A stretch of 64,000 nucleotides of DNA, taken from contig CAYMAN010000002.1 in assembly GCA_964388455.1 (NCBI GenBank), forward strand, positions 37,535 through 101,534, written 5' to 3'. Position 1 is the stretch's first letter. Each line of letters starts with the position of its first letter. Below the pieces are notes generated by a model that had not been told where the DNA came from, ran no database searches, and worked only from the letters and a program-made list of their open reading frames with translations. This DNA comes from an uncultured Eubacteriales bacterium (lineage in GTDB: Bacteria > Actinomycetota > Coriobacteriia > Anaerosomatales > JAAXUF01). The position numbers were made by a program, and so were the translations under genes. Shown piece by piece: positions 1 to 64,000 of this stretch.

Positions 1-2
1 TG

Positions 3-1634
3 TGTGCGGCCAAAGCGCGCCCGTTCGAGTTCGCGTTCCTGCTCGATGCGCTGAAGAACGAGCAGGCCCAAGGCATCACCATCGACACCGCACGCTGCTT
101 CTTCAAGACCGACCGTCGCCACTACATCATCCACGACGCTCCCGGGCACATCGAGTTCCTCAAGAACATGATCACGGGCGCCTCGCGTGCGCAGGCCGCG
201 CTGCTCGTGATCGACGCGCAGGAGGGCGTGAAGGAGAACTCCAAGCGCCACGGCTATATCCTGTCGATGCTGGGTATCCGACAGGTCGCCGTCCTGGTGA
301 ACAAAATGGACCTGCTCGACTGGGACCAGGACGCATTCAACGCGGTGACCGCCGAGTACGCTGACTTCCTGGGCCGAGTGGGCGTGAAGCCGACGCGCTT
401 CATCCCGATCAGCGCGCGCGACGGCGCCAACATCGTGGAGCGCGGTGCCGAGGCGAGCTGGTACGACGGTCCGACCGTGCTCGAGCAGGTGGAGTCGTTC
501 CGCAGCCTCGACGACGACTTTGACCGGCCGTTCCGCATGCCGCTCCAAGACGTATACAAGTTCACCGCCGAGGGCGACGACCGCCGCATCTTCGCGGGCA
601 CGGTCGAGAGCGGCCGCGTTAGACCGGGCGACGGCATCGTGTTCCTGCCGTCGGGTAAGCGCTCGACCGTCAGCCGCATCGAGGTGCTGCAGAGTGATGC
701 GCCGGTCGAGGCGCTTGCCGGTCAGGCGACCGGCTTCACGCTCGACACGCAGGTCTACGCCAAACCGGGCGAGCTCATCGTGCGTGAGGGCGAGCCGCTC
801 CCCGAGGTCTCGACGCGGTTGCGCGCCAACGTGTTCTGGATGGGTGTAGCGCCGCTCGTGAAGGGCCGCCGCTACACATTGCGCATCGGGACCGCGAAGG
901 TGCCGGTCGAGCTCGAGGAGGTGCTGAGCGTTCTCGACGCCTCCGAGCTCAGGTCGGTCACCGGCGCCTCACAAGTCGCGCGCCACGACGTCGCCGAGAT
1001 CGTGCTGCGCACCGTGCGCCCGGTCGCGTTCGACGCCGCGGACTTCCTCGAGGGTACCGCGCGGTTTGTGATCGCGAGCGGCTACGACATCGCAGGCTGC
1101 GGCATCGCGCTCGAGGCCCTGGCCACCGACGACGGCTCGACTGACGCCGGACGTGCGTTCGCACCGGGTCTGGTCTCGGCTGCGGAGCGCGCGAAGCGCA
1201 ACGGCCACAGTGGCAAGGCCGTGGTGTTCGTGAGCGATTCCGCTGTGGCAGCTCACGATGCTGCCGCGCAGCTCGAACGCCGGCTGTTCGACCTCAACGC
1301 ACACTCGTACTTCCTGGGCGCCACCGACCTCGCCGAGCAGACCGATGTGCTCGCGCGCGACGAACGGCTCGTGCAGCTGGGGCATATAGCACGGGCGATG
1401 GCTGACGCGGGTGTCGTCCTCGTGACCGCACTGGGCGACGTCGACCGCTTCGATCTCGACCGCTTGCGCGGGTTGGCTGCGCCACATGAGCTGTTCGTGG
1501 TGGGGCTGGGCGGAACGGCCACGGAGGTCGGCGCTGATCTCGCGCTCGAAGCCGACATGTCGCCCGGGCCGGCGATCGATGCCGCCGTCCGCGCGCTGAC
1601 CGCTGTCGGCGTGCTCGCCGATTACGAGATCTAG
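3..1634 (+). CDS. cysN: Sulfate adenylyltransferase large subunit (CysN GTPase), 5' end cut by the window edge, with a C-terminal APS-kinase-like domain that has a degenerate P-loop
   Basis: Frame 3 is open from base 3. It reads ..LDALKNEQAQGITIDTARCFFKTDRRHYIIHDAPGHIEFLKNMITGAS..VLVNKMDL, the EF-Tu-like G motifs typical of CysN. The C-terminal ~140 aa resemble CysC but carry FVSDSAVAAH where GLSGSGKST is expected. Confidence 0.85.
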   Translation, partial: CAAKARPFEFAFLLDALKNEQAQGITIDTARCFFKTDRRHYIIHDAPGHIEFLKNMITGASRAQAALLVIDAQEGVKENSKRHGYILSMLGIRQVAVLVNKMDLLDWDQDAFNAVTAEYADFLGRVGVKPTRFIPISARDGANIVERGAEASWYDGPTVLEQVESFRSLDDDFDRPFRMPLQDVYKFTAEGDDRRIFAGTVESGRVRPGDGIVFLPSGKRSTVSRIEVLQSDAPVEALAGQATGFTLDTQVYAKPGELIVREGEPLPEVSTRLRANVFWMGVAPLVKGRRYTLRIGTAKVPVELEEVLSVLDASELRSVTGASQVARHDVAEIVLRTVRPVAFDAADFLEGTARFVIASGYDIAGCGIALEALATDDGSTDAGRAFAPGLVSAAERAKRNGHSGKAVVFVSDSAVAAHDAAAQLERRLFDLNAHSYFLGATDLAEQTDVLARDERLVQLGHIARAMADAGVVLVTALGDVDRFDLDRLRGLAAPHELFVVGLGGTATEVGADLALEADMSPGPAIDAAVRALTAVGVLADYEI

Positions 1635-1643
1635 GAGACCGCC

Positions 1644-3122
1644 ATGACCGACCAGCCACTGAGCACCGGAATGTATCCGCTCCTGCTCGATCTCGCAGGC
1701 CGAGACGTGCTCGTGGTCGGCGGCGGCACCGTGGCGGAGCGGCGTGTCATGGGACTTCTCGAGGCCGGCGCTCGGGTGACGCTGGTTGCACCGGAGGCCA
1801 CCAGCATGCTGGCCGAGCTGGCGCGCGACGGCCGGATAGTCTGGGCTGCGCGCGGGTTCGATACGGGCGATGTCGTGGGAAGCACCCTCGCCTTCACCGC
1901 GACCGGCATCCTCGAGGTCGACTCAGCCGTCGCAGAGGAAGCCCGCGCTCGCGGCATCTTCGTGAACAGCGCCGACGACAACGAACGCTGCGACTTCCAC
2001 GTCCCCGCCGTCGCTCGCCGAGGAGACATCGTGATCGCGGTTGGCACCGGCGGTGTCGCACCCGCGCTCGCGGCTCGTCTACGCGATCGCTTCGCGGCTG
2101 GCCTCGGTCCCGAGTGGGAGCGGTTCGCGGTGGTCCTCGGCGAGATGCGAGACCTTGCGCGCACCCGTATCGCAGACCGCAGCGAGCGAGCGCGCGTGCT
2201 TACGGCCGCAGCTCGCGACGATGCGCTGCTCGCGCGGCTGGCGCGAGGCGAGGACGTGACGGCCGCAGGTGCGCTGGCGGAGGTGTGCGCAGCGCGGGCG
2301 CCCGACCGCACCGCGAAGGCCGCACCCGCACCCGCGCCCGCCGCCGCCCCTGTGGCCGACGGGCCGCCCCCCACGACCGCGCACGTAAGCCTAGTTGGTG
2401 CCGGCCCCGGCGCCCCGGACCTGCTCACGCTGCGTGCGTACGAGCGCATCCGCGCCGCCGACGTCATCGTCTACGACGACCTCGTCGATCGCACCGTGCT
2501 CACGCAGGCGCGTTCCGACGCCGAGCTCGTGTACTCGGGCAAGCGTGGCTGGTGCAGTGGCCCGGAACGCCCTGGTCCCGAGTTGCTCGTGCAGCGAGCG
2601 CTTGAGGCCGGCGGCAAACGTGTCGTGCGGCTCAAGGGTGGCGACCCCAACGTGTTCGGTCGCAGCACCGAAGAGATCGCGGTGCTCGAGGCCGCCGGCG
2701 TGCCCTACGAGATCGTTCCCGGCATCACAGCCGCGCTCGCCGCGGCCGCCGCCGCGCACATCCCACTCACAAAGCGCGGCGTCGCGGGCAGCCTGACGCT
2801 TGCGACCGGCGTGGCGGTCGGCGCTGGCAGCACGGCCGACGACCCCATGGGCGCCGACGATCCCACACCGGCCGATATCGCATCGTTGGTACGCTCCGGC
2901 AGCACGGTCGCCGTCTACATGGGGCTGCGCATGCTCCCGGAGATCGCCGATGCGCTGCTCACCGCGGGCGTCTCGGCCGACCTGCCGGTGGCGGTGATCA
3001 GCTCGGCGTCGTTGCCGGGGGAGACCGTGGTCCGCGGCGCACTTGCGAATATCTCATCGCGCGTGAGCGATGCGGGCGTGCCGTCGCCGGCGATCGCGAT
3101 TCTCGGCGAGGTAGCAAAGTGA
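1644..3122 (+). CDS. cysG: Siroheme synthase: N-terminal precorrin-2 dehydrogenase/ferrochelatase fused to a C-terminal uroporphyrinogen-III C-methyltransferase
   Basis: AGGAG lies 7 nt upstream of the ATG. N-terminal Rossmann motif VLVVGGGTVAERRV. C-terminal SUMT motifs VSLVGAGPGAPDLLT, VIVYDDL, RLKGGDP. An Ala/Pro-rich linker separates the halves. Confidence 0.85.
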   Translation: MTDQPLSTGMYPLLLDLAGRDVLVVGGGTVAERRVMGLLEAGARVTLVAPEATSMLAELARDGRIVWAARGFDTGDVVGSTLAFTATGILEVDSAVAEEARARGIFVNSADDNERCDFHVPAVARRGDIVIAVGTGGVAPALAARLRDRFAAGLGPEWERFAVVLGEMRDLARTRIADRSERARVLTAAARDDALLARLARGEDVTAAGALAEVCAARAPDRTAKAAPAPAPAAAPVADGPPPTTAHVSLVGAGPGAPDLLTLRAYERIRAADVIVYDDLVDRTVLTQARSDAELVYSGKRGWCSGPERPGPELLVQRALEAGGKRVVRLKGGDPNVFGRSTEEIAVLEAAGVPYEIVPGITAALAAAAAAHIPLTKRGVAGSLTLATGVAVGAGSTADDPMGADDPTPADIASLVRSGSTVAVYMGLRMLPEIADALLTAGVSADLPVAVISSASLPGETVVRGALANISSRVSDAGVPSPAIAILGEVAK

Positions 3123-3147
3123 ATCTGACACAACTTGGAGGAACTCA

Positions 3148-3999
3148 ATGGACGAACGCACACTGAAGGCAGGCGGATTTCTGAAGCTTCGCCAGAAGGA
3201 CCGGTGGGCGTTGCGCGTGCGTGTCGCCAACGGGGACATCTCGGCGGAGTCACTTGCCGCGCTGGCGGTACTCGCACAGCGCTTCGGCGACGGCGAGATC
3301 CACTTCACCGTGCGCCAGTCGATCGAGATCCGCGGCGTGCGAGTCGAGGAGTTCACCGAGGTGCAGGCCGCCCTCGCCGAGGCAGGCTTCGGCCCTGGTG
3401 TGGGAGGCTCGAGTGCGCGCAACACGGTGACGTGCCCCGGCTCGCGCACCTGCAGGCGAGGACTGAACGACACCGTCGCGCTTTCCGAACTTCTCACGGA
3501 GCGCCTCTACGCGCGCGATGGGCTGCCGCACAAGTTCAAGTCGGCCGTCTCGGGATGTCCCGCGTCGTGCGCCAAGCCGCAGGGAAGCGACATCGGGTTC
3601 CTCGGCGCGGTCGAACCGGTCTTCGATGAGGCCGACGGTGACTGCATCGCGTGTGGCATCTGCGCGCGAGTGTGCCCCGCCGGCGCCATCACTCTGGACA
3701 GCGATGGCCGGCCGGTCATCGACCTCTCCAGATGCGACCGCGACGGCGAGTGCGTCTCGGCGTGCCCCACTCGTGCGATCCGCGCGAACAAGCATGGCTG
3801 GCGGGTCTTTCTCGGCGGCAACTTTGGGCGGCATCCGGCGCTGGCTTACGAGGTTGGCGGAATCGTCGACACAGCCGAGGCGGTCGATATCGCGGAACGT
3901 GCGCTCGAGGCTTACATGCGCCATGGCCAGGGTCGCGAGCGGCTGCGCGTGGTAGTGGATCGTGTGGGCCTCGACGAGTTCCTGGAAGAGGTCCTGTGA
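3148..3999 (+). CDS. Small siroheme-[4Fe-4S] sulfite/nitrite-reductase-like protein with an embedded 2x[4Fe-4S] ferredoxin domain
   Basis: GGAGGA RBS. Siroheme-cluster cysteines CPGSRTC (C-x5-C) and GCPASC (C-x3-C). Ferredoxin motifs CIACGICARVCP and CDRDGECVSACP. Adjacent to cysG. Confidence 0.7.
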   Translation: MDERTLKAGGFLKLRQKDRWALRVRVANGDISAESLAALAVLAQRFGDGEIHFTVRQSIEIRGVRVEEFTEVQAALAEAGFGPGVGGSSARNTVTCPGSRTCRRGLNDTVALSELLTERLYARDGLPHKFKSAVSGCPASCAKPQGSDIGFLGAVEPVFDEADGDCIACGICARVCPAGAITLDSDGRPVIDLSRCDRDGECVSACPTRAIRANKHGWRVFLGGNFGRHPALAYEVGGIVDTAEAVDIAERALEAYMRHGQGRERLRVVVDRVGLDEFLEEVL

Positions 4000-4137
4000 C
4001 AGCCGAGACAATCGGCATCATCAGGCGATGCGCTCATGGAGTGCCAAACCACAGAGAATAGGTGCGGTCTCATGTCTTGAGCCAGTGGAGCTCGTGATGC
4101 TACTTTGTAGCGCACAATCAGTCGCTGGAAGGTTCGT

Positions 4138-4461
4138 ATGACACCCACGGTTCGCCGAAGAGCAAGGGTCGCTGTGTGTACCGCAGCTGCGGCGCTGATG
4201 CTCTTTTGCGTGCTCATGGTGTCAGACCAGTTCGTCCCGATGGGTGACGATTCACGGTCCGATTCCTTCCGCACCATGAACACCGCGTGCGCAGTCGCCG
4301 ACACGGTCACCATTGCGCAGTCGAAGCGGATCGCGCCTCATCCGGTGGTGGCATTGCACGCGGACACAATCGCTGGAGCGCGCTGGGTTTGGGTGACGAC
4401 CCCGTTGGTTGCCGCAGCAGTCGACCCTCCCCATTTGGAATTCCCTCCACTTCGGACCTGA
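4138..4461 (+). CDS. Hypothetical small protein with an N-terminal signal/anchor helix
   Basis: GGAAGG lies 6 nt upstream of the ATG. N-terminus is RRRARVAVCTAAAALMLFCVLMV. No recognisable domain, and local GC is lower than in the neighbours. Confidence 0.3.
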   Translation: MTPTVRRRARVAVCTAAAALMLFCVLMVSDQFVPMGDDSRSDSFRTMNTACAVADTVTIAQSKRIAPHPVVALHADTIAGARWVWVTTPLVAAAVDPPHLEFPPLRT

Positions 4462-4614
4462 GTTAGCCAGAGCCCTCACCTATGCACGGCGCCCAGGGGC
4501 GCCTCCGGCAAGTATTCGTGATGCCGGCACCGTGCAGGTCGCACACCGGGCTCAACTCATCGCGCCGTCACTCCCGTGAACGCGCGCCTTCCCGTCTGAA
4601 GTGAAGAGAAAGGA

Positions 4615-5997
4615 ATGGCCATGCGCCGATTCCTCTGTACGATGATCACCGCCGTACTGGTGCTTGGACTGACTGTGACGCCCGCCATGGGCGGCCTTAT
4701 GGTCGAGTCGACTGCGGTCTTGGCGATGCACGGGGACATGCCAATGCCCCCGACCATGCCACCCAGCATGCCCCCGACCATGCCACCCAGCATGCCCCCG
4801 ACCATGCCGACTGACCCGAGCATGCCCCCGACCATGCCGACCGACCCCAGCATGCCCCCGACCATGCCCATGGACCCCGACATGCCCATGGACCCCGACA
4901 TGCCGATGCCACCCAGCATGCCTCCGACCATGCCCCCCAGCATGCCCCCGACCATGCCCCCGACCATGCCCATGGACCCCGATATGCCCATGCCGGGCAG
5001 CGCGAAGACGGAGGTCGACCGAACCTCTGGCTCCAATCGAATCACCACCGCAGTCAACGTCAGCAAGTCGCAGTTCGATGACGGAGCTGCTGACAGCGCA
5101 GTTATCGTGAACGGCTACTCGCTTCCGGACGCACTGACGGCCCCGGCTCTCGCAGGCGCGGTTGACGGGCCCGTGCTCTTCACTCGTGCGGACCACCTAC
5201 CCGCTGCAGTGATGGACGAACTCGACCGGCTTGGTGTTGAAAGCGTCTATCTCGTTGGCGGTACCAGCGTCATCTCGACCACCGTAAGCCGTGAGCTCGC
5301 GAACGCCGGATTCAGCGTGCGACGCATTCGCGGTTCCAACCGATACGCGACTGCAGCGGCCGTGGCTGCCAAGGTCGCCGCGATTCGTGGCGGACTCACT
5401 CGGGCCTTCGTGGTCAACGCGGACATGACATCGTTCGCGCTGTCAACCGCCCCGTACGCGTTCAGCCAAGGTATGCCGCTCCTCTTCACGTCCGCCAAGG
5501 GGTTGCCGGTAGAGACAACTCGGGCGATTCGCACCCTCGGCATAGACAACGTCACAGTCATCGGTGGAACGTCCTCGCTCTCCGCTGCCACCTACTCGGC
5601 GTTGGCTCGTAAGACAACCGGTCGCGCGGACAATCGCATCTCCGGTTCAAGCCGCTTCGAGAATGCTCGCTTGCTTGCTGAGTACGCGATCGCCAGAGAC
5701 TGGGCGGATCCCATGCATGTTGGATTGGTGAATGGGGTGTCGGGCTTCGCAGAAGGACTGGCAGGCGCTTCAGTGACCGGTGCTCGCAGCGGAGTTGTGC
5801 TGCTCGTGACGGGTACCGAGTTGACGCGGCCATCGCAGCTCTTTCTCTCGAAGCATGGCACTGCCGGCGACGTTGAAGGCGTCCATCTGTACGGCGGCAC
5901 AGGCCTGATCTCCGACTCCGTGAAGAATCATGTCGTGAAGCTGGGACTAAGCCACGAAACGGACTCGGTCCCCACTGATCCGACCCCAAAGCACTAG
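4615..5997 (+). CDS. Secreted cell-wall-binding protein: signal peptide, Met/Pro-rich tandem repeat, three CWB2 (cell wall binding repeat 2) modules
   Basis: Signal-like N-terminus MAMRRFLCTMITAVLVLGLTVTPAMG. Three CWB2-like modules (GSNRITTA..VIVNGYSLPDALTAPALAG..PVLFT; GSNRYATAAAVA..; GSSRFENARLLA..). Confidence 0.8.
   Translation: MAMRRFLCTMITAVLVLGLTVTPAMGGLMVESTAVLAMHGDMPMPPTMPPSMPPTMPPSMPPTMPTDPSMPPTMPTDPSMPPTMPMDPDMPMDPDMPMPPSMPPTMPPSMPPTMPPTMPMDPDMPMPGSAKTEVDRTSGSNRITTAVNVSKSQFDDGAADSAVIVNGYSLPDALTAPALAGAVDGPVLFTRADHLPAAVMDELDRLGVESVYLVGGTSVISTTVSRELANAGFSVRRIRGSNRYATAAAVAAKVAAIRGGLTRAFVVNADMTSFALSTAPYAFSQGMPLLFTSAKGLPVETTRAIRTLGIDNVTVIGGTSSLSAATYSALARKTTGRADNRISGSSRFENARLLAEYAIARDWADPMHVGLVNGVSGFAEGLAGASVTGARSGVVLLVTGTELTRPSQLFLSKHGTAGDVEGVHLYGGTGLISDSVKNHVVKLGLSHETDSVPTDPTPKH
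4738..4995 (+). repeat. In-frame tandem repeat (12-nt / 4-aa core MPP[S/T], with variants MPTDPS and MPMDPD) inside the wall-protein gene
   Basis: Direct reading: atgccacccagcatgcccccgacc iterated. About two dozen Met codons fall within 86 codons. Confidence 0.9.
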
Positions 5998-6026
5998 ATC
6001 TTCGACTCAAACGAAACGCTTCGTCC

Positions 6027-6058
6027 GGGTGTGGGCGGCATCGTGGCCGCCCACACCC
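6027..6058 (+). terminator. Perfect 13-bp-stem hairpin between the wall-protein gene and the cytochrome gene (terminator, attenuator or mRNA-stabilising element)
   Basis: gggtgtgggcggc-atcgtg-gccgcccacaccc. No U-tract follows, so the terminator function is uncertain. Confidence 0.45.
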
Positions 6059-6079
6059 CCGACAGTACGGATTACACAC

Positions 6080-7648
6080 ATGGGAAGCCCCCGCACACAG
6101 CTTCTGATCGGCACCATCACGGTGGTCATTCTGGCGACGATCACCGTGGCGCTCGGTGTCGGTCTGACGCGCTTTGCCCCCCAGCTAGGAGTGCCTGGCA
6201 GTTCCGCCGCAGCCGCAGAGAGTGGACATGTCACGCTCGAGCCCACCCAGCAGTGCAGCCACTGTCATCTCGCGAAGCACAAGGCTCCGCTCGTGGGACC
6301 GTGCGATGATTGCCACACAACGACCACGTGGCTCTCTGAGCGCAGCCATGAGACCACGGCCATGGATGCGGGACGACACACGCCATTGCGCTGTGTGCAG
6401 TGCCATGCGAACCCAAACGTGCTGCCGAGTCCGAAGTGCCAGTCATGCCACCGCACGGTCGCTCACTTGCCCGAGCAGAACTGTGACAGGTGCCACTCGG
6501 CGAAGTCATGGAAGGACACCCGGTTCAGCACGCCCGAGAAACATCAGGACGTCGTCGAAGGACACAAGACGCTCAAGTGCCCTGATTGTCATCAACTCAA
6601 CACCGGCAGCACGATCGGGCCACCTCTCGCGAAGCTGCCCGCCAAGACTCCGCCGCCGCGCTGCAAGTCATGCCACAAGAAGCACACCAAGGATTTCGCG
6701 CTTGTCGGACAGCACCAGAAGCTGCGATGTGCCCAGTGTCATAACGTGAACGCCAAGAGGGACAACCTCAACCGGATCTCGATCAAGGCCACGCAATGTG
6801 TTCAGTGCCATAAGCAGCGGCATGCCGGATATCCGGACTGTGCCAAGTGCCACACCACGAAATTCGCGAAGACTCAATATGCCCATAATGGCGTCTGGCC
6901 ACTGGTCGGCGCTCACAAGAAGGCCGCCTGCGATACATGTCACCCGAAGCAGCAGTGGAACAAGGTGCCGGGAACAGCTTGCGCCGCGTGCCACAAGCCG
7001 CGTCACTCAGCGCTGACGAACTGCGCACGTTGTCATTCTCCGCTTGGATTCAGGATGACAACGTTCAGTCACTCGACCGTCTTCGCGCTCAAGGGTACCC
7101 ACTCAAACCTGAAGTGCGCCCGATGCCATCCTGGCGGTGACATCGGACGCGTCAAGGGAACCGCCTGCGCTCAATGTCACTCGGTCAAACACGGCGGCCT
7201 GAAGGCGTGCGCCAAGTGTCATGGTTCGGGATCGTTCAGCCCGACCACGTTCAAACACAATCGGGTGTGGGCCCGCACCGGCGCGCACGCCAGACTGAAG
7301 TGCTCGGCGTGTCACCCCAAGAAGCAGTATGCGAAGACCAAGGGGCGCGACTGCGTCCAGTGTCACTACCGCAAGCACGCAGGACAGACTCGCTGTGCCA
7401 CGTGCCACACCACGTCCGGTTGGACGCCCATCAAGACGGTCGTCCACTCCGACAAGTACCCGCTGCTCGGCCAGCATCGCTTCGTCGAATGCCGAGCATG
7501 TCATAAGCAGCTCAAGTTCAACGGGACGCCAACTCGTTGCAACGATTGCCACGCTGACCTGTCCCATGGGCACCCCAACTGCGAGGGGTGTCATACCCCG
7601 AGGGCGTGGAAGTTCCTGCTTCCACACGACATGAAAGAGTGCTTGTGA
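6080..7648 (+). CDS. Membrane-anchored multiheme cytochrome c with 22 CxxCH motifs, built from repeated c7/c3-like triheme modules
   Basis: I counted 22 CxxCH motifs in the translation. One N-terminal TM helix (LLIGTITVVILATITVALGVGL). Start set to the ATG at 6080 because the track start at 6029 lies inside the upstream hairpin. Confidence 0.9.
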   Translation: MGSPRTQLLIGTITVVILATITVALGVGLTRFAPQLGVPGSSAAAAESGHVTLEPTQQCSHCHLAKHKAPLVGPCDDCHTTTTWLSERSHETTAMDAGRHTPLRCVQCHANPNVLPSPKCQSCHRTVAHLPEQNCDRCHSAKSWKDTRFSTPEKHQDVVEGHKTLKCPDCHQLNTGSTIGPPLAKLPAKTPPPRCKSCHKKHTKDFALVGQHQKLRCAQCHNVNAKRDNLNRISIKATQCVQCHKQRHAGYPDCAKCHTTKFAKTQYAHNGVWPLVGAHKKAACDTCHPKQQWNKVPGTACAACHKPRHSALTNCARCHSPLGFRMTTFSHSTVFALKGTHSNLKCARCHPGGDIGRVKGTACAQCHSVKHGGLKACAKCHGSGSFSPTTFKHNRVWARTGAHARLKCSACHPKKQYAKTKGRDCVQCHYRKHAGQTRCATCHTTSGWTPIKTVVHSDKYPLLGQHRFVECRACHKQLKFNGTPTRCNDCHADLSHGHPNCEGCHTPRAWKFLLPHDMKECL

Positions 7649-8901
7649 CTGACAACATTCCGCCCGCCAAACGGGCTGCGTTCGATCCCGCCCGCCTGCT
7701 GGCTTCGCCGCGATTTGCGCAGTGGCTGCTGGGCGTTTTGGCCTGGGTCGCCCTGGTGCTGCTGATACCCCTCGTGATCAACGGTCCAGGTGCGGGTGAG
7801 GCCGCCCAGCGGTTCGCTTCGGTGTCACTGCCGTTCCTGGCGTTGTACACGCTGCTCGCGGGATCGCTCCTCGTCTGCATGGTTGGGCGGTTCAACGGCG
7901 TCCGCAACCGTGTGTCGGTTCGTCCTCGTCCTCGCCTCAGTGTGGGGTCGAACTCAGTGATCGCCCCGTCGGACTTCGATCCCGAGACTGCGGCGAGCGT
8001 CTTGCGCCGAGCGGGCTACCGTCACGTGGAGACGAATGGGAGCTGGGCATGGGGGGTGAAGTATCCTTGGTCCCCGCTGGGGACGCTGATTCTTCACTCG
8101 TCGGTGCTCGTTGCGCTTCTTGGCGCGGCACTGGCCGTCACACCGGGAATCGACCGAATGACACACGTATCCGCACTCCAGGGCGTCACCGTGAAGGCTA
8201 CCGACGATGTGCCCGAGCTGCGGTTGAAATCGCTGGATGCCGTCCCCGGCGAGCAGGGGACGCTCCTGCGACTCTCCGGTGTGGTGCAGACCGCCACCGG
8301 CCGAGAAGTTCGAGTGCGACCCGATCTCCCCGCGCTGGTTGACCCGATCACGGCTGTGGTCATCGAGGACTACGACTTCGCGTCGACCTTTTCGGCTGTT
8401 CCTACTGGTGCGCTGCTCCCTGTGACCCGGCAGGTGAAGGCTCTACGGCTGAGGAAGTCTGGGGCCGCCGATAGGCTGATTCTGGACGCCGGCGCGCTCG
8501 GCACATATCGGATCACCGTGCGGTTGGACAAGGCGAATCCCGAGAACGTCATCGCGACGACCGAGCGGCGCGCAGCGCGCGGTGCGTGGCGGTTGGTCGA
8601 CAGTGAGCGAGCGTTCTCGAAAGGCGAGGTGGCGACGGTGGGCAAGATCCGCCTCCGCTTCGAGGGGTTGCGCTCGTACGCGATCCTGAGGGTTCATCGA
8701 GCTCCATCGGGCTCCATCATCGCCTTGGCGCTGCTGTCTGCGGTGCTCGGCGCGGGGTTGAGGCTGCTCCTCCCGAGAAATGAGGCGACTATCGCCAACG
8801 TCGCGGATTCGACCGTCGTTACCGTTGCGGTCGACGCGTACAAAGGTTCGCGTAGTGCCTCGGCGAAACTCGCCTTGGCGTTTGAGGAGGCCACATGGTA
8901 A
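7645..8901 (+). CDS. ResB/CcsB(Ccs1)-like System II cytochrome c biogenesis protein
   Basis: The GTG start overlaps the cytochrome stop (GTGA). N-terminal TM region FAQWLLGVLAWVALVLLIPLVI, a large extracytoplasmic domain, a conserved-looking His in LILHSSVLVALLGAAL, and a C-terminal TM. Confidence 0.7.
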   Translation: MTDNIPPAKRAAFDPARLLASPRFAQWLLGVLAWVALVLLIPLVINGPGAGEAAQRFASVSLPFLALYTLLAGSLLVCMVGRFNGVRNRVSVRPRPRLSVGSNSVIAPSDFDPETAASVLRRAGYRHVETNGSWAWGVKYPWSPLGTLILHSSVLVALLGAALAVTPGIDRMTHVSALQGVTVKATDDVPELRLKSLDAVPGEQGTLLRLSGVVQTATGREVRVRPDLPALVDPITAVVIEDYDFASTFSAVPTGALLPVTRQVKALRLRKSGAADRLILDAGALGTYRITVRLDKANPENVIATTERRAARGAWRLVDSERAFSKGEVATVGKIRLRFEGLRSYAILRVHRAPSGSIIALALLSAVLGAGLRLLLPRNEATIANVADSTVVTVAVDAYKGSRSASAKLALAFEEATW

Positions 8902-9698
8902 TCAGTCTCGCAGCAGCAGGCGCACTACATATTGTCGGAGCGCTTCTCGTGCTCGTGGGAATCGGCACCTCTTGGGTACGAGGTCCCGCCGGGAGGTGGA
9001 TGACACTCATCGCGTTCGCCGCGGGAGCCGCCGCACTCATCGCCGAGGGGGTGTTCCGCGCCGTCGTCACCGATCGAGCACCGTTGGTGGGCACGTACGA
9101 GAACACGCTCGTCGTCGCGATTCTGCTCCTAGTGGCCTGCTCGATCATTCTGGTGTTCACCGATCCGCCCGTGCGCTTGGCGCTCACTCGGCTTACGGCG
9201 CCATGGGCCATCCTCACACTGGCTTTCGGTTCGCGATTCACCTCCAGCCCGCTGCTCGTTGGCGTGGAAGGGCGTGGGTTGCTGGCCTACACTCATGCGT
9301 TCGTAGGCTGGCTCGATTTCACGGTTCTGATCGTGGGAACGATGGCCGCGTTGGCGATGCTGCTCAATCGCAGAGGTGAAGTGAGCGCGTGGCAGGCGGT
9401 GACGACTCGCATGCTCGGTGCCGGATTCGTGCTGCTCACCGCAACGATCGCAAGCGGCGCCGTTCTGAGCTTCGGTGTCTTCGGCTCGTGGTATCAGTGG
9501 CAGATCGTGGAGACGCTCTCGGCGGTGTTGTGGCTTGCCTACGGCTTCGCGTTGCATGCGTTTTTGCTGTTCGGATGGAAGGAGAGGCGACTTGCGGCTC
9601 TGACTGTCGCCGTGTTGCCGTTGGCTTTGGCGACCTTCTGGGTCTGGGCGCTCTATCCGGGCACATACCACTACTTCGAGCGAATCCTTGGCTCCTAG
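8895..9698 (+). CDS. CcsA/ResC-like cytochrome c assembly protein (heme handling)
   Basis: The ATG overlaps the ResB-like stop (ATGGTAA). Polytopic, with a Trp-rich WWD-like segment FGSWYQWQIVETLSAVLWLAYGFALH. Confidence 0.75.
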   Translation: MVISLAAAGALHIVGALLVLVGIGTSWVRGPAGRWMTLIAFAAGAAALIAEGVFRAVVTDRAPLVGTYENTLVVAILLLVACSIILVFTDPPVRLALTRLTAPWAILTLAFGSRFTSSPLLVGVEGRGLLAYTHAFVGWLDFTVLIVGTMAALAMLLNRRGEVSAWQAVTTRMLGAGFVLLTATIASGAVLSFGVFGSWYQWQIVETLSAVLWLAYGFALHAFLLFGWKERRLAALTVAVLPLALATFWVWALYPGTYHYFERILGS

Positions 9699-9895
9699 GT
9701 TGTGATGCTCGCCGGCATCCGTGGCGCCGAGACTCCCTGCAGACTGCTCACCGTCCCGACGGCTCGGCGAATCCCGCCGTTTCGTGCCGTTCGCCCATTC
9801 AACACTCGCGCCAACGGCCGTCGTCGCGGTATAACAGGAGCACGCCGCGCAACGCTCATCTTTCAGTCCGCGCGGTCCATATAAGGAGTCACATC

Positions 9896-10498
9896 ATGAA
9901 CGACGCTTTCGAGCTGCCGTTTCCGCAGTATCGATGCCCCGAGTGCGGCAAGGATCTCCCGCTGGGCGAGGCCCGCATGACAGTCACCTGCGCGTCCCAC
10001 ACGCAGAGCGAGCCGGTCGAGTTCACCGTGCGCAAGGCCACCGACGCCGACCGCAACGACGTCGCGCTCCTGTGCGAGCGCGCGCTGGGCGAGACCGACG
10101 TCGACGTCTTTGGCAAAACGTTCGACGTGCTCTCCGGCGTGAACCTCATCGCCGAGGCGGACGGCGCACTCGTCGGCCTGCTGTCGCTCGCCATCGACCG
10201 CGGCGAACTCGCCGTCGTGCTGCTGAGCGTCTACCCGGACTTCCAGGGCAAGCGCGTCGGCTCCTCGCTCCTCACCGCCGCCGACCAGTTCGCCGCCAAG
10301 CGCGGCCTGCCGTTCATGCGCGTCGCCGTCACCAACGACGACATCCCGCAGCTCTACTTCTACCAGCGCCACGGTTTCTCGATCTACGAGGTCGCCGTGG
10401 GCGAGGTCGCCGACCGCTTTGGCTCGGCCACGCCCGGCTTCTCGGGGATTCCCGTCCGCGACGAGCTCCGCCTCCGCCGAGCGGTGTGCGCAAGCTAG
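9896..10498 (+). CDS. GNAT-family N-acetyltransferase with an N-terminal Cys-containing (zinc-ribbon-like) segment
   Basis: AAGGAG lies 6 nt upstream of the ATG. GNAT core VYPDFQGKRVGSSLLTAADQFAAKRG..FYQRHGF. N-terminus contains CPECG. Confidence 0.8.
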   Translation: MNDAFELPFPQYRCPECGKDLPLGEARMTVTCASHTQSEPVEFTVRKATDADRNDVALLCERALGETDVDVFGKTFDVLSGVNLIAEADGALVGLLSLAIDRGELAVVLLSVYPDFQGKRVGSSLLTAADQFAAKRGLPFMRVAVTNDDIPQLYFYQRHGFSIYEVAVGEVADRFGSATPGFSGIPVRDELRLRRAVCAS

Positions 10499-10541
10499 CA
10501 CGGTAGCCATACCTACAACTGTCACTCGAAGGGACGCATGC

Positions 10542-11558
10542 ATGATCCGCACCACCCGCCCCCGCCGCACCCTCGTCCTCACGCTCGCGCTGATCGCATT
10601 GCTCGCCATCACGTTGCTCACCGGCTGCGCCAAGCCCGGCGAGACCACCGACGCCGCCAAGCCCGCCACCCCCGCCGAGAAGCCGGTCGCCATCAAGATC
10701 GGCACACTCGCCACCGAGGATTCACTACCGCTCTGGGCCGCCGAGAAGATGGGCTACTTCGCCACGCAGGGCATCCCCAGCGTCGAGATCGTGAACTTCC
10801 AGTCCGCGCAGGAACGAGACGTCGCGTTCGCGTCGGGTGCCATCGACGGCTTCATGGGCGACATGATCGCCGCCGCCAACCTTGAGGGCAGCGGCAAGAA
10901 GAACACGATCGCAACGGTCATGTTGGGCGCCGACCAGAGCCAAGGCCGCTTCGGCGTAGTCGTTCCTCCCAAATCCGCAGTCGCCGATCTGAAGTCGCTT
11001 GCGGGCGTGCCGGTCGGCACCTCCTCGGCGACGATCCAGGAGTATGTGCTCGACGGACTCATGGCCGAGTCGGGCGTCGCTTCCTCGGCCGTGAAGACCG
11101 AGGAGGTCAAGAAGGTTCCCGTGCGTTTCGAGCTGCTTATGGCGGGCAAACTCAAGGCCGCCGCGTTCCCTGAGCCGTTCCTGACCCTCGCCGAGCAGGG
11201 TGGCGCCAAGATCGTGGGCGACGACACCAAGGCCGCGAGCAACCTGTCGCAGACGGTGTTGGTCATCTCCGACGACTATCTGGCCGCTACCGGCGGCACC
11301 GCGACGAAGGACGCTGTCCTCGCCGCGTGGGACCTCGCCGTCAACGACATCAACAAGGCGCCGGACGCGTACCGCGAGTTGCTGGTCGAGAAGGCGCGAC
11401 TGCCCAAGCCGCTGGCCGCCACCTACAAGGTGAACGCCTATCCCACGGCGCAGCTGCCGACGGTCGATAGGGTCGACGCCATCCTCGCCTGGATGAAGGC
11501 CAAAGGGTATCTCAAGGGCGATGTGACCGCCGCCGACCTGCTCCCCGCGCAGAAGTAG
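10542..11558 (+). CDS. ABC transporter substrate-binding lipoprotein, NMT1/SsuA/TauA-like (sulfonate/nitrate/taurine family)
   Basis: Lipobox LLTGC after MIRTTRPRRTLVLTLALIALLAI. SsuA-like fold signature KIGTLATEDSLPLWAAEKMGYF. Confidence 0.8.
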   Translation: MIRTTRPRRTLVLTLALIALLAITLLTGCAKPGETTDAAKPATPAEKPVAIKIGTLATEDSLPLWAAEKMGYFATQGIPSVEIVNFQSAQERDVAFASGAIDGFMGDMIAAANLEGSGKKNTIATVMLGADQSQGRFGVVVPPKSAVADLKSLAGVPVGTSSATIQEYVLDGLMAESGVASSAVKTEEVKKVPVRFELLMAGKLKAAAFPEPFLTLAEQGGAKIVGDDTKAASNLSQTVLVISDDYLAATGGTATKDAVLAAWDLAVNDINKAPDAYRELLVEKARLPKPLAATYKVNAYPTAQLPTVDRVDAILAWMKAKGYLKGDVTAADLLPAQK

Positions 11559-11565
11559 CCAGCGC

Positions 11566-12354
11566 GTGGCGGCCCTCTCCTTCAATCGAGTCTCGCTGAC
11601 GTACGAGGGTTCGGACCGCCAGGTCCGGGCCCTCGACGACCTCACGCTCGATATCGCCAATGGTGAGTCGGTCGCCATCATCGGCCCCAGTGGCTGCGGC
11701 AAGTCGACTCTGCTGCTCCTCGCGGCGGGGCTGCTGACCCCGACGGCCGCAGCGGGCGCGGGCGCTGGCGCAGCCGCTGGCGAGATCACAATCGCAGGCG
11801 ACACTATCGCCGGTCCGCGCCGAGAGACCGCGCTCATCCTCCAAGACTTCGGCCTGCTCCCCTGGAAGACCGTCGCCGAGAACGCCGGCCTCGGGCTCCA
11901 GATACGCGGCATGGGCCGAAGCGTCGTGCGTGAGCGTGCGTCCGACGCGCTCGAGCGCGTGGGCCTCGCCGAGTTCGCCTCGGCCTACCCCAGCGAGCTC
12001 TCGGGTGGGATGCGTCAGCGTCTTGCGCTCGCTCGCGCGGTGGCGCTCGACGCAGACCTGCTGCTCATGGACGAGCCGCTCTCGGCGCTCGATGCGCTCA
12101 AGCGTGAGGAGCTGCAGGCGGTGCTGCTCGAGCTGTGGCAGCGCCGCGGACACACTTCGGTGCTGGTCACGCACTCGATCGAGGAGGCCGTGTTTCTCGG
12201 CCAGCGGGTCGTGGTCATGACACCGCGCCCGGGACGCGTCGGGGCGATCGTCGACAACCCCGGAGCCGGCACCGCCGGCTATCGAGCCAGCGAGGAGTTC
12301 TTCGCCCGCTGCACCCAACTCCGCGCCCTTCTGGCCGAAGGGGGTGTGGCGTGA
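11566..12354 (+). CDS. ABC transporter ATP-binding protein (SsuB/TauB-like)
   Basis: GTG start. Walker A GPSGCGKS, signature LSGGMRQR, Walker B LLLMDEP. Contains an Ala/Gly-rich insertion TPTAAAGAGAGAAAGE. Confidence 0.9.
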   Translation: MAALSFNRVSLTYEGSDRQVRALDDLTLDIANGESVAIIGPSGCGKSTLLLLAAGLLTPTAAAGAGAGAAAGEITIAGDTIAGPRRETALILQDFGLLPWKTVAENAGLGLQIRGMGRSVVRERASDALERVGLAEFASAYPSELSGGMRQRLALARAVALDADLLLMDEPLSALDALKREELQAVLLELWQRRGHTSVLVTHSIEEAVFLGQRVVVMTPRPGRVGAIVDNPGAGTAGYRASEEFFARCTQLRALLAEGGVA

Positions 12355-13136
12355 GCGCCCCAGCCGCCGCCCTCCGCCATAAGCCGCGCTCCGGAGTCCG
12401 CAAGCTCGTCGGCTATGTGGGCGCTGTCGCGGTGCTGCTGCTCGGCTGGGCCGCCGTCGCCGTCGCGGTCGGCTCGCCTGCGCTGCCGGGCCCGGTCGTC
12501 GCGATCGAGGCGTTTGTCGACCAGTGGCCGGCGATCTGGCCCCAGATGCTGGTAAGCCTGTGGCGCGTCGTGGTCGCGATGGCGCTCGGGACGACGCTTG
12601 CGGTTCCGCTCGGCCTGATGCTGGGCCGCTCACCGCGAACCGACGCGGTGTTCGCGCCGCTGATCTACATCACCTACCCGATCCCCAAGGTGGTGTTCTT
12701 GCCGGTGCTCATGGTGCTCCTTGGCCTTGGCAACGCTCCAAAGATCGTGCTCATCGCGATCATCGTCTTCTTCCAGATACTCGTCACCGCGCGTGACGCG
12801 TCCAAGGCCGTCCCCGAGCCGAGCGTGCTCTCGGTCCGTTCGTTGGGTGCCTCGCGCTGGGACGTCTATCGCCACGTGGTGGTGCCAGCCGCGCTGCCCG
12901 ACATCTTCACGGCGCTTCGAATCGGCACCGGCACCGCCATCGCCGTGCTCTTCCTCGCCGAGTCGATCGCCGGCTCGAGCGGCATCGGATACTACATAGT
13001 CGATGCGTGGGGACGCATCGACTATCCCGCGATGTTCGCCGGGATCATCGGCATGGGGCTTCTGGGCGTGGTGCTGTACGAGGCGCTGGATGGTGTCGAG
13101 GTCTGGGCGACTCGTTGGCGCCGAGCAGGAAACTGA
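12351..13136 (+). CDS. ABC transporter permease (SsuC/TauC-like)
   Basis: The GTG overlaps the upstream stop (GTGA). Polytopic, with the EAA-like loop region SLGASRWDVYRHVVVPAALP. Confidence 0.85.
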   Translation: MSAPAAALRHKPRSGVRKLVGYVGAVAVLLLGWAAVAVAVGSPALPGPVVAIEAFVDQWPAIWPQMLVSLWRVVVAMALGTTLAVPLGLMLGRSPRTDAVFAPLIYITYPIPKVVFLPVLMVLLGLGNAPKIVLIAIIVFFQILVTARDASKAVPEPSVLSVRSLGASRWDVYRHVVVPAALPDIFTALRIGTGTAIAVLFLAESIAGSSGIGYYIVDAWGRIDYPAMFAGIIGMGLLGVVLYEALDGVEVWATRWRRAGN

Positions 13137-13157
13137 GCCGATTCTCGGGAACAACTC

Positions 13158-13173
13158 TTACGAGCGCGCGTAA
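13158..13173. promoter_or_regulatory. Near-perfect 16-bp palindrome in the AT-richer leader of the osmoprotectant operon (possible operator); TACAAT -10-like hexamer at 13201-13206
   Basis: TTACGAGCGCGCGTAA has one mismatch to perfect dyad symmetry. Position only; no known regulator motif was matched. Confidence 0.25.
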
Positions 13174-13265
13174 TATCACGCAAACAGTTATAGTAAGTCT
13201 TACAATTGCTGATATCACTCGCGATCAGGTACGTTTTCGAAGTTCATCGGCTTGGGAGGATTCAC

Positions 13266-14237
13266 ATGCGTAGGAGCAGATTTGCACTCGTGGCACTCTT
13301 CATCGTGGCGCTGATGGTGCTTACGGGCTGTGGTTCGAAGGCGGCAGAAGCGCCGGACAAGACCACCACAACCGTCACTCCCAAGGAAGGTCCCGAGGTC
13401 AAGTTCGGGTCCTACATCGACTCCGAGGGGTCGATTCTGGGCGCGATGGTCGTGCAGATGCTTAAAGCCAACGGCATCAAAGTGGTCGACAAGACCAAGT
13501 TCGGTACCCCCGATGTCGTTCGCAAGGCGTACCTTCAGGGCGACCTGAGTGGCGCGATCGACTACACCGGCAGCGGCGCGTTCTACGTCGGACCGGAATC
13601 CGATCCGGTCTGGAGCGACCCGATCAAGGGCTACGAAACGATCCAGTCCAAGGATCTCGCGGCGAACAAGGTCGTCTGGACCACGCCTGCTCCGGCAAAC
13701 AACACCGAGTCGATCGCGGTGACCAAGGAGTTCTCGGCGAAGAACAACATCACGACCATGGAGGAGTTCGCGGAGTACGTGAGCAAGGGCGGGAACGTCA
13801 AGCTCATCGGCGCTCAGGTGTGGATGGACAGCCCGCTCGGCCTGAAGGGTTATGAGAAGGCCTACGGATTCACGCTGAAGAAGAACCAGCTCATCGGGCT
13901 CTCCAACGGTGTGACCTCTGAGTTCATCAAGGCGCTCGCCAACGGCACCAACGGCGCCAACTTCGCCGAGGTGTACGCGACCGACGGTGGACTGGCGGAT
14001 CTGGGCCTCGTCGTCCTGACCGACAGCAAGAGCGTGCCGCCGGTCTACGCGCCGACCCCTGTGTTCCGCGAGGAGATCATCGCGGCGTACCCGGAGATCG
14101 AGTCGATCCTCGCGCCGGTGTTCGCATCGCTGACCATCGAGAAGCTGCAGGAGCTCAACAAGTCCGTCGCCATCGATGGCAAGGATCCCAAGGTCGTGGC
14201 CACCGAGTATCTGACCGCAGGCGGTTTCCTCAAATAG
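13266..14237 (+). CDS. Glycine betaine/choline-type (OpuC/OsmX-like) ABC substrate-binding lipoprotein
   Basis: GGGAGGA RBS. Lipobox VLTGC. OpuAC-family-like sequence (GSYIDSEGSILGAMVVQMLKANG.., YATDGGLADLGLVVLTD). Confidence 0.8.
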   Translation: MRRSRFALVALFIVALMVLTGCGSKAAEAPDKTTTTVTPKEGPEVKFGSYIDSEGSILGAMVVQMLKANGIKVVDKTKFGTPDVVRKAYLQGDLSGAIDYTGSGAFYVGPESDPVWSDPIKGYETIQSKDLAANKVVWTTPAPANNTESIAVTKEFSAKNNITTMEEFAEYVSKGGNVKLIGAQVWMDSPLGLKGYEKAYGFTLKKNQLIGLSNGVTSEFIKALANGTNGANFAEVYATDGGLADLGLVVLTDSKSVPPVYAPTPVFREEIIAAYPEIESILAPVFASLTIEKLQELNKSVAIDGKDPKVVATEYLTAGGFLK

Positions 14238-14253
14238 CACGCGAGGCGCCGTT

Positions 14254-15465
14254 GTGCGCTTCAGCTGGAAAGTGAGCGGCGTGGACGAAGGCGTCCGAGA
14301 TACGAAGGCACAAGCGAGGGTCGTCGCGGTTGCGGGCAGTCTGCTCGGGATCGCGACGATCTTCGCGCCTTCGTTTGTCGCCTTCCGGCCCAACCGGATC
14401 ATCGACGGCACGCCCCAATCTGCGGTCAACGCGCTGGGCGTATGGGGCTGGGTGCTGCTGGCGATGTGGGTCGCAGCCGCGGCGCTCTCGGTGACGCCAA
14501 TCCCGTACCGCTGGCGTGGACTGACCGTCGGCTTGCTTGGAGGAGGCACTGCGGTCGTCGCGACGTGGAGAGTCGGTGCAGAGGCCGCAGCCTATCTGGC
14601 CGAGAAGGGCGACATCGCACGGCTGTCTCTGGGTGGCGCGTTCTGGATCCTGCTGCTCGCCGCCTACCTCGTGGTCTTCGCGGCGAGTGCGTGGACGCCG
14701 CCTGGTTGGTCGCGGATGCTGGTGTCGTATCTGCCGGCCGTGGGCGTGGTGCTGCTCCTCGTTGGTGGGGCGCTTGCGTCGCTGTCGATCATGCGCGAGT
14801 ACGCGAACAACTCCCTCGAATTCTGGGCCCAGCTCAGGCTGCAGCTGCTCTACGTGCTGGGTGCGACGTCGCTGGGCTTCGCCATCGGCATGCCATTGGG
14901 ACTCATCGCGGCACGGCGACCGTCCGCCGAGCCCGCCATCTTCACAGCGCTCAACATCCTCGAGGTGCTGCCGGTGCTGGCGTTCATCGGCCTGCTGAAC
15001 CCGATTCTCACCGGTCTGTCCGAGAGTGTTCCGCTGCTTGCGACGCTCGGCGTGCGAGGCGTGGGGTGGGCGCCCGTGCTCATCGTGCTCACGGCCTACG
15101 CGATGTATCCCATCGCGCGAAACTCCTACACCGCGATGACCACGCTCGACCCGGCTGTGCTTGATGCGGCGAAGGGCGTGGGCATGAAGCGCGTGCGCCA
15201 GCTCTTCGAGGTCGAGCTCCCCATCGCGGCCCCGGTGATCCTCGCAGGCCTGCGCATCGCGCTGGTCCAGACGACCGCTGGCGCGATCATCGCCGGGCTT
15301 GTGGGCGGCGGTGGGCTGGGGACGTTCGTCTTCCTCGGCGCGGCTCAGACGGCGACCGATCTGATCCTGCTCGGCACCATTCCGATCGTGGTGATGGCGC
15401 TGTTCTTCGACCGCAGCACGCTCACGGTGCAGCGATTCCTGGGACGATGGGGCGTGACTGCATGA
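14254..15465 (+). CDS. Osmoprotectant ABC permease with an extra N-terminal polytopic extension
   Basis: GTG start. The C-terminal half is a standard binding-protein-dependent permease (LGFAIGMPLGLIAARRP.., AAKGVGMKRVRQLFEVELP). About 190 aa of additional TM helices precede it. Confidence 0.8.
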   Translation: MRFSWKVSGVDEGVRDTKAQARVVAVAGSLLGIATIFAPSFVAFRPNRIIDGTPQSAVNALGVWGWVLLAMWVAAAALSVTPIPYRWRGLTVGLLGGGTAVVATWRVGAEAAAYLAEKGDIARLSLGGAFWILLLAAYLVVFAASAWTPPGWSRMLVSYLPAVGVVLLLVGGALASLSIMREYANNSLEFWAQLRLQLLYVLGATSLGFAIGMPLGLIAARRPSAEPAIFTALNILEVLPVLAFIGLLNPILTGLSESVPLLATLGVRGVGWAPVLIVLTAYAMYPIARNSYTAMTTLDPAVLDAAKGVGMKRVRQLFEVELPIAAPVILAGLRIALVQTTAGAIIAGLVGGGGLGTFVFLGAAQTATDLILLGTIPIVVMALFFDRSTLTVQRFLGRWGVTA

Positions 15466-16409
15466 TCGAGATCACCGGCCTCACCAAGACATACGGCGAC
15501 TTCACGGCCGTCGACAACGTGAACCTGTCCATACCCGACGGCCAGTTCACCGTGCTCCTCGGTCCGTCCGGCTCGGGCAAGACCACCGTGCTGCGTATGC
15601 TCAACCGCATGGTCACGCCCACCTCCGGTGAGATCCGCATCAACGGCCAGGACACGTCCGCCGAGAAGCCCGAGCACCTACGCCGCTCCATGGGCTACGT
15701 CATCCAGAACACGGGACTGTTCCCCAACATGACCGTGCGCCGCAACGTCGCGACCGTGCCGAGGTTGCTCGGTTGGGACCGCAAGCGCACGCGCGACCGC
15801 GTCGACGAGATGCTCGACATCGTCGGCCTCGACCCGGCCGTCTACGCCGAGAAGCTCCCGTCGCAGCTCTCCGGCGGCGAGGCGCAGCGTGTGGGCGTGG
15901 CGCGCGCACTGGCCGCCGACCCGCCCATCCTGCTGATGGACGAGCCGTTTGGCGCCGTCGACCCCATCACGCGTGACCGGTTGCAGCTCGAGATGAAGCG
16001 GCTGCAGCGCCAGCTCAAGAAGACGGTCGTCTTCGTCACGCACGACATCGACGAGGCGGTCCTGCTCTCCGACAAGATCGCGCTGCTCAAGGGCGGCGTT
16101 CTGCAGCAGTACGCCAACCCGGACGAGCTGTGGAAGCAGCCCGCGAACGAGTTCGTCAGGGACTTCTTTGGCGAAAGCTTCGGGCTTCGCATCATGGTGC
16201 GCCACGGGCTCTCGGAGATCACGCTCGAGCCGGTCGGGGAGCGCGCGGACGGCCTGCCACGCATCGCCATCGAGGCGACCCTCAAGGAGGCGCTCGCCGA
16301 GCTCATCGACAAGCGTGCCGAGCGGATCCTCGTGCTCGACGCAGGCGGCAAGCCGGCCGGCACCGTCTCGTTCACGACGCTGATGTGCGCGTTGGGTGAG
16401 GCACGCTGA
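15462..16409 (+). CDS. Osmoprotectant ABC ATP-binding protein with a C-terminal CBS-like domain (OpuCA/ProV-like)
   Basis: ATGA overlap with the upstream stop. Walker A GPSGSGKT, LSGGEAQR, LLMDEP. CBS-like tail. Confidence 0.9.
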   Translation: MIEITGLTKTYGDFTAVDNVNLSIPDGQFTVLLGPSGSGKTTVLRMLNRMVTPTSGEIRINGQDTSAEKPEHLRRSMGYVIQNTGLFPNMTVRRNVATVPRLLGWDRKRTRDRVDEMLDIVGLDPAVYAEKLPSQLSGGEAQRVGVARALAADPPILLMDEPFGAVDPITRDRLQLEMKRLQRQLKKTVVFVTHDIDEAVLLSDKIALLKGGVLQQYANPDELWKQPANEFVRDFFGESFGLRIMVRHGLSEITLEPVGERADGLPRIAIEATLKEALAELIDKRAERILVLDAGGKPAGTVSFTTLMCALGEAR

Positions 16410-17203
16410 TGGCCCTGACTCACCGACATACCGCATCGACGGCGCAACCGGGTCGCGGCACGGCTGGTACGGCCGTCCACTGGGGTGTCGTCGCTGCGCT
16501 TTTCGCCTTCCTGGTGTGGATGGTCTTCGACAAGCGGGGGTTCTCGGCGCTGCTGCGGACGCTGGTGCCGGGTCAGCCGGTCGTGTACTACCCGGCGGTT
16601 CCGCTGCCCACACTCATGGCCGAGCAGCTCTACCTCGTCATCGTGGCGAGCAGTATCGCGTTGGCCGTGGGCGTGACGCTGGGGCTGCTTGCGCTGTCAC
16701 GCGTGGGCAAGCCGTTTCGCGACGTCATCGTGAACCTCGGCAATCTCGCGCAGACGGTGCCCACGGCTGCGGTGATGGCGCTCGCCATCCCGGCTACCGG
16801 CTACGGCGCTAGGCCGGTCATCATCGCGCTCGTGCTCTACAGCATCCTGCCCATCATGCTCAACGTGATCGTCGGCATCGAAGGCGTGCAGCCCGCGGCG
16901 CTCGACGCAGCGATTGGTGTCGGAATGTCGGCGCCACAGCGGCTCCTTTCCGTACAACTCCCACTCGCATTTCCAGTCATCCTCGGAGGGATCAAGAACA
17001 TGCTCGTCATCAACGTCAGCGCCGCGACCATCGGCGCCATCGCGGCGGCCGGCGGACTCGGTCAGCCCATCCTCGCCGGCTTCGCGCGCTATAACACCGC
17101 GTTCATCATCGAGGGCGCCCTGCCCGCAGCGGTGCTCGCGCTCTTCCTCGACCGGCTGCTCACCATCCCCGGCTGGTCCGAGCCCCGAGTGGGGGACGCG
17201 TAA
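16409..17203 (+). CDS. Second osmoprotectant ABC permease
   Basis: TGATG overlap. Permease core AAIGVGMSAPQRLLSVQLPLAFPVILGG. Confidence 0.85.
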   Translation: MALTHRHTASTAQPGRGTAGTAVHWGVVAALFAFLVWMVFDKRGFSALLRTLVPGQPVVYYPAVPLPTLMAEQLYLVIVASSIALAVGVTLGLLALSRVGKPFRDVIVNLGNLAQTVPTAAVMALAIPATGYGARPVIIALVLYSILPIMLNVIVGIEGVQPAALDAAIGVGMSAPQRLLSVQLPLAFPVILGGIKNMLVINVSAATIGAIAAAGGLGQPILAGFARYNTAFIIEGALPAAVLALFLDRLLTIPGWSEPRVGDA

Positions 17204-17204
17204 C

Positions 17205-18005
17205 ATGCCGCGTCACTTCGCTACCTACGCCGCTGCCGTGGACGCACTGGACGCCGCCGTCGAGCTTCGCCGAGAACCGGTCGGCATCAAGATCATCCGC
17301 TCGCAGGCCGAGTTCGACGCCTTCGACGCGCCAGAGCCCCGCGCACCCGCCTACTACTGCGCGCTGGTGAAGCTCGCCGCGCGCGGCTACCGCTACAAGC
17401 TCGCGCCTCATCACTTCAAGTGCGGTGCCGCCGCGCACCTGCTGGGCGTCGATCCCGTCGCCGATGAGATCGGCCGTGCCGACGAGTACGTCGCCTGCGG
17501 CCTCTACGCGCACGGGGATGCGGCCTTGGGTGCGCTCTCCGGCGTGCCGACGCTCGAGCCCGGCGTCGTCGGCGTTGTGGTGGCGCCGCTCGCGAGCTTC
17601 TCGGCTGACGAGGCGCCGGACGTGGCGATCATCATGGCGACCACGTACACCGCGATGCGGCTGGCGCAGGGCTACGGCTTCCACCGTGCGAGCGGCGCGG
17701 TGTCGCGGCTGCTGGGCATGCACGGCATCTGCGGCGAGAGCACCGCGGCACCGATCCTCTCCGGCGAGATGGGCGTGTCGCTGCTGTGCTCGGGCACGCG
17801 GTTCATGGCCAAGTGGGCCGACGACGAGCTGGCAGTCAGCCTCCCCGCCGAGCAGTTCGCCGAGTTCGTCGACGGCGTGCTCGAGACGCTGGCGCCGTGC
17901 GAGACCGACGCGAACAAGCGGGCGCACACCGCGCGTGCCGGCGATCGACTTGCGGCGTGCGACGTGAAAGTCGGGCTCGGCGAGGGCTACTACTACGACG
18001 TGTAG
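17205..18005 (+). CDS. DUF169-family protein
   Basis: Resembles DUF169 (..PVGIKIIRSQAEFD..YYCALVKLAARG..FKCGAAAHLLG..). Recognised from memory of the family only. Confidence 0.65.
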   Translation: MPRHFATYAAAVDALDAAVELRREPVGIKIIRSQAEFDAFDAPEPRAPAYYCALVKLAARGYRYKLAPHHFKCGAAAHLLGVDPVADEIGRADEYVACGLYAHGDAALGALSGVPTLEPGVVGVVVAPLASFSADEAPDVAIIMATTYTAMRLAQGYGFHRASGAVSRLLGMHGICGESTAAPILSGEMGVSLLCSGTRFMAKWADDELAVSLPAEQFAEFVDGVLETLAPCETDANKRAHTARAGDRLAACDVKVGLGEGYYYDV

Positions 18006-18162
18006 CGGGTCGCGAGTCGGTTCCGAGTGCGCCACGACGCGACATCGCATCCGCGAGTCTCGGCGCGTGTCACACCCCTCGGCTAGAATCGGAGTGCACC
18101 CGCCACCCCTCGGCTGGTGCACCTGAAGAGCACCCTGTTCGCACCAGGCCGAGGAGCCATCG

Positions 18163-19422
18163 ATGACATCACCCGTGCGGTTCGTTCACGCCGCCGACCT
18201 GCATCTCGACGCGCCGTTCCAGGGCATCGCCGCCGCTGACGCGCGTATCGGTGGCCAGCTGGCCGACGCGACTTACGAGGCGTTCCGCCGGATCGTCGAC
18301 GTGTGCATCGAGCGGGAGGCAGCCTTCCTCGTCATCGCCGGCGACGCCTACAACTCCGCCGACAAGAGTCTGCGCGCCCAGCTGCGCTTTCGCGCGGAGA
18401 TGGAGCGTCTCGCCGAGGCGGGCATCGACGTCTTCATCGCCAACGGAAACCACGATCCGCAGAGTGGGTGGTCGGCGGGGCTCGTGATGCCCGACAACGT
18501 CCACATCTTCTCAGCTCGCGAGGTCGATCGGTTCGAGGTGGTCCGCGCTGGTGAGACCATCGCAGCGGTGTACGGCCGCAGCTTCGCGCGCTCGGCGGAG
18601 ACCGACAACCTTGCGCTCGGCTACAGGCGCGCTGCGAGCGACCCGGTGGCGGTGGGCGTGCTGCACGCCAACGTCGGCGGCAATACGGACTACGACCCGT
18701 ACGCGCCCGCGTCGCTCGACGACCTGCGCACCGGCGGCATGGACTACTGGGCGCTCGGGCACATCCACAAGCAGGAGGTTCTGGCTGAGAACCCCTGGAT
18801 CGTCTATGCAGGCAGCCCACAGGGGCTCAACCCCAAGGAGACGGGCCCGCACGGATGCCTCGTGGTTGAGCTGGAGCCGGGCGGCGCCGCGACTCTCGAG
18901 CACGTGGAAACCGGGCCCGTGAGTTGGGCGCGCATCGACGTCGACGTGAGCGAAGCGGCAGGAATCGACGACGTACGAGCGCTGCTGGTGGCTGCGCTCG
19001 ATGAGCAACGACAGCTCGCGGGCAGGCATTGCGTCGCTCGCGTGGCTCTGGTCGGGCGCAGCATTGCGCATGCGGACTTGGCGCGTCCCGGAAATGCCAC
19101 GCAGCTGTTCGAAGATGTGCGGGGCGAGGCGGCACTCGCCGAGCCATGGCTGTGGCTCGACCGGCTGGACGACAAGACCGCGCCGCCCATCGATCTCGAC
19201 GCGCTCCGAGGTGGGCCTGACTTCGCCGCGGAGCTCGTACGCATCTCAGACGAACTCGCGGCCGACCCCGCAGCGCTCGAGGAGCTCGTCGGCGAGATCT
19301 CCACGCAGGTCGCAAGCACCCTCTCAGGCTATGAGCCGTCTGCTGCGCCTCCGGAACTGCTGGAGCGCGCCCGTGATGCCGCTCTCGATCTACTGCTGGC
19401 ACAGGGTGGTGATGTCCGATGA
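18163..19422 (+). CDS. SbcD/Mre11-family metallophosphoesterase (YhaO-like DNA repair exonuclease)
   Basis: GAGGAG RBS. Motifs VHAADLHLD, GDAYN, GNHD, GHIH. Confidence 0.8.
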   Translation: MTSPVRFVHAADLHLDAPFQGIAAADARIGGQLADATYEAFRRIVDVCIEREAAFLVIAGDAYNSADKSLRAQLRFRAEMERLAEAGIDVFIANGNHDPQSGWSAGLVMPDNVHIFSAREVDRFEVVRAGETIAAVYGRSFARSAETDNLALGYRRAASDPVAVGVLHANVGGNTDYDPYAPASLDDLRTGGMDYWALGHIHKQEVLAENPWIVYAGSPQGLNPKETGPHGCLVVELEPGGAATLEHVETGPVSWARIDVDVSEAAGIDDVRALLVAALDEQRQLAGRHCVARVALVGRSIAHADLARPGNATQLFEDVRGEAALAEPWLWLDRLDDKTAPPIDLDALRGGPDFAAELVRISDELAADPAALEELVGEISTQVASTLSGYEPSAAPPELLERARDAALDLLLAQGGDVR

Positions 19423-21950
19423 AGCTCTCGGCGATCGAGGCAACGCGCTACGGCGCATTTGAAGGAGCCTGTCTCAGCGGACTGGGCGACGGGCTTACCG
19501 TGGTCCTCGGTCCAAACGAGGCCGGCAAGTCGACCATGACGGCACTCACCCGCCATGTGCTCTACGGCTATCCCGACGCACGCACCAAGGAGTACGGATA
19601 CGTCTCCCCAGCGGGCCCCAGGGTCGCGCGGCTGATCTTCGCCGAGGACGGCGGGGAGTGGGTCATCGAGCGCGTCGACGGAAAGAATCGAGGACCGGTC
19701 ACCGTCGTAGCTCGCCACGGCGCCGAGAGGCCCGGCCTGCGCGAAAACCTCGTATCCGGCGTGACCGAGCAGTCGTATCGGGTCGTGTTCGGATTCGGGC
19801 TCGAGGAGCTCGCAGCCATCGAGCACGGAGACGCCACCGACATCGCCGCGCGTCTACACGCTGCGGGCACCGGGCTCAGCGTGAACCCGATGGACGTTCG
19901 CACTCAGATCGAGGCCCGGGCGGCAGCGATCTGGTCGCCGCGAGCCCAGAAGCCGGTCGTCAATTCGCTCGCAGCCGACATGCGAGCGTGCAAGGAACGC
20001 CTCCGCGCGCTCGAGACCGCCGCCGCCAATTACGCCACTGACCAGTCGCGGCTTGCCGAGCTCGCAGCCGAACTCAAGCCGCTCAAGGAGCGCATGGTGG
20101 AGCTGGAGACGCTCGGCCGCGTACTCGATCGCGATGCAACACGCCTCGCGGACTCCGTTGCCGCGCAGCAGGAACTGCGGGTGGCCATGGCCGACCTCTC
20201 GGCTGGGATCGCCGATCTTGAGCGTGCACGAGAGATGATTGATGTTGACGAGCGGGTCGTCGCCGTTGCGCCGCAGCTGGACAGTGTGCTCGAGGAGACG
20301 TTGGTATTCCGTGAGCGTCTCACAGCTTTGGACGCACAGGAAGCGGCAGCCGCCGAGGCTAGGCGTCGCGCGGAGGCTGACGGCGCCCTGCCAGCCGGAG
20401 CCGTGGACAGCGTAGCCAGCCGCGCTGAAGTCGAGCGCCGCCGAGACGAGCTCACGATGCTGCGTTCGGAGGCGACGGCTGCGACGCGTGCTGCCGAGGC
20501 AGCCGCCGCACGAGTGGTCGCAGTCGAGAAGCACGCAGCGGAGTTTGCGGCCGCGGGTACCGTCGGTACCGAGCGATCCGGCAAGCCCAGGATCCTGGCG
20601 GTGGTTGCAATAGTGGCCGGCGCGGTGTTTGCCGCGGCAGGCGCCATGTCGCAGCAGTACCTGGCGGCCGCCTTGGGCGGACTGCTGATCCTCGCGGGAG
20701 TCATCGCGCTCACCATGGTGCTCGCGCGTAAGTCCGACACCACCACTTCGCGTTCGCCGCTCTCTGAAGACGTCGCACGTGCACGCGCCGAGAGTGACGC
20801 TTCCGCCAGACTCGCGGCCGAGGCCAACGACAGGCTGGGCGCTGCGCAGTCGGCATGGGCCGCCTGGCTTGCCGCGCAGCAGTTGGTCGCCTACGGTGAC
20901 GATCCGGTCGCGGTCCGCCAGCTGCTCGACGACCTCGCCGAGCGCCAGCGCCTCTACGCGGAAGCGGATCGGTACACGAGCGAAGCAGCACGTATTCGTG
21001 AAGCCGCAGATGAATGGGTCGTCAGACTCGTTGAGTTGACCTCGCAGTTTGACGCGACCGCAGGCCAGATCCCGACGCTCTCGGCGGGTGTTGAACTTGC
21101 AACACGCGCACGCATTGCGCTTGAACGAGCCCGCGCTGCAGAGACCGACCGCACCGAGCTCGCGACCAAGCTGGACGCTACCCGCACCGAACTTCGCAAG
21201 CTGACAGAGCGTCTCGATACCGCCTCCTCGGTGGCGGCAGAAATCGTTGCGCGTCACTCGCTCGACGCGGGCGACCCGCTGCCCGCGCTGCAGTCCCTCG
21301 CCGCGGCTCAGGCCGACGAGCGCGCCGGCTTGCGCGAGCAGCTCGAGCGCCTGAGCACCGAACACGACGGACTGCAGGCGGTACTCGGCACTGAAGGCCG
21401 CGATCGTCAGATGGCACTCGATCGCCAGGCGCTCGAGGGTTTGCGCGCGCAGGCGGAGCAGGCGGCCGAGCGATACGTGGTCGACTCGCTTGCGGTCCGC
21501 CTCCTCAACCGTGCGCGCGAGCGTTTCGAGAGCGAGCGCCAGCCGGATGTTGTCCGCACGGCCGGCAGGGTCTTCTCGGCGATGACGGCTGGGCGCTACA
21601 CGGACGTTCGCGTGCCGCTCGATGGCAGCGGCGTCACCGTCCTCTCGGCATCGGGACGGCTCAAGACGAGCGACCAGCTCTCGCGCGGAACCGCCGAGCA
21701 GCTGTATCTCGCGCTGCGAGTCGGTCTCATCGGTTCGCTGGGGACGACTGGCGAGGCGTTGCCGGTGCTCATGGACGACGTCGTGGTCAACTTCGATCCC
21801 GAGCGCCGAGAAGGTGCCGTGTTGGCCATCGGCGAACTCGCTGCGATGCGACAGGTGCTGTTCTTCACCTGCCATCCCGAGACGGCAGCCGCGTTGACCG
21901 CTGGTGTCGCGGGTTCGAAGCTCCTGCAGATGGATCGCTGCGAGCTCTAA
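19419..21950 (+). CDS. SbcC/Rad50-like AAA ATPase (YhaN-like) with long coiled coils and a central TM hairpin
   Basis: ATGA overlap with the nuclease gene. Walker A GPNEAGKST, C-terminal signature LSRGTAEQLYLALR, Walker B LPVLMDD. Ala/Glu/Arg-rich coiled-coil middle region. Confidence 0.8.
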   Translation: MKLSAIEATRYGAFEGACLSGLGDGLTVVLGPNEAGKSTMTALTRHVLYGYPDARTKEYGYVSPAGPRVARLIFAEDGGEWVIERVDGKNRGPVTVVARHGAERPGLRENLVSGVTEQSYRVVFGFGLEELAAIEHGDATDIAARLHAAGTGLSVNPMDVRTQIEARAAAIWSPRAQKPVVNSLAADMRACKERLRALETAAANYATDQSRLAELAAELKPLKERMVELETLGRVLDRDATRLADSVAAQQELRVAMADLSAGIADLERAREMIDVDERVVAVAPQLDSVLEETLVFRERLTALDAQEAAAAEARRRAEADGALPAGAVDSVASRAEVERRRDELTMLRSEATAATRAAEAAAARVVAVEKHAAEFAAAGTVGTERSGKPRILAVVAIVAGAVFAAAGAMSQQYLAAALGGLLILAGVIALTMVLARKSDTTTSRSPLSEDVARARAESDASARLAAEANDRLGAAQSAWAAWLAAQQLVAYGDDPVAVRQLLDDLAERQRLYAEADRYTSEAARIREAADEWVVRLVELTSQFDATAGQIPTLSAGVELATRARIALERARAAETDRTELATKLDATRTELRKLTERLDTASSVAAEIVARHSLDAGDPLPALQSLAAAQADERAGLREQLERLSTEHDGLQAVLGTEGRDRQMALDRQALEGLRAQAEQAAERYVVDSLAVRLLNRARERFESERQPDVVRTAGRVFSAMTAGRYTDVRVPLDGSGVTVLSASGRLKTSDQLSRGTAEQLYLALRVGLIGSLGTTGEALPVLMDDVVVNFDPERREGAVLAIGELAAMRQVLFFTCHPETAAALTAGVAGSKLLQMDRCEL

Positions 21951-24526
21951 GCGTTGCGGTTCGAGCTGCCCCGGAGTGCGGCGTCGCTTCTGGCTGCGCG
22001 ATGAATGCGCAGCGAGTTGCCGATGACCGCGAGTGACGAGCCAGCCATAGCCAGAGCCGCGACGATCGGGGAGAGCCGGCCGGTGGCCGCGAGCGGTATC
22101 GCGACGACGTTGTAGGTGAACGCCCAGGCAAGGTTCTGCCCGATGATGCGATGGCTTGCCTTCGCGATGTCGAGCAGCGCTGCCAGCGACGTGAGCGGTG
22201 AGTCCTCGCGGGTGAGTACGACGTCGGCGGCCAGTACCGCAACGTCGGATCCGCCTCCAACGGCGACGGCGAGGTCGGACGCGGCGAGCGCGGCAGCGTC
22301 GTTGATGCCGTCGCCCACAAACGCGACCGTGCCCTCCTCGGTCAGCTCCCGGACCACACGCTCCTTCTCGTGGGGGAGCACATCGGCAAGCACACGAGTC
22401 ACACCAAGCCGCTTCGCGACCGCCTCGCAGGTCGCGCGCGCATCGCCCGAGACCATCGCGGTCGCCACGCCTCTAGCAGTCAGCGCCGCAACGGCGGATG
22501 CCGCTTCAGTCCTCGGACGGTCGCTCAGTCGCACCCCGCCGAGGACCTCGCCGTCGGCGGCGACCCACACGACCAGTTCGCCATCGCGCCGCATGAGCCC
22601 CGCGGTCGCCGCGAGAGTCGGGTCGAGCGCGACGCCCTTCTCGGCGAGCAGGCGTTCGCTGCCAACGAGCACGCGCACTCCGCTCGCTTTGCCGGAAAGC
22701 CCACGGCCAGGATGGCGTTCAACCTCGGACGCATCGTCATCCGCCGCACCTGCAGCCACGCGCGTCGCCACCGCAACGGCGCCCACGCCCACGCCCGCCG
22801 CAGCGATCGCGGCCGCCACCGGGTGCGCGTCTCCCAGCTCGATGGCTGCCGCCAACGTCAGCAGTCGCGTGGTCTCCTCGGCGGTCAGCGTGGGCGGCAG
22901 AAAGCCGACGACCGAGGGCGTGCCGACTGTCAGGGTGCCGGTCTTGTCGAACGCCACCACCGCGATTCCGCCGGCGGTCTCGAGTGCCGGGCCGCCTCGG
23001 AACAGCAGACCGTGCTTCGATCCGGCTGAGATCGCGGCAGAGAGTGCCACCGGCGTCGCCAGTCCCAGCGCGCAGGGGCACGACACCACCAGCACCGCCA
23101 CCGCACGCTCGACCGCACCCGCGAGTCCGACGCCGGTCGTCAGTCCTATGAGCAACGTCGCGGCGGCAATAGCGATCACCACCGGCGTGAACACCGCAGC
23201 CACGGCATCGGTGATGCGCTGCGTGTGCGATTTCGCGAATGCCGCGTCCTCCGCAAGCGCCGCCAGCCGCCCGGCGAGAGTTTCGGCGCCCGCGCGCGTG
23301 ACCCGCACCCTCAGCACCGCCGAGAGGTTCACTGTGCCGGCCCACACCTCGTCGCCAACGCCCACGTCAGCCGGTAGCGGTTCGCCGGTCAGTCGCGATC
23401 GATCGATCTCGCCGGTCCCGGCCAGCACGATCCCGTCGGCGGGCACTCTCTCGCCCGGACGGACCAGCACCACTGCATCGGGAGGCAGGTCGACGATCGC
23501 GGCTCTTGTCGCAGCCAGCTCGGGATTCTCAACGCTCGCACCGTCGGCCACCCCCGGCGCCTCAACCAGCCACGCGCTCTCCTCTGCAGCGGAAGCGAGC
23601 GCTGCGAGTGAGGCGGTGGCGTCGCGCGTCGAGAGCGCCTCGATCCACCGGCCTGCGAGCACAATCGTCACCACTCCGGCGGCCGACTCGAAGTACGTCG
23701 GTCCGCTCGCGGTCCAGACCGCCCACGCGCTGTAGAACCACGCCGAGAACGTCCCCAGCACCACCAGCGTGTCCATCGTCGCGCGCCGAACATTCGCTGC
23801 TCGCCACGCGCCGACGATGAACGGCCAGCCGCAGTAGACGAGCACCACCAGCGACAGCGCGCCGGTGAAGGTGTCGTACGCGGCGACGCTCGCGTACTCG
23901 CCGCGCGCGAAGGCGGGCCACGAGACGAACCACGTGGGCCACATGACCCACATTCCCACCGCCAGCGAGACAAACAGCCGCAGGAAGAGATCGTCTACGT
24001 CTGCGCGACGTGCGGCGGCCTCGCGCGCAGGAACCGCATGGTAGCCGAGCAGCTTGATGCGGTCCGTGATGGTGTCTAGGGCGAGGAGCGTCGGATCCCA
24101 CGTCACTCGCAACAGGGATGCTGCGTAGCTGGTCTCGGCGTCGAGCACGCCGGGTAGCGCCATGAGCGCGTCTTCGAGCACCAGCCCGCACGACGTGCAC
24201 CACATGCCCTCGATTCGCAGGGTTTCGCGCCGGGCGCCGGCCGCAGCGGCCGCAGCAGCCTTACGAGCCCCGGCCGCCGAGCCACGCGAGCGACGGGTCC
24301 GCCCCGACACCAGCAGCTCGGAGATTCCGGCCTCCTTGGCGGTCACGTAGACGCGTCGGCATCCCTCGCAGCAGAAGTCGTGATCGTGATCGTGGATGGG
24401 CCGGCCGAGAACCGGCAGTCCGCAGAGATCGCACTCTGAGGAGGCGTGTGAGTCGCCTCGCGAGGGTTTGCTGCGCGCAGACCCGCCGCGCGAGGACCCA
24501 CCGGAGGCGTCGGTCACACCGCTCAC
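21947..24526 (-). CDS. ccoI: Cu(+)-translocating P1B-type ATPase of the CcoI/FixI type
   Basis: The GTG at 24526 overlaps the upstream stop (GTGA). N-terminal CDLCGLP..CCEGC metal-binding segment, HMA motif GMWCTSC, CPC in SCPCALGLATP, DKTGT, GDGINDA. Confidence 0.85.
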   Translation of the reverse strand: MSGVTDASGGSSRGGSARSKPSRGDSHASSECDLCGLPVLGRPIHDHDHDFCCEGCRRVYVTAKEAGISELLVSGRTRRSRGSAAGARKAAAAAAAGARRETLRIEGMWCTSCGLVLEDALMALPGVLDAETSYAASLLRVTWDPTLLALDTITDRIKLLGYHAVPAREAAARRADVDDLFLRLFVSLAVGMWVMWPTWFVSWPAFARGEYASVAAYDTFTGALSLVVLVYCGWPFIVGAWRAANVRRATMDTLVVLGTFSAWFYSAWAVWTASGPTYFESAAGVVTIVLAGRWIEALSTRDATASLAALASAAEESAWLVEAPGVADGASVENPELAATRAAIVDLPPDAVVLVRPGERVPADGIVLAGTGEIDRSRLTGEPLPADVGVGDEVWAGTVNLSAVLRVRVTRAGAETLAGRLAALAEDAAFAKSHTQRITDAVAAVFTPVVIAIAAATLLIGLTTGVGLAGAVERAVAVLVVSCPCALGLATPVALSAAISAGSKHGLLFRGGPALETAGGIAVVAFDKTGTLTVGTPSVVGFLPPTLTAEETTRLLTLAAAIELGDAHPVAAAIAAAGVGVGAVAVATRVAAGAADDDASEVERHPGRGLSGKASGVRVLVGSERLLAEKGVALDPTLAATAGLMRRDGELVVWVAADGEVLGGVRLSDRPRTEAASAVAALTARGVATAMVSGDARATCEAVAKRLGVTRVLADVLPHEKERVVRELTEEGTVAFVGDGINDAAALAASDLAVAVGGGSDVAVLAADVVLTREDSPLTSLAALLDIAKASHRIIGQNLAWAFTYNVVAIPLAATGRLSPIVAALAMAGSSLAVIGNSLRIHRAARSDAALRGSSNRNA

Positions 24527-25317
24527 AGCGCGCCGGCCAGTGCGAAACCCTGCAGCAGCGTGATCGCGCCCAGGACCATGACCGCGCCCGCCGCCACAGG
24601 CGCGACCCATCCACGGGCGCGGGCGCTCAACAGCTCCGATGCCGCGCCGAAGCCCGCCAGTGCCGGCACCGTACCAAGCCCGAACGCGAGCATCGTCATC
24701 GCACCGAACAGTGGCGTACCGGTCGCGAGCGCTGCGATCTCAACGGGGAGTAGCGGGGCACAGGGCACAAGGCCCATGAGCGCGCCCAGCGGCAGCCCCC
24801 ACCAGCCGTCGGAGCGAGCGAGTCGCGCCACGGCCCATCGGAACCACGGCATCGATGTCAAAGCCGCGGTCGGCTCCGGTAACGTCGCCTTACGACCGCG
24901 CATCCATGCGACTAACAACACGACGCCCATGGCCACCATCGTCGCGCCAGCCGCTAGCTTCAGAAACTGCGTGATCCCGACCGGCGAGAACGGTCCGGCC
25001 ACCTTCGAGAGTGCCCCCGCCTCACCCAACAACCCAAGGAGCGCCCCGAGGAGCGCGTATGTGCCGAGCCTGCCCAGGTGGTAGGCGAGCTGGAAGACGC
25101 CACTGCGCCGCGCCCCAACCCGCGCCCCAGCCGGTGCGCCTGCCCTCGCTCCGGCCCCGCCACCCGCGCCGCAGACGACCTCGGAGTCGGTGACGCTGGC
25201 TGCCGCGACAAACGGGCCGCACATCGCCAGGCAGTGGCCAAAGCCACCGGTGAGCCCCAACAGGAAGGCCCCCCACAGCGAGAGCGTCGACAGGTTCGAT
25301 GACATCGCTGCGTGCAT
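24523..25317 (-). CDS. DsbD_2/TauE-like polytopic membrane protein commonly linked to cbb3 maturation genes
   Basis: GGFGHCLAMCGP motif and about 6 TM helices. A Gly/Ala-rich insertion follows TM1. The start could instead be M5 (25305). Confidence 0.6.
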   Translation of the reverse strand: MHAAMSSNLSTLSLWGAFLLGLTGGFGHCLAMCGPFVAAASVTDSEVVCGAGGGAGARAGAPAGARVGARRSGVFQLAYHLGRLGTYALLGALLGLLGEAGALSKVAGPFSPVGITQFLKLAAGATMVAMGVVLLVAWMRGRKATLPEPTAALTSMPWFRWAVARLARSDGWWGLPLGALMGLVPCAPLLPVEIAALATGTPLFGAMTMLAFGLGTVPALAGFGAASELLSARARGWVAPVAAGAVMVLGAITLLQGFALAGAL

Positions 25318-25346
25318 GCGCGAGGGCCTTCCGGGTCAGGCGTACG

Positions 25347-25700
25347 CTAGCTGAAGTTGAAACCCGCTTGTGCGAAGAGCACCACATAGACGACGGTCCA
25401 GATGAGCACCGAGACGATCGTGAGCTTGATGATCAGCGGCATCGGATTGTGAGCCTCGGAGATCCCTTCAGGGAACTCGTGGATCATCGGAAGTCCGCCG
25501 TTGGCCAGCTCAGTCTTCTTGAGATTCTTGTGACTGTGCGGCAAGACGGGCTCTGTCGAGATCTCGGCGACCGCAACGGGTTCGGCGACTTCCGTCCGTC
25601 CCACCCATCCGCCGCGAATCACCGCCCAGATGGCGACGAGGATTCCTGCTCCCACGGCGAGGCCCCACACCACGGCCGATATCTGCTGGTCGACGGGCAT
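25347..25700 (-). CDS. Two-TM protein resembling the N-terminal membrane-anchor domain of CcoP (FixP_N-like), without heme motifs
   Basis: HEFPEGISEAHNPMPLIIKLTIVSVLIWTVVYVVLF compares with the CcoP N-terminal consensus H.FDGI.EYDNPLP.WW...F (recalled from memory). No CxxCH. Confidence 0.6.
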   Translation of the reverse strand: MPVDQQISAVVWGLAVGAGILVAIWAVIRGGWVGRTEVAEPVAVAEISTEPVLPHSHKNLKKTELANGGLPMIHEFPEGISEAHNPMPLIIKLTIVSVLIWTVVYVVLFAQAGFNFS

Positions 25701-25873
25701 CAGCGTTCACCTTCCATTCGAACGGGCATGGGGTCATCGCCATCAAGCACCACGAGTGACGCAGAGTTCAGGTTGCGAAACTGTCCCGTGGCCATCGCCA
25801 GTGCAAGCGCCACTCCGGCGCCGACCATGAACGTCACAACCGTGGCGCCGATGAGGTATACCGCGAGATCCAT
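25700..25873 (-). CDS. ccoS: CcoS/FixS-like cbb3 oxidase maturation protein (57 aa, absent from the supplied ORF track)
   Basis: Hand translation gives MDLAVYLIGATVVTFMVGAGVALALAMATGQFRNLNSASLVVLDGDDPMPVRMEGER: one TM helix plus the GQF..L......L.DDD pattern of CcoS. Its start overlaps the upstream stop (TAATG) and its stop overlaps the next start (TGATG). Confidence 0.7.
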   Translation of the reverse strand: MDLAVYLIGATVVTFMVGAGVALALAMATGQFRNLNSASLVVLDGDDPMPVRMEGER

Positions 25874-27762
25874 TACTGGTCACCCCCCGGGCCGCCCTTG
25901 GCACCGGCGAGTTGACGACCATAGAACACGACCGCCCACTTCTCCTGCTCGGTGAGCATGTTGCGCCACGCAGGCATCGCCGTGGGATGCTTCCCGTTGT
26001 CTCCGACGACCCCGGCATCGATTCGCCAGTACCAGAAGTCCAGGCCGGCAGTGAGCGCCGGATCCTCGGTCAGGTTCGCAGGCGTGGGAAGCAGGAGTGT
26101 TCCGTTGGGACCATCGCCGAGTGCTTTGGTTCCGTGGCAGTTCGTGCAGAGCCGTACCCACAGCTCCTCGCCCCGCGCCAGGGTCTCAGGAGTAGGGGAG
26201 AACGGCGCAGCATCCAGCGCCTGATACCCCGGAGGCACATCGTCGCTCACGTCACGGGGTTCACTCGGATTCACGAACGTGCCCTTGAGGTACTTGATGG
26301 TGGCCCAGCGATCCTCCTCGGACAGGAGCAACCGCCACTGCGGCATCGCCGCGTTGCCGATACCGTGGCTGACCTTCCAGTACCACTCAGCGTCAGGGAA
26401 CTTCTTCAGGTCGGGCTCGGTGAAGTTGGCTGGCAGCGGCACCAGATGTTTGCCGTCCGGCCCCTCGCCCTGACCTGCATCGCCGTGGCACATCCAGCAG
26501 CGCTGGAAGTAGACCTGGCGGCCGCGCATGAGGTCCGTGTCCGCCGGCATCTTGAGCCCCTCGGCGGTCTTGGGGATCTCGGGATCCTTGGGCTCTGCGG
26601 TGGGGTTCGGGAAGATCAGCACGTTGCGAGAGTACCCGGCGACGAGTTTGAGCTGCTCCGGCGAGAGCCAGGTGTGCCACCGCGGCATCGCGCGAAGCGG
26701 GATGGAGTCGGTGACGCGCCACAGGTAGTCGCCCGGCGTCCAGTCCTTGTAGGTCGTGGTGTCCGAGAAGTCCGGCGGCGCGGGCAACAGGCCGGCGGCG
26801 TCCGGGCCGTCTCCGTTGCCTGCGTATCCGTGGCAGAACGCGCAGTTGCCCACGAAGATCGCCTTGCCGGCCTCGATGTTGTCGAGCGTGGGCTCGGCGA
26901 TGGTCGCGCTGGCGTACTTGGCGGGCAGATCGCCTTCGTCTGCGAACGCAGGGGTCATGTCCATGAACGCCTTCTGGACGAACAGGATCACCAGCCACCG
27001 CTCGTCCTCGGACATGGACTGCTTCCACTCCGGCATGGCGGTACCGGCCACGCCGTCGCTTATCCTCCAGAACGCGAAGTGGCTGGGGAGGTTCTTGTAC
27101 TTCTCGTCACGCAGGTTGGCGGGCCGCGCGTTGTTGAGCATCGCGTAGGGACCATCGCCCTTGCCGGCGCAGCCGTGACACGTCAGGCAGAGCTCAGCGT
27201 AGATGTCGCGGCCGCGTTCGTAGTTCTCGTCGGTCAGCTCGAACTTGTTTGTCTCGTACTTCGGTCCGAGGTACTTGACCGGGATCATGAGGTCGGTCGA
27301 AGCGTTCTGCTGATTACCGAGCCGGTTGAGGTAGGCCACGATCGCGACGAGCTGACGTTCCGAGAGGTAGCTGAACGCCGGCATCACGGAGTTGGGAGAG
27401 AACTTCCGCGGGTCGAGCAGGTGGTCCATCTCCCAGCGATCGCCGCGCTTGAGGCCGATGTTCGCCAGATCGGGACCGGTGCGCAGCGTGCCCAGCTGAT
27501 GCGGCTGGTCATAGGCGAACTCCCCGGATTCGCTCACGCGAGAAGGGGTGGCGTCGCCGGGTCGCGTGAACTGGCTGTGACAGTACATACAACCGTTGCT
27601 GACGTAGAGGTTGCGACCCTCTTCCTCGAGAGCGGTGTAGGGCACCGTTTGGAGCGTGGGCTTGGGCTGGAACACCACCGCGGGGAGGAACACGACGAAG
27701 GCGACGACGGTGAGCACGACGGCGAGCCCGCCGATGATGATGAGGCGCGGCGACATCTTCAT
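25873..27762 (-). CDS. CcoO (FixO) monoheme subunit fused to four class-I cytochrome c domains (CcoP-like x2); five CxxCH in total
   Basis: N-terminal TM plus GCMYCHSQF..LGTLRTGPDL (FixO-like). Then CLTCHG, CAFCHG, CWMCHG and CTNCHG, each followed by a distal AMP.W Met-ligand motif. Confidence 0.85.
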   Translation of the reverse strand: MKMSPRLIIIGGLAVVLTVVAFVVFLPAVVFQPKPTLQTVPYTALEEEGRNLYVSNGCMYCHSQFTRPGDATPSRVSESGEFAYDQPHQLGTLRTGPDLANIGLKRGDRWEMDHLLDPRKFSPNSVMPAFSYLSERQLVAIVAYLNRLGNQQNASTDLMIPVKYLGPKYETNKFELTDENYERGRDIYAELCLTCHGCAGKGDGPYAMLNNARPANLRDEKYKNLPSHFAFWRISDGVAGTAMPEWKQSMSEDERWLVILFVQKAFMDMTPAFADEGDLPAKYASATIAEPTLDNIEAGKAIFVGNCAFCHGYAGNGDGPDAAGLLPAPPDFSDTTTYKDWTPGDYLWRVTDSIPLRAMPRWHTWLSPEQLKLVAGYSRNVLIFPNPTAEPKDPEIPKTAEGLKMPADTDLMRGRQVYFQRCWMCHGDAGQGEGPDGKHLVPLPANFTEPDLKKFPDAEWYWKVSHGIGNAAMPQWRLLLSEEDRWATIKYLKGTFVNPSEPRDVSDDVPPGYQALDAAPFSPTPETLARGEELWVRLCTNCHGTKALGDGPNGTLLLPTPANLTEDPALTAGLDFWYWRIDAGVVGDNGKHPTAMPAWRNMLTEQEKWAVVFYGRQLAGAKGGPGGDQ

Positions 27763-27777
27763 GGTCGCGTCTCCTCT

Positions 27778-29175
27778 CTACACGCTCGCCGCGGCGGGCG
27801 CGGCTTCTGCGGTCTCGGGCTTGTCGGCAGGGAGTGCGCGTGCGGCGAGCGTGGTCCTGATGATGTTATAGGCGAACAGGTACTGCGCGAAGATGATGAC
27901 CGTGCCGGCAGCAGCACGTCCGATCCACAACGATCTGATGCCGGGAAGAATCTGAACGATCGGGATGCCCTGCTTGAAGCCGCCCGCCTGCACCAGACCA
28001 GCCGCCGTGAGGACGAGGAAGAAGCTGAGGAACCCGACGGTCGTCATCCACCAGTGGGTCCACGCGAGCCGGTCAGAGTACAGCGGCACGCCAAGGATGC
28101 GCGGCATCATGTAGTACAGCATGCCCCACAGCGAGAAGGCGACGAAGCCCAGCAGCGCGAGGTGGGCGTGGGCCACGGACCAGTTCGTGAAGTGGATGAA
28201 CTGGTTGAAGCTACGCAACGCCTGGAACGAGCCCTGGATACTCACGGCGAGATAGAACCCGATGCCGGTCAGGACGAAGCGCAGGGGAATCGACGAATAC
28301 GCGATGTGCCATGCCCCTCGCATGGTCATGAACATGTTCACCACAAAGGCGAACACCGGTACGAGAAGGCCGATCGAGCAGATGACAGAGACCGTCTTAA
28401 GCCACTCGGGGACCGGTGCCCCCAGGATGTGGTGAGTTCCCACTCCGCTGTAGAAGAAGGCAAGACCCCAGAACGCGATCAATGCAAGCACGTATCCGTA
28501 GATGGGCTTCTTCGTCTCGCGCGGGACGATGTAGTAGATCAAGGCAACTGTGCCGGTGGTGAACCAGAGGCCCAAGATGTTATGCCCGTAGAACCAGGCC
28601 CAGATAGCATCGTTGAGCCCCATCAGCGAGCCGGTGGGGGGTGCCCAGATGACATTCCCCAGCGCGAACACGATCGGGAACCAGATCAGCGTTCCCATCA
28701 CGTACCAGAGCGACACGTAAAGGGCGGGCTCCTTGCGGCGTGCAATCGTCATGAAGAGATTGAATGCCGTAAGCACCAGCGCGACCATGACTGCGATGTC
28801 GATCGGCCATGCGAGTTCCGCGTACTCACGACCCTGGGTCCAGCCCAGTGTCAGACCGACGACGCCAACTGCTAGCACTAAGTTCCACGCCCATGCCACG
28901 AAGACGCCCAGCTTCTCCGAGTACACCTCGCCTTTGGCGAGACGCGGAATGACGTAGTACCATCCGCCCACCATCGCCATGGATAGCCACCCAAAGGCCA
29001 GGCCGTTGACGTGCGCTTGTCGGATGCGAGGAAACACCAGCCATGCGACTCCTCGGAACGAATCTGGTGCGATGAACTCGATCGCCTGTATCAGGCCGAG
29101 CGTAATCGCGACCACAAGCCAGAAGATGGCGGATTCTGCCATCAACCGCGCGGTGGCATCCCTGCGCTGCGTCAT
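27778..29175 (-). CDS. ccoN: cbb3-type (C-family) heme-copper oxidase catalytic subunit CcoN
   Basis: WFYGHN, GTHH and VAHAHLALLG motifs. 12-TM-like profile. Confidence 0.9.
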   Translation of the reverse strand: MTQRRDATARLMAESAIFWLVVAITLGLIQAIEFIAPDSFRGVAWLVFPRIRQAHVNGLAFGWLSMAMVGGWYYVIPRLAKGEVYSEKLGVFVAWAWNLVLAVGVVGLTLGWTQGREYAELAWPIDIAVMVALVLTAFNLFMTIARRKEPALYVSLWYVMGTLIWFPIVFALGNVIWAPPTGSLMGLNDAIWAWFYGHNILGLWFTTGTVALIYYIVPRETKKPIYGYVLALIAFWGLAFFYSGVGTHHILGAPVPEWLKTVSVICSIGLLVPVFAFVVNMFMTMRGAWHIAYSSIPLRFVLTGIGFYLAVSIQGSFQALRSFNQFIHFTNWSVAHAHLALLGFVAFSLWGMLYYMMPRILGVPLYSDRLAWTHWWMTTVGFLSFFLVLTAAGLVQAGGFKQGIPIVQILPGIRSLWIGRAAAGTVIIFAQYLFAYNIIRTTLAARALPADKPETAEAAPAAASV

Positions 29176-29395
29176 GCGGCTCCCCCTTTGGATGAATCAG
29201 CAGATAGCGGGCGTGCGTGAGTGTGCACGCGCTTGCGCACATACACGGAGTTCTTCCCCAAGAACCAGAAGATGGATACCTGAATCAGGAAGATGAGGCC
29301 TGCCACGTACGGTCGCCGAGGAGCCCGTTCTGCCTACTCCCGCGCGGCAGCGTACAATCACTCGATCACGCCGCTTGCCGAGAGGCCTCCACAGA

Positions 29396-29965
29396 ATGCC
29401 GCACACATCCACCGACACGTGGGTCGCCATCGACTTCGAGACCGCCACCAACGAGGCCACCAGCGCCTGCGCGCTGGGCATCGCCGTGGTGACCGGCGGT
29501 CGAGTCGTGCGCACCGAGTCGTGGCTGATCCAGCCACCGTTCAACGAGTACGCGTACCGCAACACGCTCATCCACGGCATCACGCCGGGAGACACCGAGT
29601 TCGCCCCCGATTTCGCCGAGCTGTGGTGGGAGATCGCTCCCGTGCTGGGCGCGGGTCCGCTGCTCGCGCACAACGCAGCGTTCGACATACGCGTGCTGCG
29701 TGCGCTCATCGCCTCGCACGAGCTGGCCACACCTGCGTACCAGTATGTGTGCACCGTGAACCTGGCGCGCAAGGCGTTTCCTCGGCTGGTGAACCACAAA
29801 CTCAACACCGTCTGCGACCACTGCGGCATAACTCTGATGCATCACGACGCGGCCTCGGATGCCGCTGCATGCGCGCACCTGGCGCTGGAGTGCGCGAGTG
29901 TGTCAGGCGCGGCGACGATCACCGAGGCGGTCGATCTCCTCGGGGTGCGAGTGGCCACGCTGTAA
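29396..29965 (+). CDS. DEDDh 3'-5' exonuclease (DnaQ/epsilon-like)
   Basis: Exo I WVAIDFETA, Exo II LLAHNAAFD, Exo III HHDAASDA. The ATG at 29396 is preferred over the upstream TTG at 29375. Confidence 0.8.
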   Translation: MPHTSTDTWVAIDFETATNEATSACALGIAVVTGGRVVRTESWLIQPPFNEYAYRNTLIHGITPGDTEFAPDFAELWWEIAPVLGAGPLLAHNAAFDIRVLRALIASHELATPAYQYVCTVNLARKAFPRLVNHKLNTVCDHCGITLMHHDAASDAAACAHLALECASVSGAATITEAVDLLGVRVATL

Positions 29966-29980
29966 GTCGGCGGGTGTCTC

Positions 29981-30310
29981 TTACCGCTTGGCGCGGATGA
30001 GGAAGGGCCGCTCGGCCTCGACGGTGCAGAAGCCGGCTTCGACCAGCAGCGGCAGCACGTAGGTCATCGCGGCGGGGGAGAACCCGTGATCGCGATAGAG
30101 CGTCTCGCCGACGCTGTTCTTCAGCAGGGGCTTGCGGCTGGCGCCCATCAGGACGGGGCTACGCTTGGTGATCTCGTCCTTGATGATCTGGATGATCTCG
30201 GCTGGGATGACCCAGTCTGCACCCGTGTCGCCAAAGTCGATGCTGATGCCCTTGTCGAGCGTGCCGCGGTACTTGAATCGCTTGCCCATGACGGTCTTGC
30301 TGGTGGCCAT
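29981..30310 (-). CDS. Hypothetical protein (109 aa), no recognisable family
   Basis: AAGGAAG RBS and strongly GC3-biased codons. No motif recognised. Confidence 0.55.
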   Translation of the reverse strand: MATSKTVMGKRFKYRGTLDKGISIDFGDTGADWVIPAEIIQIIKDEITKRSPVLMGASRKPLLKNSVGETLYRDHGFSPAAMTYVLPLLVEAGFCTVEAERPFLIRAKR

Positions 30311-30446
30311 ATGAGTACTTCCTTCTGGAATGAGTGATCGGGCGACTCGCGTCGAGCCCGTTTCATGACGGTGTGCGTTCCAGACTACACCGTCTGGGGG
30401 AGACTCTCATCACGTGTGTGCACGCAACTCGACGAGGTGAAGCGCG

Positions 30447-31001
30447 ATGACTGGAACTGAAGATCTGCGATCCGAGCATGTGGGCGTCAGCAGGATGCTA
30501 CATATCATGGATTCGATGGCCGGGTATGCCCGTAGGGGTGAGGGGCCTGCACCCGAGGACGTTGAACAGGCAGTGGAGTTCCTTCGGGTCTTCGTGGATA
30601 AGTGCCATCACACCAAGGAGGAGGAACTTCTCTTCCCCGCGATTCGGGCCGCGAACATCGCGTCCGCCGAGGACACCATCGTCGTGCTGCTTGCTGATCA
30701 CGCGCAGGGGCGGGAGACGGTCGCCCGCATCGCAGCCGCTGCGCAGCACCTTTCGGCAGACGGTGTTCCTGCAAACACGGAGTTCGCCGAGGCGATAGCC
30801 AGCTACACGGAGCTTCTCCACCAGCACATTCGCCGAGAGGAGAGCGAGTGCTTCGACGTGGCCGACCGAGAGCTGTCTGAAGCCGTGCAGGCGGAGCTCG
30901 TTACCGGGTACGACAGGATCGAGCGCGAGGTGGTTGGAGGAGGCGTGCACGAGGCCTTCCACGCCATGCTCGATCGGCTTGGTCAAGTGTATCGAGCGTA
31001 G
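30447..31001 (+). CDS. Hemerythrin-like (HHE cation-binding) domain protein
   Basis: His/Glu ligand pattern: LRSEH.., CHHTKEEELLFP, LLADHAQG, HQHIRREE. Confidence 0.75.
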   Translation: MTGTEDLRSEHVGVSRMLHIMDSMAGYARRGEGPAPEDVEQAVEFLRVFVDKCHHTKEEELLFPAIRAANIASAEDTIVVLLADHAQGRETVARIAAAAQHLSADGVPANTEFAEAIASYTELLHQHIRREESECFDVADRELSEAVQAELVTGYDRIEREVVGGGVHEAFHAMLDRLGQVYRA

Positions 31002-31045
31002 TAACCACAGTCCCGCGGGCGACTGCGGATTATGGCGAGTTATAC

Positions 31046-31080
31046 GGACGGGTGGAGGTCGTGATGACCCCCACCCGTCC
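31046..31080. terminator. Hairpin between the hemerythrin gene and tRNA-Arg (possible bidirectional terminator)
   Basis: ggacgggtggagg-tcgtgatga-cccccacccgtcc; 13-bp stem with one mismatch. Confidence 0.4.
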
Positions 31081-31090
31081 TAGTATTCGG

Positions 31091-31166
31091 TGGTGCCCCC
31101 AAGACGATTCGAACGTCCGACACCAGGTTTAGGAAACCTGTGCTCTATCCCCTGAGCTATGGGGGC
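31091..31166 (-). tRNA. tRNA-Arg (anticodon CCT), CCA encoded
   Basis: The reverse complement folds as a cloverleaf: acceptor gccccca/tgggggc, anticodon stem caggt/acctg with loop TTCCTAA, T-loop ttcgaat, 3' acca. Confidence 0.9.
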
Positions 31167-31364
31167 GGGTAGTGCATGTGCACGCGGAGCCGTTGGAGCG
31201 GGTCTCCGAGCGGGCTGAGATAGTGTAACGCAGCCTCCCCCGGTTCCGACACCTCCGTGCGCGGCCGCGGGTACTGACCACTCGGCCGTGTCTGGTCCGG
31301 TTTGGGCACACTCTCAGAGGCGGGCCCGTGCTCGTCCTGCGTGACGGCGACAAGAAGCGAGCAC

Positions 31365-32258
31365 ATGAGCGCGATCAAGAACGCAGCCAAGCTTCTGGAC
31401 ATGACTTACCAGCGATGGCGCAACGATGGCGCGCCGCAGATAGCCGCGGCGTTGACCTACTACGCCTTCCTGTCGCTCGCGCCGATCCTCGTTGTGCTGG
31501 TCGCCGTCCTTGGCCGCTGGCTGGGTCAGGCCGCCGTCGCCGAGGAGATCTTCGCGCAGGCCAGTGCCGTCGGGGGGCCGATGGGTGAGCAGCTCGCCCG
31601 CAACCTGATCTCCGCGGCCGGGCCCAACACGATGAGCATCGCGGCGCCCACGGTGGCGCTCGTGATCGCGTTCTCCGGTGCGATGCAACTGTTCCGCCAG
31701 CTGCGCATCGCGTTCGATCGCATGTGGGACATCCCCCCAGAAGAGGCGCCGGAGGGTGGATTCTGGGTGCAGGCCAAATGGAGCCTCTCGGCGCTGGGCA
31801 AGCACAATCTGGCGGCGTTCATGATCGTACTCGCGGTGGGAGGACTGCTCGTCGTGTCGCTGGTGCTGTCGAGCATTGTCGGGGTGGCGGCTGACTGGAT
31901 CGCCCCGATGCTCGGCGTCGATACTCCGTCGCTGAGCCTGTTCGAGACGCTGCTCTCAACGGTCTTGGTCACGCTGTTGTTCGCGATCATCTACCGCTAT
32001 CTGCCGCGTACATCCATCGCATGGCGGGATGTCTGGGTGGGGGCCACGATGACGTCGGCACTGTTCCTTTTCGGCCGCGTGTTGTTGGGCGTGTACTTCA
32101 CCTACGCGAGTCCCGGGTCGCTGTACGGCGTTGCGGGATCTGTCGTCGCGGTATTGATCTGGGTGAACGTGTCGATGCAACGGGTCTTGTTCGGCGCGGA
32201 GTTCACGCACGTGTGGACGTACACGCACGGCTCGCGCGCGCCGAAAGGCACCGCATGA
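31365..32258 (+). CDS. YihY/BrkB-family membrane protein
   Basis: N-terminal consensus-like AAALTYYAFLSLAPILVV. Polytopic. The ATG at 31365 is preferred over the track start. Confidence 0.8.
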   Translation: MSAIKNAAKLLDMTYQRWRNDGAPQIAAALTYYAFLSLAPILVVLVAVLGRWLGQAAVAEEIFAQASAVGGPMGEQLARNLISAAGPNTMSIAAPTVALVIAFSGAMQLFRQLRIAFDRMWDIPPEEAPEGGFWVQAKWSLSALGKHNLAAFMIVLAVGGLLVVSLVLSSIVGVAADWIAPMLGVDTPSLSLFETLLSTVLVTLLFAIIYRYLPRTSIAWRDVWVGATMTSALFLFGRVLLGVYFTYASPGSLYGVAGSVVAVLIWVNVSMQRVLFGAEFTHVWTYTHGSRAPKGTA

Positions 32259-32326
32259 ACGCGCTGGTCGGCGATACTGTCGTTGATTTCCTCTTGAAGC
32301 CGTAGCGGACTCGGACGGGGTTTCAC

Positions 32327-33817
32327 ATGCCATTCATACTTGCGTTGGATCAGGGGACGACCAGCTCACGCGCGATCGTCTTCGACGAGACCGGCGCTAA
32401 GCTCGCACAGGCGCAGATCGCGCTGCCGCAGATATTCCCGGCTGCGGGCTGGGTCGAGCACGACGCCGAGGTGATCTGGAGCCAGCAGCTCGAGGTCGCC
32501 CTGCATGCGATCGCCGAGGCGGGCATCTCGGCGAGTGAGCTTGCTGCGGTCGGCGTCACCAACCAGCGCGAGACCGTCGTCATCTGGGACCGCGTGACAG
32601 GCGTGCCGATCCACAACGCCATCGTGTGGCAGGATCGCCGCACCGCAGAGGCGTGCGACGCTCTTGTCGCTGCCGGGCACGACGACTTCGTCCGCGAGCG
32701 CACGGGACTCGGGATCGACCCGTACTTCTCGGCGAGCAAGATCGCGTGGCTGCTCGACAGCGTTGAGGGGGCGCGGGCTCGTGCGGAGGCGGGGGAGCTC
32801 GCGGCGGGCACCATCGACACGTGGCTGATCTGGAAGCTCACGGACGGTGCGGTGCACGTCACGGACTCCACCAACGCCTCGAGAACCCAGCTCCTGAACC
32901 TGAACACCGGGGATTGGGACGAGGGGCTCGCGGCGATCTTCCGCGTGCCGCTGTCACTGATGGCGCGCGTGGCTCGCTCGTCGGAGGTCGTCGGCTCTAC
33001 GGCGGCGTCGGTGCTGGGCGCGGCGGTGCCGATAGCATCGGCGTGCGGCGACCAGCAGGCGGCGCTCGTTGGCAACGGCGGGTTCTCGGCGGGCGATGCG
33101 AAGGCGACGTTCGGGACCGGGATCTTCGCGCTGATGCACACGGGCGGCGTGCGGGCGCAGTCTACGACGCTCGCGGTCACACTCGCGGCGCAGACAGGCA
33201 CCGAGCTTCAGTACGCGCTCGAGGGCTCGATCTTCATGGGTGGAGCCGTGATCCAGTGGCTGGTCGAGGGCCTCGAGCTCGCGGACTCGCCACAGGCCGT
33301 CCAGGAGCTCGCCGAGAGCGTGCCCGACAGCCACGGCGTCGTCTTCGTGCCGGCGCTGACCGGCATGGGCGCGCCCGAGTGGGATCCTTACGCGCGCGGC
33401 GCCATCTTCGGGCTCACGCGTGGGGCCACGAAGGCGCATATTGCGCGCGCGGGCATGGAGGCGATCCCGCTGCAGGTCGCCGACCTCGTCGGCGCGATGG
33501 CGATCGACTCCGGCTACTCGATCGCGGAGCTGCGCGTGGACGGCGGCGTCACCGTGAACGAGCTCGTCATGCAGACGCTCGCCGACGTTCTCGGCATCCC
33601 CGTGGACCGTGCCCTGGTCGCCGAGTCGACAGCGCTGGGCGCCGCGTACCTCGCGGGACTCGCAGTCGGTATCTTCAGCGGCCCCGAGGACCTGCCGGTG
33701 CTGTGCGGGGTGAGCAAGACCTTCAAGCCTGACCCCGCCGACAAGGTCCGCCTCGCAGACCTGCGCATCCGATGGGCCGAGGCGGTCAAGCGCTCCAAAC
33801 GGTGGGAGTGCGGGTAG
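32327..33817 (+). CDS. glpK: Glycerol kinase
   Basis: ILALDQGTTSSRAIVFD, GVTNQRETVVIWD, FGTGIFALMHTG, GGAVIQWL: FGGY kinase / GlpK signatures along the full length. Confidence 0.95.
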   Translation: MPFILALDQGTTSSRAIVFDETGAKLAQAQIALPQIFPAAGWVEHDAEVIWSQQLEVALHAIAEAGISASELAAVGVTNQRETVVIWDRVTGVPIHNAIVWQDRRTAEACDALVAAGHDDFVRERTGLGIDPYFSASKIAWLLDSVEGARARAEAGELAAGTIDTWLIWKLTDGAVHVTDSTNASRTQLLNLNTGDWDEGLAAIFRVPLSLMARVARSSEVVGSTAASVLGAAVPIASACGDQQAALVGNGGFSAGDAKATFGTGIFALMHTGGVRAQSTTLAVTLAAQTGTELQYALEGSIFMGGAVIQWLVEGLELADSPQAVQELAESVPDSHGVVFVPALTGMGAPEWDPYARGAIFGLTRGATKAHIARAGMEAIPLQVADLVGAMAIDSGYSIAELRVDGGVTVNELVMQTLADVLGIPVDRALVAESTALGAAYLAGLAVGIFSGPEDLPVLCGVSKTFKPDPADKVRLADLRIRWAEAVKRSKRWECG

Positions 33818-33825
33818 CGAAATCA

Positions 33826-33861
33826 GAACGCCCCGGGCTTCTGGCGAAGGCCGGGGCGTTC
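33826..33861. terminator. Bidirectional hairpin terminator between glpK and the convergent lipoprotein gene
   Basis: gaacgccccgg-(14 nt)-ccggggcgttc; perfect 11-bp stem. Confidence 0.55.
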
Positions 33862-33922
33862 ATCGTGTTCTGAGTGCGTCGCGGCCGAGGTGGCCGGACA
33901 GCGAACTTGTGCGGGATGCAGC

Positions 33923-34534
33923 CTACTTGGCAGCCCCGACCTTGGCTTCGCCGGTCTTGGCGTTGACGTCGATCGTGCTCGGCGTGGCGCCTTGCGGATC
34001 CAGCGCGACGCTCCACACAAACGGATCGATGGTCGTCGAGCTGGCGGCCGACTTAGGCACGTAGGTCACGAAGCCCATCGCCCACGGGGTCTTGTCGGTC
34101 GCCTTCTTGTCGGTCTTGAGGGCGGCGTCGAAGGCTTCATCGCTGTCGATCTTCCACTCGGCCGAGTCCGGGATGAGCTTCCACTCGGACTCGTCCATGC
34201 CTGCAGAGCCATACGGCTGGGTCGCGGTGACCTTTCCGTTCTCGACGGTGACGGCGACGATGCTGCCGTCCTTGGGAGAGCCGAACAGGTACTGCCACAC
34301 CGGAGTGGACGTGGCGGTGACCACGTTGGCGGTCTGGACCAGCAGCAGCTTCGCGTCAGGAGCGCTCGTGGACAGCGATGACTTCGCGACCCCGATGCTG
34401 TCCATCGCGGTGGGACCGCTCGGTTCCGCTTTCTCGGCGGTCTTGTTGCAGCCGACCAGCGCAACCGAGAGCGCGAGTGCAAGCGCGAGTACCAGCGCGC
34501 CACGGGTGACACGGGCGGTGGATAGGTGATTCAT
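33923..34534 (-). CDS. Hypothetical lipoprotein
   Basis: MNHLSTARVTRGALVLALALALSVALVGC lipobox. No recognised domain. Start set at the internal ATG (34534). Confidence 0.6.
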   Translation of the reverse strand: MNHLSTARVTRGALVLALALALSVALVGCNKTAEKAEPSGPTAMDSIGVAKSSLSTSAPDAKLLLVQTANVVTATSTPVWQYLFGSPKDGSIVAVTVENGKVTATQPYGSAGMDESEWKLIPDSAEWKIDSDEAFDAALKTDKKATDKTPWAMGFVTYVPKSAASSTTIDPFVWSVALDPQGATPSTIDVNAKTGEAKVGAAK

Positions 34535-34646
34535 GAGCAGACTCGCTTTCGTCGTTTCCTTGGCGTGCGCGCATCGCGCACCCACATATGGTACCCCCTC
34601 TGGCACTTCACGTGTGTGCGGTCTCTGTGTGGAGTCCGAGGCGTGC

Positions 34647-34685
34647 AACAAAAGAGCACCGCATGCCCCCGGAGGCATGCGGTGC
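34647..34685 (-). terminator. Rho-independent terminator downstream of the GH26 gene
   Basis: On the minus strand: gcaccgcatgcc-tccggg-ggcatgcggtgc followed by tcttttgtt. Perfect 12-bp stem. Confidence 0.6.
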
Positions 34686-34709
34686 CGTGGTACTCAGGAT
34701 GATGTCGGG

Positions 34710-35813
34710 TTAGAAGCTCACGATCCCGGTCTTGAAGGCGTTGAGGCTCGCGGTGCTGGACTCGATTCTCCAGTCACGCTCCTTGTTCGCGTTGAACCAG
34801 GTGACGCCTACGATCCGCGGGTACGTGGTCGGGATGACCTTGAACATGTTCGAGATCCAGGCGGCCTTGTCTCCACCGACGGTTCCACAGCCTGTCTCGG
34901 CGATGAAGATTGGCTTCGTCGGGGAGAGAGCGGCGCAGGCCTTGTACGCCGGGCCCATCACGCTTGAGAAGCTGCGCCATGTGGAGGAGGTGGTCCCGAA
35001 GTTGTAGCCGTCGATACCGATGGAGTCGACGTAGCTCTCGCCGGGCCAGTACTTCCCGATGGCGTTGGCGGTCGTGTTGGGGACGCTGTCGGCGTTGGGG
35101 CTCCAGACGAACTTCACGTTGGTCGCACCGGCGTTCTTGAAGATGGTGCGCACGTGGCGCCAGGCCGCGATGAAGTCGGCGGGGGTGTTACCCGCAGCGG
35201 TTCCTGCCCAGGGGTACCAGTTGCCGTTCATCTCGTGGAACGGGCGCAGCCACACGGGCTTACCAAAGTTCTTGGCGTTGGTCGCGTACTTGATCAGGTA
35301 GGCGTCCATCGAACCGTTGGCGATCTGCTTGTAGCTGCCGCCGGTCATGACGGATGTGCTCACCGAGGCGTTCCAGAACTCGAGCGTGACCAGCGGGATG
35401 GCCCCGTGATCCGTGATCGCTGCGGACTGGACCTGGGTGAATCCCTGCGAGGTGTTCTGGAAGAAGTTGCGGACTGCGAACTTCTGGCCGACCTTACCCT
35501 CAAGTGTGGTGAGGTTGGTCAGGTTCTCGGCGGAACCCGTCACGTAGGCGCCGACCCAACGATCGGTGACCGAAGCGGTGACCGCGGTGACGGGGGCCGG
35601 ATCGGTGGTCGGCGCAGCGATCGTGGTACTGGGGACGATAGTAGGGGCAGGCTGTGTGCGGGACACCTTGGCGCGACGCTCGATGGCGGCGCGGCGAGAG
35701 GCGGCGGTGGTCTCGGCGGATGCGGTTGCAACCGGGACCAGCATCATCGGGGCTACGAGTGCGCTGACCAGCAGCGTCGAGACTCCCAGGGACATAAACG
35801 GCTTGAGCTTCAC
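34710..35813 (-). CDS. Secreted glycoside hydrolase family 26 protein (beta-mannanase-like fold)
   Basis: GH26-like blocks PVWLRPFHEMNGNWYPWAG, VKFVWSPN, YWPGESYVDSIGIDGYNFG. Signal peptide after a GTG at 35813; the start is uncertain (alternative ATG at 35795). Confidence 0.8.
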   Translation of the reverse strand: MKLKPFMSLGVSTLLVSALVAPMMLVPVATASAETTAASRRAAIERRAKVSRTQPAPTIVPSTTIAAPTTDPAPVTAVTASVTDRWVGAYVTGSAENLTNLTTLEGKVGQKFAVRNFFQNTSQGFTQVQSAAITDHGAIPLVTLEFWNASVSTSVMTGGSYKQIANGSMDAYLIKYATNAKNFGKPVWLRPFHEMNGNWYPWAGTAAGNTPADFIAAWRHVRTIFKNAGATNVKFVWSPNADSVPNTTANAIGKYWPGESYVDSIGIDGYNFGTTSSTWRSFSSVMGPAYKACAALSPTKPIFIAETGCGTVGGDKAAWISNMFKVIPTTYPRIVGVTWFNANKERDWRIESSTASLNAFKTGIVSF

Positions 35814-36103
35814 AATCCTCACCCTTCGGTAGCCTGGCTGTCTCAGCTTGTGAGACCCTTTGGCTTTGCGTCCCCGCCTCACGACGGGTTTGCCTTTGTC
35901 ACGGGAGGGCTCGGATCGCCCAACCCAAATGTTCATCTGTCACAGTTATCGGTCACAGCGTGCAGCACTTGAGTGATTTCCATCACATTTCTCGCACGGG
36001 CCGACGAACGGCTGACGAACGGTCGGTGTGTGGAATCGACGGTCACATGTGGAACAATCAGCCCTATACGAATTCGCCGAACGGACAGGACGCCGTACAC
36101 CGC

Positions 36104-37840
36104 ATGAGTCTCCGCACCCACGAAACCGCTCCCGGGACGCCCGATAGCGGACGCGTCAGGACAGCCGTTCTCGTGCTCACGTGGACCCTGATCGGGTTGG
36201 CGTTGCGTGTCGCGAGCATGAACACACGTGGTCTGTGGCTGGACGAGGCGATCACGGTCAAGCAGGCGAGCCGGGTGTTCCTGCGGGTCATCCAGAAGCT
36301 CGCGACCGGCGTGCACCCGCCGCTCTATCACATCACGATGCATTTCTGGCTCAAGTACTTTGGCAAGAGCGAGATCGCGCTTCGGTCGTTCTCGGTGATC
36401 ATCGGGGTGATCGCCATTCCCGTGGCCTATTGGGCCGGTAAGCGAATCTACGATCGCCGAACGGGCCTCATCGCAGCCGGGCTGATCGCGCTTTCACCGT
36501 TTCAGATCTGGTACTCGCAAGAGGCGCGTATGTACACGCTGCTCTTCCTGGGCGGACTGCTGTCGACCACGTTCCTGGTCCTCGCCGTCCGCGAGAACCG
36601 CAAGCACCTCTGGGTCGGCTACCTTGTCTTCACCACGATGGGGCTGTTCACCCACTACTTCTTCCTGTTCCTGATGGTGGGGCAGATTCTGTTCTACGTG
36701 TTTGGAATCGTGTGGATCACCGAGCGCGACGCGCGGCACGCGAAGACGGCGCAAGCGTCGTGGCGAAATCCCCGCGGGCTCTATACCGACGTGCCGACAC
36801 TGCGTCCCTGGCTGATCGTGTCGTTGTGTATGGCGCTGTTGGTGGGAACCTGGCTCGCCAACTCGATCTTCGTGCCCGCCGAGAACGGGCCCAATGCACT
36901 CGTCGGCTCGGTCGCCGGCTCGGGTCTGGGCTATGGGCAGGAGGCACCGCACCTGGCGCTGCGGTTCAACGACGTCGCGATCGTGGTCACCCAGATGACG
37001 GTCGGCTTCCACAGTCCCGCCGTTATGGGCGCGTTCGTCTCGCTGTGGCCCGGTCTGATCTACCTCGTGTTCGTGCTGATGGGACTTATCCGACCTGTGC
37101 GGATGTGGACCTGGGTTCTCCTGGTCACAGCCAGCGGCATCTTAACTATGTTTCTTCTCGGCCAATGGCAAGGTCAGATCCTGGCTTCTCGGTACTTCAT
37201 GGCGGTTGCGGCTCCGGCGTTCCTGCTCGCGGCACGACTGCTGGCGAAACTCAAGCGGCGGCATGCGCACCCATTAATGGTCGTGATGGTCGTTGTGGCG
37301 TTGGTGGCATGGGCCGATCAGTCGTACAACCCGAACAACGCCATGACCCACGACGACCGTGCCGCTTTTCAGACGATCGTCGCGAACTACAAGCCGGGCG
37401 ATACGGTGATTTACGCTCCGTTCTATCTCGACCCGCTCGCGGCCTACTACCTTCCCAGGTCGATTCCGCAGTACGGGATGCCTCGATACGGTCAGTACGA
37501 CGTGTTGCGCAACACGCAGGCACAGATCGACGAGGATACGGCTAGAATCGCCGGGTCGGCGAAACGCGTGTGGGTACTGCTTTCGTTCCAGGATATCGAT
37601 CCGGTTCGCAACGACTCCCAAGCGATCCGCTACTGGATGAAGCACAACGGCTACACCGTGGAGAAGCAGTCGTCGCTCAACCAGGTCGAGCTACTGCTCT
37701 ACGTGCCCCCCGAGGTCGTCGTCCCGCCGTCGTTCTTCACGCCGGAATCGTCTACGACTGCCACGACCTCCACAACCCCCACGACCTCCACGACGCCCAC
37801 ATCACCGATCGAGACCACCGGGACGGTGATCGCACCGTGA
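36104..37840 (+). CDS. GT-C fold glycosyltransferase, family 39 / PMT_2 (ArnT-like), with a Thr/Pro-rich C-terminal tail
   Basis: LWLDEAIT.., RSFSVIIGVIAIPVAYWAGKRIYD, SPFQIWYSQEARMYTLLF. Polytopic. Tail is TTATTSTTPTTSTTPTSP. Start uncertain (36047 or 36104). Confidence 0.75.
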   Translation: MSLRTHETAPGTPDSGRVRTAVLVLTWTLIGLALRVASMNTRGLWLDEAITVKQASRVFLRVIQKLATGVHPPLYHITMHFWLKYFGKSEIALRSFSVIIGVIAIPVAYWAGKRIYDRRTGLIAAGLIALSPFQIWYSQEARMYTLLFLGGLLSTTFLVLAVRENRKHLWVGYLVFTTMGLFTHYFFLFLMVGQILFYVFGIVWITERDARHAKTAQASWRNPRGLYTDVPTLRPWLIVSLCMALLVGTWLANSIFVPAENGPNALVGSVAGSGLGYGQEAPHLALRFNDVAIVVTQMTVGFHSPAVMGAFVSLWPGLIYLVFVLMGLIRPVRMWTWVLLVTASGILTMFLLGQWQGQILASRYFMAVAAPAFLLAARLLAKLKRRHAHPLMVVMVVVALVAWADQSYNPNNAMTHDDRAAFQTIVANYKPGDTVIYAPFYLDPLAAYYLPRSIPQYGMPRYGQYDVLRNTQAQIDEDTARIAGSAKRVWVLLSFQDIDPVRNDSQAIRYWMKHNGYTVEKQSSLNQVELLLYVPPEVVVPPSFFTPESSTTATTSTTPTTSTTPTSPIETTGTVIAP

Positions 37841-39336
37841 ACAGCAGCTACACAGTCGCGGAGCGTCGAGCCGCCTATCTGCGCAACTGCCGACTGCTCT
37901 CAGCGGCATGTGCGATCGCGGGCGCGTATTACCTGTGGTGGTTGATTGTCGACGCAAGAGCGGCGAACCCGTATCTGTATGCGATTCTGATCGGCGCGGA
38001 GCTGTTCAACCTCGTGCAGGCCGCAGGGTTCTGGCTCACTATCTCGAACCAGAAGTGGACCGTGCCGCCCGACGCCGACTTCTCGGCCTCGGGGGAGCGG
38101 ATCGACGCGTTCATCACGGTGTACGGCGAGCCCCACGACGTGGTCGAGAACACGATCCGTGCTGTCTCGGCGATACGTCATCCTCGGCTGAGCGTTTGGG
38201 TACTTGACGACGGCCCGGACCCGGGCATCGCCAGAATCGCCGAGCGCCACGGCGCCGCCTACGTCACCAGGCCCAACCGTATCGGCGCCAAGGCCGGCAA
38301 CGTCAACCACGCGCTCAAGCTCGCGGGCGGCGACTTCATCATCATCTTCGACGCCGACCATGCGCCGGTCCCCGAGTTCCTCGAGCGCACCATGGCCTGC
38401 TTCGCCGATCCGACCGTGGCGTTCGTGCAGACGCCGCAGTCGTACCGCAACCGCTTCGAGAACCGTGTGGCCGCCGGAGCCCACGAGCAGCAGGCGCTGT
38501 TCTACGGTCCCATCCTGCGCGGCAAGGACAGCGCGGGGGCCGTCTTCAGTTGCGGCACCAACGTCGTCTTCCGGCGCACCGCACTCGAGCAGATCGGCGG
38601 ACTCCCCGAGGACTCCATCACCGAGGACCTGCGCGTTTCGCTCATCCTCAAGAAGCTGCGCTGGACCTCGGTGTACGTCTCAGAGGTGTTGGCGACGGGG
38701 CTGGGGCCGGTCGATGTGCGCGGGTATTTCAGCCAGCAGATGCGTTGGGCGCGAGGCGGGCTTGAGATCCTGATGCGGCGACTGCCCTTCTTCGCAGGTA
38801 TCGGCCCAGCGCGTGGCTTGCAGTACGGACTCAGCTTTCTGTACTGGTTCACGGGCATCGCGTATGCGGGCTACATCGTGCTTCCGCTGGCGTTCCTGTT
38901 CTTCGGTCTGCGTCCGGTTCAGGTCCCAAACGAGTACCCCAGCCACTTCCTGCCTTACGTCTTCATCACGCTGCTCACGATGGTCTACGCGTCCGAGTTC
39001 ACGCTGACGTTTCGAGGAATCTGGTTCACGCTGGCGGCCTTCCCCGTACACACGGCCGCGCTGCTGCAGTCGATCTTTGGCCGTGCCGCGCGGTTCGTTG
39101 TGACCTCCAAGGTGGCGGGTAAGCGGAGTCTTCGACCGGTATGGGTGCACGTGCTTACGGTCACCGCGCTGAGCCTGGCGATTCCGTACGGCATCCTCAC
39201 CACGGGGGTCACCCCGTCGGTCGTGAACAACCTCGCGTTCGCTTTGGGGCATATTCTTATCGTGTCAGGGTTTTTGCGTTACGCGGTCCGGCCTGAGAAT
39301 CCGGATCACAACGAGCCTGCGAACACTACAGACTAG
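37837..39336 (+). CDS. Processive family-2 glycosyltransferase of the cellulose-synthase (BcsA/CslA-like) type, lacking a PilZ domain
   Basis: GTGA overlap with the GT39 stop. VWVLDDG, IIFDADH, TEDL, QQMRWARG (QxxRW), FVVTSK (FxVTxK). No RxxxR..DxSxxG PilZ motif in the C-terminus. Confidence 0.85.
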   Translation: MNSSYTVAERRAAYLRNCRLLSAACAIAGAYYLWWLIVDARAANPYLYAILIGAELFNLVQAAGFWLTISNQKWTVPPDADFSASGERIDAFITVYGEPHDVVENTIRAVSAIRHPRLSVWVLDDGPDPGIARIAERHGAAYVTRPNRIGAKAGNVNHALKLAGGDFIIIFDADHAPVPEFLERTMACFADPTVAFVQTPQSYRNRFENRVAAGAHEQQALFYGPILRGKDSAGAVFSCGTNVVFRRTALEQIGGLPEDSITEDLRVSLILKKLRWTSVYVSEVLATGLGPVDVRGYFSQQMRWARGGLEILMRRLPFFAGIGPARGLQYGLSFLYWFTGIAYAGYIVLPLAFLFFGLRPVQVPNEYPSHFLPYVFITLLTMVYASEFTLTFRGIWFTLAAFPVHTAALLQSIFGRAARFVVTSKVAGKRSLRPVWVHVLTVTALSLAIPYGILTTGVTPSVVNNLAFALGHILIVSGFLRYAVRPENPDHNEPANTTD

Positions 39337-39359
39337 TCTTCAGGGAAGTGAGGCCGGCG

Positions 39360-40592
39360 ATGAGGGCACCTGGAAACCGTCGCCCGTTCTTGAACTTCTT
39401 CGCCAAGGTCGTCGTGCTCGCTGCGGTGTTGTCCGCGGTGTCTGCGACCACCGGTTGTCGTGCGCTCATCGAGGCCGGCAAGGGTTCGTCGGCCGAGAAG
39501 CCCGGCAGCGTGAACGCGTCCGAAGTCCCCGACCCTGTCCTCCCGTCGCTGCCCGTCGCACCGCTTCCCCTTGCTGAGAAGGTCCGACCACCGGAGACGG
39601 GCGCATATCTCGGGATGTACTCGCCGCCGGCGCCGTTCACTCTGGGAAGAGTCGACTCGTTCGAGCAGCAAGCCGGCAAGGACGTGTCCATCGTGATGTG
39701 GTACCAACCATGGGCGACCAACAACCGCGCGCGCTTCGATGGCGCTGCATGTCTCGAGATCATGCGCCGAGGAAAAGTCCCGATGATCACGTGGGAGCCG
39801 TGGGATCCGGGTTCCGATGCGAACCTGGTCAAGGACGCTACTAAACAGTCGAAGTATCGGCTGAAGGCCATCACCTCCGGACGTTACGACGCCTATCTCC
39901 GACAGTGGGCGATTGACATACGCACACTCGGCGGGCCGGTAATGCTGCGGCCGATGCACGAGATGAACGGAAACTGGTACCCGTGGTGTGGCACGGTGAA
40001 CGGCAACACACCCGCGGAGTTCGTGAAGGCGTGGCGACATATCCACGACATCTTCGAGGAAGAGGGAGCGACCAACGTCACGTGGGTGTGGAGTATTAAT
40101 CATGTGAGCGTTCCGGACACTAAGGAGAACGCGTACGCCGCCTACTACCCGGGCGACGAATACGTGGACTGGACCTCCATCAGCGGCTTCAACTGGGGGA
40201 CGACCAGCAGGTACGCAAGCTGGCAACCGTTCATGCATTGGTACGAGCAACCGATCAAGTATCTGAAGCGGATCAAGAAGCCGATCATCATCTCGGAGTT
40301 CGGGTCGGTCGAGAAGGGCGGCAAGAAGAACGTCTGGATCACTGATGCGTATAAGCGGATCCGCGCGCTTCCGAAGGTACGGGGAGTCATCTACTATGAC
40401 TCCATCGAGCGCAGCAAGACCAGCACACAGGACTGGCGCATCAACTCGTCAAAGGCCAGCCTTGCGGCGTTCAGGGTCGCAATAGCACCCGACTACTTCT
40501 ATTCGACGGCGCCTGAAGCACTCTCCAACTGGGCAAGTTCATTGGACGAGGATGACTGGCGGTATCTCGTCTTACTTAAGCCGATCTACTGA
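39360..40592 (+). CDS. GH26-family glycoside hydrolase, probable lipoprotein (second paralog)
   Basis: SATTGC lipobox-like segment. PVMLRPMHEMNGNWYPWCG, VTWVWSIN, YYPGDEYVDWTSISGFNWG. Confidence 0.8.
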   Translation: MRAPGNRRPFLNFFAKVVVLAAVLSAVSATTGCRALIEAGKGSSAEKPGSVNASEVPDPVLPSLPVAPLPLAEKVRPPETGAYLGMYSPPAPFTLGRVDSFEQQAGKDVSIVMWYQPWATNNRARFDGAACLEIMRRGKVPMITWEPWDPGSDANLVKDATKQSKYRLKAITSGRYDAYLRQWAIDIRTLGGPVMLRPMHEMNGNWYPWCGTVNGNTPAEFVKAWRHIHDIFEEEGATNVTWVWSINHVSVPDTKENAYAAYYPGDEYVDWTSISGFNWGTTSRYASWQPFMHWYEQPIKYLKRIKKPIIISEFGSVEKGGKKNVWITDAYKRIRALPKVRGVIYYDSIERSKTSTQDWRINSSKASLAAFRVAIAPDYFYSTAPEALSNWASSLDEDDWRYLVLLKPIY

Positions 40593-40614
40593 TGAACGCG
40601 CGGAGGCGGTAGGT

Positions 40615-41742
40615 ATGCCGATCAGAACGACCCGTGAGCTCGTGGCCGCGCTGGGCCTGGGAGCACCTCAGGATCCCATCGATGTCACCATCGTGCTGCC
40701 GGCATATAACGAGGTCGATAACGTCCCGGGTAGTTACGAAGAGATCGTGGCCGTGATGCGGACGACCGACCTCGACTACGAGTTCATCTTCGTCGACGAC
40801 GGTTCCTGCGACGGCACGTGGGAGGCCATCAACGAGCTCGCCCTGAGCGACACGCGAGTTCGAGGGCTGCGCCACCGCCAGAACTCCGGCAAGGCGAGCG
40901 CGCTGGCCAACGGCATCACCTACGCTCGCGGCCGGATCGTCGCGATTGTGGATGCGGACCTGCAGTACCACGCGATCGATGTCCTGCGCGTGATCGAGCA
41001 GGCGGGTGTCGGTTACGAGGCCGTCACCGCGTCCAAGGTGCTGCGCAAGGACCGGCTCACGAAGCGCTTACCGTCGAAGTTCTTCAACGCGTTTGTGCGC
41101 CGCATGACCGGCGTGAAGCTGCACGACATGAACGCCGGCCTGAAGGCATTCAGCTACGAGGCGGCCAATGAGCTTGTGCGCTACGGCTACGGCGAGCTTC
41201 ACCGATTCTTCATGGTGATCCTCGCGGTGAAGGGCTACTCGGTCCACGAGGTCGAGGTCGAGAGCCGTCCGCGTGTCTCCGGCACCACCAAGTACGGCAC
41301 GGAACGCTATTTGCGCGGGGCGATGGACTTCCTCACCATCTTCTTCCTGTCGGGATACCTCGAGCGCCCGCTACACCTCTTCGGTGGCATAGGCGTCGCC
41401 CTGATGGCGACGGGCACGTTCTTCGCGACCTACACCATCGCGGGCAACCTGTTCGGATTCTCGTATCCCGGCGGAGGCACGTTCTTCTCGTTCGGCGCGC
41501 TGATGATCCTCACCGGCATCCAGCTCTTCGGAGTCGGATTCGTCGCCGAGATGATCGGGAATCTCGAGGGTGCCGTGCGATCCAAGGGCAAGGTCTCCGA
41601 GGTCATCGGCATCGAGCGACGCTCGAATCGCTCCAGCACCGCAGGCGTGGTAGTGGACCGCCGCGAGCAGTCTGCCGCGCATCAGATCGTCATCGAGCGA
41701 GAGGCTGCGGCCAAGGACGCCGACGAGGCCTTGCAGCGTTAG
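40615..41742 (+). CDS. GtrB/DPM1-like GT2: polyprenyl-phosphate sugar synthase with C-terminal TM helices
   Basis: GGAGG RBS. VLPAYNE, FVDDGSCDGT, VDADLQ. Two or more C-terminal TM helices. Confidence 0.85.
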   Translation: MPIRTTRELVAALGLGAPQDPIDVTIVLPAYNEVDNVPGSYEEIVAVMRTTDLDYEFIFVDDGSCDGTWEAINELALSDTRVRGLRHRQNSGKASALANGITYARGRIVAIVDADLQYHAIDVLRVIEQAGVGYEAVTASKVLRKDRLTKRLPSKFFNAFVRRMTGVKLHDMNAGLKAFSYEAANELVRYGYGELHRFFMVILAVKGYSVHEVEVESRPRVSGTTKYGTERYLRGAMDFLTIFFLSGYLERPLHLFGGIGVALMATGTFFATYTIAGNLFGFSYPGGGTFFSFGALMILTGIQLFGVGFVAEMIGNLEGAVRSKGKVSEVIGIERRSNRSSTAGVVVDRREQSAAHQIVIEREAAAKDADEALQR

Positions 41743-41753
41743 CCGCGCCAGCC

Positions 41754-42638
41754 CTATCGCCTCGCACTGGTGACGTATTCCCACGCGAACCCGGCCTGCT
41801 GCAGCGCGATGCTCGCTCCCAGCAGCGGAACGATCGCGACGATCTTGGGGTCACTGCGATGCAGCCAGAGAATCGTCTTGTAGCTGGCAAGTCGGCGCCC
41901 GATGGTGCCGCCTGCCGGTACCCTTCGCGAGAACTGGCATGCCGCGCGTCCTCGGCGGAAGAACCAGCGACCGAACTCCGGGAGACTGCTGCGCGCGTCG
42001 TGCTCGACCAGCGCGGTGGGCTGGAACTTCACACGCAGCCCCGCCGAGGAGATTCGGTGCGAAAGCTCACCGTCTTCGCCGCCAAATATCAACGACTCGT
42101 CGAACGGCCCCACGCGGGTGAAGGTCTCGTCGCGCAGGGCACAGTTGAGTGTGGAGATGTGCGTGGTGAAGCCTTGGTCGTCGACCGGGAACATCACTGC
42201 GAACCCGGTACTTCCGCCAGCGGGAAACCCGAGAGCTGAGATCGAGTCACCCAGGAAGGTCGACGGCCGAATACGAACGTTGCCCATGACGGCGTGGACC
42301 GTCGGGTCGTCGAGGGGGGCGAGAAGCTGCGGCAACCAGTCGTCCGCCGGCCAGCAGTCGTCATCTACGAATACAACGGTATCGCCCTGGGCGGCTTCGA
42401 GTGCGCGGTTGCGGTTGTAGCCCAGACCGCGCGTCGCGGGAATGCTCAGCAACGAGACATCTTCGCTCAGGTGCTCGCGCGCGGCCACGTCTGCGACTTG
42501 CGGGTTCTCGGCGACGATGATGACTTCGCCGGAGAGGGAGTCGGAGCGCTCGGCGGCGAGCAGTTCCGCGAGTCGGCTGGCGAGTGCGCCAACCTCGGGG
42601 GTCATGCCCCGCGTGACGATTAGCAGGCTTACCTTCAC
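41754..42638 (-). CDS. Family-2 glycosyltransferase (GT-A)
   Basis: The GTG overlaps the flippase stop (GTGA). SLLIVTRG, VVFVDDDCWP. Confidence 0.75.
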   Translation of the reverse strand: MKVSLLIVTRGMTPEVGALASRLAELLAAERSDSLSGEVIIVAENPQVADVAAREHLSEDVSLLSIPATRGLGYNRNRALEAAQGDTVVFVDDDCWPADDWLPQLLAPLDDPTVHAVMGNVRIRPSTFLGDSISALGFPAGGSTGFAVMFPVDDQGFTTHISTLNCALRDETFTRVGPFDESLIFGGEDGELSHRISSAGLRVKFQPTALVEHDARSSLPEFGRWFFRRGRAACQFSRRVPAGGTIGRRLASYKTILWLHRSDPKIVAIVPLLGASIALQQAGFAWEYVTSARR

Positions 42639-44095
42639 GTGAGACCGCCCTTGATCGCTTCGATGTCTTTGCGCGTGATGGCGCGTGTCAGGAAGAGCAT
42701 GCCCGCAAACGCGAGTGCGAACACGGCGTACCACGCGATCAGCCATGCATTTGCTGCGGGATCGATCAGCCATGCCGCGAGACCCACGACAACGGCCGGT
42801 ACCAGCAGCCGCAGGAAGGTAGAGCCCAGCTGTAAGTTCATGTGACGGCGCATCGCCGCGAACGCGAGCACGGTACCCACCACGTAGGAGGCCGCGACGG
42901 CGATCGCGGTGCCGTTGTAACCGACTTGCGAGGTGAGAATCAGTGCGGCGACGATTTCGGCTCCCAGAATCGACAGCACACCGATCAGCACCGCGCGCCC
43001 ATGCCCCTCGATGAGCAGCAGTGGCGCCATCGCCACGCCGAGCATGCCGATTCCGGTACCCACGCCCAAGATGGCGAGGACGGCCGCGCCCGGGGCGTAG
43101 TCTGCCGAGAAGACGAAGGTGAGCAGAGCGCCGGCCGTCGGTACGATCACCGCGATCCATAGTCCACCGGCTGCGACCAGTAGCCGTGTCACTTGGCTGA
43201 CGTAGTGACGCATACGGTCGGTGTCACCACGACGATGGGCATCGCTGTAGGCCGCATACATGCCCCATACGATGCCGGAGGACAGGGTTATCGGCACGTG
43301 TGCGAAGAGGCCGGCCGCGCGGTAGAAGCCTGCGTCGGCGGCTGGCAGCATCGCCTTCACGATCCAGAGGTCCGCCGAGACAGCGAGTGATTGGGACAGG
43401 ATCAGCGCCGCGGGGACCACGGAGCCACGGATGGCGTCGCGGGCGGTATGAGTGGTGCGTACCGCGCTGTCTCCCACGAGCCTGCGGCCGCGAAACCTCC
43501 ATACGATGATCGCGTACGCGATGGTTGCCCCCACAACGGAAGCAGAGATGCTGCCTAGGATGGCACCCATCACGGCGAGACCGGAACCCACGAGCAGCAT
43601 CGTCGCCATCAGCTTCGCGAGCGAGTAGGTGATGTAGGTGGTGGCTTGGAGTACGTACTCTCGGCCGCCCATGATGACGCCCTGGAACAGCGCGAGCAGT
43701 GCGAACAACGGGAGGTCCAGGGCGGCGACCCGATACAGCATCGTGTCCTCGGGCGTGCCGAAGAGACGGGCGAGTAGCGGTGTGATCAGGATCAGTATGA
43801 CCGCCAGTGAGACGGACAGACCGAGCTGTGCATACAGGTACGAGCGGGGGATGAGCGCACCGTCTGCATCGGAGTCCACCACGCGCATGACCCACAGGGG
43901 GAGTGCCTCGGCAACGAAGAGCTCGAACCACGCGAGCACCGTGATGATGACAGCCAGCAGTCCGAAGAGATCGGGGCCAAGCTGACGGGCCAGGAACACG
44001 TTGAGCGCGTAAGAGAGGCCCACGGTGACGACGCGGCTTGCGGTGAGAACGACGCTGCCACGCGTCAGGGATGTGCTGTTCTTGGCTGCGGCCAC
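42635..44095 (-). CDS. Polysaccharide biosynthesis protein / Wzx-like (MOP superfamily) flippase
   Basis: GTG start. About 12-14 TM helices. N-terminus SLTRGSVVLTASRVVTVGLSYALNVFLARQLGP is typical of the family. Confidence 0.75.
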   Translation of the reverse strand: MAAAKNSTSLTRGSVVLTASRVVTVGLSYALNVFLARQLGPDLFGLLAVIITVLAWFELFVAEALPLWVMRVVDSDADGALIPRSYLYAQLGLSVSLAVILILITPLLARLFGTPEDTMLYRVAALDLPLFALLALFQGVIMGGREYVLQATTYITYSLAKLMATMLLVGSGLAVMGAILGSISASVVGATIAYAIIVWRFRGRRLVGDSAVRTTHTARDAIRGSVVPAALILSQSLAVSADLWIVKAMLPAADAGFYRAAGLFAHVPITLSSGIVWGMYAAYSDAHRRGDTDRMRHYVSQVTRLLVAAGGLWIAVIVPTAGALLTFVFSADYAPGAAVLAILGVGTGIGMLGVAMAPLLLIEGHGRAVLIGVLSILGAEIVAALILTSQVGYNGTAIAVAASYVVGTVLAFAAMRRHMNLQLGSTFLRLLVPAVVVGLAAWLIDPAANAWLIAWYAVFALAFAGMLFLTRAITRKDIEAIKGGLT

Positions 44096-44193
44096 GCGGG
44101 TAGCCCTTCGGCAGTACGGACGTCAGGTCGTGAGCTCCACTCTAGCCCAGCATCGGCCGCATCGCACCCTTCGGGGAGGGGTACAGTCAGTTC

Positions 44194-45372
44194 ATGCATA
44201 CGCAGTTGATCTCTGATGAGTCGGAGTTCGTGGCCCTGCAGCCTGAGTGGGATGGCGTGCTATCGGCGTCCAATCAGGACGCGCCGTTCCTGCGACACGA
44301 CTGGCTTTTGCAGTGGTGGCGTGCCTTCGGATGCGGGGAGCTTGCGATCGTCACCTGCAGAGACGACGACACCGGCGCGCTTCTTGGCGTGCTGCCGGCC
44401 TACCGAAGCCGCGTGGGGGTCGTATGGCCTGTACGCACGCTGAGGCTGCTCGGAGATGGCCGATCTGGCAGTTCCGCACTCGGTGCCTTCGCGATCCGAA
44501 CTGCCGAGGAACCTGTACTCGAGCGGTTGGTGGCAGCGGCACTCGACGATTTCGGCATGTGGGAGGCGCTCGAGCTGCGCTACGTGCGGCTCGAGGAACC
44601 GTTCGCGCTAATGGTGCTCGCCCACATCGAGTCTCACGTTCCGCGAGCCACTGTGAGTCTCTCGGCGGATCTGTTCGCCCGCCCGTGTATCGATCTGCAT
44701 GGAAGCTGGGACGAGTATCTCGCGCGGTCACTGAGTCCCGAGAGACGCCGCCGCATCAGAAACACCCTGCGTCGGGCAGAACGTGCGGGTGCGACAACTG
44801 AGCGAATCACCACCGAGGAAGCACTCGAGACCTCACTTGACGATGCCATCAAGATTCATGAGCTGCGGATGCGAGAAGTCGTGAGCCCGCAGTTCGTGGT
44901 GACGGTCGCCCAACGGCAGTTCTGGCACGCGACCTGCCGCTCGCTTCTAGCGGAGGACCGACTGAGATTGAGCTTTCTGGTCGTGGAAGGCCAGCGTGTC
45001 GGATGTTCCTGCCAGATGCGTTACGGCGATACGCGATACGCGATGTGGGGCGGATTTCTCGGAGGCTGGGCGCGCATCCAGCCGCCCAAAGTGCTGTTCT
45101 GTTCGCATGTGCAGGATGCCATCGCCGAGGGATGCGTGATGCTCGACTACGGTTTGGGGGAAGTCGCGTACAAGTCGAGTTGGGGCGCGGTCCGAGCCGA
45201 GCGGTTCGGGACGCTGCGCGCGTATCGGGCGACACTGCATGGGCAGCTCGCGCGGGCGCGAGGGGCGACCGTGATCGCCGCTCAGCAGGCGATCGATGCG
45301 GCGCCCGAGCGTCTGCGGCGACCACTGTGGAACCTCGCGCAGGTAGCACGCGGCTTGTTGCGCTCGAGGTAG
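44194..45372 (+). CDS. CelD/BcsL-like GNAT-fold protein (Acetyltransf_6-type)
   Basis: EWDGVL..APFLRHDWLLQWWRAFG N-terminus, plus C-terminal ..YAMWGGF..MLDYGLGEVAYKSSWG. Confidence 0.7.
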   Translation: MHTQLISDESEFVALQPEWDGVLSASNQDAPFLRHDWLLQWWRAFGCGELAIVTCRDDDTGALLGVLPAYRSRVGVVWPVRTLRLLGDGRSGSSALGAFAIRTAEEPVLERLVAAALDDFGMWEALELRYVRLEEPFALMVLAHIESHVPRATVSLSADLFARPCIDLHGSWDEYLARSLSPERRRRIRNTLRRAERAGATTERITTEEALETSLDDAIKIHELRMREVVSPQFVVTVAQRQFWHATCRSLLAEDRLRLSFLVVEGQRVGCSCQMRYGDTRYAMWGGFLGGWARIQPPKVLFCSHVQDAIAEGCVMLDYGLGEVAYKSSWGAVRAERFGTLRAYRATLHGQLARARGATVIAAQQAIDAAPERLRRPLWNLAQVARGLLRSR

Positions 45373-45384
45373 CGACTGCGGCGT

Positions 45385-46539
45385 TTACTGCTTGGAAGCC
45401 TCAGGAGATTGGGCTTGCAGCGCTGTCGTGTAGCGGGCCCACGTCGCATCGACGAAGGCTGCTTCGCTGTGGCGTGCCGTGATGTCCGCGCGCCCGGCGT
45501 CGGCGAGTCGGCGTGCACGAGCCGGGTCGTCCAGGAGATCCAGCATCGCCTCCGCGAGCGCAGCGGAATCGCCCGGCGCCACCAGCAGGCCGGTCACGTC
45601 GTCTGTGACGACGTCGCTCGAGCCGCCCACCGCCGTCGCGATGACGGGGATGCCCAGCGCCATGGCCTGCGCGGTCACCGTGCCAAGGCCCTCCGTCAGA
45701 GAGGGCGACACGTGCAGGTCGAGTGCGGCGAGCATCGGCGCCGGCTCGTCCAGGTAGCCGAGCAGGTGCACTCGGTCAGACACGCCGAGCTGCTCGGCGA
45801 GCGCGGTGAGCGCGTCGCGCTGAGAGCCCTCTCCGGCGACGACCAGTGCTGCATCAGCGTGCAAGCTGGTGATCTCGGTGAAAGCGCGGATGAGCGTGTC
45901 GACGCCCTTGAGCCGTTCGAGCTGGCCTACCGCGGACCCTATGAGCGGCCTTCCCGGTGGAAGCGTGATCGGTGCGCGTGCGCGCTGGGAGAGATCCTCG
46001 GCGTTCACGGCCGCACCGCCGACGGTGACCACGCCGCGCACCCCGAGCCGTTGCAGGCTCTCGCGCACCGGTTCAGAAACCGCGAGCACGCCGTCGAGAG
46101 ACGGGCTGATACGAGTCAGGAGGAAGTTGCGGAACGCCGTGACGGCTGGTCGCGAACGACCGTCGGCAAACACCGATGTCGAGGCCGGGTCCACCACGAC
46201 ACTCACGAAGCGGGCCGTCGGACCGCCCGCTGGGCGCCCGAGCAGCAAGCCGGGCTCGGCGAGGACCAGTGGCACGGCGCTCATCGCGTGCAGAATATCC
46301 GGGTGCGTCTCGGCGAGCAGCGTGCGAAGCTCGCGTCGACCCCGCACGCTCGCCGAGAAGCCCGTGGAAGCGAACTCCACGCCGCGGGAGGCAGCCGCCT
46401 GTTCGAGCGCCGAGCCGCCAGGCCCGACGATGACCGCAGTGTCGCCGCGCCGCGCCGCGCTGGCGGCCAGCGTCAACGCGCGCAGTGCCGCACCGGTGAG
46501 GTGCTGGCGAGGGGCGTTGACCAGGTACGCGATGCGCAT
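45385..46539 (-). CDS. Family-4 (GT-B, group 1) glycosyltransferase
   Basis: GGAG RBS, start MRIAYLV. C-terminal HVSPSLTEGLGTVTAQAMALGIPVIATAVGGSSDVV (E-x7-E region). Confidence 0.85.
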   Translation of the reverse strand: MRIAYLVNAPRQHLTGAALRALTLAASAARRGDTAVIVGPGGSALEQAAASRGVEFASTGFSASVRGRRELRTLLAETHPDILHAMSAVPLVLAEPGLLLGRPAGGPTARFVSVVVDPASTSVFADGRSRPAVTAFRNFLLTRISPSLDGVLAVSEPVRESLQRLGVRGVVTVGGAAVNAEDLSQRARAPITLPPGRPLIGSAVGQLERLKGVDTLIRAFTEITSLHADAALVVAGEGSQRDALTALAEQLGVSDRVHLLGYLDEPAPMLAALDLHVSPSLTEGLGTVTAQAMALGIPVIATAVGGSSDVVTDDVTGLLVAPGDSAALAEAMLDLLDDPARARRLADAGRADITARHSEAAFVDATWARYTTALQAQSPEASKQ

Positions 46540-46695
46540 CAGGCGGCTCCTTCGCTGGTCCGTCGGCGCGGATGTGGCTGCGTGTGCGTTCTTTTCGTAG
46601 GATAGGATGGTGTTGGTATGACGACAGCGTAGCGTACCTGCGGTTGTTGGAGTGCAGCGGGTGGAGTCGGTGCAGTAAAGGAGGGGAGAGTCGAC

Positions 46696-47529
46696 ATGGA
46701 CCAGCGAGCCATGAGTGAGCCCAGACTGCTGCTCTACCACGACCTCACCCTCCGTGGCTCGATCACGGCCGAGCTGGCCACTGAGCGATTCGAGACACAA
46801 CTCTCCCTCATCACGCAGATGGGCTTTCGCTTCGCGACGATGGGTGAATACCTCGCGGGAGAGTTGGGTCCGCGTGACGTGGTCGTCACCTTCGACGACG
46901 GACTGCGTAGCTTCCATCAGGTCGCCTGGCCGGTCATGCGCCGCCGCTTTATCAAGCCTACCCTCTTCGTGGTCTCGGAGTTCGCCGAGCGAACCGACGC
47001 GCACGAGAAGCTCATGACCTGGGATGACGTTCACGAGGTTGCCGCGGCCGGCGCCACTATCGGTTGCCACGCCGCAAGCCACGTGCCGCTCGACCAGATT
47101 CCACCGGAGCAGATGCGCCGCGAGATCACGCGCTCACTTGCCGCATTCGCCGAGCAGGGCTTGCCGACCACGACGCTCGCCTACCCGTTTGGTCGCTACA
47201 ACGAAGTGGTGAAGGTTGCGACCCGGGAAGCCGGATTCGAGGCGGCGTTCACTGTCATGAAAGGCGGCGCCGACCGCTTCGAGATCCGCCGCCGACTCCT
47301 CACCGGTGCCGAGAACCCCGCGACTCTGCTCCTGACGCTCTCCGACGGCTTCTTCGCGCTGCGAGAGGCCGCGCGCGGCGTGATCCCGCGACGCTATCTC
47401 AAGCAGGAGCAGCCCGTCGCGCAGTCCCGCTGGGGCGCGCAGGCGTTCGGCTTGCCCGAGGAACCAGCGACGGACAGGTTCGCGGAATCGGCTCGGTTGA
47501 ACGATCCGCTCGGCGAAACCGACGAGTGA
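46696..47529 (+). CDS. Polysaccharide deacetylase (CE4 / NodB homology domain)
   Basis: AGGAGGGGAG RBS. VVTFDDGLRS, GCHAASHVPL, LAYPFGRYN. Confidence 0.85.
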   Translation: MDQRAMSEPRLLLYHDLTLRGSITAELATERFETQLSLITQMGFRFATMGEYLAGELGPRDVVVTFDDGLRSFHQVAWPVMRRRFIKPTLFVVSEFAERTDAHEKLMTWDDVHEVAAAGATIGCHAASHVPLDQIPPEQMRREITRSLAAFAEQGLPTTTLAYPFGRYNEVVKVATREAGFEAAFTVMKGGADRFEIRRRLLTGAENPATLLLTLSDGFFALREAARGVIPRRYLKQEQPVAQSRWGAQAFGLPEEPATDRFAESARLNDPLGETDE

Positions 47530-47537
47530 ACCCGCCG

Positions 47538-49379
47538 TTACGGAGCGGCTGTGTCGACTTTGATCAGTACTGTCGCGCCGAGCGGGGCTTCCACGTCCTT
47601 CTTGGGACTCTGCTCGAACACCAGCCCCGTGTTGCTGTGCAACTCTGGGACTACGTTCACCTCAAAGCCGGCCGCCACGAGCTTCGCCCTCGCCTCGGCC
47701 TCGGTCAAACCAATGACGTCCGGCACCAATGCGGTTGCCGGCCCCGAGGACACAGTGATCGTCACGGTAGAGTCCTTGGGAATGGATCCGCCGTTGGGGT
47801 TTTGGCTGATGACGATGCCCTTCTTCGCGGTGTCGCTGTTCTCGGTCTTCACCGACACCTTGAAGCCGGCCTTCTTGAGAGCCGCCGTCGCCTGCGACTG
47901 GGTCTTTCCAGCGACCGACGGCACCATCACGAGCTCTGCACCGCGTGATACCACGTAGTTCACCACGGTGCCCTTCTTGAGCCTCTCACCGGCGGCAGGA
48001 TCCTGCTCGAACACCTTGCCAGCCTCGACATCCTTGTTGAACTTCTGATCGAGCGGCTGCGGGCTGAATCCGGCCTCTGTGAGCAGCTTGAACGCGTCTG
48101 TCTGGGCCATTCCTATCACGCTGGGAACAATCGCGACGTCCGCACCCTTGCTGACCTCGAGGTCGATGGGCGCACCCTTCTTGGCCTCGTCGCCGGCGTT
48201 CGGTGTCTGCTTGGTTACGAGCCCCGTGTCCACGTTGTCCGAGAACACCGGGGTGACGTTGCCGAGGACGAATCCGGCGTTGTTGAGCACCTTTGTCGCC
48301 TCGGCGACCGTACGTCCGCTGACGTCGGGAATCGGTGTCGTGCGAGCGCCGAGAAGGTCCATATTCCACGCCAGCCCGAGACCGGCGAGCACGAGCAATA
48401 CGCCCAACAGAATCCAAGGCCAGATCGGTCTCTTGGTGGGAAGCTGTCGACGGTCGCCCTGGCCATACGGCGTGGTGGGCCCACCGACGGCGGGCATCAC
48501 CGCGGTCTCATCCATAGCTGCGGCGCCTGAGGCCATCGCGCCTGCAGCAGCCGCGTTCACCGGCTGACCCTGTGCGACACGCAGCAGGTCCCGGCGCATC
48601 TCGTCTGCCGAAGGGTAGCGATCCGTGGGGCGCTTGGAGAGCGCCTTCATGATGACGGCCTCAAGGGCCGGATCGATGTTCGGGTTCACTTCCGAGGCGC
48701 GGCGCGGCATCTCGTTGACCTGCTTGAGCGCCACCGCGACGGGGGTGTCGGCGTCAAACGGCAGCTCACCGGTCGCCGACTCGTAGAGCACGACACCCAG
48801 CGAGTAGAGGTCACTCGTGGCGGTCAGCGGCTTGCCCTGCGCCTGCTCGGGCGAGACGTAGTGAGCCGTGCCGAGAACCGAACCCGTCTGCGTCATGGTC
48901 GAGTTCCCGGCGCGCGCGATACCGAAGTCCATGACCTTCACCGAGCCGTCCGGCTGCACCATGATGTTGTGCGGCTTGATGTCCCGGTGGATGATGTCGT
49001 ACCCGTGCGCGACACTCAGCGCCGAGCAGACCTGAGCGCCTACATCTGCGACCTTGCGACCCGGGATGGCGCCCTTCTGCTGGATGATCGACTTGAGGTC
49101 GGTGCCGCGTACGTACTCCATGACGATGTAATACGTCTCGCCGTCCTGGCCCCAGTCGTACATGTTCACGATGTTGGGTGAGACGAGATTGGCAGCGGCC
49201 TGTGCCTCCTGGCGGAAGCGCGCTGCGAACGCGGGGTCGGAAGCGTAGCGAGCATGCATCACCTTGACGGCGACGGTTCTGCCCAACGTCTCGTCGACGG
49301 CCTTGTACACATCCGCCATGCCACCGGTGCCGATCTTCTCGGTAGCGCGGTATCTACGTCCGAATACCAACTCTTCCAC
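47538..49379 (-). CDS. pknB: Ser/Thr protein kinase PknB with one TM and four extracellular PASTA repeats
   Basis: GTGGMADVYKA, VAVK, HRDIKPHN, DFG. Four PASTA-like units (..VPDVSGRTVAEATKVLNNAGF.. etc). Confidence 0.9.
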   Translation of the reverse strand: MEELVFGRRYRATEKIGTGGMADVYKAVDETLGRTVAVKVMHARYASDPAFAARFRQEAQAAANLVSPNIVNMYDWGQDGETYYIVMEYVRGTDLKSIIQQKGAIPGRKVADVGAQVCSALSVAHGYDIIHRDIKPHNIMVQPDGSVKVMDFGIARAGNSTMTQTGSVLGTAHYVSPEQAQGKPLTATSDLYSLGVVLYESATGELPFDADTPVAVALKQVNEMPRRASEVNPNIDPALEAVIMKALSKRPTDRYPSADEMRRDLLRVAQGQPVNAAAAGAMASGAAAMDETAVMPAVGGPTTPYGQGDRRQLPTKRPIWPWILLGVLLVLAGLGLAWNMDLLGARTTPIPDVSGRTVAEATKVLNNAGFVLGNVTPVFSDNVDTGLVTKQTPNAGDEAKKGAPIDLEVSKGADVAIVPSVIGMAQTDAFKLLTEAGFSPQPLDQKFNKDVEAGKVFEQDPAAGERLKKGTVVNYVVSRGAELVMVPSVAGKTQSQATAALKKAGFKVSVKTENSDTAKKGIVISQNPNGGSIPKDSTVTITVSSGPATALVPDVIGLTEAEARAKLVAAGFEVNVVPELHSNTGLVFEQSPKKDVEAPLGATVLIKVDTAAP

Positions 49380-49522
49380 GTGTTACTCCCCGTGCTCGTC
49401 ACCTGCGGGAAAGATTCCCGACTGTCTGCATTCTAGACCACTTGGTACTCATGCTCGCCGAGTAGCACTCGCCGTTTGTGCGGCGTTACTCGGAGTGAGA
49501 GGCTCTTCGCCGTTCTTGTGAC

Positions 49523-52282
49523 TCACTTCGCCTTCTTCTGCGCAGCGAGCGCAGCCGCCAATACCGACTGCGCTGCAGGAGCAGCGACTCTTCCGCCAAC
49601 GCCGCCACCTTCGATCATGATCGCCATCGCGACGGTCGGGTTCTCGGCGGGGGCGAAGGCGATGAACCAGGCGTTGGTCGCCTTACCCTTGGCCACTTCG
49701 GCGGTGCCGGTCTTGCCGGCGACGCGCACACCGGGCACCCGCGCGCGTGAGCCGGAACCGTTCCTGACGACCTCCTCCATGACGCTTGCGACCTGTCCTG
49801 CCGTGACGGCATCGGTCGCGGTGCGATACACGCTGCTGCTGGTAAGGCCCAGCTCGTCGCCGAGCGTGTTCTCTATCGAGCCGACGATGTGTGGCTGCAT
49901 GACGACGCCGTCGTTGGCGATGCCTGCGGCGACGAGCGCCATCTGCAGGACGGTCGCCTGCGGACCGGCGGGGCTCTCATGCTCGCCGACCGGCTGTCCG
50001 ACGCCCGCCCATGCGGTCTCCCACTCGGTCATCTCTGCCGGGTCGGGCATGAGGGATGACTTCACGGGAAGCTCGAGGTCGGGCTGGGCATCGAAGCCGA
50101 AGAGGTCGGCCTGCTTCACGAGCGCGGGCGCGCCCATGTCGACAGCGAGTTGCGCGAAGACGGTGTTGATCGAGCTGGTGGTGGCCTTGATGAGGTTCAC
50201 CTTGCCGTAGCTGCCGCCCTCGAAGTTGCGGACCGGTGCACCGCCGATCTCGAGTGTGCCCGGTCCGGGGTAGGCGGTCTGAGTGGTCGCGATACCGCCG
50301 GCGAGGGCGCCGGTGAGCGTCACGACCTTGAACGTGGAGCCCGGTGCGAAGAGCGCCGAGCGCGAGCGGTCGATGAGGGGCGCGCCGCTGTCGGGGGCGT
50401 TGAGCTTCTCCCAGTCCTTGTCGACCGTGGCCGGATTGAAGCCGGGGTTGGCGGCCATCGCAAGCACCGCGCCGTCGCGCGGATCGAGAACGACGACCGC
50501 GCCGTCACGTCCGTCGAGTGCACGTTCCGCTGCCTTCTGCACGCGGCTATCGAGCGTGAGTACGACGTCGTTGCCGGGCACCGAGCGTCCGGCGGCCGAG
50601 TCGATGACGTCGGCCCACGTGGCGTAGGCGCGCTTCCCGCCGGAGAGCGCGTCGTTCTCGGCGGCTTCGATGCCTGCACGGCCGTAGCGGGAGCTGTAGT
50701 AGCCGATCACGTGCGAGGCCATCGTGTTTCTGGGATAGGTGCGCCTGAAGGTGCCACGGCCGGTGGGTTCTGACTCCGCCAGCACGACACCGTCGCGTGT
50801 CAGAATCGAGCCGCGATCCTGCCGCGCCGCTTCTGCGAGTCCTCGAGAGTTGGCGGCGTGGTTTTGCAGCGTGCGCGCGGTGACTACCTGTATCCACGTG
50901 AGGTTCACCACGAGTGCGACCAGCAGCACCGACAGGACGATGGCGGTGTTGGTCAGCCGTCGTCCCAGCGCGAGGCGGCCAAGCACGCCGAGGTCGGTCG
51001 AGGTGGTCACCATCTCGGTTTCGACGCCGGTGCCCTCATCGCCGGCTCGAAGTAGCAGCGCGAGTGCGATGAAGCTCGAAAGCAGCGATGAACCGCCGTA
51101 ACTCACAAAGGGGAGCGTTACGCCTGTGAGCGGAATCAGCCGCGTTACGCCGCCGATGATGACGAACGCCTGCACCGCGATGGCCGCGACCAGTCCGACT
51201 GCGGTGAACGCCGCCATGTCGGTCTTGGCGCGCGATGCAGTCGCTAGCCCGCGCAGCGTGAACGCGACGAAGCACAGCACGATGGCCGCGCCGCCCAGGA
51301 GCCCCAGCTCCTCGCCGATCGCCGAGAAGATGAAGTCGGTGGCGACGAACGGGATGCGCGTCGGTAACCCTTGGCCGAGTCCGGTGCCGATGAGTCCGCC
51401 CGCGGCGAGCGCGAACAGCGACTGCACCAGCTGGTAGCCCTTGCCCGCAGCATCTGCGAACGGGTGCAGCCAGATGTTCACGCGTGTCTGCACGTGCGTG
51501 AAGAAGAAGTAGGCGGTTGTCGCGCCAATCCCGAACAACCCAAGGCCAACCACCACGTATGCGACGCGGCCCGTGGCCACATAGATCATCACCAGGAAGA
51601 TGGCGAAGAACAGCAGCGATGAACCCAGGTCGCGCTCGAACACCAGCACGAGCAGCGAGATGATCCACATGAGCAGCACCGGCCCGAGCGTTCTGGGCTC
51701 AGGAAGCCGCAAGCCCCAGATCCGGCGCGTTGATACCGAGAGCAGCTCGCGGTTCTCGGCCAGATAGGCGGCGAGGAAGAGGACGATGAGTATCTTTGCG
51801 ATCTCACCCGGCTGAAACGACATGCCGGCGAAGTGAATCCACAGCTTGGCGCCGTTGATCTCGCGGCCGATGAAGGCGGGGAGCAGGAGCAGCACGAGGC
51901 CGCTGACCATGATCGTGTACTTGTAGCGCGCGAGAGACTCGAGCGACGGGACCAACACCAGCGTCAGAACGAGTGCCGCCACGCCGATAAAGAGCCACAT
52001 CACCTGGCTGGTGGCGAGCTCCGGGTCGAGCCGCGTGACGAACGCGAGACCCACGCCCGCAAGCACGAACACGATCGGGAGCAGTCCGGGGTCGGCGTTG
52101 GGGGTGAAACGGCGCACGGTGAGGTGGGCGACGAAGAACGCGAGGAGCAGCGCGCCGGGTACGAGGAGCGCCGACCACTCGAACGAGTTGAGCTTCTGCG
52201 CGTCCACGAGGGCGAAGACCAGCAGCACCGGCGGCGTGGCGGCGAGCAGGAGCAGGAGTTCTGTGGTTCGGCGCGATCGCAT
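49523..52282 (-). CDS. In-frame fusion of a SEDS glycosyltransferase (RodA/FtsW-like) and a class-B PBP transpeptidase (PbpA-like), 919 aa
   Basis: The ATG at 52282 gives MRSRRTTELL.. The SEDS part runs to about aa 412 (..LPFVSYGGSSLLSSFIALALLL). A ~20-aa linker precedes the PBP TM anchor and transpeptidase (STFK in GSTFKV, KTGTA). No stop codon between the two parts. Confidence 0.85.
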   Translation of the reverse strand: MRSRRTTELLLLLAATPPVLLVFALVDAQKLNSFEWSALLVPGALLLAFFVAHLTVRRFTPNADPGLLPIVFVLAGVGLAFVTRLDPELATSQVMWLFIGVAALVLTLVLVPSLESLARYKYTIMVSGLVLLLLPAFIGREINGAKLWIHFAGMSFQPGEIAKILIVLFLAAYLAENRELLSVSTRRIWGLRLPEPRTLGPVLLMWIISLLVLVFERDLGSSLLFFAIFLVMIYVATGRVAYVVVGLGLFGIGATTAYFFFTHVQTRVNIWLHPFADAAGKGYQLVQSLFALAAGGLIGTGLGQGLPTRIPFVATDFIFSAIGEELGLLGGAAIVLCFVAFTLRGLATASRAKTDMAAFTAVGLVAAIAVQAFVIIGGVTRLIPLTGVTLPFVSYGGSSLLSSFIALALLLRAGDEGTGVETEMVTTSTDLGVLGRLALGRRLTNTAIVLSVLLVALVVNLTWIQVVTARTLQNHAANSRGLAEAARQDRGSILTRDGVVLAESEPTGRGTFRRTYPRNTMASHVIGYYSSRYGRAGIEAAENDALSGGKRAYATWADVIDSAAGRSVPGNDVVLTLDSRVQKAAERALDGRDGAVVVLDPRDGAVLAMAANPGFNPATVDKDWEKLNAPDSGAPLIDRSRSALFAPGSTFKVVTLTGALAGGIATTQTAYPGPGTLEIGGAPVRNFEGGSYGKVNLIKATTSSINTVFAQLAVDMGAPALVKQADLFGFDAQPDLELPVKSSLMPDPAEMTEWETAWAGVGQPVGEHESPAGPQATVLQMALVAAGIANDGVVMQPHIVGSIENTLGDELGLTSSSVYRTATDAVTAGQVASVMEEVVRNGSGSRARVPGVRVAGKTGTAEVAKGKATNAWFIAFAPAENPTVAMAIMIEGGGVGGRVAAPAAQSVLAAALAAQKKAK

Positions 52283-52290
52283 GGTCGCCC

Positions 52291-53487
52291 CTATGGTGTC
52301 GGCACGGCGGCCGACGACTCGGTCGATGGCGCGAACCCAGGCGTCATCGAGGGCTGTTGCGAGCGTAGCTTCTCCTCGGCGGTGGCACGGAGATCGGCGA
52401 CCAGGGCATTGGCCTCGGCGAGGCTCGCGAGTTGGATCTTTTGGGTGAGACGCGCCTGATCGGCGGGAGAGAGGAGTGCGACGTTGATGGTGGTCTCCTC
52501 GGCGCGCCAGTTCCAGGCGAGGTTGGCGAAGCGGCCGGGGACGCCGCGGTAGACGACGACGGTGGTGACCGGCGCAGCGTTGTACTTGCTGGGGCCGCCG
52601 CTGCGCGTCTCGCTTGTCACGAAGGCGCGGGACTGGGCGTAGAGATAGCTGCCGTAGCCGATGCCGCCCACGATGAGCGCGAACAGCAGCAGCCAGCCGA
52701 TGACGGCGAGCCAGCCACGACCCGCGCGGGCGCCGGACGCATCCACAGTGGCCCCGGCGCGCGTGCTGCCGTCGCCCTCGATGTCGACGATGACGACCGA
52801 GATGTTGTCGTGACCGCCGGCGTCGTTCGCGGCGTCGATGAGCGCGCGGGCCGCGATATTGGTGTCGCGGTACGCGCCGAGCATCTCGGCGATGGCGGCG
52901 TCTTCGAGCATGCCGGTCAGGCCGTCGGAGCACAGCAGAAGCCGGTCGCCGGACTCGGCGTCGACCTCGTAGGTGTCGGCGACCATGTTGGGGTCGGTGC
53001 CCAGCGCGCGCGTGATGACGCTGCGGTTGGGGTGATAGCGCGCCTCGGCCTCCGTGAGCTGGCCGCGGCGGATCATGTCGGCGACCATCGAGTGGTCGTC
53101 GGTGAGTTGCTGGAGCGCGCCGGCGTGCAGCAGGTACGCGCGCGAGTCGCCCACGTGCGCGAGCACGATGTGCGAGCCCTCGACGATGGCGGCGGTCATG
53201 GTCGTGCCCATGCCGGCCTTGCCGTAGCCCTCGCGGGCCGCGCGGATGACCTCGCGGTTGGCGGCCTTCACCGCGCGAGCGAGCGCTTTCGCGTCCGGGC
53301 GGCGAGGCGCGTGATCGCGCAGAGTCTCGACCGCGATCGCCGAGGCTACCTCGCCGGCCTCGTGCCCGCCCAGACCGTCGGCGACCACGAACAGTGGCGG
53401 CTGGGCCAGCACACTGTCCTCGTTGTGGGTGCGGACGCGGCCGATGTCGGAGAGCGCCGTCCACGACTGCTTGGTGCGGGGCGTCAT
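52291..53487 (-). CDS. pstP: PP2C-family Ser/Thr phosphatase PstP with a C-terminal TM helix and extracytoplasmic tail
   Basis: SDIGRVRTHNEDS, VADGLGGH, DGL, GHDNISVVIV. TM helix WLAVIGWLLLFALIVGGIGY. Confidence 0.9.
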   Translation of the reverse strand: MTPRTKQSWTALSDIGRVRTHNEDSVLAQPPLFVVADGLGGHEAGEVASAIAVETLRDHAPRRPDAKALARAVKAANREVIRAAREGYGKAGMGTTMTAAIVEGSHIVLAHVGDSRAYLLHAGALQQLTDDHSMVADMIRRGQLTEAEARYHPNRSVITRALGTDPNMVADTYEVDAESGDRLLLCSDGLTGMLEDAAIAEMLGAYRDTNIAARALIDAANDAGGHDNISVVIVDIEGDGSTRAGATVDASGARAGRGWLAVIGWLLLFALIVGGIGYGSYLYAQSRAFVTSETRSGGPSKYNAAPVTTVVVYRGVPGRFANLAWNWRAEETTINVALLSPADQARLTQKIQLASLAEANALVADLRATAEEKLRSQQPSMTPGFAPSTESSAAVPTP

Positions 53488-53900
53488 GAACGATCCACCT
53501 TGAGCTTCACGGCGCCGATGTCGACGGTGTCACCAGGACGCAGTGTCATCGCGTTGGTCACGCGCTGGCCGTTGAGCAGCGTGCCGTTGGTCGAGCCGAG
53601 GTCTTCGAGCACAGCGCCGTCGCCGCTGGGCGAGAAGCGCGCGTGCTTGCCGGAGACGAAGTCGTCGCCGATCACGATGTCGGCGCCCGGAGACCTTCCG
53701 ATGACGACAGGGCCGTTGATCGGCACCGTCACGCCCTGGAGTTCACGCGGCCCTTTGGTTACCGAGACGGTCCAGGCTCCGCGGCCCCGTACGCGTTGGC
53801 CGGCGACCAGGCCGATACCGGTCTTCACCGCGGCGAACAGAAACAGGTACAGCAGTGCCAGGAGGAGAAGACGCCCGGCGAGCAGCACGACGTCGATCAT
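53484..53900 (-). CDS. fhaB: FhaB-like small FHA-domain protein with an N-terminal TM helix
   Basis: TM then FHA core GRSPGADIVIGDDFVSGKHARF..LGSTNGTLLNG. ATGA overlap with pstP. Confidence 0.85.
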   Translation of the reverse strand: MIDVVLLAGRLLLLALLYLFLFAAVKTGIGLVAGQRVRGRGAWTVSVTKGPRELQGVTVPINGPVVIGRSPGADIVIGDDFVSGKHARFSPSGDGAVLEDLGSTNGTLLNGQRVTNAMTLRPGDTVDIGAVKLKVDRS

Positions 53901-53905
53901 GCGGC

Positions 53906-54694
53906 TCAGCCCCTGGGTTCGTGGTAGACGAGCTCGGTGATGCCGACAACGATCACGTCGTTGTTGCGGAGTGTCTGGCGATCGATGACCTTGCCGTTGA
54001 CGAGGGTGCCGTTGGTCGAGCCGAGGTCCTCGACGGCCCAGCCTGCCCCCTCGCGTACGAAGGCTGCGTGCTGGCGCGAGGTGTTCACGTCGGCGATGCG
54101 GATGTCGCAGCCGGCGATGCGGCCGATGACCATACGCTCGCCACGCAGCACCACGTCGTGGTCGACATCGCGCACGGTGACGGTGGCTATGCCGGGTGCG
54201 GGCGCGCCGAGGTCGTCGGCGTCCTCGGACTCGGCGTCGAAGAGAAGGCCGGCACGTACTACCGGCGCCGGGACGGGGGCGTCCTCGGCCGGGAGGTTGT
54301 CGCCCAGCTCCTCTGCGAGTTCCTCGGGGGAGAGCAGTTCACCGATGATGTCGAAGCGGCCGAGCTTGAGCTCGTCGTCGACGATGAAGCGCACCACGGG
54401 GCGCGCGGCCAGCGAGAGCGAGCGCTCGCGCGCGTAACTCACAAGGTACGTCTCGAGTTCCCCGGCGAGTGTGTCGGCGAATCCACCCAGCTGCTGGTCG
54501 TCTTCAGGCGAGAGCAGGATGTTGTAGAGCGTCGGCGCGTAGACTTTGCCGATGCCGACCACCCGGCGGCGATCCATCTCTTTGGCGGCCGCGCGCGCGA
54601 GTTCAGCCGGTTGCACGGGCGAGCGGAACACGCCCGCGAACATGCCTTCGACGCCTCGGCCGATCCTGTCTTCAAAGTCAGAGAGAATGCTCAC
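53906..54694 (-). CDS. fhaA: FhaA-like protein (N-terminal DUF3662-like domain plus C-terminal FHA)
   Basis: The GTG at 54694 overlaps the kinase stop (GTGA). N-terminus SILSDFEDRIGRGVEG. C-terminal FHA GRIAGCDIRIADVNTSRQHA..LGSTNGTLVNG. Confidence 0.85.
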   Translation of the reverse strand: MSILSDFEDRIGRGVEGMFAGVFRSPVQPAELARAAAKEMDRRRVVGIGKVYAPTLYNILLSPEDDQQLGGFADTLAGELETYLVSYARERSLSLAARPVVRFIVDDELKLGRFDIIGELLSPEELAEELGDNLPAEDAPVPAPVVRAGLLFDAESEDADDLGAPAPGIATVTVRDVDHDVVLRGERMVIGRIAGCDIRIADVNTSRQHAAFVREGAGWAVEDLGSTNGTLVNGKVIDRQTLRNNDVIVVGITELVYHEPRG

Positions 54695-56445
54695 AGGTCT
54701 TCTTCCTCCGGTCGCACGGGAGCTCCGAGCAACGCGACCAGTGCCACCAGTATAAGTGAGGCGCCCAACGGGCCGAGTAGCGACACCCCGTTCCACTCCG
54801 CCAGGCCACCGTCGACCAAGCTTCCTAGCCGGACCGCGACCAGCTGCGCGAGCGTGTACGACCCCCACAGTGTCGCACCTGCCACTGACACGCCGAGTAT
54901 CGCGAACACCCGAGAAGCTCGGCGGCATAGCAATGACATCAGAAACGCAGCTACCGGCCATCCGAGCAGCGCAACGTACGCCGCAGGGTCGATGAACGCG
55001 GCGTGCACGTTGGCCGCCATCAGAGTCGCGCGCGCAGGATCCACAAAGATGCGCCAGTCCACTACAAGATACGGCGCAGAAGCGAACGAGGCAGCCGAGG
55101 CCAGCATCGAAAGAGCCCCGCCGACAAGCCCGCCCGCAGCCGCACGTAGCGGCGAGAGCGCGAAGCCGGCCAGCAGCGGCGTAGCGAGTGAGAGTCGCGC
55201 CACTCCCAGCACCGGTGCCGACAGCGGAATCACCGAAGCTCCCGAGCTGCGCCGCGCGACGAACCACCACCACAGCACGGCCGTGATGGACAGTACGCTG
55301 CCCAGAACCCAGAGCTGCTGCGCGAACAGCCCAACGGCGAACGCGATGAGTCCGAGTGCGGTGCCGAGTGCGGGCGCAAGCGCTGCAGCCAACGCGATGA
55401 GCGCGACTGCTCCGCCCACCGGCAGCGGCTCGAGACCCAGCGGCGACAGCCCCGCCCACGCGAGCCACGCGGACTCGACGGCCGCCACTGCGCGAAGCAG
55501 CAGTTCGCCTCCTCGGCCCTGCAGGCGGTCCCACAAGCCGAGCGAGTCCTCCGGATCGGCCTCGTCCTCGATCTCCTCGACGTGTTCGGCGACCAACTCG
55601 GCCAGCGACTCTCGGCCGTAGGTCTCGTCGCCCAGCAGTGGCCGCAGCGCGGCGACGAGCGCCGATACCGACTGATAGCGATCCTCCGGCAGCGGCCCGA
55701 GTCCGGCAGCGAGCACATCATCGATCGCCGCCGAGAGGTCCGGCGCGAACTGCGACGCCTCCGGCAGATCCGGCGAGCGCAGCAGGTCGATGGCAGCGGC
55801 GACCGTAGGACGCATGAACGGGTTATGACCGGTGAGGCACTCGAACGCCAGCGCCGCCAGCGCCCACTCGTCGGTGACCTCGCTGACCGCCGCGCCCTCG
55901 AGCTGCTCGAGCGGCATGTAGCCGATGGTCCCGCCCCAGCTCGGCCCGTGCCCACCCGCCGAGGAAAGCTCGGCCATCCCGAAGTCGACGACCTTCACGC
56001 GACCGTCTCGGGTGATCAGCACGTTGGCGGGCTTCACGTCGAGGTGCAGGACGCCGTTATCGTGCGCATACTTGAGTGCCGAGGCGACACCGGCGATGAC
56101 CGCCGCGGTCTCATCGGCGTCGAGGGGTGCGCCCAGTTCTTCCAGGACTGTCGCGAGGCTGGCGCCGTCGACGTGCTCCATGATCAGGAACGCCTCGTCG
56201 GAGTCGGTCTCGAAGTCGTAGACGGTGACGATGGCGGGGTGGTTCAGCATTGCGGCGGTGCGCGCCTCGGCCAGACCGGCTGCGGAATCGACCGGCATGC
56301 TGTGTGTGCTCACGGGGAGGGGGAGGCGCTTGATCGCGACGCGACGCTGCATGCGCGTGTCCCACGCCAGCGTGACGATGCCAAAGCCGCCTTCGCCCAG
56401 ATCGGCGAGGGGTCGGTATCGGTCGAGGATCAGCTGGTGTTCCAC
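54691..56445 (-). CDS. Ser/Thr protein kinase with a polytopic (about 8 TM) C-terminal membrane domain
   Basis: GEGGFGIV, VAIK, HLDVKPAN, DFG, GTIGYMPLE. The C-terminal ~280 aa are hydrophobic helices with no PASTA. Confidence 0.85.
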   Translation of the reverse strand: MEHQLILDRYRPLADLGEGGFGIVTLAWDTRMQRRVAIKRLPLPVSTHSMPVDSAAGLAEARTAAMLNHPAIVTVYDFETDSDEAFLIMEHVDGASLATVLEELGAPLDADETAAVIAGVASALKYAHDNGVLHLDVKPANVLITRDGRVKVVDFGMAELSSAGGHGPSWGGTIGYMPLEQLEGAAVSEVTDEWALAALAFECLTGHNPFMRPTVAAAIDLLRSPDLPEASQFAPDLSAAIDDVLAAGLGPLPEDRYQSVSALVAALRPLLGDETYGRESLAELVAEHVEEIEDEADPEDSLGLWDRLQGRGGELLLRAVAAVESAWLAWAGLSPLGLEPLPVGGAVALIALAAALAPALGTALGLIAFAVGLFAQQLWVLGSVLSITAVLWWWFVARRSSGASVIPLSAPVLGVARLSLATPLLAGFALSPLRAAAGGLVGGALSMLASAASFASAPYLVVDWRIFVDPARATLMAANVHAAFIDPAAYVALLGWPVAAFLMSLLCRRASRVFAILGVSVAGATLWGSYTLAQLVAVRLGSLVDGGLAEWNGVSLLGPLGASLILVALVALLGAPVRPEEEDL

Positions 56446-56551
56446 TGCGGCTCCCGTCCGGCGGCGGCGTAGTGCGATTCTACCGCGAGCGCGGTGTGGT
56501 GGGCGGGTCGCAGCAGAGGCCTAGCAACGCTGCTACGCCAAGTGCATACGA

Positions 56552-56584
56552 AACGATATCACCAAACACGCTCATGATATCGTT
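56552..56584 (-). terminator. Hairpin immediately downstream of fic (perfect 10-bp inverted repeat)
   Basis: AACGATATCA-(13 nt)-TGATATCGTT. On the minus strand it is followed by tttcgtat. Confidence 0.45.
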
Positions 56585-56589
56585 AATGA
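56574..56589. repeat. Left copy of a perfect 16-bp direct repeat flanking fic
   Basis: ATGATATCGTTAATGA, identical to 57683-57698. Confidence 0.9.
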
Positions 56590-56590
56590 A

Positions 56591-57643
56591 TCACTGAGCC
56601 GTTCTCTCCCACGCTGCGTCTCGACCGCTCTTGGTGCAGCGTATGTCGCCCTTGTCTCGCAGTTCTCCCAGCACACGCACGATCGTCGGACGGCTCACGC
56701 CCGGGCATGCGCGCTCGATATCGGCGTAGCGGAACGTAGTGGGCATGTGATGGATGCAGTCGATGACCATTTCGCGTTTGGCGCCTCGTCCGCCGCTCAT
56801 TTGCCCGACTCGCAGCTCGAACTCCAGGTACGCCGCGAGCAGCACACCGTGCGAGTACTCCAGCCACGGCACGAGGTCGTGTCGGCCTTCGTGCCAGCCT
56901 GCCGAGGACGCCTCGAGCGCTTCGTAGTAGGTCTCTTTGGTGTCCTCGATGACCTTCTCCAGCGAGATGTAGCGGCCCACGTCGCATCCGGTCTGATACA
57001 GCAGCATCAGGTTCAGGATCCGCGAGAGTCGGCCGTTGCCGTCGGTGAACGGATGGACGCACAGGAAGTCGAGCACGAACGCGGGCACAGCAATCAGTGA
57101 ATCGATGCGTCCTTCCGCGACAACTCGCCGGTATCCCTCGACCAGCTCATCGATCGCGGAATCGACCAGATGTGGTGCCACGGGCGCGAACCTCAGACGA
57201 TGCGTGCCGTCAGGCAACACATCCACGATGTCGTTGGGGCTGACCTTCCACGCACCGCCCGGCGCCGGAGAGAACTGATACAAGTCGCGGTGCAGCTGCA
57301 GCACGAGCCCGCCTGAGAGGTTCATGCTGCCAGCACTGGCATGAACGGACGCCAGCACATCGCGATAGCCGGCAATCTCCTGCTCGGAGCGGTCCCGAGG
57401 TGCGGACTTGTCGGCGGCAAGTTCCGCGATGCGTCCGACAGCCGCGGTCACGCCCTCGATCCGGTTGGATGACTCGATGCTCTGTACGCGAGCAACCTCC
57501 CGCAATGCGATGAGAAGCTGCGGCGACTGCCGCTCGAAGAGCTGCTGCTTACCCTTGTACTCGCCGAGCAGCCCGATGGACCTGACGGTCGACATGGGCA
57601 CAGTCATCTGTTCCAGTCGTCCGTCTGTGAATGAGCCGCGCAT
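56591..57643 (-). CDS. Fic-family protein (AMPylase-type) with an N-terminal inhibitory motif and a C-terminal winged-helix domain
   Basis: Active-site HPFTDGNGRLSR (HxFx[DE]GNGRxxR). SNRIEG matches [ST]xxxE[GN]. C-terminal wHTH-like ..RPTIVRVLGELRDKGDI.. Confidence 0.9.
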   Translation of the reverse strand: MRGSFTDGRLEQMTVPMSTVRSIGLLGEYKGKQQLFERQSPQLLIALREVARVQSIESSNRIEGVTAAVGRIAELAADKSAPRDRSEQEIAGYRDVLASVHASAGSMNLSGGLVLQLHRDLYQFSPAPGGAWKVSPNDIVDVLPDGTHRLRFAPVAPHLVDSAIDELVEGYRRVVAEGRIDSLIAVPAFVLDFLCVHPFTDGNGRLSRILNLMLLYQTGCDVGRYISLEKVIEDTKETYYEALEASSAGWHEGRHDLVPWLEYSHGVLLAAYLEFELRVGQMSGGRGAKREMVIDCIHHMPTTFRYADIERACPGVSRPTIVRVLGELRDKGDIRCTKSGRDAAWERTAQ

Positions 57644-57682
57644 GATGCTCGCCCCCCAAAGAATGAATCACATCGTGTCCAA

Positions 57683-57698
57683 ATGATATCGTTAATGA
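57683..57698. repeat. Right copy of the perfect 16-bp direct repeat flanking fic
   Basis: ATGATATCGTTAATGA. AATGAATCAC is also shared (56585-56594 and 57662-57671). Confidence 0.9.
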
Positions 57699-57831
57699 CT
57701 CATGATGTCATTCGCTCTCACGGGATCGCGGATCTCGGACCCCGGATCAACCGCGACTGGCTGCGAGATTGACTAAGCGCTTCGACGTGCATATAGTTCG
57801 ACGAATGAATAATTCGACTGACGAACATATA

Positions 57832-58308
57832 ATGCCCGAATCCGCCACGACCACCCCCGTGTCGGCCATCTCCGACGCGCTCATCGACGAGCTCGAAGAC
57901 TCGATGACGCGCATGGGCCGGCTCATGGCGATGCGCCATGGCGGTCACGACCACTGTGCCGGCGAGCTCAATCCCGTACAGGCGATGCTCATGCGGGCCC
58001 TACAGGCGAACAAGGCGCTGAAGATGGCCGACATCGCCACGCTGCTCGCAATCAAACCGCCCGCGGCCTCCGCGATGGTCGACGCTCTCGAGCATCGCGG
58101 CTTCGTCACGCGCACGCCTTCCGAGGACGACCGCCGCGTCACGCTCGTGTGCCTGACACCCGCTGGCTGCACTGTCCTCACCGAGACCGAGGAAGCCCGG
58201 CGCACGCAGCTGCGTCGCTACATGGAGCTCATCTCGGAAGATGACGTCCGCGCGCTCCTGCGGATTCAAAACACCCTCATCGACGCAATCGAATCGGGCC
58301 GCGTCTAG
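57832..58308 (+). CDS. MarR-family transcriptional regulator
   Basis: wHTH LKMADIATLLAIKPPAASAMVDALEHRGFVTRTPSEDDRRVTLVCLTPAG. Start uncertain (57805 or 57832). Confidence 0.8.
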   Translation: MPESATTTPVSAISDALIDELEDSMTRMGRLMAMRHGGHDHCAGELNPVQAMLMRALQANKALKMADIATLLAIKPPAASAMVDALEHRGFVTRTPSEDDRRVTLVCLTPAGCTVLTETEEARRTQLRRYMELISEDDVRALLRIQNTLIDAIESGRV

Positions 58309-58413
58309 CGCCCGACCCATATACGCACCTCGATACACACCCCTGCACCATCACATGACCTCCGCACCGCCGCACCACACGACTGACACCGAACCCGAAA
58401 GCAGACCCACGCC

Positions 58414-61400
58414 ATGGATCGCATCACACGCTTCTCACTCAAGAACGCAGCCGCAGTCATCCTGCTGGTCGTGCTCGTCACGGCCGGCGGACTGTGGTCG
58501 GCGCTGCAGCTCAAGAAGGAGACGATGCCCGACATCGCCATCCCAATCGTGGCTGTCGTCACCCCGTATCCCGGCGCCGCTCCCGGCGACGTCTACGACC
58601 AGGTGACCAAGCCGCTCGAGAAGGCGCTCCGCGGCGTCGAGGGCATCAAGCAGGTCAGCGCACAGTCCAACGACTCCGTCTCGATCGTCGTCACAGAGTT
58701 CAGCTTCTCGCAGGACATGGACGAGGCCGAGGCCAACGTCAACAAGGTCCTCGCCACCGTCAAGCTTCCTGAGAACACCATCGCCCCCACCGTCAGCCGC
58801 ATCAGCTTCGGCTCCGCCCCGATCATGAAGCTCGCCGTAATCGCCGAGAAGGACGCGGACACCGCAGCCCTTCGCGCCGACGTGCGCGACCGTGTGATCC
58901 CCGCGCTTCAGGGCGTCCAGGGCGTCGGTGAGGCGAAGATCGCCGCCGACTCTCCCGAAGTCATCAAGATCGAGCTCGACCAGCAGAAGCTCGAGGACGA
59001 GGGGCTCACCGCCTCCGGCGTTATCGACCAGCTCAAGGCCGCGAACCTCTCGTTCCCGGTCGGCACTGTCGACCTGGGCAAGAGCACGCAGCCGATCCGC
59101 GTCGGTGGCTCGATCGAGAGCGTCGACGACGTAGAGGACTTCAACGTCGCGGTCTATCCCAACCAGAACGAGATCATGGGCGACGCGTTCGCGCAGATCG
59201 GCGAGGGTATGGGCGCGCTCGGCTCGGCCGTGGGAGCGCTGGGCCAGGGTATGGGCCAGGGGTTCTCGGCGCTCGGGTCGGGCATGGGGCAGCTGGGCTC
59301 GGCCACCGGCGAAGTCGCCATGCAGGCCGGCATGATCAACGGCATCCAGCAGATCCAGTCGCAGATGTACTCACTCAAGTACGACACGCTGCCGCAGCTC
59401 AGGGCCGCCGCGTCCGGCATGCCCACGGATACGCCGGGCTATGAGCAGGCGCAGGCTCAGCTGAACGGCCAGATCGCGCAGATCGAGGCAGCGCTCCCGG
59501 GGATGAAGGCCGCGTCGGACAGCCTGCAGGCGCAGGTCACCGCGTCGCAGAAGAAGATGCAGGCGCAGGCGGCGTCGGTCGGCTCCGGCGGGGGATCCGG
59601 CAGCGGCATAGGCGGCGCCGGCGGCTTGTCCGCGCCCTCCGGTGGCTCGGCCTCGGCGTCATCGAAGTCCTCGACCCCGAAGGTCGCCATCGGGATGGTC
59701 CGCCTCGGTGACGTGGCCAAGGTCACGTACGCGCCGCTCGACGGTAGCGTCGGCAGCCGCGCGAACAGCAAGAACGCGGTGCTCATCGACATCGTGAAGA
59801 CGCAGGACTCCAACACCGTCGACATCTCGACTGCGGTCGAGACCGAGCTCGAGAGCCTCTCGGAAGGCTTCCCGGGCAGCGGCGCCAAGATCGAGACCGT
59901 CTACGACGCCAGCATCGGCATCAACGCGTCGGTCGACGGCATGCTCCGAGAAGGCCTGCTGGGCGCGCTGTTCGCGGTCATCGTCATCATGGTGTTCCTG
60001 CGCAACTGGCGTGCGACCATCATCGCGGCGGTCTCGATTCCGCTCTCGATCCTCATCGCGATGGTGTTCCTCAAGCAGACCGACGTCACGCTGAACGTCA
60101 TGACGCTGGGCGGGCTCACCGTCGCCATCGGGCGCGTGGTCGACGACTCGATCGTCGTCATCGAGAACATCTTCCGACACCTCCAGCGCGGTGAGACTCC
60201 CAACGCCGAGCTGATCCGCAAGGCCACCAGCGAGGTCGCCTCGGCGATCACGACGTCTACGCTGACCACGGTCGCCGTGTTTCTACCGCTGGGCATGGTC
60301 ACCGGCGTCATCGGCAAGATCTTCCTGCCGTTCGCCATCACGGTCGCGCTGTCGTTGCTCGCATCGCTGCTCGTCGCAATCACCGTGGTCCCGCTCATGG
60401 CCAAGTGGTTCTTGCTTAAGGGCAAGATGCCCATCGAGCCCACAACCGAGTCCAAGCCGATGGCACTGTACCGCCGCGGTCTGACATGGTCGCTCGCGCA
60501 TCGCTGGATCATCGTCGCGGCCGCGGTCGTGATGTTCGCCGGCTCGCTCGCGCTGATCCCCCTCATCGGCACCGGCTTCGTGCCCGAGGCCAAGGAAAAG
60601 TACATCCAGGTCGACGTCACCTACCCCGAGGGCACCAAGGCCGCCGAGGTCGACAAGACCGTCCTCGGCATCGAGAAGGCTCTGTCCTCCGAGAAGGACG
60701 TCGACTTCTATCAGTCGACCGTTGGCGGAAGCAGCACCTCGGTCAGCATGTCCGGCGGACTTGGCGGCTCCAATACCGCAGCGCTCTACGTCCGTCTCGG
60801 CACGAGCGCGAGCATGGATGACGTGATCGCATCGCTCGAGAAGAAGACCGCGGCGCTGGGCAGCGAGGACGTCGACATCGCGTTCAACCGCATCGACGCC
60901 TCCGGCACCAACAGCTCGCTGGAACTGATCATCACCGGCGACAAGCTCGCCGACATCCAGTCCGCTTCCGACACCATCGAGAAGGCGCTTGCAGACGTGC
61001 CCGGCCTCGCCAACGTGAAGAGCAACCTGGGAGTCGCTCGCAAGCAGCTCGTGGTCGACGTGGACCAGGCCAAGGCCGCCAAGTACGGCCTGAACGCCGC
61101 GATGGTCGCGGGCACGGTGCGCGGCTACGTCGCGGACCAGAAGGCCGGCACGATCAAGGTCAAGGGCCAGCCCACCGACGTCTACTACGTCCTCGCGCTC
61201 GACCCGCTCAAGCGCGCCGAGGAGATGCGCAAGCTCGAGCTCACCACGCCGCTGGGTAAGACCATCAAGCTCTCGACGATCGCCGCCGTCAACGAGACCG
61301 AGTCCCCGGTCGCCATCCTGACGCGGGATACCGCCGAGTACGCCGCGGTCAGCGCCCGCATCACCGAGCGCGACACAGGATCGGTCATCACCGCCGTCAA

Positions 61401-62049
61401 CGAGAAGGTCGCCACGCTCGACCTGCCAGCGGGCGTCAAGACCGAGACCGGCGGAACCGCCGAGCAGATGAACGAGTCGTTCTCGCAGCTGGGCATCGCC
61501 ATGATCATCGCGATCGGCGCCGTCTACCTGGTGCTCATGATCGCCTTCGGTGAAGCGGTCGCGCCGCTCGCAATCATGTTCTCGCTGCCGCTCGCGGTCG
61601 TGGGCGGGCTCATCGGACTGCTGGTGACGGGGCTGCCGCTCGACATCCCGGCGATGATCGGTGCGCTGATGCTCATCGGCATCGTCGTCACCAACGCTGT
61701 TGTGCTCGTGGACCGTGTGCGCCAGAAGCAGCGCGCGGGCATGGATCGCCACGACTCGCTGCTTGAAGCCGGCTCGACGCGTATGCGCCCGATCCTCATG
61801 ACCGCGATCGCCACCATCATGGCGCTGGCGCCGCTCGCCTCCGGCTTTGCCGAGGGTGCGCTCATCAGCCAGTCGCTCGCGGTCATCGTCATCGGCGGTC
61901 TCACGACCTCGACGCTGCTCACGTTGATCGTGGTGCCGGTCGCCTACGACTTGCTCGAAGGCGCGAAGGAGCGCATCTTCGGCAAGGGAGATCACGGCGA
62001 CGCGCCCGAGACCGACCCGACGCCCGAAGCCACCCCCGCGACCGCATAA
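58414..62049 (+). CDS. RND-superfamily efflux permease (AcrB/HAE-like), 1211 aa, with a ~200-aa Gly/Met/Gln-rich coiled-coil insertion in the first extracytoplasmic loop
   Basis: N-terminus MDRITRFSLKNAAAVILLVVLV, 12-TM RND layout, conserved GLTVAIGRVVDDSIVVIEN and LMLIGIVVTNAVVLVD. The insertion spans roughly aa 250-440. Confidence 0.9.
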   Translation: MDRITRFSLKNAAAVILLVVLVTAGGLWSALQLKKETMPDIAIPIVAVVTPYPGAAPGDVYDQVTKPLEKALRGVEGIKQVSAQSNDSVSIVVTEFSFSQDMDEAEANVNKVLATVKLPENTIAPTVSRISFGSAPIMKLAVIAEKDADTAALRADVRDRVIPALQGVQGVGEAKIAADSPEVIKIELDQQKLEDEGLTASGVIDQLKAANLSFPVGTVDLGKSTQPIRVGGSIESVDDVEDFNVAVYPNQNEIMGDAFAQIGEGMGALGSAVGALGQGMGQGFSALGSGMGQLGSATGEVAMQAGMINGIQQIQSQMYSLKYDTLPQLRAAASGMPTDTPGYEQAQAQLNGQIAQIEAALPGMKAASDSLQAQVTASQKKMQAQAASVGSGGGSGSGIGGAGGLSAPSGGSASASSKSSTPKVAIGMVRLGDVAKVTYAPLDGSVGSRANSKNAVLIDIVKTQDSNTVDISTAVETELESLSEGFPGSGAKIETVYDASIGINASVDGMLREGLLGALFAVIVIMVFLRNWRATIIAAVSIPLSILIAMVFLKQTDVTLNVMTLGGLTVAIGRVVDDSIVVIENIFRHLQRGETPNAELIRKATSEVASAITTSTLTTVAVFLPLGMVTGVIGKIFLPFAITVALSLLASLLVAITVVPLMAKWFLLKGKMPIEPTTESKPMALYRRGLTWSLAHRWIIVAAAVVMFAGSLALIPLIGTGFVPEAKEKYIQVDVTYPEGTKAAEVDKTVLGIEKALSSEKDVDFYQSTVGGSSTSVSMSGGLGGSNTAALYVRLGTSASMDDVIASLEKKTAALGSEDVDIAFNRIDASGTNSSLELIITGDKLADIQSASDTIEKALADVPGLANVKSNLGVARKQLVVDVDQAKAAKYGLNAAMVAGTVRGYVADQKAGTIKVKGQPTDVYYVLALDPLKRAEEMRKLELTTPLGKTIKLSTIAAVNETESPVAILTRDTAEYAAVSARITERDTGSVITAVNEKVATLDLPAGVKTETGGTAEQMNESFSQLGIAMIIAIGAVYLVLMIAFGEAVAPLAIMFSLPLAVVGGLIGLLVTGLPLDIPAMIGALMLIGIVVTNAVVLVDRVRQKQRAGMDRHDSLLEAGSTRMRPILMTAIATIMALAPLASGFAEGALISQSLAVIVIGGLTTSTLLTLIVVPVAYDLLEGAKERIFGKGDHGDAPETDPTPEATPATA

Positions 62050-62062
62050 CCAGGGAGCGACC

Positions 62063-62386
62063 ATGCTGTTCTTCGGCCCTCGCATCAAGACGATATCGAC
62101 GACTGAACTCGCCGAGAAGCTCAAGGCGCCCAGCAAGCCGGTGCTCATCGACGTGCGCGAGCCCTACGAGTTCGCTGCCGGACACGTACCGCGAGCGGTG
62201 AATGTGCCGATCCGGTTCGTCCTTCAGCGCGCCGAGGAGTTCGACCCCGCCGCCGAGACGTACGTGATCTGCCAGAGTGGTCACCGCAGTGCGACCGCGA
62301 CGAAGCAAATGATGAAGGCGGGCTTCACCAACGTCGCCAGCGTCAGCGGCGGCACGTCGGCGTGGACGGGGAAGCTGAAGACGTAG
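62063..62386 (+). CDS. Single-domain rhodanese-like sulfurtransferase
   Basis: LIDVREPYEFAAGHVPRAVNVP and active-site loop CQSGHRS. Confidence 0.85.
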   Translation: MLFFGPRIKTISTTELAEKLKAPSKPVLIDVREPYEFAAGHVPRAVNVPIRFVLQRAEEFDPAAETYVICQSGHRSATATKQMMKAGFTNVASVSGGTSAWTGKLKT

Positions 62387-62410
62387 CAACGGCGGACACT
62401 CTGCGGTTGC
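62386..62410. terminator. Imperfect hairpin between convergent genes
   Basis: gcaacggcgga-cac-tctgcggttgc, with one mismatch and one G-U pair. Confidence 0.3.
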
Positions 62411-62428
62411 GTCGAACGCATGCCATCC

Positions 62429-62854
62429 CTAGTGCGACGGCGCGTTGTTTCTCGGCGGACCGAACGACGAGCGCCTCCGGTCGATGTCGGGTGCCTGCTC
62501 TCGGAGTTCCTCAAGCGTGGGGCCTTGCTTCGCGAGGTCAAACGCGATCAACCTGTCCGAAGCCCGAGCCAGCAGCCAAGCAACGGTCGCCCCCAGCAGT
62601 GCGCACGAGAGCATTGCCAGGAGAGACGTCCACGCGAATGTGCCGCCATTGGAGAGAGCCGCCGAACGGCCGAGCGAGTCGAACGGCGCGAGCAGCGGGG
62701 TGCCAACCGCCACGAGGAACTCAGAGATACGGCCTGGAGCGGGAGCCGCAGCGAAGCGCAGAACCGTGCTCCATACGAGTGCCACGAGTGCTGTCGCAGA
62801 CGCGGTGATCACGAGCCGCCGAGTTCCCCGAAGGAAGCCTGCGAAAAGTAGCAC
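62429..62854 (-). CDS. Hypothetical membrane protein (141 aa)
   Basis: GGAGG lies 4 nt upstream of the GTG at 62854. Three hydrophobic helices. No confident family; the longer track ORF upstream is Arg/Ser/Pro-rich and not credible. Confidence 0.4.
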   Translation of the reverse strand: MLLFAGFLRGTRRLVITASATALVALVWSTVLRFAAAPAPGRISEFLVAVGTPLLAPFDSLGRSAALSNGGTFAWTSLLAMLSCALLGATVAWLLARASDRLIAFDLAKQGPTLEELREQAPDIDRRRSSFGPPRNNAPSH

Positions 62855-63321
62855 AGCGCCTCCAATCTGTCGGGTACTGTATTCCCGATGTGAGGAGGTT
62901 CCACCCGATTCGCGAGAGTCAGCGATTCGCCTGCTACACGTTCTGCGACCAGGCTGCGATCGCCTGCTTCTTCTCTTCGGTGAAGTCCTCGCGCGCGCTC
63001 GCGTGCAGCCACGCGAGTGACTTCGCCTTGAGGTTGTCGCGCATGGCGTTCTCGGCATCATGTGGGATCGAAAGAAGTCATGGGACCCAAGAACCCGGGC
63101 GTCGGATTCCTGATGGAGGGGACGGCGAGGTTCATCTCGGAGGGTCCGGACTTCGACATGATGAAGGACGAGTTCTCGTTTCTGACTCGCGTGCTCGAGG
63201 TGACGGTGACCTCTGTGCAGCGGACGCTGTAGCGCGATTTTCGTCCACGGCGGTTCCTGCTCCGGTTCGAGTGCTCCTTGCCGCACAATTCCTGCGGTGA
63301 TACCATTCGGATTCGCGCTAC

Positions 63322-63407
63322 GCGGGTGTGGCGGAATGGCAGACGCGCATGGTTCAGGTCCATGTGGGGGCAACCCCGTGAAGGTTCAACTCCTTTCACC
63401 CGCACCA
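63322..63407 (+). tRNA. tRNA-Leu (anticodon CAG), long variable arm, CCA encoded
   Basis: Acceptor gcgggtg/cacccgc, anticodon stem catgg/ccatg with loop TTCAGGT, variable arm tgggggcaaccccgt, T-loop ttcaact. Confidence 0.9.
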
Positions 63408-63420
63408 CACGAACTACCAG

Positions 63421-63457
63421 CAGTCCTATCCCTCCGGGGGTGGGGCTGTTTTGCTTT
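63421..63457 (+). terminator. Rho-independent terminator of tRNA-Leu
   Basis: cagtcctatccc-tccg-ggggtggggctg (12-bp stem including G-U pairs) followed by ttttgcttt. Confidence 0.7.
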
Positions 63458-63595
63458 CGGCCACGAGATGGCGCTCCGGAAGAACGTTCCAGACAACGCT
63501 CCGGGTGCCTAGAACTCAGCTGCTGCGTCTATCTGGGCGATATCGTGAGCGCCGGCTAACCACAACTCCATTCGCCCGCACCATTGCATCATCCG

Positions 63596-63633
63596 CAGTC
63601 CCATCCCTCTGGGGGTGGGGCTGTTCTGTTCTT
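63596..63633 (+). terminator. Second, near-identical terminator hairpin (part of the duplicated tRNA 3' segment)
   Basis: cagtcccatccc-tctg-ggggtggggctg followed by ttctgttctt. Confidence 0.6.
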
Positions 63634-63848
63634 GAGCGAGAAGCAGCGGAACGGGTACGAACCCAAGTAGCGCATCAATGGTGAAGGACCAGCGAGGCTC
63701 GCGGATGCGCAACGGACTATGCCGTTTTCATGGGCATGCCGAGGTGAGACATCTCTCCACCGCTCCGTTTCAGGCGGCTCGCACCACAGGGCAAGACCGC
63801 GCCACGTGGCCCGGGTCGCTCCCTACACTCTGTACGGGGGCAATCCTA

Positions 63849-64000
63849 GTGCTTGAAAACGTAAGCCCGAAGCCTGTGTTCGCCTTCTTCGAGGAACTGA
63901 CGAAGATTCCGAGATGCTCGGGCAATGAGAAGCAGGTAAGCGACTACCTGGTCGCCTTCGCCACAAAACGACGCCTTGAGGTCTCCCAAGAAGAAGCGCT
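63849..64000 (+). CDS. pepD: Aminoacyl-histidine dipeptidase (PepD-like), 5' end only; runs off the window
   Basis: Hand translation from the GTG: VLENVSPKPVFAFFEELTKIPRCSGNEKQVSDYLVAFATKRRLEVSQEEA, resembling the PepD N-terminus (..F.E...IPR.SG.E..). Not in the track because it is under 60 aa. Confidence 0.6.
   Translation, partial: MLENVSPKPVFAFFEELTKIPRCSGNEKQVSDYLVAFATKRRLEVSQEEA

Follow-up and report, generated by a model that had tools for sequence, protein, structure and literature searches.

Do a wall-binding protein, a 22-heme cytochrome, and two heme-attachment proteins encoded side by side form an electron conduit across a monoderm envelope? The initial annotation of the 64,000-nucleotide stretch of DNA analyzed here (the window) had proposed this as a candidate reading, with the wall protein as a possible partner or scaffold of the cytochrome. 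The host is probably a monoderm, as MAGs of the Coriobacteriia supply the best named matches of one protein, GlpK, and a PASTA kinase was identified. Among the cultured Anaerosomatales (Coriobacteriia), which are Gram-positive, two isolates have been described, and one of them reduces Fe(III); their 17-18 multiheme cytochromes include some encoded in clusters with genes for cytochrome c biogenesis (PMC9686372).

Gene organization and the encoded proteins

The four genes are co-directional, as had been annotated, and a gene for a small membrane protein lies 5' of them (Table 1). Both start/stop overlaps described previously, GTGA between the cytochrome and ResB-like genes (7645-7648) and ATGGTAA between the ResB-like and CcsA-like genes (8895-8901), were verified. 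The small protein has no Pfam or NCBIfam match, carries a conserved C-terminal PPHLExxPLR[T/I] motif, and is 32% identical to its ortholog in locus L018. An HMM built from the copies of the window, L018, and L002 also detects the L021 gene, the sole independent detection, and the small ORF is part of the cluster in at least four loci.

Table 1. Features of the module, in gene order, and of the cbb3-oxidase cluster in the window
Feature	Position	Strand	Evidence
Small 107-aa protein, one N-terminal TM helix (residues 8-36)	4138-4461	+	Conserved 5' of the CWB2 gene
CWB2 wall-binding protein, secreted, 460 aa	4615-5997	+	Pfam, PDB matches, synteny, clade
Met/Pro-rich low-complexity repeat	4723-4998	+	Composition, tandem array
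Intercistronic 13-bp GC-rich hairpin	6027-6058	+	Folding energy, covariation
Multiheme c-type cytochrome, 522 aa	6080-7648	+	22 CxxCH, Pfam Cytochrome_C7, PDB profile matches
ResB/CcsB-like System II protein, 418 aa	7645-8901	+	Pfam ResB, topology, present in all 8 loci
Divergent CcsA/ResC-like heme-handling protein, 267 aa	8895-9698	+	Pfam Cytochrom_C_asm
CcdA-like (DsbD_2) membrane protein, cbb3-oxidase cluster	24523-25317	-	Pfam DsbD_2, E 1.9e-37

Pfam, the amino acid composition, and a hydrophobic signal-like N terminus confirmed that the first of the four genes encodes a secreted protein with three CWB2 modules and a Met-rich repeat. Three stretches match CW_binding_2 (E 2.7e-40; 137 bits, cut-off 24.9), and the protein matches the PDB sequences of Clostridioides difficile Cwp6, Cwp8, and SlpA. 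A signal peptide (residues ∼1-26) is followed by the Met/Pro repeat (residues 37-128), the CWB2 modules (residues ∼133-440), and a short acidic tail with His as its last residue. The repeat region contains 25 Met and 38 Pro in 92 residues, a Met count with a binomial P of 2e-21 against a 2% Met background. It is built from MPP[T/S], MPTDPS, and MPMDPD units; its DNA is a tandem array with a 12-nt period, and GC3 in the reading frame is 0.92. There is no CxxCH motif in the protein, and its sole Cys sits in the signal peptide. Without a heme motif, the wall protein has no known means of relaying electrons itself.

The cytochrome has the 22 CxxCH motifs and the single N-terminal TM helix that had been reported, but the GTG start at 6029 was wrong; the correct start is the ATG at 6080, which yields a protein identical to database protein P0001, with 47 His and only 4 Met residues. 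Its hydrophobic helix (residues ∼5-34) is probably an uncleaved signal anchor. The C-terminal half consists of ∼62-residue triheme c7-like repeats, the N-terminal half is irregular, and Pfam Cytochrome_C7 matches with an E of 2.4e-25. All 22 motifs are conserved in eight of nine clade members. Conserved non-motif His residues number at least 22, which suffices for bis-His ligation of every heme. The best PDB profile matches are to nine-heme cytochrome c (1duw, 1.3e-10) and Hmc (2e84, 3.5e-9), followed by GSU1996 (3ov0, E 1.4e-6) and PpcA (∼1e-3); NCBIfam nanowire_3heme gives 30.8 bits, under its cut-off of 40. The AF2 model is poor (pLDDT 60), and an extended shape with a reach of ∼20 nm would be an extrapolation from GSU1996. 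Counting against a conduit, a single TM helix cannot by itself draw electrons from the quinone pool, and the genes adjacent to the module in the window include none for a terminal reductase, a quinol oxidase, or a hydrogenase.

The hairpin between the wall protein and cytochrome genes proved to be as annotated, a perfect 13-bp stem (arms 6027-6039 and 6046-6058) with a 6-nt loop. Its sequence occurs once in the window, and the 96-nt stretch around it (5990-6085) has a folding energy of -38.7 kcal/mol (z -3.35). The hairpin is kept in L021, L018, and L027, with two compensatory pairs and 98% of cells paired, and L002 has a different 14-bp hairpin at the equivalent place. It has no U-tract, and no T-run terminator was called. 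A full terminator with independent expression of the two genes is contradicted by the 21-nt gap between hairpin and cytochrome ATG, in which no promoter-like site was found in the window, and by spacers of 3-23 nt between the two genes in L003, L020, and L026. The hairpin is probably a partial terminator or an mRNA 3'-end stabilizer that sets the ratio of wall protein to cytochrome.

Conservation of the pairing and assignment of the maturation genes

Synteny of the CWB2 and cytochrome genes in relatives, the check that the initial annotation had named, held throughout. An orthologous CWB2 gene lies directly 5' of the cytochrome gene in all eight independent loci, at cytochrome identities of 40-79%, and the four-gene order is kept in every one. 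The junctions among the cytochrome, ResB-like, and CcsA-like genes are start/stop overlaps or gaps of ≤6 nt in each locus. The CWB2 orthologs form one clade apart from other CWB2 proteins, and ranking them by identity gives an order parallel to that of the cytochromes. More distant cytochromes are without these neighbors. The gene set is a rare, conserved unit, and the conserved pairing of wall protein and cytochrome is the main new result of this work. The Coriobacteriia MAG GCA_049657775.1 encodes, directly upstream of a 21-heme homolog, a nine-heme protein that has three CWB2 modules; a CWB2-anchored cytochrome at the equivalent position in a distant relative fits the logic of a wall-side partner.

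The assignments of the last two genes were upheld, with 48.7 bits for Pfam ResB and 42.5 bits for Cytochrom_C_asm, both above the gathering cut-offs. The ResB match covers only the N-terminal third of the protein, which is predicted to cross the membrane four times, has a large loop on the outside, and has no NCBIfam match. The CcsA-like protein carries a variant Trp-rich motif, FGSWYQWQIVE, scores 44 bits against the TIGR03144 cut-off of 187.6, and retrieved nothing in a PDB profile search. Among 1.84 billion cluster representatives, it has 226 relatives at E≤1e-3 and only 7 at E≤1e-30; judged by its sequence, it is very divergent and far from mainstream CcsA.

The claim that this System II is private to the cytochrome may not hold, because the window also encodes c-type subunits of a cbb3 oxidase and a CcdA-like protein, which likewise need a heme lyase. 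The CcdA-like gene adjoins those for CcoN, a CcoO/P fusion, and a Cu-ATPase. Its product could provide System II with its thiol-reduction arm and serve the same maturation pathway, a membership that is only possible. The ResB/CcsA-like pair could then be a general housekeeping system for all c-type cytochromes, including the cbb3 subunits, that simply happens to be encoded beside an abundant client and a generic wall protein. Consistent with this, the CcoO fusion has four c-type domains, the CcdA-like protein is present, no second ResB/CcsA pair occurs inside the 64 kb, and a special lyase is not obviously needed when all 22 motifs are canonical CxxCH. We nevertheless consider this explanation a serious but rather unlikely one. 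The distance of the CcsA-like protein from the mainstream and its co-inheritance with the cytochrome and CWB2 genes in every locus argue against it, and a canonical pair may lie elsewhere in the genome, of which the window covers 64 kb.

Alternative roles suggested by neighboring genes

Hydrogenase and heavy-metal genes beside the module in relatives suggest roles that differ from, or add to, that of a conduit. In L018 and L002, the cluster includes co-directional genes for both hydrogenase subunits, small and large, and for a HycI protease. An RRDFLK Tat signal is present in the small subunit, which carries a Pro/Thr-rich tail in place of a TM anchor; neither cluster has a cytochrome b gene. 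The best NCBIfam matches are NiFeSe-type periplasmic hydrogenases, at scores below the cut-offs. The 22-heme protein might thus resemble cytochrome c3, NhcA, and HmcA of sulfate reducers and act as a hydrogenase partner or electron capacitor without crossing the wall. Electrons would pass from an exported [NiFe(Se)]-type hydrogenase to the 22-heme store and on to a membrane acceptor such as the cbb3 oxidase, encoded 16 kb from the module, and the CWB2 protein would merely hold or protect the assembly. The two best PDB profile matches of the cytochrome agree with this proposal, and a capacitor role has been proposed for GSU1996-type polymers (PMC10138318). However, tblastn found no hydrogenase in the window, the adjacency extends to only two of the eight loci (four of which lie on short contigs), Hmc- or Tmc-type membrane subunits are absent next to the module, and the invariant CWB2 partner is left unexplained. 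We regard a hydrogenase-partner role without wall crossing as unlikely.

The composition of the wall proteins raises the question of metal binding. Extreme Met-rich N-terminal regions are present in five of the six orthologs with a complete N terminus and in both contig-truncated ones, and in L018, L002, L020, L026, and L027 they are built from unrelated repeat sequences. These sequences include MPPT and MDMDMDG units, and MMMDMMM runs occur in a second neighboring protein family. The wall proteins of the window, L021, L018, L026, and L027 have HxH C-terminal ends. Candidate roles for such a protein are Cu(I) binding, a stalk, or a shield. Met-rich motifs bind Cu(I) in CueO, CopC/PcoC, CusF, and Ctr1, and copper has been reported to target cytochrome c maturation. 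The wall protein could accordingly be a Cu(I)/Ag(I) sponge, with the cytochrome either altering the redox state of the bound metal or being what is protected, as a 44-thiol apocytochrome matured outside the membrane would be highly copper-sensitive. Selection of extreme Met content across unrelated repeats and the His-rich ends would suit such a role, as would genes near the module, metal-transport genes among them, in three relatives. L026 encodes a P1B heavy-metal ATPase, a monoheme cytochrome c, and a SHOCT protein there, L002 an ABC ATPase that carries a YHS domain, and L018 an FtrD-like protein. On the other hand, these neighbors are inconstant, and P0144 has only a short Met-rich region. 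The L003 ortholog has a Thr/Pro linker in its place, so Met-richness is not obligatory. No known Cu-binding domain was detected with Pfam or NCBIfam, the upstream alignments revealed no Cu-sensing regulator or recognizable operator, and the Cu-ATPase of the window is encoded among the cbb3 genes, the usual place for CcoI. Soft-metal handling as the main function therefore appears doubtful to us.

It is very improbable that the CWB2 protein is just another wall or S-layer-like protein, with a linker of low complexity and functionally unconnected to the cytochrome: CWB2 proteins are numerous, many bear unrelated functional domains, and the L003 linker would suit a purely structural role, but synteny in all eight loci down to 40% identity, monophyly of the orthologs, spacers down to 3 nt, and the conserved intercistronic hairpin speak against chance adjacency.

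Comparison with known systems and proposed mechanism

A known wall-crossing multiheme pathway is that of Thermincola, with a proposed flow from the membrane through the peptidoglycan (PMC7911101, PMC6703420). Like T. potens and T. ferriacetica (ImdcA, PdcA, CwcA, OcwA), the present system combines a (probably) monoderm host, a membrane multiheme cytochrome, and a wall or surface partner. Every Thermincola component contains heme, whereas the conserved wall partner here is heme-free; only L022, the distant relative, has an OcwA-like protein that combines nine hemes with CWB2 modules. Further differences are attachment to the wall via CWB2 modules, one 22-heme polypeptide in place of several 6-10-heme proteins, and maturation genes fused into the operon.

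Tandem triheme c7-type domains on one polypeptide are shared with Geobacter GSU1996, GSU0592, and GSU2210. The Geobacter polymers are soluble periplasmic proteins of a diderm with one His-Met heme per domain (PMC10138318), whereas this cytochrome is anchored in the membrane by its N terminus, has conserved His in numbers sufficient for all-bis-His ligation and few Met residues, is irregular in its N-terminal half, and scores below the nanowire_3heme cut-off. Desulfovibrio NhcA and HmcA, which occur with periplasmic [NiFe]/[NiFeSe] hydrogenases, provide the best solved-structure matches by sequence profile, and NiFeSe-like exported hydrogenases adjoin the module in two relatives; here, however, the host is probably a monoderm, the membrane-anchored cytochrome has a CWB2 partner, and HmcB-F or NhcB-D membrane subunits are not adjacent.

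Wolinella succinogenes NrfI and CcsA1 are dedicated System II lyases encoded beside one multiheme client, and they serve the non-canonical motifs CxxCK and CX15CH. The present lyase genes, considered as genes alone, are similarly co-located and co-inherited with a particular client, whose motifs are all CxxCH. The wall protein shares the triple CWB2 module, N-terminal signal, and modular layout of C. difficile Cwp/SlpA proteins but belongs to an Actinomycetota host and has a Met/Pro-rich arm instead of an enzyme or S-layer domain. This arm resembles the Cu(I)-binding segments of CueO, CopC/PcoC, CusF, and Ctr1 (Mets motifs) in its dense, regularly spaced Met with Asp and His, but is not homologous to them in sequence or domain and is far richer in proline.

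Taken with the synteny, the separate clade, and the short spacers, an electron conduit with a CWB2 partner is plausible and partly supported; the heme-free wall protein speaks against it. For such a conduit, we propose that one transcript is made, on which the hairpin would attenuate read-through or stabilize the upstream mRNA, giving more wall protein than cytochrome. The cytochrome would be exported and kept tethered by its N-terminal helix, and the translationally coupled, divergent ResB/CcsA pair would supply heme to its 44 cysteines. The mature protein would be an all-bis-His chain of triheme c7-like units without a catalytic heme, serving as a wire or capacitor that would reach into the wall from the face of the membrane. 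Bound non-covalently to a wall polymer, the CWB2 protein would hold out its long and flexible arm, rich in Met, Pro, and Asp, and its His-ended tail close to the cytochrome's distal end. This arm would most likely be a docking or metal-capturing partner; the candidate ligands are soft metals, for example Cu(I), or else a substrate in the form of a mineral or metal. Electrons would probably enter from dehydrogenases, either membrane or extracytoplasmic, in two relatives possibly from the exported [NiFe(Se)]-like hydrogenase of the same cluster, and would exit to acceptors in or beyond the wall.

The gene set probably moves electrons outside the membrane. We tentatively read the locus, with slightly less than even confidence, as a conserved operon that encodes an extracytoplasmic module for electron transfer in a monoderm, probably an environmental member of the Coriobacteriia.

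Conservation and expression of the gene set

We compared the contigs that encode relatives of the 22-heme cytochrome (designated L002 to L029) by BLAST and with HMMs built in this analysis. The order CWB2 orthologue, cytochrome, ResB-like gene, CcsA-like gene was found in eight independent loci (window, L021, L018, L026, L027, L003, L002, and L020). Thus, the synteny between the cytochrome gene and the gene for the wall protein with its CW_binding_2 modules (CWB2; PF04122), which the initial annotation had set as a test of its proposed electron conduit across a monoderm envelope, held. The cytochromes of six relatives are 40-60% identical to that of the window; L021 lies outside this figure, and its CWB2 module is 79% identical to the window's. 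The CWB2 parts as a whole are 38-79% identical to the window's, with a ranking that parallels that of the cytochromes, and a neighbour-joining tree groups them in a single clade, to the exclusion of 18 other CWB2 proteins. In every locus, the cytochrome/ResB and ResB/CcsA junctions either overlap or leave a gap of at most 6 nt, and the GTGA and ATGGTAA overlaps reported for the window were confirmed. The module neighbours are absent beside distant cytochromes (at most 36% identity; L005-L017, L024, L025, and L029), and a metagenome scan returned distant cytochromes only, at 23-30% identity and without these neighbours.

In the window, which has a G+C content of about 65%, the module lies among five ORFs on the + strand at 4138-9698. 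The cytochrome start had been placed at GTG 6029, which is too early, as the 522-aa protein from 6080 is identical to the database protein P0001. The small protein at the head of the row recurs upstream of the CWB2 gene in L021, L018, and L002, with a single TM segment and a conserved C-terminal PPHLExxPLR[T/I] in the copies; no family could be assigned to it.

Coordinates of the features in the window and in related loci
Feature	Locus	Position	Strand	Remarks
Siroheme-type sulfite/nitrite reductase	window	3148-3999	+	283 aa, inserted ferredoxin domain
Small single-TM protein	window	4138-4461	+	107 aa, one hydrophobic helix
Wall protein	window	4615-5997	+	460 aa, signal-like N-terminus
Met/Pro-rich stretch	window	within wall protein		92 residues; MPP[T/S], MPTDPS, MPMDPD units
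Hairpin	window	6027-6058		13-bp perfect stem, 6-nt loop
Multiheme cytochrome	window	6080-7648	+	522 aa, identical to P0001
ResB-like	window	7645-8901	+	start within GTGA overlap
CcsA-like	window	8895-9698	+	start within ATGGTAA overlap
Cu P-type ATPase	window	21947-24610	-	HMA domain
CcdA-like DsbD_2 protein	window	24523-25317	-	
FixP_N-like small protein	window	25347-25700	-	
CcoO	window	25873-27762	-	fused to four class-I c-type domains
CcoN of cbb3 oxidase	window	27778-29175	-	
GH26-family gene	window	34710-~35800	-	
c-di-GMP-I-GGC variant riboswitch (RF03167)	window	35824-35903	-	69 bits, gathering score 59
PMT_2 glycosyltransferase	window	35960-37840	+	
Small upstream protein copies	L018; L021; L002	5921-6247; ~9216-9536 (stop-to-stop frame 9096-9536); 4735-5085		~107-116 aa
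Second Met-rich protein family	L018; L002; L020	4513-5868; 3057-4442; 1-1299		
Tat-exported [NiFe(Se)]-like hydrogenase adjoining module	L018; L002	1334-4429; 11653-14666		
Assembly N-run	L021	~9800-10000		in Met-rich repeat
CWB2 protein with nine CxxCH	L022	497-3541		1014 aa
Lipoprotein-type 21/22-heme relatives	L029; L024	4160-10482; 2-2827		

The sulfate-assimilation genes further upstream (CysN, siroheme synthase, and a small sulfite reductase) were considered as part of the module and rejected; they are collinear in the close relative L021 only and therefore lie outside it. The reductase, beside CysN and the siroheme synthase, resembles AsrC/Dsr-like small sulfite reductases, yet it scores under every NCBIfam cut-off.

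The hairpin between the CWB2 and cytochrome genes is present as described, and the 96-nt intergenic stretch that holds it folds at -38.7 kcal/mol (z -3.35). The same hairpin occurs in L021, L018, and L027, where pairing is kept in 98% of cells and two of the base-pair changes are compensatory. In L002, this position is taken by another hairpin, of 14 bp, and the CWB2-cytochrome spacers of L003, L020, and L026 (3, 18, and 23 nt, respectively) contain none. With regard to the features of an intrinsic (factor-independent) terminator, the window's hairpin has the GC-rich stem and lacks the U-tract; the sequence downstream of the stem reads CCGACAGTACGG, and a terminator scan gave no call there. 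The stem ends 21 nt ahead of the cytochrome ATG, and no promoter-like site was found between the two genes in the window. We therefore conclude that the genes are co-transcribed; these observations speak against a full terminator with independent expression, an outcome that the initial annotation had listed as damaging to its proposal. Most likely, the hairpin sets how much wall protein is made relative to cytochrome, either by terminating some transcripts or by shielding the upstream mRNA at its 3' end. Because its sequence is unique in the window, we dismissed a role as a dispersed repeat or operator. Alignments of the upstream intergenic regions revealed a shared Shine-Dalgarno sequence and no recognisable regulator site.

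The cytochrome and its maturation genes

The single N-terminal helix and the 22 CxxCH motifs ascribed to the cytochrome were both confirmed; the protein contains 47 His. Pfam matched it to Cytochrome_C7 (88.6 bits, cut-off 24.8), Cytochrom_c3_2, and Cytochrom_CIII, and these profiles, the 22 CxxCH, and at least 22 further conserved His place it among the class III (c3/c7) multiheme cytochromes. From residue ~240 onward, the sequence follows a regular repeat of ~62 aa, each unit with three CxxCH and three further His. An alignment of the six closest members shows no variation at any of the 22 motifs or at 22 or more of the additional His, and the motif count is exactly 22 in eight of the nine clade members. 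With so many invariant His and only four Met, none of them recurring from one repeat to the next, every heme of the protein can be bis-His. No sign of a catalytic heme was found in the cytochrome.

When the family profile was compared with solved structures, it matched nine-heme cytochrome c (1duw, 1.3e-10), Hmc (2e84, 3.5e-9), GSU1996 (3ov0, 1.4e-6), and PpcA-type c7 (~1e-3); phmmer of the cytochrome sequence against the PDB gave no match. The model for Geobacter nanowire c7 proteins (TIGR04257, nanowire_3heme) scored 30.8 bits, under its cut-off of 40. Unlike the cytochrome described here, the Geobacter polymers have one His-Met heme per triheme domain, and in GSU1996, 12 hemes are arranged in a linear wire (PMC10138318). 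The AlphaFold2 model of the cytochrome was poor (pLDDT 60), and a Foldseek search with it found nothing; an extended shape would therefore be an extrapolation from GSU1996.

The products of both maturation genes scored above the Pfam cut-offs. The ResB-like protein matched ResB with 48.7 bits (cut-off 24.6) over its N-terminal third only; its topology, with four TM segments and a loop of ~180 aa, is that expected for ResB/CcsB, and no NCBIfam model recognised it. The CcsA-like protein matched Cytochrom_C_asm with 42.5 bits (cut-off 29.9) and scored 44.3 bits against the TIGR03144 equivalog, far under the cut-off of 187.6. A CcsA profile search of the PDB gave no match even at E≤1. Canonical CcsA proteins carry a WWD motif, WGxxWxWDxxE, flanked by conserved His. 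The CcsA-like protein has the Trp-rich motif FGSWYQWQIVE, of which W..WQ.VE is invariant among five aligned orthologues, as are H134, H221, and H259. A search of 1.84 billion 50%-cluster representatives yielded 226 relatives of this protein at E≤1e-3, of which 7 reach E≤1e-30. When species representatives of the GTDB were scanned with the cytochrome and CcsA alignments, no relatives came up; as the patterns were narrow, this is only weak evidence of rarity. The two proteins are a rare, divergent pair of the System II (ResB/CcsA) type of heme attachment.

The pair may be private to the cytochrome, as the initial annotation had it; that it serves housekeeping maturation is a rival explanation, which was scored separately. 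The window also encodes, on the opposite strand, a cbb3 oxidase cluster (21947-29175) whose CcoN, CcoO fusion, CcdA-like protein, and Cu-ATPase either need heme attachment or belong to it; the small FixP_N-like protein is part of the cluster as well. The occurrence of a cbb3-type oxidase cluster in a probable Coriobacteriia is an observation in its own right.

The wall protein and its counterparts in relatives

The presumably secreted protein had been described as bearing three CWB2 modules and a Met-rich repeat, and both descriptions proved correct. Pfam CW_binding_2 matched three stretches (E 2.7e-40, 137 bits, cut-off 24.9), and a PDB sequence search returned Clostridioides difficile Cwp6, Cwp8, and SlpA, down to E 1.4e-24. 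The Met-rich stretch holds 25 Met and 38 Pro (binomial P 2e-21 for the Met count), GC3 in the wall-protein frame is 0.92, and the repeat DNA forms a tandem array with a 12-nt period. The signal-like N-terminus is hydrophobic at aa 5-31, followed by PAMG, and the only Cys lies inside this putative signal sequence. No CxxCH was found in the window's CWB2 protein, whereas Gram-positive extracellular electron transfer (EET) of the Thermincola type has a heme-bearing wall component, a feature present only in the distant L022.

Met-rich regions are present in five of the six orthologues with a complete N-terminus (window, L021, L018, L002, and L020), and the incomplete orthologues of L026 and L027 also begin inside Met-rich repeats. 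A Thr/Pro linker replaces the region in L003, and the database protein P0144 has a short Met-containing stretch only. The repeat sequence varies by locus: MPP[T/S] and MPMDPD in the window, MDPMMFMDAMM in L018, and ~600 aa of MDMDMDG[V/I]xDxxDP in L002, with the spacing of thrombospondin-type-3 calcium-binding repeats. Five wall proteins end in a C-terminal HxH. Because the repeats differ between loci while Met-richness recurs, selection appears to act on composition (Met, Asp, Pro, and terminal His) and not on sequence. Among known proteins, segments that bind Cu(I)/Ag(I) typically have such a composition; it is also compatible with a flexible or polyproline-type stalk.

In L021, an assembly N-run falls exactly in the repeat, so that the start called for the CWB2 gene is an internal Met (356 aa); this case illustrates the collapse of the Met-rich repeat in short-read assemblies. 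L018, L002, and L020 encode a second family of extremely Met-rich secreted proteins, with a conserved Ig-like C-terminus and including the run MMMDMMMDMDMMMMDMMMM; tblastn detected no member in the 64 kb of the window.

Further genes accompany the module in relatives. In L018 and L002, the small and large subunits of a [NiFe] hydrogenase and a HycI protease belong to the same co-directional cluster. The small subunit carries the Tat signal RRDFLK and, in place of a membrane anchor, a long Pro/Thr-rich C-terminal tail; the best NCBIfam matches, all under cut-offs, are periplasmic enzymes of the NiFeSe type. No cytochrome b gene is found in these hydrogenase clusters, and the usual acceptor of such exported hydrogenases is a c-type cytochrome. 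These clusters bear on a rival explanation, scored separately, in which the cytochrome is a hydrogenase-coupled capacitor; tblastn found no hydrogenase in the 64 kb of the window. Beside the module, L026 encodes a P1B heavy-metal ATPase, a monoheme cytochrome c, and a SHOCT protein, L002 an ABC ATPase with a YHS domain, and L018 an FtrD-like protein.

A different partner occurs in L022 (Coriobacteriia MAG GCA_049657775.1), where a 1014-aa protein with three CWB2 modules, nine CxxCH, and MtrC-like and c552-like matches is encoded directly upstream of a 21-heme homologue (35% identity). This is a CWB2-anchored, OcwA-like cytochrome at the position of the Met-rich protein, a type of which the literature searched contains no description. 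Its CWB2 part falls in a different CWB2 lineage, and the pairing therefore arose independently. The lipoprotein-type relatives of L029 and L024 have a PQQ-like β-propeller gene directly upstream, and L029 also has DsrE-like, TusA, and DsrMK-like (Nitrate_red_gam + CCG) genes. From these gene neighbourhoods, the cytochrome family looks like a modular extracytoplasmic wire combined with varied partners.

Host context and interpretation

For the window's glycerol kinase, the best hits that carry a name come from Coriobacteriia MAGs (70-73% identity). In addition, the window contains a gene for a PknB-type kinase bearing four PASTA domains and, at 34.7-47 kb, a wall-polysaccharide cluster (GH26, PMT_2, GT2, GT4, and a flippase). 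Cultured environmental Coriobacteriia of the Anaerosomatales are Gram-positive, oxidase-positive organisms that use H2 for growth together with sulfur compounds or Fe(III); two strains are described, of which one is an obligate Fe(III) reducer. They encode 17-18 multiheme cytochromes, in part within clusters that also hold genes for cytochrome c biogenesis (PMC9686372). Based on the glycerol kinase relatives, the PASTA kinase, the polysaccharide cluster, and these Gram-positive kin, the host is likely monoderm. The cluster fits a non-covalent binding of the CWB2 modules to an anionic secondary wall polymer, although it is only suggestive in this respect.

Within this cluster, a c-di-GMP riboswitch lies just upstream of the GH26-family gene, which is divergent from the PMT_2 gene. 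In L020, the cytochrome cluster is followed by this GH26/PMT_2 pair as well, although no riboswitch was detected there. A tie between the riboswitch and the cytochrome cluster was rejected, as related loci gave no riboswitch match.

Together, these data are best explained by an extracytoplasmic electron-transfer module, in agreement with the outline of the initial annotation. A membrane-tethered, all-bis-His 22-heme wire would receive its hemes from a System II variant of its own, with which it is translationally coupled, and would work with a wall-fixed partner. We considered three roles for the Met-rich partner that do not exclude one another: it may capture soft metals or take part in their redox chemistry, serve as a stalk or docking arm, or protect the apocytochrome, which is exposed and rich in thiols. 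Copper handling as the purpose of the locus was scored separately as a rival explanation.

A bolder proposal, which we consider very improbable, is that the Met-rich arm, loaded with copper or another soft metal, forms the outer, heme-free segment of the conduit. Thioether-bound Cu(I)/Cu(II) sites would line a polyproline-like stalk that spans the wall, and electrons would pass between them and the distal hemes. The arm would then be a metal-peptide relay or metal redox station embedded in the wall, in place of a wall cytochrome of the L022 type. In a milder version, the Met-rich protein would be a copper shield, co-evolved so that 44 thiols can be heme-loaded outside a monoderm membrane.

To our knowledge, very few systems that carry electrons across a thick Gram-positive wall are known, essentially from Thermincola plus a few other Firmicutes. 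Gram-positive bacteria in which multiheme cytochrome genes cluster with biogenesis genes have already been found (PMC9686372, PMC7911101). The literature searched contains no description of a CWB2 protein paired with a cytochrome or of a Met-rich protein in such a system, and the pairing is likewise undescribed in the literature searched on wall EET in Coriobacteriia.

For the electron-transfer module, the single membrane-tethered 22-heme polypeptide is a candidate wall-penetrating wire in an environmental Coriobacteriia lineage that includes recently cultured Fe(III) reducers. Its strictly co-inherited, heme-free wall partner points either to a new terminal or docking element or to a purpose other than the classical export of electrons, for instance the capture of metals or protection. 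The ResB/CcsA pair, divergent and very rare, may have become specialised to load a heme array of such unusual length. Relatives add a link to exported hydrogenases. All parts of the module are small and clonable, so these questions are directly testable.

Follow-up and report, generated by a model that had tools for sequence, protein, structure and literature searches.

Gene Organization of the Locus

An operon of six genes occupies the minus strand at positions 21947-29175 of the window, i.e. the whole 64-kb stretch of DNA that was analyzed. It comprises ccoN, a five-haem ccoO fusion, ccoS, a FixP_N-like gene, a DsbD_2 gene and the gene of a ccoI-type Cu(I) ATPase (Table 1). All six open reading frames were found on the minus strand at the positions listed, and their family matches bear out the cbb3-type (high-affinity) oxidase operon that had been proposed for this region. 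An independent gene call on an identical public contig reported the same six products with 465, 629, 57, 117, 264 and 859 amino acids.

Table 1: Features of the cco locus (positions in the window).
Feature	Position	Strand	Evidence
ccoI-type P1B ATPase that exports Cu(I), 859 aa; its GTG start overlaps the stop of the DsbD_2 gene	21947..24526	-	TIGR01525, TIGR01511
DsbD_2-family polytopic membrane protein, 264 aa	24523..25317	-	PF13386 129.6 bits
FixP_N-like protein of 117 aa with two TM helices but no haem domain: CcoP N-terminal anchor encoded on its own	25347..25700	-	FixP_N E 5.8e-5 (below gathering score)
ccoS-like cofactor-insertion factor, 57 aa, one TM helix	25700..25873	-	FixS weak, E 0.16, 12.2 bits (below gathering score)
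ccoO fusion, 629 aa: one TM anchor at the N-terminus, then the haem domain of CcoO (FixO) and a tandem of four class-I cytochrome c domains	25873..27762	-	FixO 132 bits
ccoN-ccoO spacer, 15 nt, GAGGAG ribosome-binding site	27763..27777	-	sequence read
ccoN, C-family haem-copper O2 reductase subunit I, 465 aa, ~12 TM helices	27778..29175	-	COX1 266 bits
Intergenic region, ccoN to divergent RNase_T-family gene; presumed operon promoter region	29176..29374	.	sequence read

The junctions were read directly from the sequence. The overlaps named in the original prediction are present at three of the five junctions: TAATG between ccoO and ccoS, TGATG between ccoS and the FixP_N-like gene, and GTGA between the DsbD_2 gene and ccoI. 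The remaining two are short gaps of 15 nt (ccoN/ccoO, with the GAGGAG Shine-Dalgarno sequence inside) and 29 nt (FixP_N-like/DsbD_2). The GTGA overlap places the start of ccoI at GTG 24526, therefore giving a protein of 859 amino acids and not the 887-aa maximal open reading frame. No promoter-like sites were found within the six-gene unit, and it contains two terminator-like sites versus 3.0 expected by chance. The overlaps, the short gaps and the lack of internal promoter or terminator signal point to one transcription unit, which is probably co-translated. The claim that structural and maturation genes of a cbb3 (C-family) enzyme are joined in one tightly packed unit thus stands. The dN/dS ratio was below 1 in all six genes (0.09-0.52), and together with the agreement of the independent gene calls this indicates that the genes are real and under selection.

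In the intergenic region upstream of ccoN no sigma-70 consensus was found. This region is unlike that of the relatives, which have a conserved TAGAATGG/TACAATGG element here as well as one additional, phosphoribosyltransferase-like gene. The ORFs scanned across the 64-kb window yielded no match to the FixQ, FixG or FixH families, in agreement with the predicted lack of CcoQ, CcoG and CcoH nearby.

The Catalytic Subunit CcoN

The best PDB matches of CcoN were cbb3 CcoN chains (9g6b/3mk7, E ~5e-69), compared with 4e-10 for the cNOR subunit NorB. CcoN does not group with the NO reductases, in line with the original prediction. Residues H55, H198, H248, H249, H336 and H338 align to H60, H207, H257, H258, H345 and H347 of the P. 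stutzeri protein, and Y242 aligns to the helix-VII tyrosine Y251. These six histidines and the equivalents of Y251, E122/E125, T215, Y223, N289, T293 and Y317 were invariant in 118 sequences of the clade, as were the residues of the upper proton channel. The invariant ligands and the CcoN versus NorB comparison identify CcoN, as judged from its sequence, as a true C-family O2 reductase.

The enzyme belongs to a divergent branch, since CcoN is only 31% identical to its P. stutzeri counterpart and the NCBIfam equivalog cutoffs of the CcoN-, CcoO- and CcoP-type models were not reached (for the ccoN model TIGR00780, 293 bits at a cutoff of 583). Throughout the clade, two residues of the canonical enzyme have been exchanged, H243 for alanine or glycine and E323, presumably the hydrogen-bond partner of the haem b3 histidine, for glutamine. 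Because of these replacements, O2 affinity and proton pumping may differ from those of canonical cbb3 enzymes.

The Five-Haem Subunit and the Separate CcoP Anchor

The FixO match of the ccoO product covers residues 12-137, and Cytochrome_CBB3 was matched in five stretches (183 bits). Each of the CxxCH motifs, at positions 58, 192, 307, 422 and 539, has an (A/V)MPxW/F Met-ligand motif after it. A PDB search with residues 15-160 retrieved CcoO chains (E 1e-23 to 1e-25), and the later domains matched CcoP (3mk7_C) and monohaem subunits of ACIII. The four extra haem domains share 26-36% mutual identity and display a QcrC-type similarity (NF050122, 72.5 bits). Genes for cytochrome c maturation (ResB/CcsA) are present in the window.

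The assignments of the two small window proteins to FixS and FixP_N both lie below the Pfam gathering scores; for FixP_N the two-helix protein reached 23.2 bits at a gathering score of 24.9. FixS was matched by 10 of 12 positional orthologues of the ccoS-like protein, whose own gene (dN/dS 0.12-0.38) is flanked by overlaps on either side, and FixP_N by 5 of 11 orthologues of the two-helix protein. Searched against the whole PDB, a 21-sequence profile of the latter, with predicted TM segments at 5-34 and 86-116, gave CcoP chains as its four best hits (E 0.02-0.97) and aligned co-linearly to CcoP residues 10-76. In this alignment the near-invariant E82 meets CcoP E49 in 'DGIEEYDNPLP'. A library-wide profile search with the two-helix protein reached 13 short proteins only and no canonical CcoP. 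The data indicate that CcoP is split into haem domains that are part of the CcoO chain and a membrane anchor that is encoded apart.

The DsbD_2 Protein and the CcoI ATPase

In an alignment of 28 sequences the DsbD_2 protein showed invariant residues C29, M32 and C33 (HCxxMCGP) and C186 (LPC). Of the lineages examined, all but two (L017 and L018) have its gene in their cco cluster. The AF2 model (pLDDT 79.9) gave no significant fold match in the PDB, and NCBI labels the homologues 'sulfite exporter TauE/SafE'. The ccoI product exceeded the cutoffs of both the heavy-metal P1B ATPase model (510 bits, cutoff 346) and the Cu-ATPase model (434 bits, cutoff 397). Its translation contains the HMA motif GMWCTSCG and the motifs DKTGT, CPC, YN and MxxSS; the N-terminal CxxC...CCxxC region weakly matched ATPase-cat_bd (E 0.0013).

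Host and Distribution

An actinobacterial FHA/PP2C/RodA/PBP/PknA/PknB cluster is located at 47.5-56.4 kb of the window, and the closest loci carry Coriobacteriia/Actinomycetota MAG titles. Both observations agree with the predicted Actinomycetota-like host, an uncultured Coriobacteriia-like actinobacterium.

The six-gene set recurs in MAGs labelled Coriobacteriia, Thermoleophilia and 'Firmicutes', and genomes of the Chloroflexi/Anaerolineae type have a cluster nearly identical to it. Recurrence of the gene order in more than 15 independent loci is far beyond chance. Databases already label these genes cbb3 subunit I. According to the original prediction, a layout both common and already characterized in related taxa would speak against it: the layout is indeed common there, but no paper was found in the literature that describes or experimentally characterizes a cbb3 subtype with this layout. 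The operon belongs to a widespread Gram-positive/Chloroflexi variant of cbb3 with re-cut subunits, and its layout is not unique. Hallmarks of this subtype are the split CcoP, the absence of CcoQ, CcoG and CcoH, the conserved DsbD_2 protein with its HCxxMCGP motif, and CcoN E323Q and H243A/G. To call the module streamlined, as had been done, understates the case, because the division into subunits has changed (five-haem CcoO fusion, split CcoP) and the module has gained a DsbD_2 protein.

Alternative Explanations

The C-family oxidases have their closest relatives in cNOR, qNOR and a proposed N2O-reductase family (PMC11214002). An NO or N2O reductase of this branch (cNOR-like or 'N2O red' family) instead of an O2 reductase would fit the failure of CcoN to reach the ccoN cutoff and the reduction of NO by cbb3 enzymes in vitro. 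Such an enzyme is nevertheless very improbable: the active-site tyrosine, absent from those families, is invariant in the CcoN clade, the three CuB histidines are present, and the CcoN match is ~59 orders of magnitude better than that to NorB. Moreover, the dedicated Cu(I) ATPase and CcoS encoded alongside fit a CuB and not an FeB center, and a Gly-Leu pair occupies the CcoN position at which we take the extra FeB glutamate ligand of cNOR to fall. That only four genes are real, the ccoS-like and FixP_N-like frames being chance ORFs in high-GC DNA, can be dismissed for practical purposes. Spurious ORFs abound in high-GC genomes and both proteins score below the gathering thresholds, but the two frames agree in length, position and TM topology even between lineages with CcoN identity as low as ~50%, show dN/dS values of 0.12-0.52, are tied to their neighbors by start/stop overlaps and were reported by independent gene callers. 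Furthermore, FixS was matched at E 1.4e-10 among the ccoS-like orthologues, and the PDB matches of the two-helix protein are to CcoP only. A recently acquired horizontal-transfer island, an origin considered possible in the original prediction, would agree with the long-reported absence of C-family oxidases from Actinobacteria (PMC5829832) and with nearest outgroups of Chloroflexi type (~50% identity) and from Acidobacteria (41-43%). This origin is unlikely and largely refuted by composition, codon usage and synteny. In comparison with 38 flanking genes the operon was indistinguishable (GC 0.664 versus 0.656±0.029, GC3 0.820 versus 0.812±0.055, codon-usage distance 0.053, under the background mean of 0.123), no mobile-element genes were found adjacent to it, and operon and flanks (RNase_T, AAA_27, Metallophos) are syntenic in ~12 related MAGs with CcoN identities of 68-87%. 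Vertical inheritance rather than recent acquisition is indicated; since the nearest outgroups come from other phyla, the clade is likely to have undergone a transfer between phyla at some ancient point of its history.

Proposed Function

We are fairly confident that the product of the locus is a functional C-family (cbb3-type) oxygen reductase, that it represents a distinct subtype, and that its dedicated assembly factors are encoded with it in one vertically inherited transcription unit. Electrons, for which a bc complex, ACIII or a multihaem network are conceivable donors, would enter through the membrane-anchored five-haem subunit, which combines the CcoO domain and four CcoP-like haem c domains in one chain and could act as a tethered wire in place of a soluble periplasmic cytochrome c in a Gram-positive-type envelope. 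They would pass from the CcoO haem via haem b to the haem b3-CuB-Tyr center of CcoN, where O2 would be reduced. Protons would be taken up via the C-family K-type channel of CcoN, with the entrance glutamate probably supplied by the stand-alone two-helix homologue of the CcoP N-terminal anchor. CcoI is expected to export the Cu(I) that the CuB site requires, with CcoS supporting cofactor insertion. For the DsbD_2 protein, with its invariant His, Cys, Met and Cys residues in the membrane, we infer a lineage-typical extra assembly factor. It would either handle Cu(I) as a membrane protein or serve the five CxxCH sites as a CcdA-like thiol relay, and may take over part of the roles of the missing CcoG and CcoH. 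The oxygen reductase would be used to respire under micro-oxic conditions and/or to scavenge O2, in a host from a mostly anaerobic class.

Energy-conserving respiration is not assured, since cultured Anaerosomatales, one order of the Coriobacteriia, did not grow at 2% O2 (PMC9686372). A working oxidase that only scavenges O2 and protects an obligate anaerobe, instead of supporting growth, is possible, if on balance doubtful. By analogy it might be suggested by the OPB41/Anaerosomatales isolates, obligate anaerobes that are TMPD-oxidase and catalase positive and in which quinones were not detected (PMC9686372). The multihaem cytochrome c and sulfite-reductase-like genes in the window, typical of anaerobic respiration, and the altered E323 and lower proton-channel residue H243 point in the same direction. 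In contrast, the glutamate of CcoP type is kept and so is the upper proton channel, both of which would be needless for a non-electrogenic scavenger. This alternative concerns what the enzyme does for the cell and does not conflict with the mechanism proposed for the cbb3-type oxygen reductase.

Comparison with Known Systems

The canonical CcoNOQP/ccoGHIS systems (Pseudomonas stutzeri 3MK7/5DJQ, Rhodobacter capsulatus, Bradyrhizobium fixNOQP-fixGHIS) share with the present locus the CcoN metal ligands, the helix-VII tyrosine, the Ca-site glutamate and the upper K-type channel, a CcoO haem c domain with TM anchor, CcoP-type haem c domains, and CcoS and a CcoI-type Cu(I) ATPase for maturation. 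Unlike these proteobacterial systems, it carries four CcoP-type haem domains instead of two, fused to CcoO, a separate 117-aa protein as CcoP two-helix anchor, and an inserted DsbD_2 gene. It lacks CcoQ, CcoG and CcoH, forms a single overlapping operon in a host with a Gram-positive-type envelope, and its CcoN, with E323Q and H243A/G, is distant in sequence.

Merged structural and maturation cco operons were already known outside the Proteobacteria from green sulfur bacteria, with ccoNOQP, ccoGHIS and 'tauE' in one operon in Prosthecochloris (PMC10158934). Bacteroidota/Chlorobi-type clusters resemble the present one in this merging, in a variable CcoP architecture and in a conserved extra membrane protein called 'sulfite exporter TauE/SafE', the label that the DsbD_2 homologues also bear. 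They differ in keeping CcoQ, CcoG and CcoH, in a CcoP with FixP_N joined to the haem domain and in a CcoO that lacks the fusion with four extra haem domains.

The compact Chloroflexi/Anaerolineae-type clusters L017, L018 and L022 (CcoN ~50% identical) have, in this order, ccoN, a five-haem ccoO (648-663 aa), FixS, a two-helix protein (~102 aa) and the P1B ATPase as well as E323Q and H243A/G. There, an additional ~110-aa soluble protein is encoded and the DsbD_2 gene is absent from the block or follows the ATPase gene. Acidobacterial CcoN, the sister group in a rough tree, is encoded with a 'bifunctional subunit II/cytochrome c' (NCBIfam PRK14486-type; L008-L015) and thus shares the C-terminal CcoO-cytochrome c fusion. 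In these loci only one extra haem domain is present, E323 is mostly kept, and no ccoS, FixP_N-like, DsbD_2 or ccoI gene lies within 10 kb.

No bc-complex genes were found within the 64-kb window. The actinobacterial bcc-aa3 supercomplex, in which the dihaem QcrC is directly wired to an A-family oxidase, likewise has extra haem c domains in a membrane subunit and follows the same design logic of a cell without soluble periplasmic cytochrome c. Here, however, the oxidase is of the C family and the extra haems are located on the oxidase side.

Organization of the cco Operon

On the minus strand of the window, six cco open reading frames follow one another head to tail between positions 21947 and 29175 (see table). 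Reading the junctions from the DNA revealed overlaps at three of the five, namely TAATG (ccoO/ccoS), TGATG (ccoS/FixP_N-like gene) and GTGA (DsbD_2 gene/ccoI). The other two are short gaps: a 15-nt spacer with GAGGAG separates ccoN from ccoO, and a 29-nt spacer separates the FixP_N-like gene from the DsbD_2 gene. The original prediction of genes chained by overlaps thus holds for three of the five junctions and not for the other two. From the GTGA junction the start of the ATPase gene was placed at the GTG at position 24526, which defines its length.

Independent gene calling on the identical public contig yielded exactly the same six products. Consensus scans detected no promoter-like sites inside the six-gene unit, and terminator-like sites were rarer there than expected by chance. 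All six genes therefore appear to be packed for co-expression, and the predicted operon was confirmed. The ccoI stop region (21947–21950) shares 4 nt with the end of a convergent AAA_27-domain gene, which leaves no room for an intergenic terminator. Neither in the operon nor among the open reading frames scanned from across the 64-kb window did FixQ, FixG or FixH have a match, as had been claimed for CcoQ, CcoG and CcoH.

Features of the window and of cco loci in other genomes (L-numbers)
Feature	Position	Strand	Length and content
ccoN	27778-29175	-	465 aa; COX1, 266 bits
ccoO fusion	25873-27762	-	629 aa; FixO residues 12-137 and four more class-I cytochrome c domains
ccoS-like	25700-25873	-	57 aa; FixS, E 0.16
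FixP_N-like	25347-25700	-	117 aa; FixP_N, 23.2 bits (gathering score 24.9)
DsbD_2 gene	24523-25317	-	264 aa; DsbD_2, 129.6 bits
ccoI	21947-24526	-	859 aa; P1B heavy-metal ATPase; TIGR01525 510 bits, TIGR01511 434 bits
AAA_27-domain gene	19419-21950	+	843 aa; convergent with ccoI
Sulfite-reductase-like region	168-3999	+	CysN-like GTPase fragment; sirohaem synthase (NAD_binding_7 and TP_methylase); small NIR_SIR and 4Fe-4S gene
Multihaem cytochrome region	6029-9698	+	539-aa multihaem cytochrome c (c7/c3-type), then ResB-like and CcsA-like genes
Hemerythrin-domain gene	30447-31001	+	1.3 kb upstream of ccoN
RodA-PbpA frame	49523-52290	-	FTSW_RODA_SPOVE; PBP_dimer_2 and Transpeptidase
Phosphoribosyltransferase-like gene, L004	1669-2316		
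Tandem block, L016	17188-21338		
Soluble protein (~110 aa), L017	14074-14394		
Soluble protein (~110 aa), L018	13905-14237		
Soluble protein (~110 aa), L022	6246-6590		
Hemerythrin homologue, L018	20731-21279		

The Catalytic Subunit CcoN

Among all PDB sequences the best five matches of CcoN were CcoN chains of cbb3 oxidases (E 5e-69 to 6e-58). A grouping with NOR, which the original prediction had left to be checked, was not observed, as cNOR NorB matched far more weakly (E 4e-10). Subunit I of A/B-family oxidases (ba3/aa3) reached an E-value of 2.6e-5 or weaker. The protein is 31% identical to P. stutzeri CcoN and scored 292.9 bits with the ccoN equivalog model TIGR00780, below the curated cutoff of 583. 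As this score and a divergent branch set it apart, we classify it by its sequence as a C-family member and not as a canonical equivalog.

In the alignment H55, H338, H336, H198, H248 and H249 of CcoN corresponded to H60, H347, H345, H207, H257 and H258 of the P. stutzeri protein. These six metal ligands, which serve two low-spin haem b, one haem b3 and three CuB positions, were kept in 117-118 of 118 clade sequences. The helix-VII Tyr242 occupies the position of P. stutzeri Y251, six residues ahead of the HH pair, in 118/118 sequences; by this position it is the predicted cross-linking Tyr. Consequently, the active site for O2 reduction appears complete. The equivalents of the E122/E125 pair (this and the following residues in P. 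stutzeri numbering) were invariant across the clade. T215, Y223, S240, H243, N289, T293 and Y317 form what we take to be the single K-type proton channel of P. stutzeri CcoN. T215, Y223, N289, T293 and Y317 were likewise invariant, position S240 was A or S, and position H243 was A or G in all 118 sequences. Position E323 was Q in 117 of them. In the P. stutzeri enzyme (3MK7), H243 presumably belongs to the lower proton channel, and E323 presumably forms a hydrogen bond with the His proximal to haem b3. Reduction of O2 at high affinity, coupled to proton translocation, is a trait of the C-family and is predicted for CcoN.

In cNOR a Glu-containing motif after the first CuB His presumably contributes the extra Glu ligand of FeB; the CcoN sequence at this place, HNILGL, differs. 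The NOR families and a proposed "N2O red" family are devoid of the active-site Tyr (PMC11214002). Since CcoN possesses this Tyr, a function as cNOR or "N2O red" enzyme was rejected on the basis of the active-site residues. Databases already name such proteins [quoted passage not shown].

A Five-Haem CcoO and a Probable Separate CcoP Anchor

PF02433 (FixO) matched the ccoO fusion with 132.2 bits (gathering score 29.6), and residues 15–160 matched PDB CcoO chains with E-values of ~1e-23 to 1e-25. A single TM helix lies at the N-terminus, and CxxCH motifs occur at residues 58, 192, 307, 422 and 539, each with an MP(x)W/F Met-ligand motif downstream; in the CcoO haem domain these are CMYCH at 58 and SVMPAF. 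With its TM anchor and monohaem c domain the protein can be assigned, from its sequence, as a CcoO (FixO). The TIGR00781 score of 116 lies below the cutoff of 200.65; the fusion takes the place of the final third of the FixO profile. The four extra haem domains are 26–36% identical to one another, and the later domains matched CcoP and ACIII monohaem cytochromes in the PDB.

The FixP_N-like protein contains two TM helices, no CxxCH motif, and a conserved segment H(E/D)(Y/F)P(E/D)G(I/L)xEAHGPxP ahead of the second helix. PF14715 (FixP_N) matched the window protein slightly below its gathering score (see table) and 5/11 of its orthologues at E<0.01. A profile built from 21 sequences of this two-helix protein was searched against the entire PDB. 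The top four matches were CcoP subunits (E 0.02, 0.09, 0.12 and 0.97), and the profile was co-linear with the N-terminal hairpin of CcoP (residues 10–76). A near-invariant Glu (E82) aligned to CcoP E49 in "DGIEEYDNPLP"; E49 has been proposed as the point where protons enter the C-family channel. A profile search of 1.84 billion representatives recovered only 13 short relatives and no canonical full-length CcoP, so the relationship rests on the Pfam and PDB-restricted searches. As the individual statistics are also marginal, homology of the two-helix protein to the CcoP anchor is probable, if unproven. Taken together, the sequences indicate a putative split of CcoP, whose haem domains would have been duplicated to four and fused to CcoO while the anchor was kept as a separate small subunit.

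Assembly Genes and Haem Attachment

The ccoS-like protein reached 12.2 bits with PF03597 (FixS; gathering score 23.1), and 10 of its 12 positional orthologues matched FixS (best E 1.4e-10). Its size, topology and position beside the cco genes fit CcoS, a single-TM protein of ~50 aa. The translated ATPase carries GMWCTSCG (HMA), DKTGT, CPC, YN and MxxSS motifs and exceeded the cutoffs of TIGR01511 (397) and TIGR01525 (346). By these motifs it is a predicted Cu(I) P1B-1 ATPase. Its N-terminal CxxC...CCxxC region weakly matched the FixI-type ATPase-cat_bd domain (E 0.0013; 19.8 bits, gathering score 27), and the gene was linked to ccoN/ccoS in all lineages examined. A Cys-rich N-terminal domain of the FixI type is one of the features that set CcoI-type pumps apart from CopA-type detoxification pumps.

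The DsbD_2 protein exceeded the gathering score of PF13386 (24.9) by far. Among 28 homologues C29, M32, C33 and C186 were invariant and H28 near-invariant (HCxxMCGP ... LPC). Such a ligand set would suit Cu(I) and would equally suit a CcdA-like dithiol relay. A fold search with the AF2 model (pLDDT 79.9) returned no significant PDB neighbour.

System II cytochrome c maturation genes (ResB-like and CcsA-like) at 7.6–9.7 kb adjoin the gene of the 539-aa multihaem cytochrome. Thus, the host can attach haem c. The region may belong to an extracellular or anaerobic electron-transfer chain and may also provide for the attachment of haem c to the five-haem CcoO.

Distribution and Descent

The order ccoN, five-haem ccoO, ccoS, two-helix gene, DsbD_2 gene and ATPase gene is kept in ~12 close relatives, together with the flanking genes (RNase_T upstream, AAA_27 and Metallophos downstream). 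In a species-dereplicated genome collection the closest loci, with CcoN 68–87% identical, belong to MAGs titled Coriobacteriia, Actinomycetota or Actinomycetes; a few close loci bear evidently noisy labels ("delta proteobacterium", "Eubacteriales"). All six genes are also found in a Thermoleophilia MAG (CcoN 72% identical) and in a "Firmicutes"-labelled MAG (58%). This wide occurrence in related MAGs softens the proposed uniqueness of the layout. A sister subclade (CcoN ~50% identical) has Chloroflexi/Anaerolineae labels on contigs of 1–4 Mb. Our reduced and rough CcoN tree was calculated by neighbour joining from Kimura distances with one proteobacterial outgroup and carries no support values.

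In one close relative (L016), a block is repeated in tandem immediately after the first operon, either as a real duplication or as a long-read assembly artefact. It comprises a multihaem cytochrome that resembles CcoO without its FixO part, ccoS, the two-helix gene, the DsbD_2 gene and the ATPase gene.

The operon had been suspected of horizontal acquisition. Its GC content (0.664 versus 0.656±0.029), GC3 (0.820 versus 0.812±0.055) and codon-usage distance (0.053, below the background mean of 0.123) match those of the 38 other genes of the window. Since the composition fits and the flanks are conserved, acquisition in a recent event was not borne out and was rejected on composition and synteny. 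An ancient transfer among Gram-positive-type phyla is possible. The dN/dS values against four relatives, approximate because dS is near saturation, were 0.09–0.52 for all six genes. The operon thus appears to be a cbb3 system of environmental Coriobacteriia and Thermoleophilia that is intact, under selection and of vertical descent.

Upstream Region and Neighbouring Genes

No sigma-70 consensus was found in the promoter search upstream of ccoN. The region could not be aligned with those of relatives, because a gene present there in relatives is missing in the window. In eight close relatives (L002–L005, L011, L012, L014 and L016) a phosphoribosyltransferase-like gene of 215 aa lies between RNase_T and ccoN, as does a conserved TAGAATGG/TACAATGG element. 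As both are missing, the cco promoter region of the window has been remodelled.

A hemerythrin-domain gene lies upstream of ccoN. No such gene was found near the cco clusters of close relatives, and its homologue in L018, a Chloroflexi/Anaerolineae-type locus, is 43% identical and lies ~7 kb from the distantly related cco cluster there. With this single further case hemerythrin was rejected as a conserved cco partner; the gene may encode an O2-sensing or O2-buffering partner, or its position may be a coincidence.

The FHA/FHA/PP2C/RodA/PBP/PknA/PknB cluster at 47.5–56.4 kb is characteristic of Actinobacteria. Together with the titles of the closest loci it agrees with the Actinomycetota-like genome claimed before. 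A CWB2 cell-wall-binding protein is also encoded in the window. RodA and PbpA share one reading frame with no stop between them and a high GC3 throughout (0.77–0.91). It looks like a SEDS-class-B-PBP fusion of ~920 aa within an fhaA/fhaB-pstP-rodA-pbpA-pknA-pknB cluster. The genes at the beginning of the window (see table) suggest a sulfite or sulfur metabolism.

Discussion

C-family oxidases are the standard genomic marker of micro-oxic respiration. Published surveys reported them lacking in Actinobacteria and Firmicutes (PMC5829832), and MAG papers give the cbb3 genes of Actinobacteriota or Anaerolineae no more than a passing mention. A literature search combining cbb3 with Coriobacteriia, OPB41, Anaerolineae and Thermoleophilia, and ccoI/ccoS with TauE/DsbD, retrieved no description of a five-haem CcoO, a split CcoP or a DsbD_2 association. 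The operon is an uncharacterised variant of the cbb3 oxidase system, and the family-level identification is correct. Its predicted products are a C-family catalytic subunit, an anchored five-haem cytochrome, a CcoP-anchor-like subunit, CcoS, a Cu(I) ATPase and a membrane protein with conserved Cys, Met and His residues.

We propose that the five-haem chain acts as a tethered electron-entry wire for a cell that has no soluble periplasmic cytochrome pool, on the principle of dihaem QcrC in the bcc-aa3 supercomplexes of Actinobacteria. The plan of the subunits seems fitted to such a cell. The two-helix protein would complete the entrance of the proton channel, and CcoI and CcoS would load CuB and the haems. 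DsbD_2 might take over part of the function of CcoG and CcoH, in copper handling or in thiol reduction. The system could support growth by micro-oxic respiration, or it could scavenge O2 in a lineage that is mostly anaerobic. The earliest cultured representatives of the OPB41/Anaerosomatales Coriobacteriia are reported as Gram-positive obligate anaerobes which did not grow at 2% O2; they were TMPD-oxidase and catalase positive, quinones were not detected, and cbb3 is not mentioned in the paper (PMC9686372).

A more far-reaching reading, which we put forward tentatively and hold to be somewhat doubtful, is that the operon represents an unrecognised "Gram-positive/terrabacterial" cbb3 subtype. 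In this subtype CcoP would be split, a tethered five-haem CcoO would replace soluble cytochrome c, the two-helix protein would provide the Glu of the channel entrance, and DsbD_2 (HCxxMCGP) would be a new copper or thiol assembly factor substituting for CcoG/CcoH. If true, it would explain why "obligately anaerobic" Coriobacteriia from the environment show cytochrome-c-oxidase (TMPD) activity, and it would overturn the textbook view of Actinomycetota as devoid of C-family oxidases. An active enzyme would change the reading of abundant sediment and groundwater "anaerobes". It would also offer a natural experiment on dispensable parts of cbb3 oxidases (CcoQ/G/H, intact CcoP, E323 and H243) and nominate DsbD_2 as a candidate assembly factor, genetically testable in better-studied bacteria with a similarly annotated "TauE" cco gene.

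The operon differs from the canonical ccoNOQP/ccoGHIS organization, since CcoQ, CcoG and CcoH are without a match among the scanned reading frames of the window. Canonical CcoP (FixP) is one chain of a FixP_N anchor and two haem c domains, whereas here homologous parts occur in another architecture, with the anchor on a separate 117-aa gene and four haem domains on CcoO. In Acidobacteria, whose CcoN is 41–43% identical and branches outside, only ccoN and a shorter ccoO-cytochrome fusion are present. The Chloroflexi/Anaerolineae-type cluster comprises ccoN, five-haem ccoO, FixS, a 102-aa two-helix gene, a ~110-aa soluble protein and the ATPase, with DsbD_2 after the ATPase in one case. The soluble protein, conserved between the two-helix gene and the ATPase gene of these clusters, is absent from the window operon and had no Pfam match. 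Green sulfur bacteria possess merged ccoNOQP-ccoGHIS operons with a conserved extra gene labelled TauE/SafE (PMC10158934). The likeness to the DsbD_2 homologues, which NCBI labels "sulfite exporter TauE/SafE family protein", lies in this annotation label.

Follow-up and report, generated by a model that had tools for sequence, protein, structure and literature searches.

Characterized BcsA works without a lipid primer, and its product emerges with the reducing end first. An actinobacterial variant, the CslA-GlxA-CslZ system of Streptomyces, combines a PilZ-less cellulose-synthase-like enzyme with a cognate GH6 glucanase; we know of no GT-C or GtrB component in this system. PMT_2 enzymes act together with a GtrB/Ppm1-type partner in actinobacterial protein O-mannosylation, and ArnD provides a precedent for a cytoplasmic CE4 enzyme acting on a lipid-linked sugar. 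Moreover, Und-P-GlcNAc synthesized by GacI or WpsA can serve as a base for further sugars, after which a Wzx-type flippase brings the lipid-linked product across the membrane and a GT-C enzyme attaches the glycan to another polysaccharide (PMC10821137). We found no publication on the coupling of a cellulose-type synthase to a GT-C enzyme or to lipid-linked glycosylation, in line with an earlier note on the DNA studied here, made from its sequence alone, whose author knew of no characterized bacterial system with this combination. The joining of these two pathways, synthase-type GT2 and lipid-linked extracytoplasmic glycosylation, is apparently undescribed.

The cluster occupies positions 34710-47529 of a 64,000-nt stretch (the window) from an uncultured Coriobacteriia genome (CAYMAN010000002.1). 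ORF and Pfam reading showed that every gene named in the earlier note lies where it had been placed, including the secreted GH26, the CelD-like GNAT, the GT4 and the CE4 deacetylase, but that the interval holds ten genes rather than eleven (Table 1). A conserved lipoprotein gene lies just outside; its product matched no Pfam family, and its place beside GH26-a is shared by no relatives other than the closest ones (L003-L005, 61-84% identity). Both GTGA overlaps reported earlier were read directly in the DNA, at 37837-37840 between the GT-C stop and the synthase start and at 42638-42635 between the small GT2 and Wzx. A plus-strand ORF at 45409-46605 is spurious, since the GT4 sits on the minus strand. 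More than 20 independent loci, all from metagenomes, have the whole gene set, with protein identities of 45-90%, indicating that the ORFs are real and not due to chance.

Table 1. Genes of the cluster and the adjoining lipoprotein gene, in window coordinates.
Feature	Position	Strand	Evidence or remark
Lipoprotein, lipobox LVGC	33923..34537	-	just beyond the cluster interval; possible accessory part
GH26-a, secreted, signal peptide	34710..35795	-	Pfam GH26 55.9 bits; divergent to GT-C operon
PMT_2/ArnT-like GT-C	about 36104..37840	+	Pfam PMT_2 2e-13
BcsA-like processive GT2 synthase, PilZ-less, 499 aa	37837..39336	+	PDB BcsA match and motifs
GH26-b, putative lipoprotein	39348..40592	+	Pfam GH26 49.9 bits
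GtrB/ArnC/PgfS-like GT2	40552..41742, start possibly 40615	+	Pfam Glycos_transf_2 6.7e-27
Small cytoplasmic GT2	41754..42638	-	Pfam GT2 families
Wzx-type MOP flippase	42635..44095	-	Pfam Polysacc_synt 1.7e-18, Polysacc_synt_3 5.5e-13
Acetyltransf_6 (FemAB/CelD-like) GNAT acyltransferase	44194..45372	+	Pfam PF13480 1.1e-20
GT4	45385..46539	-	Pfam Glycos_transf_1 1.4e-38
CE4 deacetylase	46696..47529	+	Pfam Polysacc_deac_1 4.1e-21

The synthase carries the motifs of a processive GT2 (DDG124, DAD172, TED262, QQMRW300 and FVVTSK420) and aligns with BcsA structures in the PDB over residues 28-425 (E 8e-49). Two TM helices precede the GT domain, the protein begins at the equivalent of BcsA TM3, and because only ~74 aa with two TM helices remain past FVVTSK, it is PilZ-less, as the earlier note had read it. 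The NCBIfam CelA domain reaches 235.6 bits against a cutoff of 699.1, and no BcsB was detected by Pfam in the cluster. A phylogeny, very thinly sampled and built without CslA, CrdS, RiGT2 and plant CesA/Csl, places the synthase in its own actinobacterial clade outside BcsA and BgsA. BcsA-type AKAGN and QTPQ motifs are present and suggest a link to UDP-Glc; which sugar a GT2 synthase uses, and which linkage it forms, is not readable from sequence.

More information on the backbone comes from the hydrolases. Both paralogs are, by sequence, full-length members of the Lic26A beta-glucanase clade: the best PDB match of GH26-a is CtLic26A from C. thermocellum (2bvd, E 5.9e-56, 43% identity; mannanases ~1e-10), and GH26-b matches the same enzyme (2bv9, E 1.3e-52, 43% identity). 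The catalytic Glu pair is intact in both, with Glu188 (HEMNG) and Glu300 (IAETG) of GH26-a aligned to CtLic26A E109/E222, and Glu205 and Glu317 present in GH26-b. The lipoprotein nature of GH26-b is only putative, as its signal peptide is followed by a marginal lipobox (...TTGC). All 21 Coriobacteriia-type loci with downstream sequence have a GH26 gene along with the synthase, in 19 of them directly downstream of it, and there are up to four copies per locus. Other synthase relatives are paired with or fused to GH8, and a GH6 lies near one (L027), although this protein, with its CBM60, is possibly an unrelated biomass enzyme. As these partners all belong to beta-glucanase families, a glucan with beta-1,4 linkages is the probable backbone, even if GH families constrain it only indirectly.

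The earlier note had favored a beta-mannan or glucomannan with the GH26s as mannanases. Mannanases are indeed the majority of characterized GH26 enzymes (PMC7157769), but we consider this product highly improbable. Both paralogs match CtLic26A, a beta-1,3-1,4-glucanase, at ~1e-52 to 1e-56 and mannanases at only about 1e-9 to 1e-11; both characterized members of the Lic26A clade cleave lichenan, and the other one, which also cleaves xyloglucan, is inactive on mannan. The GH8 and possible GH6 partners and the AKAGN and QTPQ motifs point in the same direction. Of the options raised in the note, a mixed-linkage or otherwise non-crystalline glucan that is further glycosylated and N-deacetylated or acylated is still the best reading.

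The GT-C protein combines its membrane part with a C-terminal extracytoplasmic domain, which is folded in the AF2 model (pLDDT 85, pTM 0.84), and a Thr/Pro-rich tail. Foldseek searches retrieved STT3/PglB/AglB at E about 1e-7, with the best TM-score for ArnT (5f15, 0.53/0.56). D47/E48 of the WLDEA motif in the first external loop are nearly invariant in 29 homologs. Judged from fold and motif, the protein looks catalytically competent. Alternatively, GT-C could be a non-catalytic scaffold that replaces BcsB and guides or stabilizes unmodified cellulose, with GtrB and the other genes serving something else. The lack of BcsB, the start of the synthase at the TM3 equivalent and the folded extracytoplasmic domain would all agree with such a role, but near-invariance of D47/E48 and other GT-C signature residues across 29-90% identity, and GtrB-like and flippase genes or domains that travel with the GT-C/synthase pair, make it very unlikely.

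In all loci with upstream sequence, from MAGs of Coriobacteriia, Acidimicrobiia and Solirubrobacteraceae with synthase identities of 38-90%, the gene directly ahead of the synthase encodes GT-C, and 4-bp overlaps between the two genes are kept in three actinomycetotal classes. We also observed natural fusions of the components in one polypeptide among relatives with about 40% identity: synthase::GT-C (BcsA-like::PMT_2; P0372, P0374, P0378 and P0380, the GT-C half of P0378 aligning with the window protein over 505 aa, E 2e-29), DPM1/GtrB-type GT2::BcsA-like (P0364 and P0368) and BcsA-like::GH8. This set further includes Wzx::GT-C fusions of other Actinomycetota, in which AF2 and Foldseek identify a Wzx-fold N-terminal half (WzxE, TM 0.70-0.71) and a PglB/STT3-like C-terminal half. 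A minimal operon (L023) consists of GtrB, an MprF-type flippase-like gene, GT-C, synthase and GH8, the last four linked by 4-bp overlaps. Co-localization and fusion show a joint function of these parts, not which molecule GT-C glycosylates. Comparative sequence data strongly support the view that a synthase-type GT2 is combined here with a GtrB/GT-C module for lipid-linked sugars, and owing to the overlaps and fusions the coupling is far stronger than could be seen in the window itself.

Conceivably, two independent pathways share the locus, namely a plain cellulose-like EPS (synthase and GH26) and GtrB/Wzx/GT-C glycosylation of proteins or another wall polymer. Actinobacterial O-mannosylation and the shuffled order of accessory genes between loci would be compatible with this, but we regard it as quite improbable, because overlaps kept across classes and synthase::GT-C and GtrB::synthase polypeptides would be difficult to explain if the functions were unrelated.

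The remaining genes may serve the lipid-linked sugar. The GtrB-like protein, a GT-A domain followed by two C-terminal TM helices, aligns near full length with PgfS (1.6e-36) and ArnC (9.9e-34) in NCBIfam, both under the equivalog cutoffs; its gene is near the synthase in most loci and was not found within 10 kb of it in some (L006, L036 and L037). The small GT2 (weak best NCBIfam matches MftF, EpsD and AglG-type) is kept in Coriobacteriia loci, as is in relatives the GT4, whose weak matches include the GlcNAc-transferring BshA/MshA. CE4 has TFDDG and HAASH motifs, no signal peptide and weak matches to PgaB, HfsH and NodB, and is a predicted cytoplasmic deacetylase. In a distant locus, a GT4 and PIG-L deacetylase pair takes the equivalent place. 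Tailoring genes differ by lineage, with CE4/GNAT here, PIG-L in that relative, and a pyruvyl transferase together with GT2/GT4 genes in L024 and L038; the GNAT is absent from the close relative L003 and duplicated in L001. Such variability fits the expectation for a side-chain decoration.

We propose, with a probability of about 0.5, a two-track machine for a side-chain-decorated beta-glucan at a monoderm actinobacterial surface. The synthase would polymerize and translocate a cellulose-like or mixed-linkage beta-1,4-containing glucan, presumably from UDP-glucose. On the cytoplasmic face, the GtrB-like enzyme would place a sugar on polyprenyl monophosphate, and in the Coriobacteriia version the small GT2 and GT4 probably lengthen this glycan; CE4 probably N-deacetylates a HexNAc, which the GNAT may re-acylate, although the order of these steps and the sugars are inferred. 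The Wzx-type flippase would carry the glycan outward, and GT-C, translationally coupled to and probably docked on the synthase, would transfer this lipid-phosphate-linked sugar or short modified oligosaccharide to the emerging glucan. Both extracytoplasmic GH26s would trim or release the polymer in the role of BcsZ.

In a lipid-primed alternative, polyprenyl-P-glucose from GtrB would be the primer that the BcsA-like enzyme elongates and threads out, and GT-C would ligate the whole glucan to peptidoglycan, a different glycopolymer or a protein as its cell-wall acceptor, while Wzx, CE4, GNAT and the remaining GTs supply this acceptor or a linker. It draws on the GtrB-type GT2::BcsA-like fusions, on en bloc glycan transfer by GT-C enzymes as proposed for WpsJ, and on a PknB/RodA-PBP cell-wall locus that adjoins the cluster in the window and closest relatives. 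This link is not kept in L001, however; a polyprenyl-linked reducing end would need to pass through the membrane together with the glucan, in contrast to the primer-independent mode of BcsA, and Wzx fused to GT-C better fits a separately flipped donor. We therefore find it unlikely. The GtrB::synthase fusions fit both models equally well.

Compared with known systems, the locus shares with BcsA-BcsB-BcsZ a membrane-embedded processive GT2 with D,D,D,QxxRW and FxVTxK gating loop and an extracytoplasmic cognate endo-glucanase encoded beside it, in relatives a BcsZ-family GH8. In contrast, the window cluster has neither PilZ nor BcsB, GH26 instead of GH8, and a synthase of a separate clade (CelA 235.6 bits against the cutoff of 699.1) that has just two TM helices ahead of its GT domain and is obligatorily paired with GT-C. 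BgsBA of Sinorhizobium meliloti and RiGT2 of Romboutsia ilealis are likewise BcsA-like GT2s that make a non-cellulose (mixed-linkage) beta-glucan, and BgsA also lacks PilZ (PMC10374906). However, BgsA groups with BcsA and is paired with the HlyD-like BgsB (seen in L033), RiGT2 has and requires a PilZ domain, and both are without GT-C or GH26 partners. The Streptomyces system resembles the cluster in its PilZ-less synthase with a cognate glucanase, whose family, GH6, recurs beside the relative L027, but its GlxA copper oxidase has no counterpart in the window. CtLic26A (the CelH GH26 module) and GH26A of C. saccharoperbutylacetonicum resemble our GH26s along the entire catalytic domain (43% identity) and in the catalytic Glu pair, yet are cellulosomal plant-biomass enzymes, whereas a secreted enzyme and a putative lipoprotein are encoded here inside a biosynthetic operon. 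GtrB/GtrA/GtrC, GacI-J-K-L, ArnC-D-E/F-T and the lactococcal PSP 'dual-chain' pathway (WpsA/B, WpsC-F, Wzx-type WpsG, GT-C WpsJ) likewise use a GtrB-type polyprenyl-P-sugar synthase, optional cytoplasmic elongation or tailoring, a Wzx-type flippase and a GT-C enzyme acting outside on a pre-made polymer (PMC10821137). In contrast to these systems, where the acceptor (rhamnan, O-antigen, teichoic acids or lipid A) arrives by an ABC-transporter or Wzy route, the GT-C of this cluster is coupled, and in relatives fused, to a synthase-type GT2.

The interval 34710-47529 holds ten genes, one fewer than the earlier note had counted. The family assignments obtained with Pfam and NCBIfam agree with the gene list of that note, the strand of the GT4 gene was corrected to minus, and both GTGA stop/start overlaps that it had claimed can be read directly in the sequence. 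All ten genes have a strong third-position GC bias (window G+C is 65%), and none of their proteins received an equivalog-level NCBIfam assignment. The cluster is flanked by an FGGY kinase gene on one side and by PknB-PASTA kinase, RodA-PBP and PP2C genes on the other, and no further polysaccharide genes were found by Pfam among the ORFs elsewhere in the window.

Genes of the cluster and neighbouring features of the window, with the basis of assignment.
Feature	Position	Strand	Basis
FixP_N-containing ORF	25347-25706		
FixO-like/multi-cytochrome protein, 634 aa	25873-27777	-	
COX1 subunit	27778-29196		
Lipoprotein	33923-34537	-	
GH26-a	34710-35795	-	Pfam, NCBIfam scan
PMT_2 GT-C	about 36104-37840	+	Pfam, NCBIfam scan
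BcsA-like GT2 synthase, 499 aa	37837-39336	+	Pfam, NCBIfam scan
GH26-b	39348-40592	+	Pfam, NCBIfam scan
GtrB-like GT2	40552-41742	+	Pfam, NCBIfam scan
Small GT2	41754-42638	-	Pfam, NCBIfam scan
Wzx-type flippase	42635-44095	-	Pfam, NCBIfam scan
Acetyltransf_6 GNAT	44194-45372	+	Pfam, NCBIfam scan
GT4	45385-46539	-	Pfam, NCBIfam scan
CE4 deacetylase	46696-47529	+	Pfam, NCBIfam scan
PknB-type Ser/Thr kinase	47538-49379	-	
RodA-PBP	49523-about 52285	-	
PP2C phosphatase	52291-53529		

Several neighbours were recorded in their own right. The lipoprotein (lipobox LVGC), for which Pfam detected no family, adjoins GH26-a in the closest relatives only (metagenomic loci L003-L005) and possibly belongs to the cluster as an accessory. 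Only 8 bp separate the end of the PknB-type kinase gene, which encodes four PASTA domains, from the CE4 gene; as a cluster regulator the kinase was set aside, its adjacency being absent in the related locus L001. FtsW/RodA (SEDS) and class-B PBP (dimerisation, transpeptidase) domains share one frame in what looks like a natural fusion, called as a single 920-aa protein in L003/L004 and followed by the PP2C phosphatase. Further away, a FixO-like cbb3 oxidase subunit is combined with five c-type cytochrome (Cytochrome_CBB3) domains in one protein, which adjoins the COX1 subunit and the FixP_N-containing ORF.

The BcsA-like GT2, hereafter the synthase, has core motifs of the D,D,D,QxxRW and FxVTxK type (DDG124, DAD172, TED262, QQMRW300 and the gating loop FVVTSK420), and its closest solved structures are E. 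coli and Rhodobacter BcsA (E = 8e-49, about 1e-48, over residues 19-447). As stated in the earlier note, it lacks PilZ, the C-terminal domain through which c-di-GMP activates BcsA: only about 74 residues, comprising two TM helices, follow FVVTSK, and Pfam gives no PilZ match. Its close homologs, about 120, are all about 500 aa long; the synthase of one Actinomycetota MAG reaches 642 aa and exceeds its relatives by about 130 aa (L018:9986-11914). No BcsB-like gene was detected by Pfam in the cluster or the window, and the synthase falls below the CelA/BcsA equivalog level in NCBIfam (TIGR03030, 235.6 versus a cutoff of 699.1; PRK11498, 180.9 versus 992). Whether the GT2 nests among cellulose synthases, a check proposed earlier, was addressed with a small NJ tree that contained Klebsiella BcsA, S. 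meliloti BgsA, an Agrobacterium BgsA-like protein encoded beside an HlyD-like gene, and PgaC as outgroup. In this thinly sampled tree, which is without CslA, CrdS, RiGT2 and plant CesA/Csl, the GT-C-linked actinobacterial synthases cluster together outside the BcsA+BgsA group (98% bootstrap). Among the sampled sequences, and with no wider placement than these allow, they are therefore predicted to nest in neither BcsA nor BgsA.

The PMT_2-family membrane glycosyltransferase (GT-C) found no match in the PDB by sequence even at E <= 1, and its fold is assigned from AF2 and Foldseek, not from a sequence search. The AF2 model (29 homologs; pLDDT 85, pTM 0.84) has a GT-C fold and matches STT3, PglB and AglB at E about 1e-7, with the top TM-score for ArnT (0.53/0.56). 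In the WLDEA motif of the first external loop D47/E48 are nearly invariant, being kept in at least 90% of homologs, and H71, P72, E140, R142 and Y144 are invariant in the homolog alignment. This conservation points to a working enzyme and argues against the GT-C being a non-catalytic scaffold, an explanation that we rank fourth. The protein ends in a Thr/Pro-rich low-complexity tail (about 37720-37837; TTATTSTTPTTSTTPTSPIETTG), which may be an O-glycosylated linker; its residues 539-578 are modelled as disordered (AF2 pLDDT below 50).

Homologs of the GT-C and of the synthase include natural fusions with other parts of the pathway. Long GT-C homologs of 860-990 aa carry an N-terminal region of about 450 aa that has no Pfam match even at E <= 5 and no BLASTP match to the window Wzx. 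By hhalign this domain is related to Wzx with 88.9% probability, and in the AF2 model searched with Foldseek it overlays WzxE, the lipid III flippase (TM 0.70-0.71), and MurJ, while the C-terminal half matches PglB, STT3 and ArnT; we consider its predicted Wzx/MOP fold settled. In near relatives outside Coriobacteriia, synthase and PMT_2 GT-C form single polypeptides (P0372, P0374, P0378, P0380); in P0378 the GT-C half shows homology with the GT-C of the window along 505 residues (E = 2e-29). Such single-chain proteins would be good targets for structural work. In P0364 and P0368 a DPM1/GtrB-type GT2 precedes the synthase, the N-terminus of P0364 being homologous to the window GtrB (E = 2e-21). 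One contig has the gene order flippase-like, synthase::GT-C, GH26 (weak match), GT4 and PIG-L deacetylase, and another has kinase, GtrB::synthase, GT-C and GH8.

Other fusions concern regulation. A Ser/Thr kinase is joined to the synthase in P0366, and P0375 consists of two MshEN domains, synthase and GT-C; these fusions suggest that control is exerted by means other than PilZ, with kinase and MshEN domains as possible alternative regulators in its place. The MshEN domains of P0375 are c-di-GMP receptor domains, and in distant relatives the kinase domain is found either fused, as in P0366, or directly upstream of the synthase (L039:6567-7883).

Conservation analysis showed that the nearest synthase homologs (up to 91% identity) are all metagenomic, the named ones coming from uncultured Coriobacteriia or 'Actinobacteria' MAGs. 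Wherever the sequence of a Coriobacteriia-type locus extends upstream of the synthase, the GT-C is the gene directly 5' of it. The linkage of GH26 to the synthase holds as well: a GH26-b-type gene lies at most 3 kb downstream in all 21 such loci whose sequence continues past the synthase, and in 19 of the 21 it is the next gene. These loci contain one to four GH26 copies and usually keep GtrB, small GT2, Wzx, GT4 and CE4 in shuffled order. More distant synthase relatives (38-43% identity), found in Acidimicrobiia, Solirubrobacteraceae and other Actinomycetota MAGs, have the GT-C immediately upstream with overlapping stop/start codons, usually a GtrB-like gene nearby, and no GH26. The core is conserved beyond Coriobacteriia and does not depend on GH26. 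That unrelated pathways merely share a locus is the explanation we rank third.

GH8, the family of BcsZ, adjoins the synthase in three of the distant loci (L023, L038, L039) and is fused to its C-terminus in about 21 of the best 120 homologs of the L023 synthase, e.g., in L036. A convergent GH6 gene with CBM60 near the L027 synthase may be there by chance. The genes of L023 form a compact operon of GtrB, an MprF-type flippase-like gene (PF03706), GT-C, synthase and GH8, the last four joined by 4-bp overlaps, and in L024 and L038 an 887-915-aa GT-C is preceded by genes for GT2/GT4 and a polysaccharide pyruvyl transferase. An exhaustive synthase search returned 1,822 cluster representatives at E <= 1e-30, not all of them GT-C-linked, and metagenomes from soil, groundwater and sediment contain the family in abundance. 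A scan of GTDB genomes found the GT-C-linked family in MAGs only; the cultured matches (Granulicella, Saccharothrix) are distant GT2 enzymes with no detectable GT-C alongside, and no cultured host of the GT-C-linked family was among the matches.

Both GH26 paralogs score well above the Pfam cutoff of 20.2 bits (GH26-a, 55.9; GH26-b, 49.9), and the catalytic glutamates that the earlier note wished to see checked are present: Glu188/Glu300 of GH26-a and Glu205/Glu317 of GH26-b align with E109/E222 of CtLic26A, the retaining pair of acid/base and nucleophile. The paralogs align end to end, at 43% identity, with this GH26 module of C. thermocellum CelH (E = 5.9e-56 for GH26-a and 1.3e-52 for GH26-b), whereas other GH26 structures, i.e., mannanases and beta-1,3-xylanases, match at about 1e-9 to 1e-11 (best 4e-11 and 6e-11). 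Both are thus predicted members of a Lic26A clade and glucanase-type rather than mannanase-type. CtLic26A had been the sole reported GH26 lichenase, and the second clade member, GH26A of C. saccharoperbutylacetonicum, is a lichenase with strong xyloglucanase activity that is inactive on mannan (PMC7157769). Clade placement and GH26A specificity together argue against the beta-mannan suggested in the earlier note, and a mannan product ranks last. They favor a gluco-configured polymer, possibly substituted or mixed-linkage. The interchangeable partners of the synthase (Lic26A-type GH26, GH8 and GH6) all come from beta-glucanase families, which indirectly favors a beta-1,4-containing glucan as the probable backbone. 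In GH26-a the signal peptide is followed by a linker rich in Ala, Thr and Pro. One Coriobacteriia MAG carries three tandem GH26-a-type genes upstream of the GT-C (L001/L013:3698-8043, minus strand; four GH26 in the locus), all 57% identical to GH26-a; a precomputed Pfam match exists for only one of the three, which shows how poorly the Pfam GH26 model captures this clade.

The remaining genes fit the supply of a lipid-linked sugar. The GtrB-like GT2, a candidate polyprenyl-phosphate sugar-loading enzyme, aligns near full-length with the NCBIfam models PgfS (2-291 of 308) and ArnC (7-305 of 316), below both equivalog cutoffs, and its sequence reads as a GT-A domain with two hydrophobic C-terminal helices. 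The flippase matches Polysacc_synt (Wzx) in Pfam at 1.7e-18; in relatives this function appears as a Wzx-fold domain fused to the GT-C or as an adjoining MprF-type flippase-like gene. No initiating phosphoglycosyl transferase, Wzy polymerase or chain-length regulator was detected by Pfam among cluster and window ORFs, a search that a divergent Wzy may escape. The GNAT gene varies, being missing in L003 and present in two copies in L001. The pairing of GT4 with a deacetylase recurs, as CE4 in the window and PIG-L in one relative contig, which hints at a GlcNAc-to-GlcN step. In the Solirubrobacteraceae and Acidimicrobiia versions, pyruvyl transferase genes lie directly upstream of Wzx::GT-C (L038:6238-7344, L024:6007-7134), which suggests that side chains there are pyruvylated, replacing the CE4/GNAT tailoring of the window.

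The best-supported reading is that the cluster joins synthase-dependent beta-glucan machinery to a GtrB/flippase/GT-C module for extracytoplasmic glycosylation. The synthase would make and extrude a beta-1,4-containing glucan backbone, while the small GT2, GT4, cytoplasmic CE4 and GNAT would build and tailor a lipid-linked unit; the flippase would carry this unit outward, and the GT-C would attach the lipid-linked sugar or oligosaccharide to the nascent glucan. We infer this acceptor from the translational coupling of GT-C and synthase and from the fusion proteins; a lipid-primer/ligase model ranks second. In its full form, the proposal is an Actinomycetota route to branched polysaccharides in which a GT-C, docked on the synthase or in some species fused to it, would add lipid-phosphate-linked sugars or tailored oligosaccharides co-synthetically to an extruded beta-glucan, giving a bacterial xyloglucan- or xanthan-like polymer without Wzy and with PilZ control replaced. 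We hold this tentatively, at a probability of about 0.4.

Bacterial polysaccharide assembly is usually split into separate Wzx/Wzy, ABC transporter and synthase routes, and synthase products are not known to be modified by anything larger than small groups (acetyl, phosphoethanolamine, deacetylation). If correct, the firm coupling of a synthase to a GT-C working with lipid-linked glycans would constitute a mixed assembly route, could account for soluble, branched beta-glucans made by monoderm actinobacteria, and would give GH26 a biological role outside the breakdown of plant biomass. Every component family is already known; the combination is widespread in uncultured Actinomycetota, and, as the earlier note had supposed, our literature search found no characterised member. 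Searches combining GH26, GT-C, GT39, ArnT or GtrB with cellulose synthase or synthase-dependent pathways returned nothing relevant, and no account came to light in which a BcsA-like synthase is coupled with or fused to a GT-C, or in which GH26 serves a synthase system as its cognate hydrolase.

Among known systems, BcsA-type cellulose synthase shares the catalytic core with the window synthase, but not PilZ, BcsB or an equivalog-level score. The mixed-linkage glucan synthases known from bacteria, RiGT2 and BgsA, are partnered differently: BgsA works with the HlyD-like BgsB, no HlyD-like gene was detected by Pfam in the cluster, and the window synthase lies outside the BcsA+BgsA group of our thin tree. 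RiGT2 was rejected as a close analogue, since it has and requires a PilZ domain. NfrB, a GT2 that carries an MshEN domain, lacks a GT-C. The GtrB/flippase/GT-C module of the window, in turn, resembles GacI-J-K-L and the lactococcal PSP pathway, in which Und-P-GlcNAc is first extended on the cytoplasmic side, a Wzx-type flippase then turns the product outward, and a GT-C enzyme attaches it to another polysaccharide (PMC10821137).
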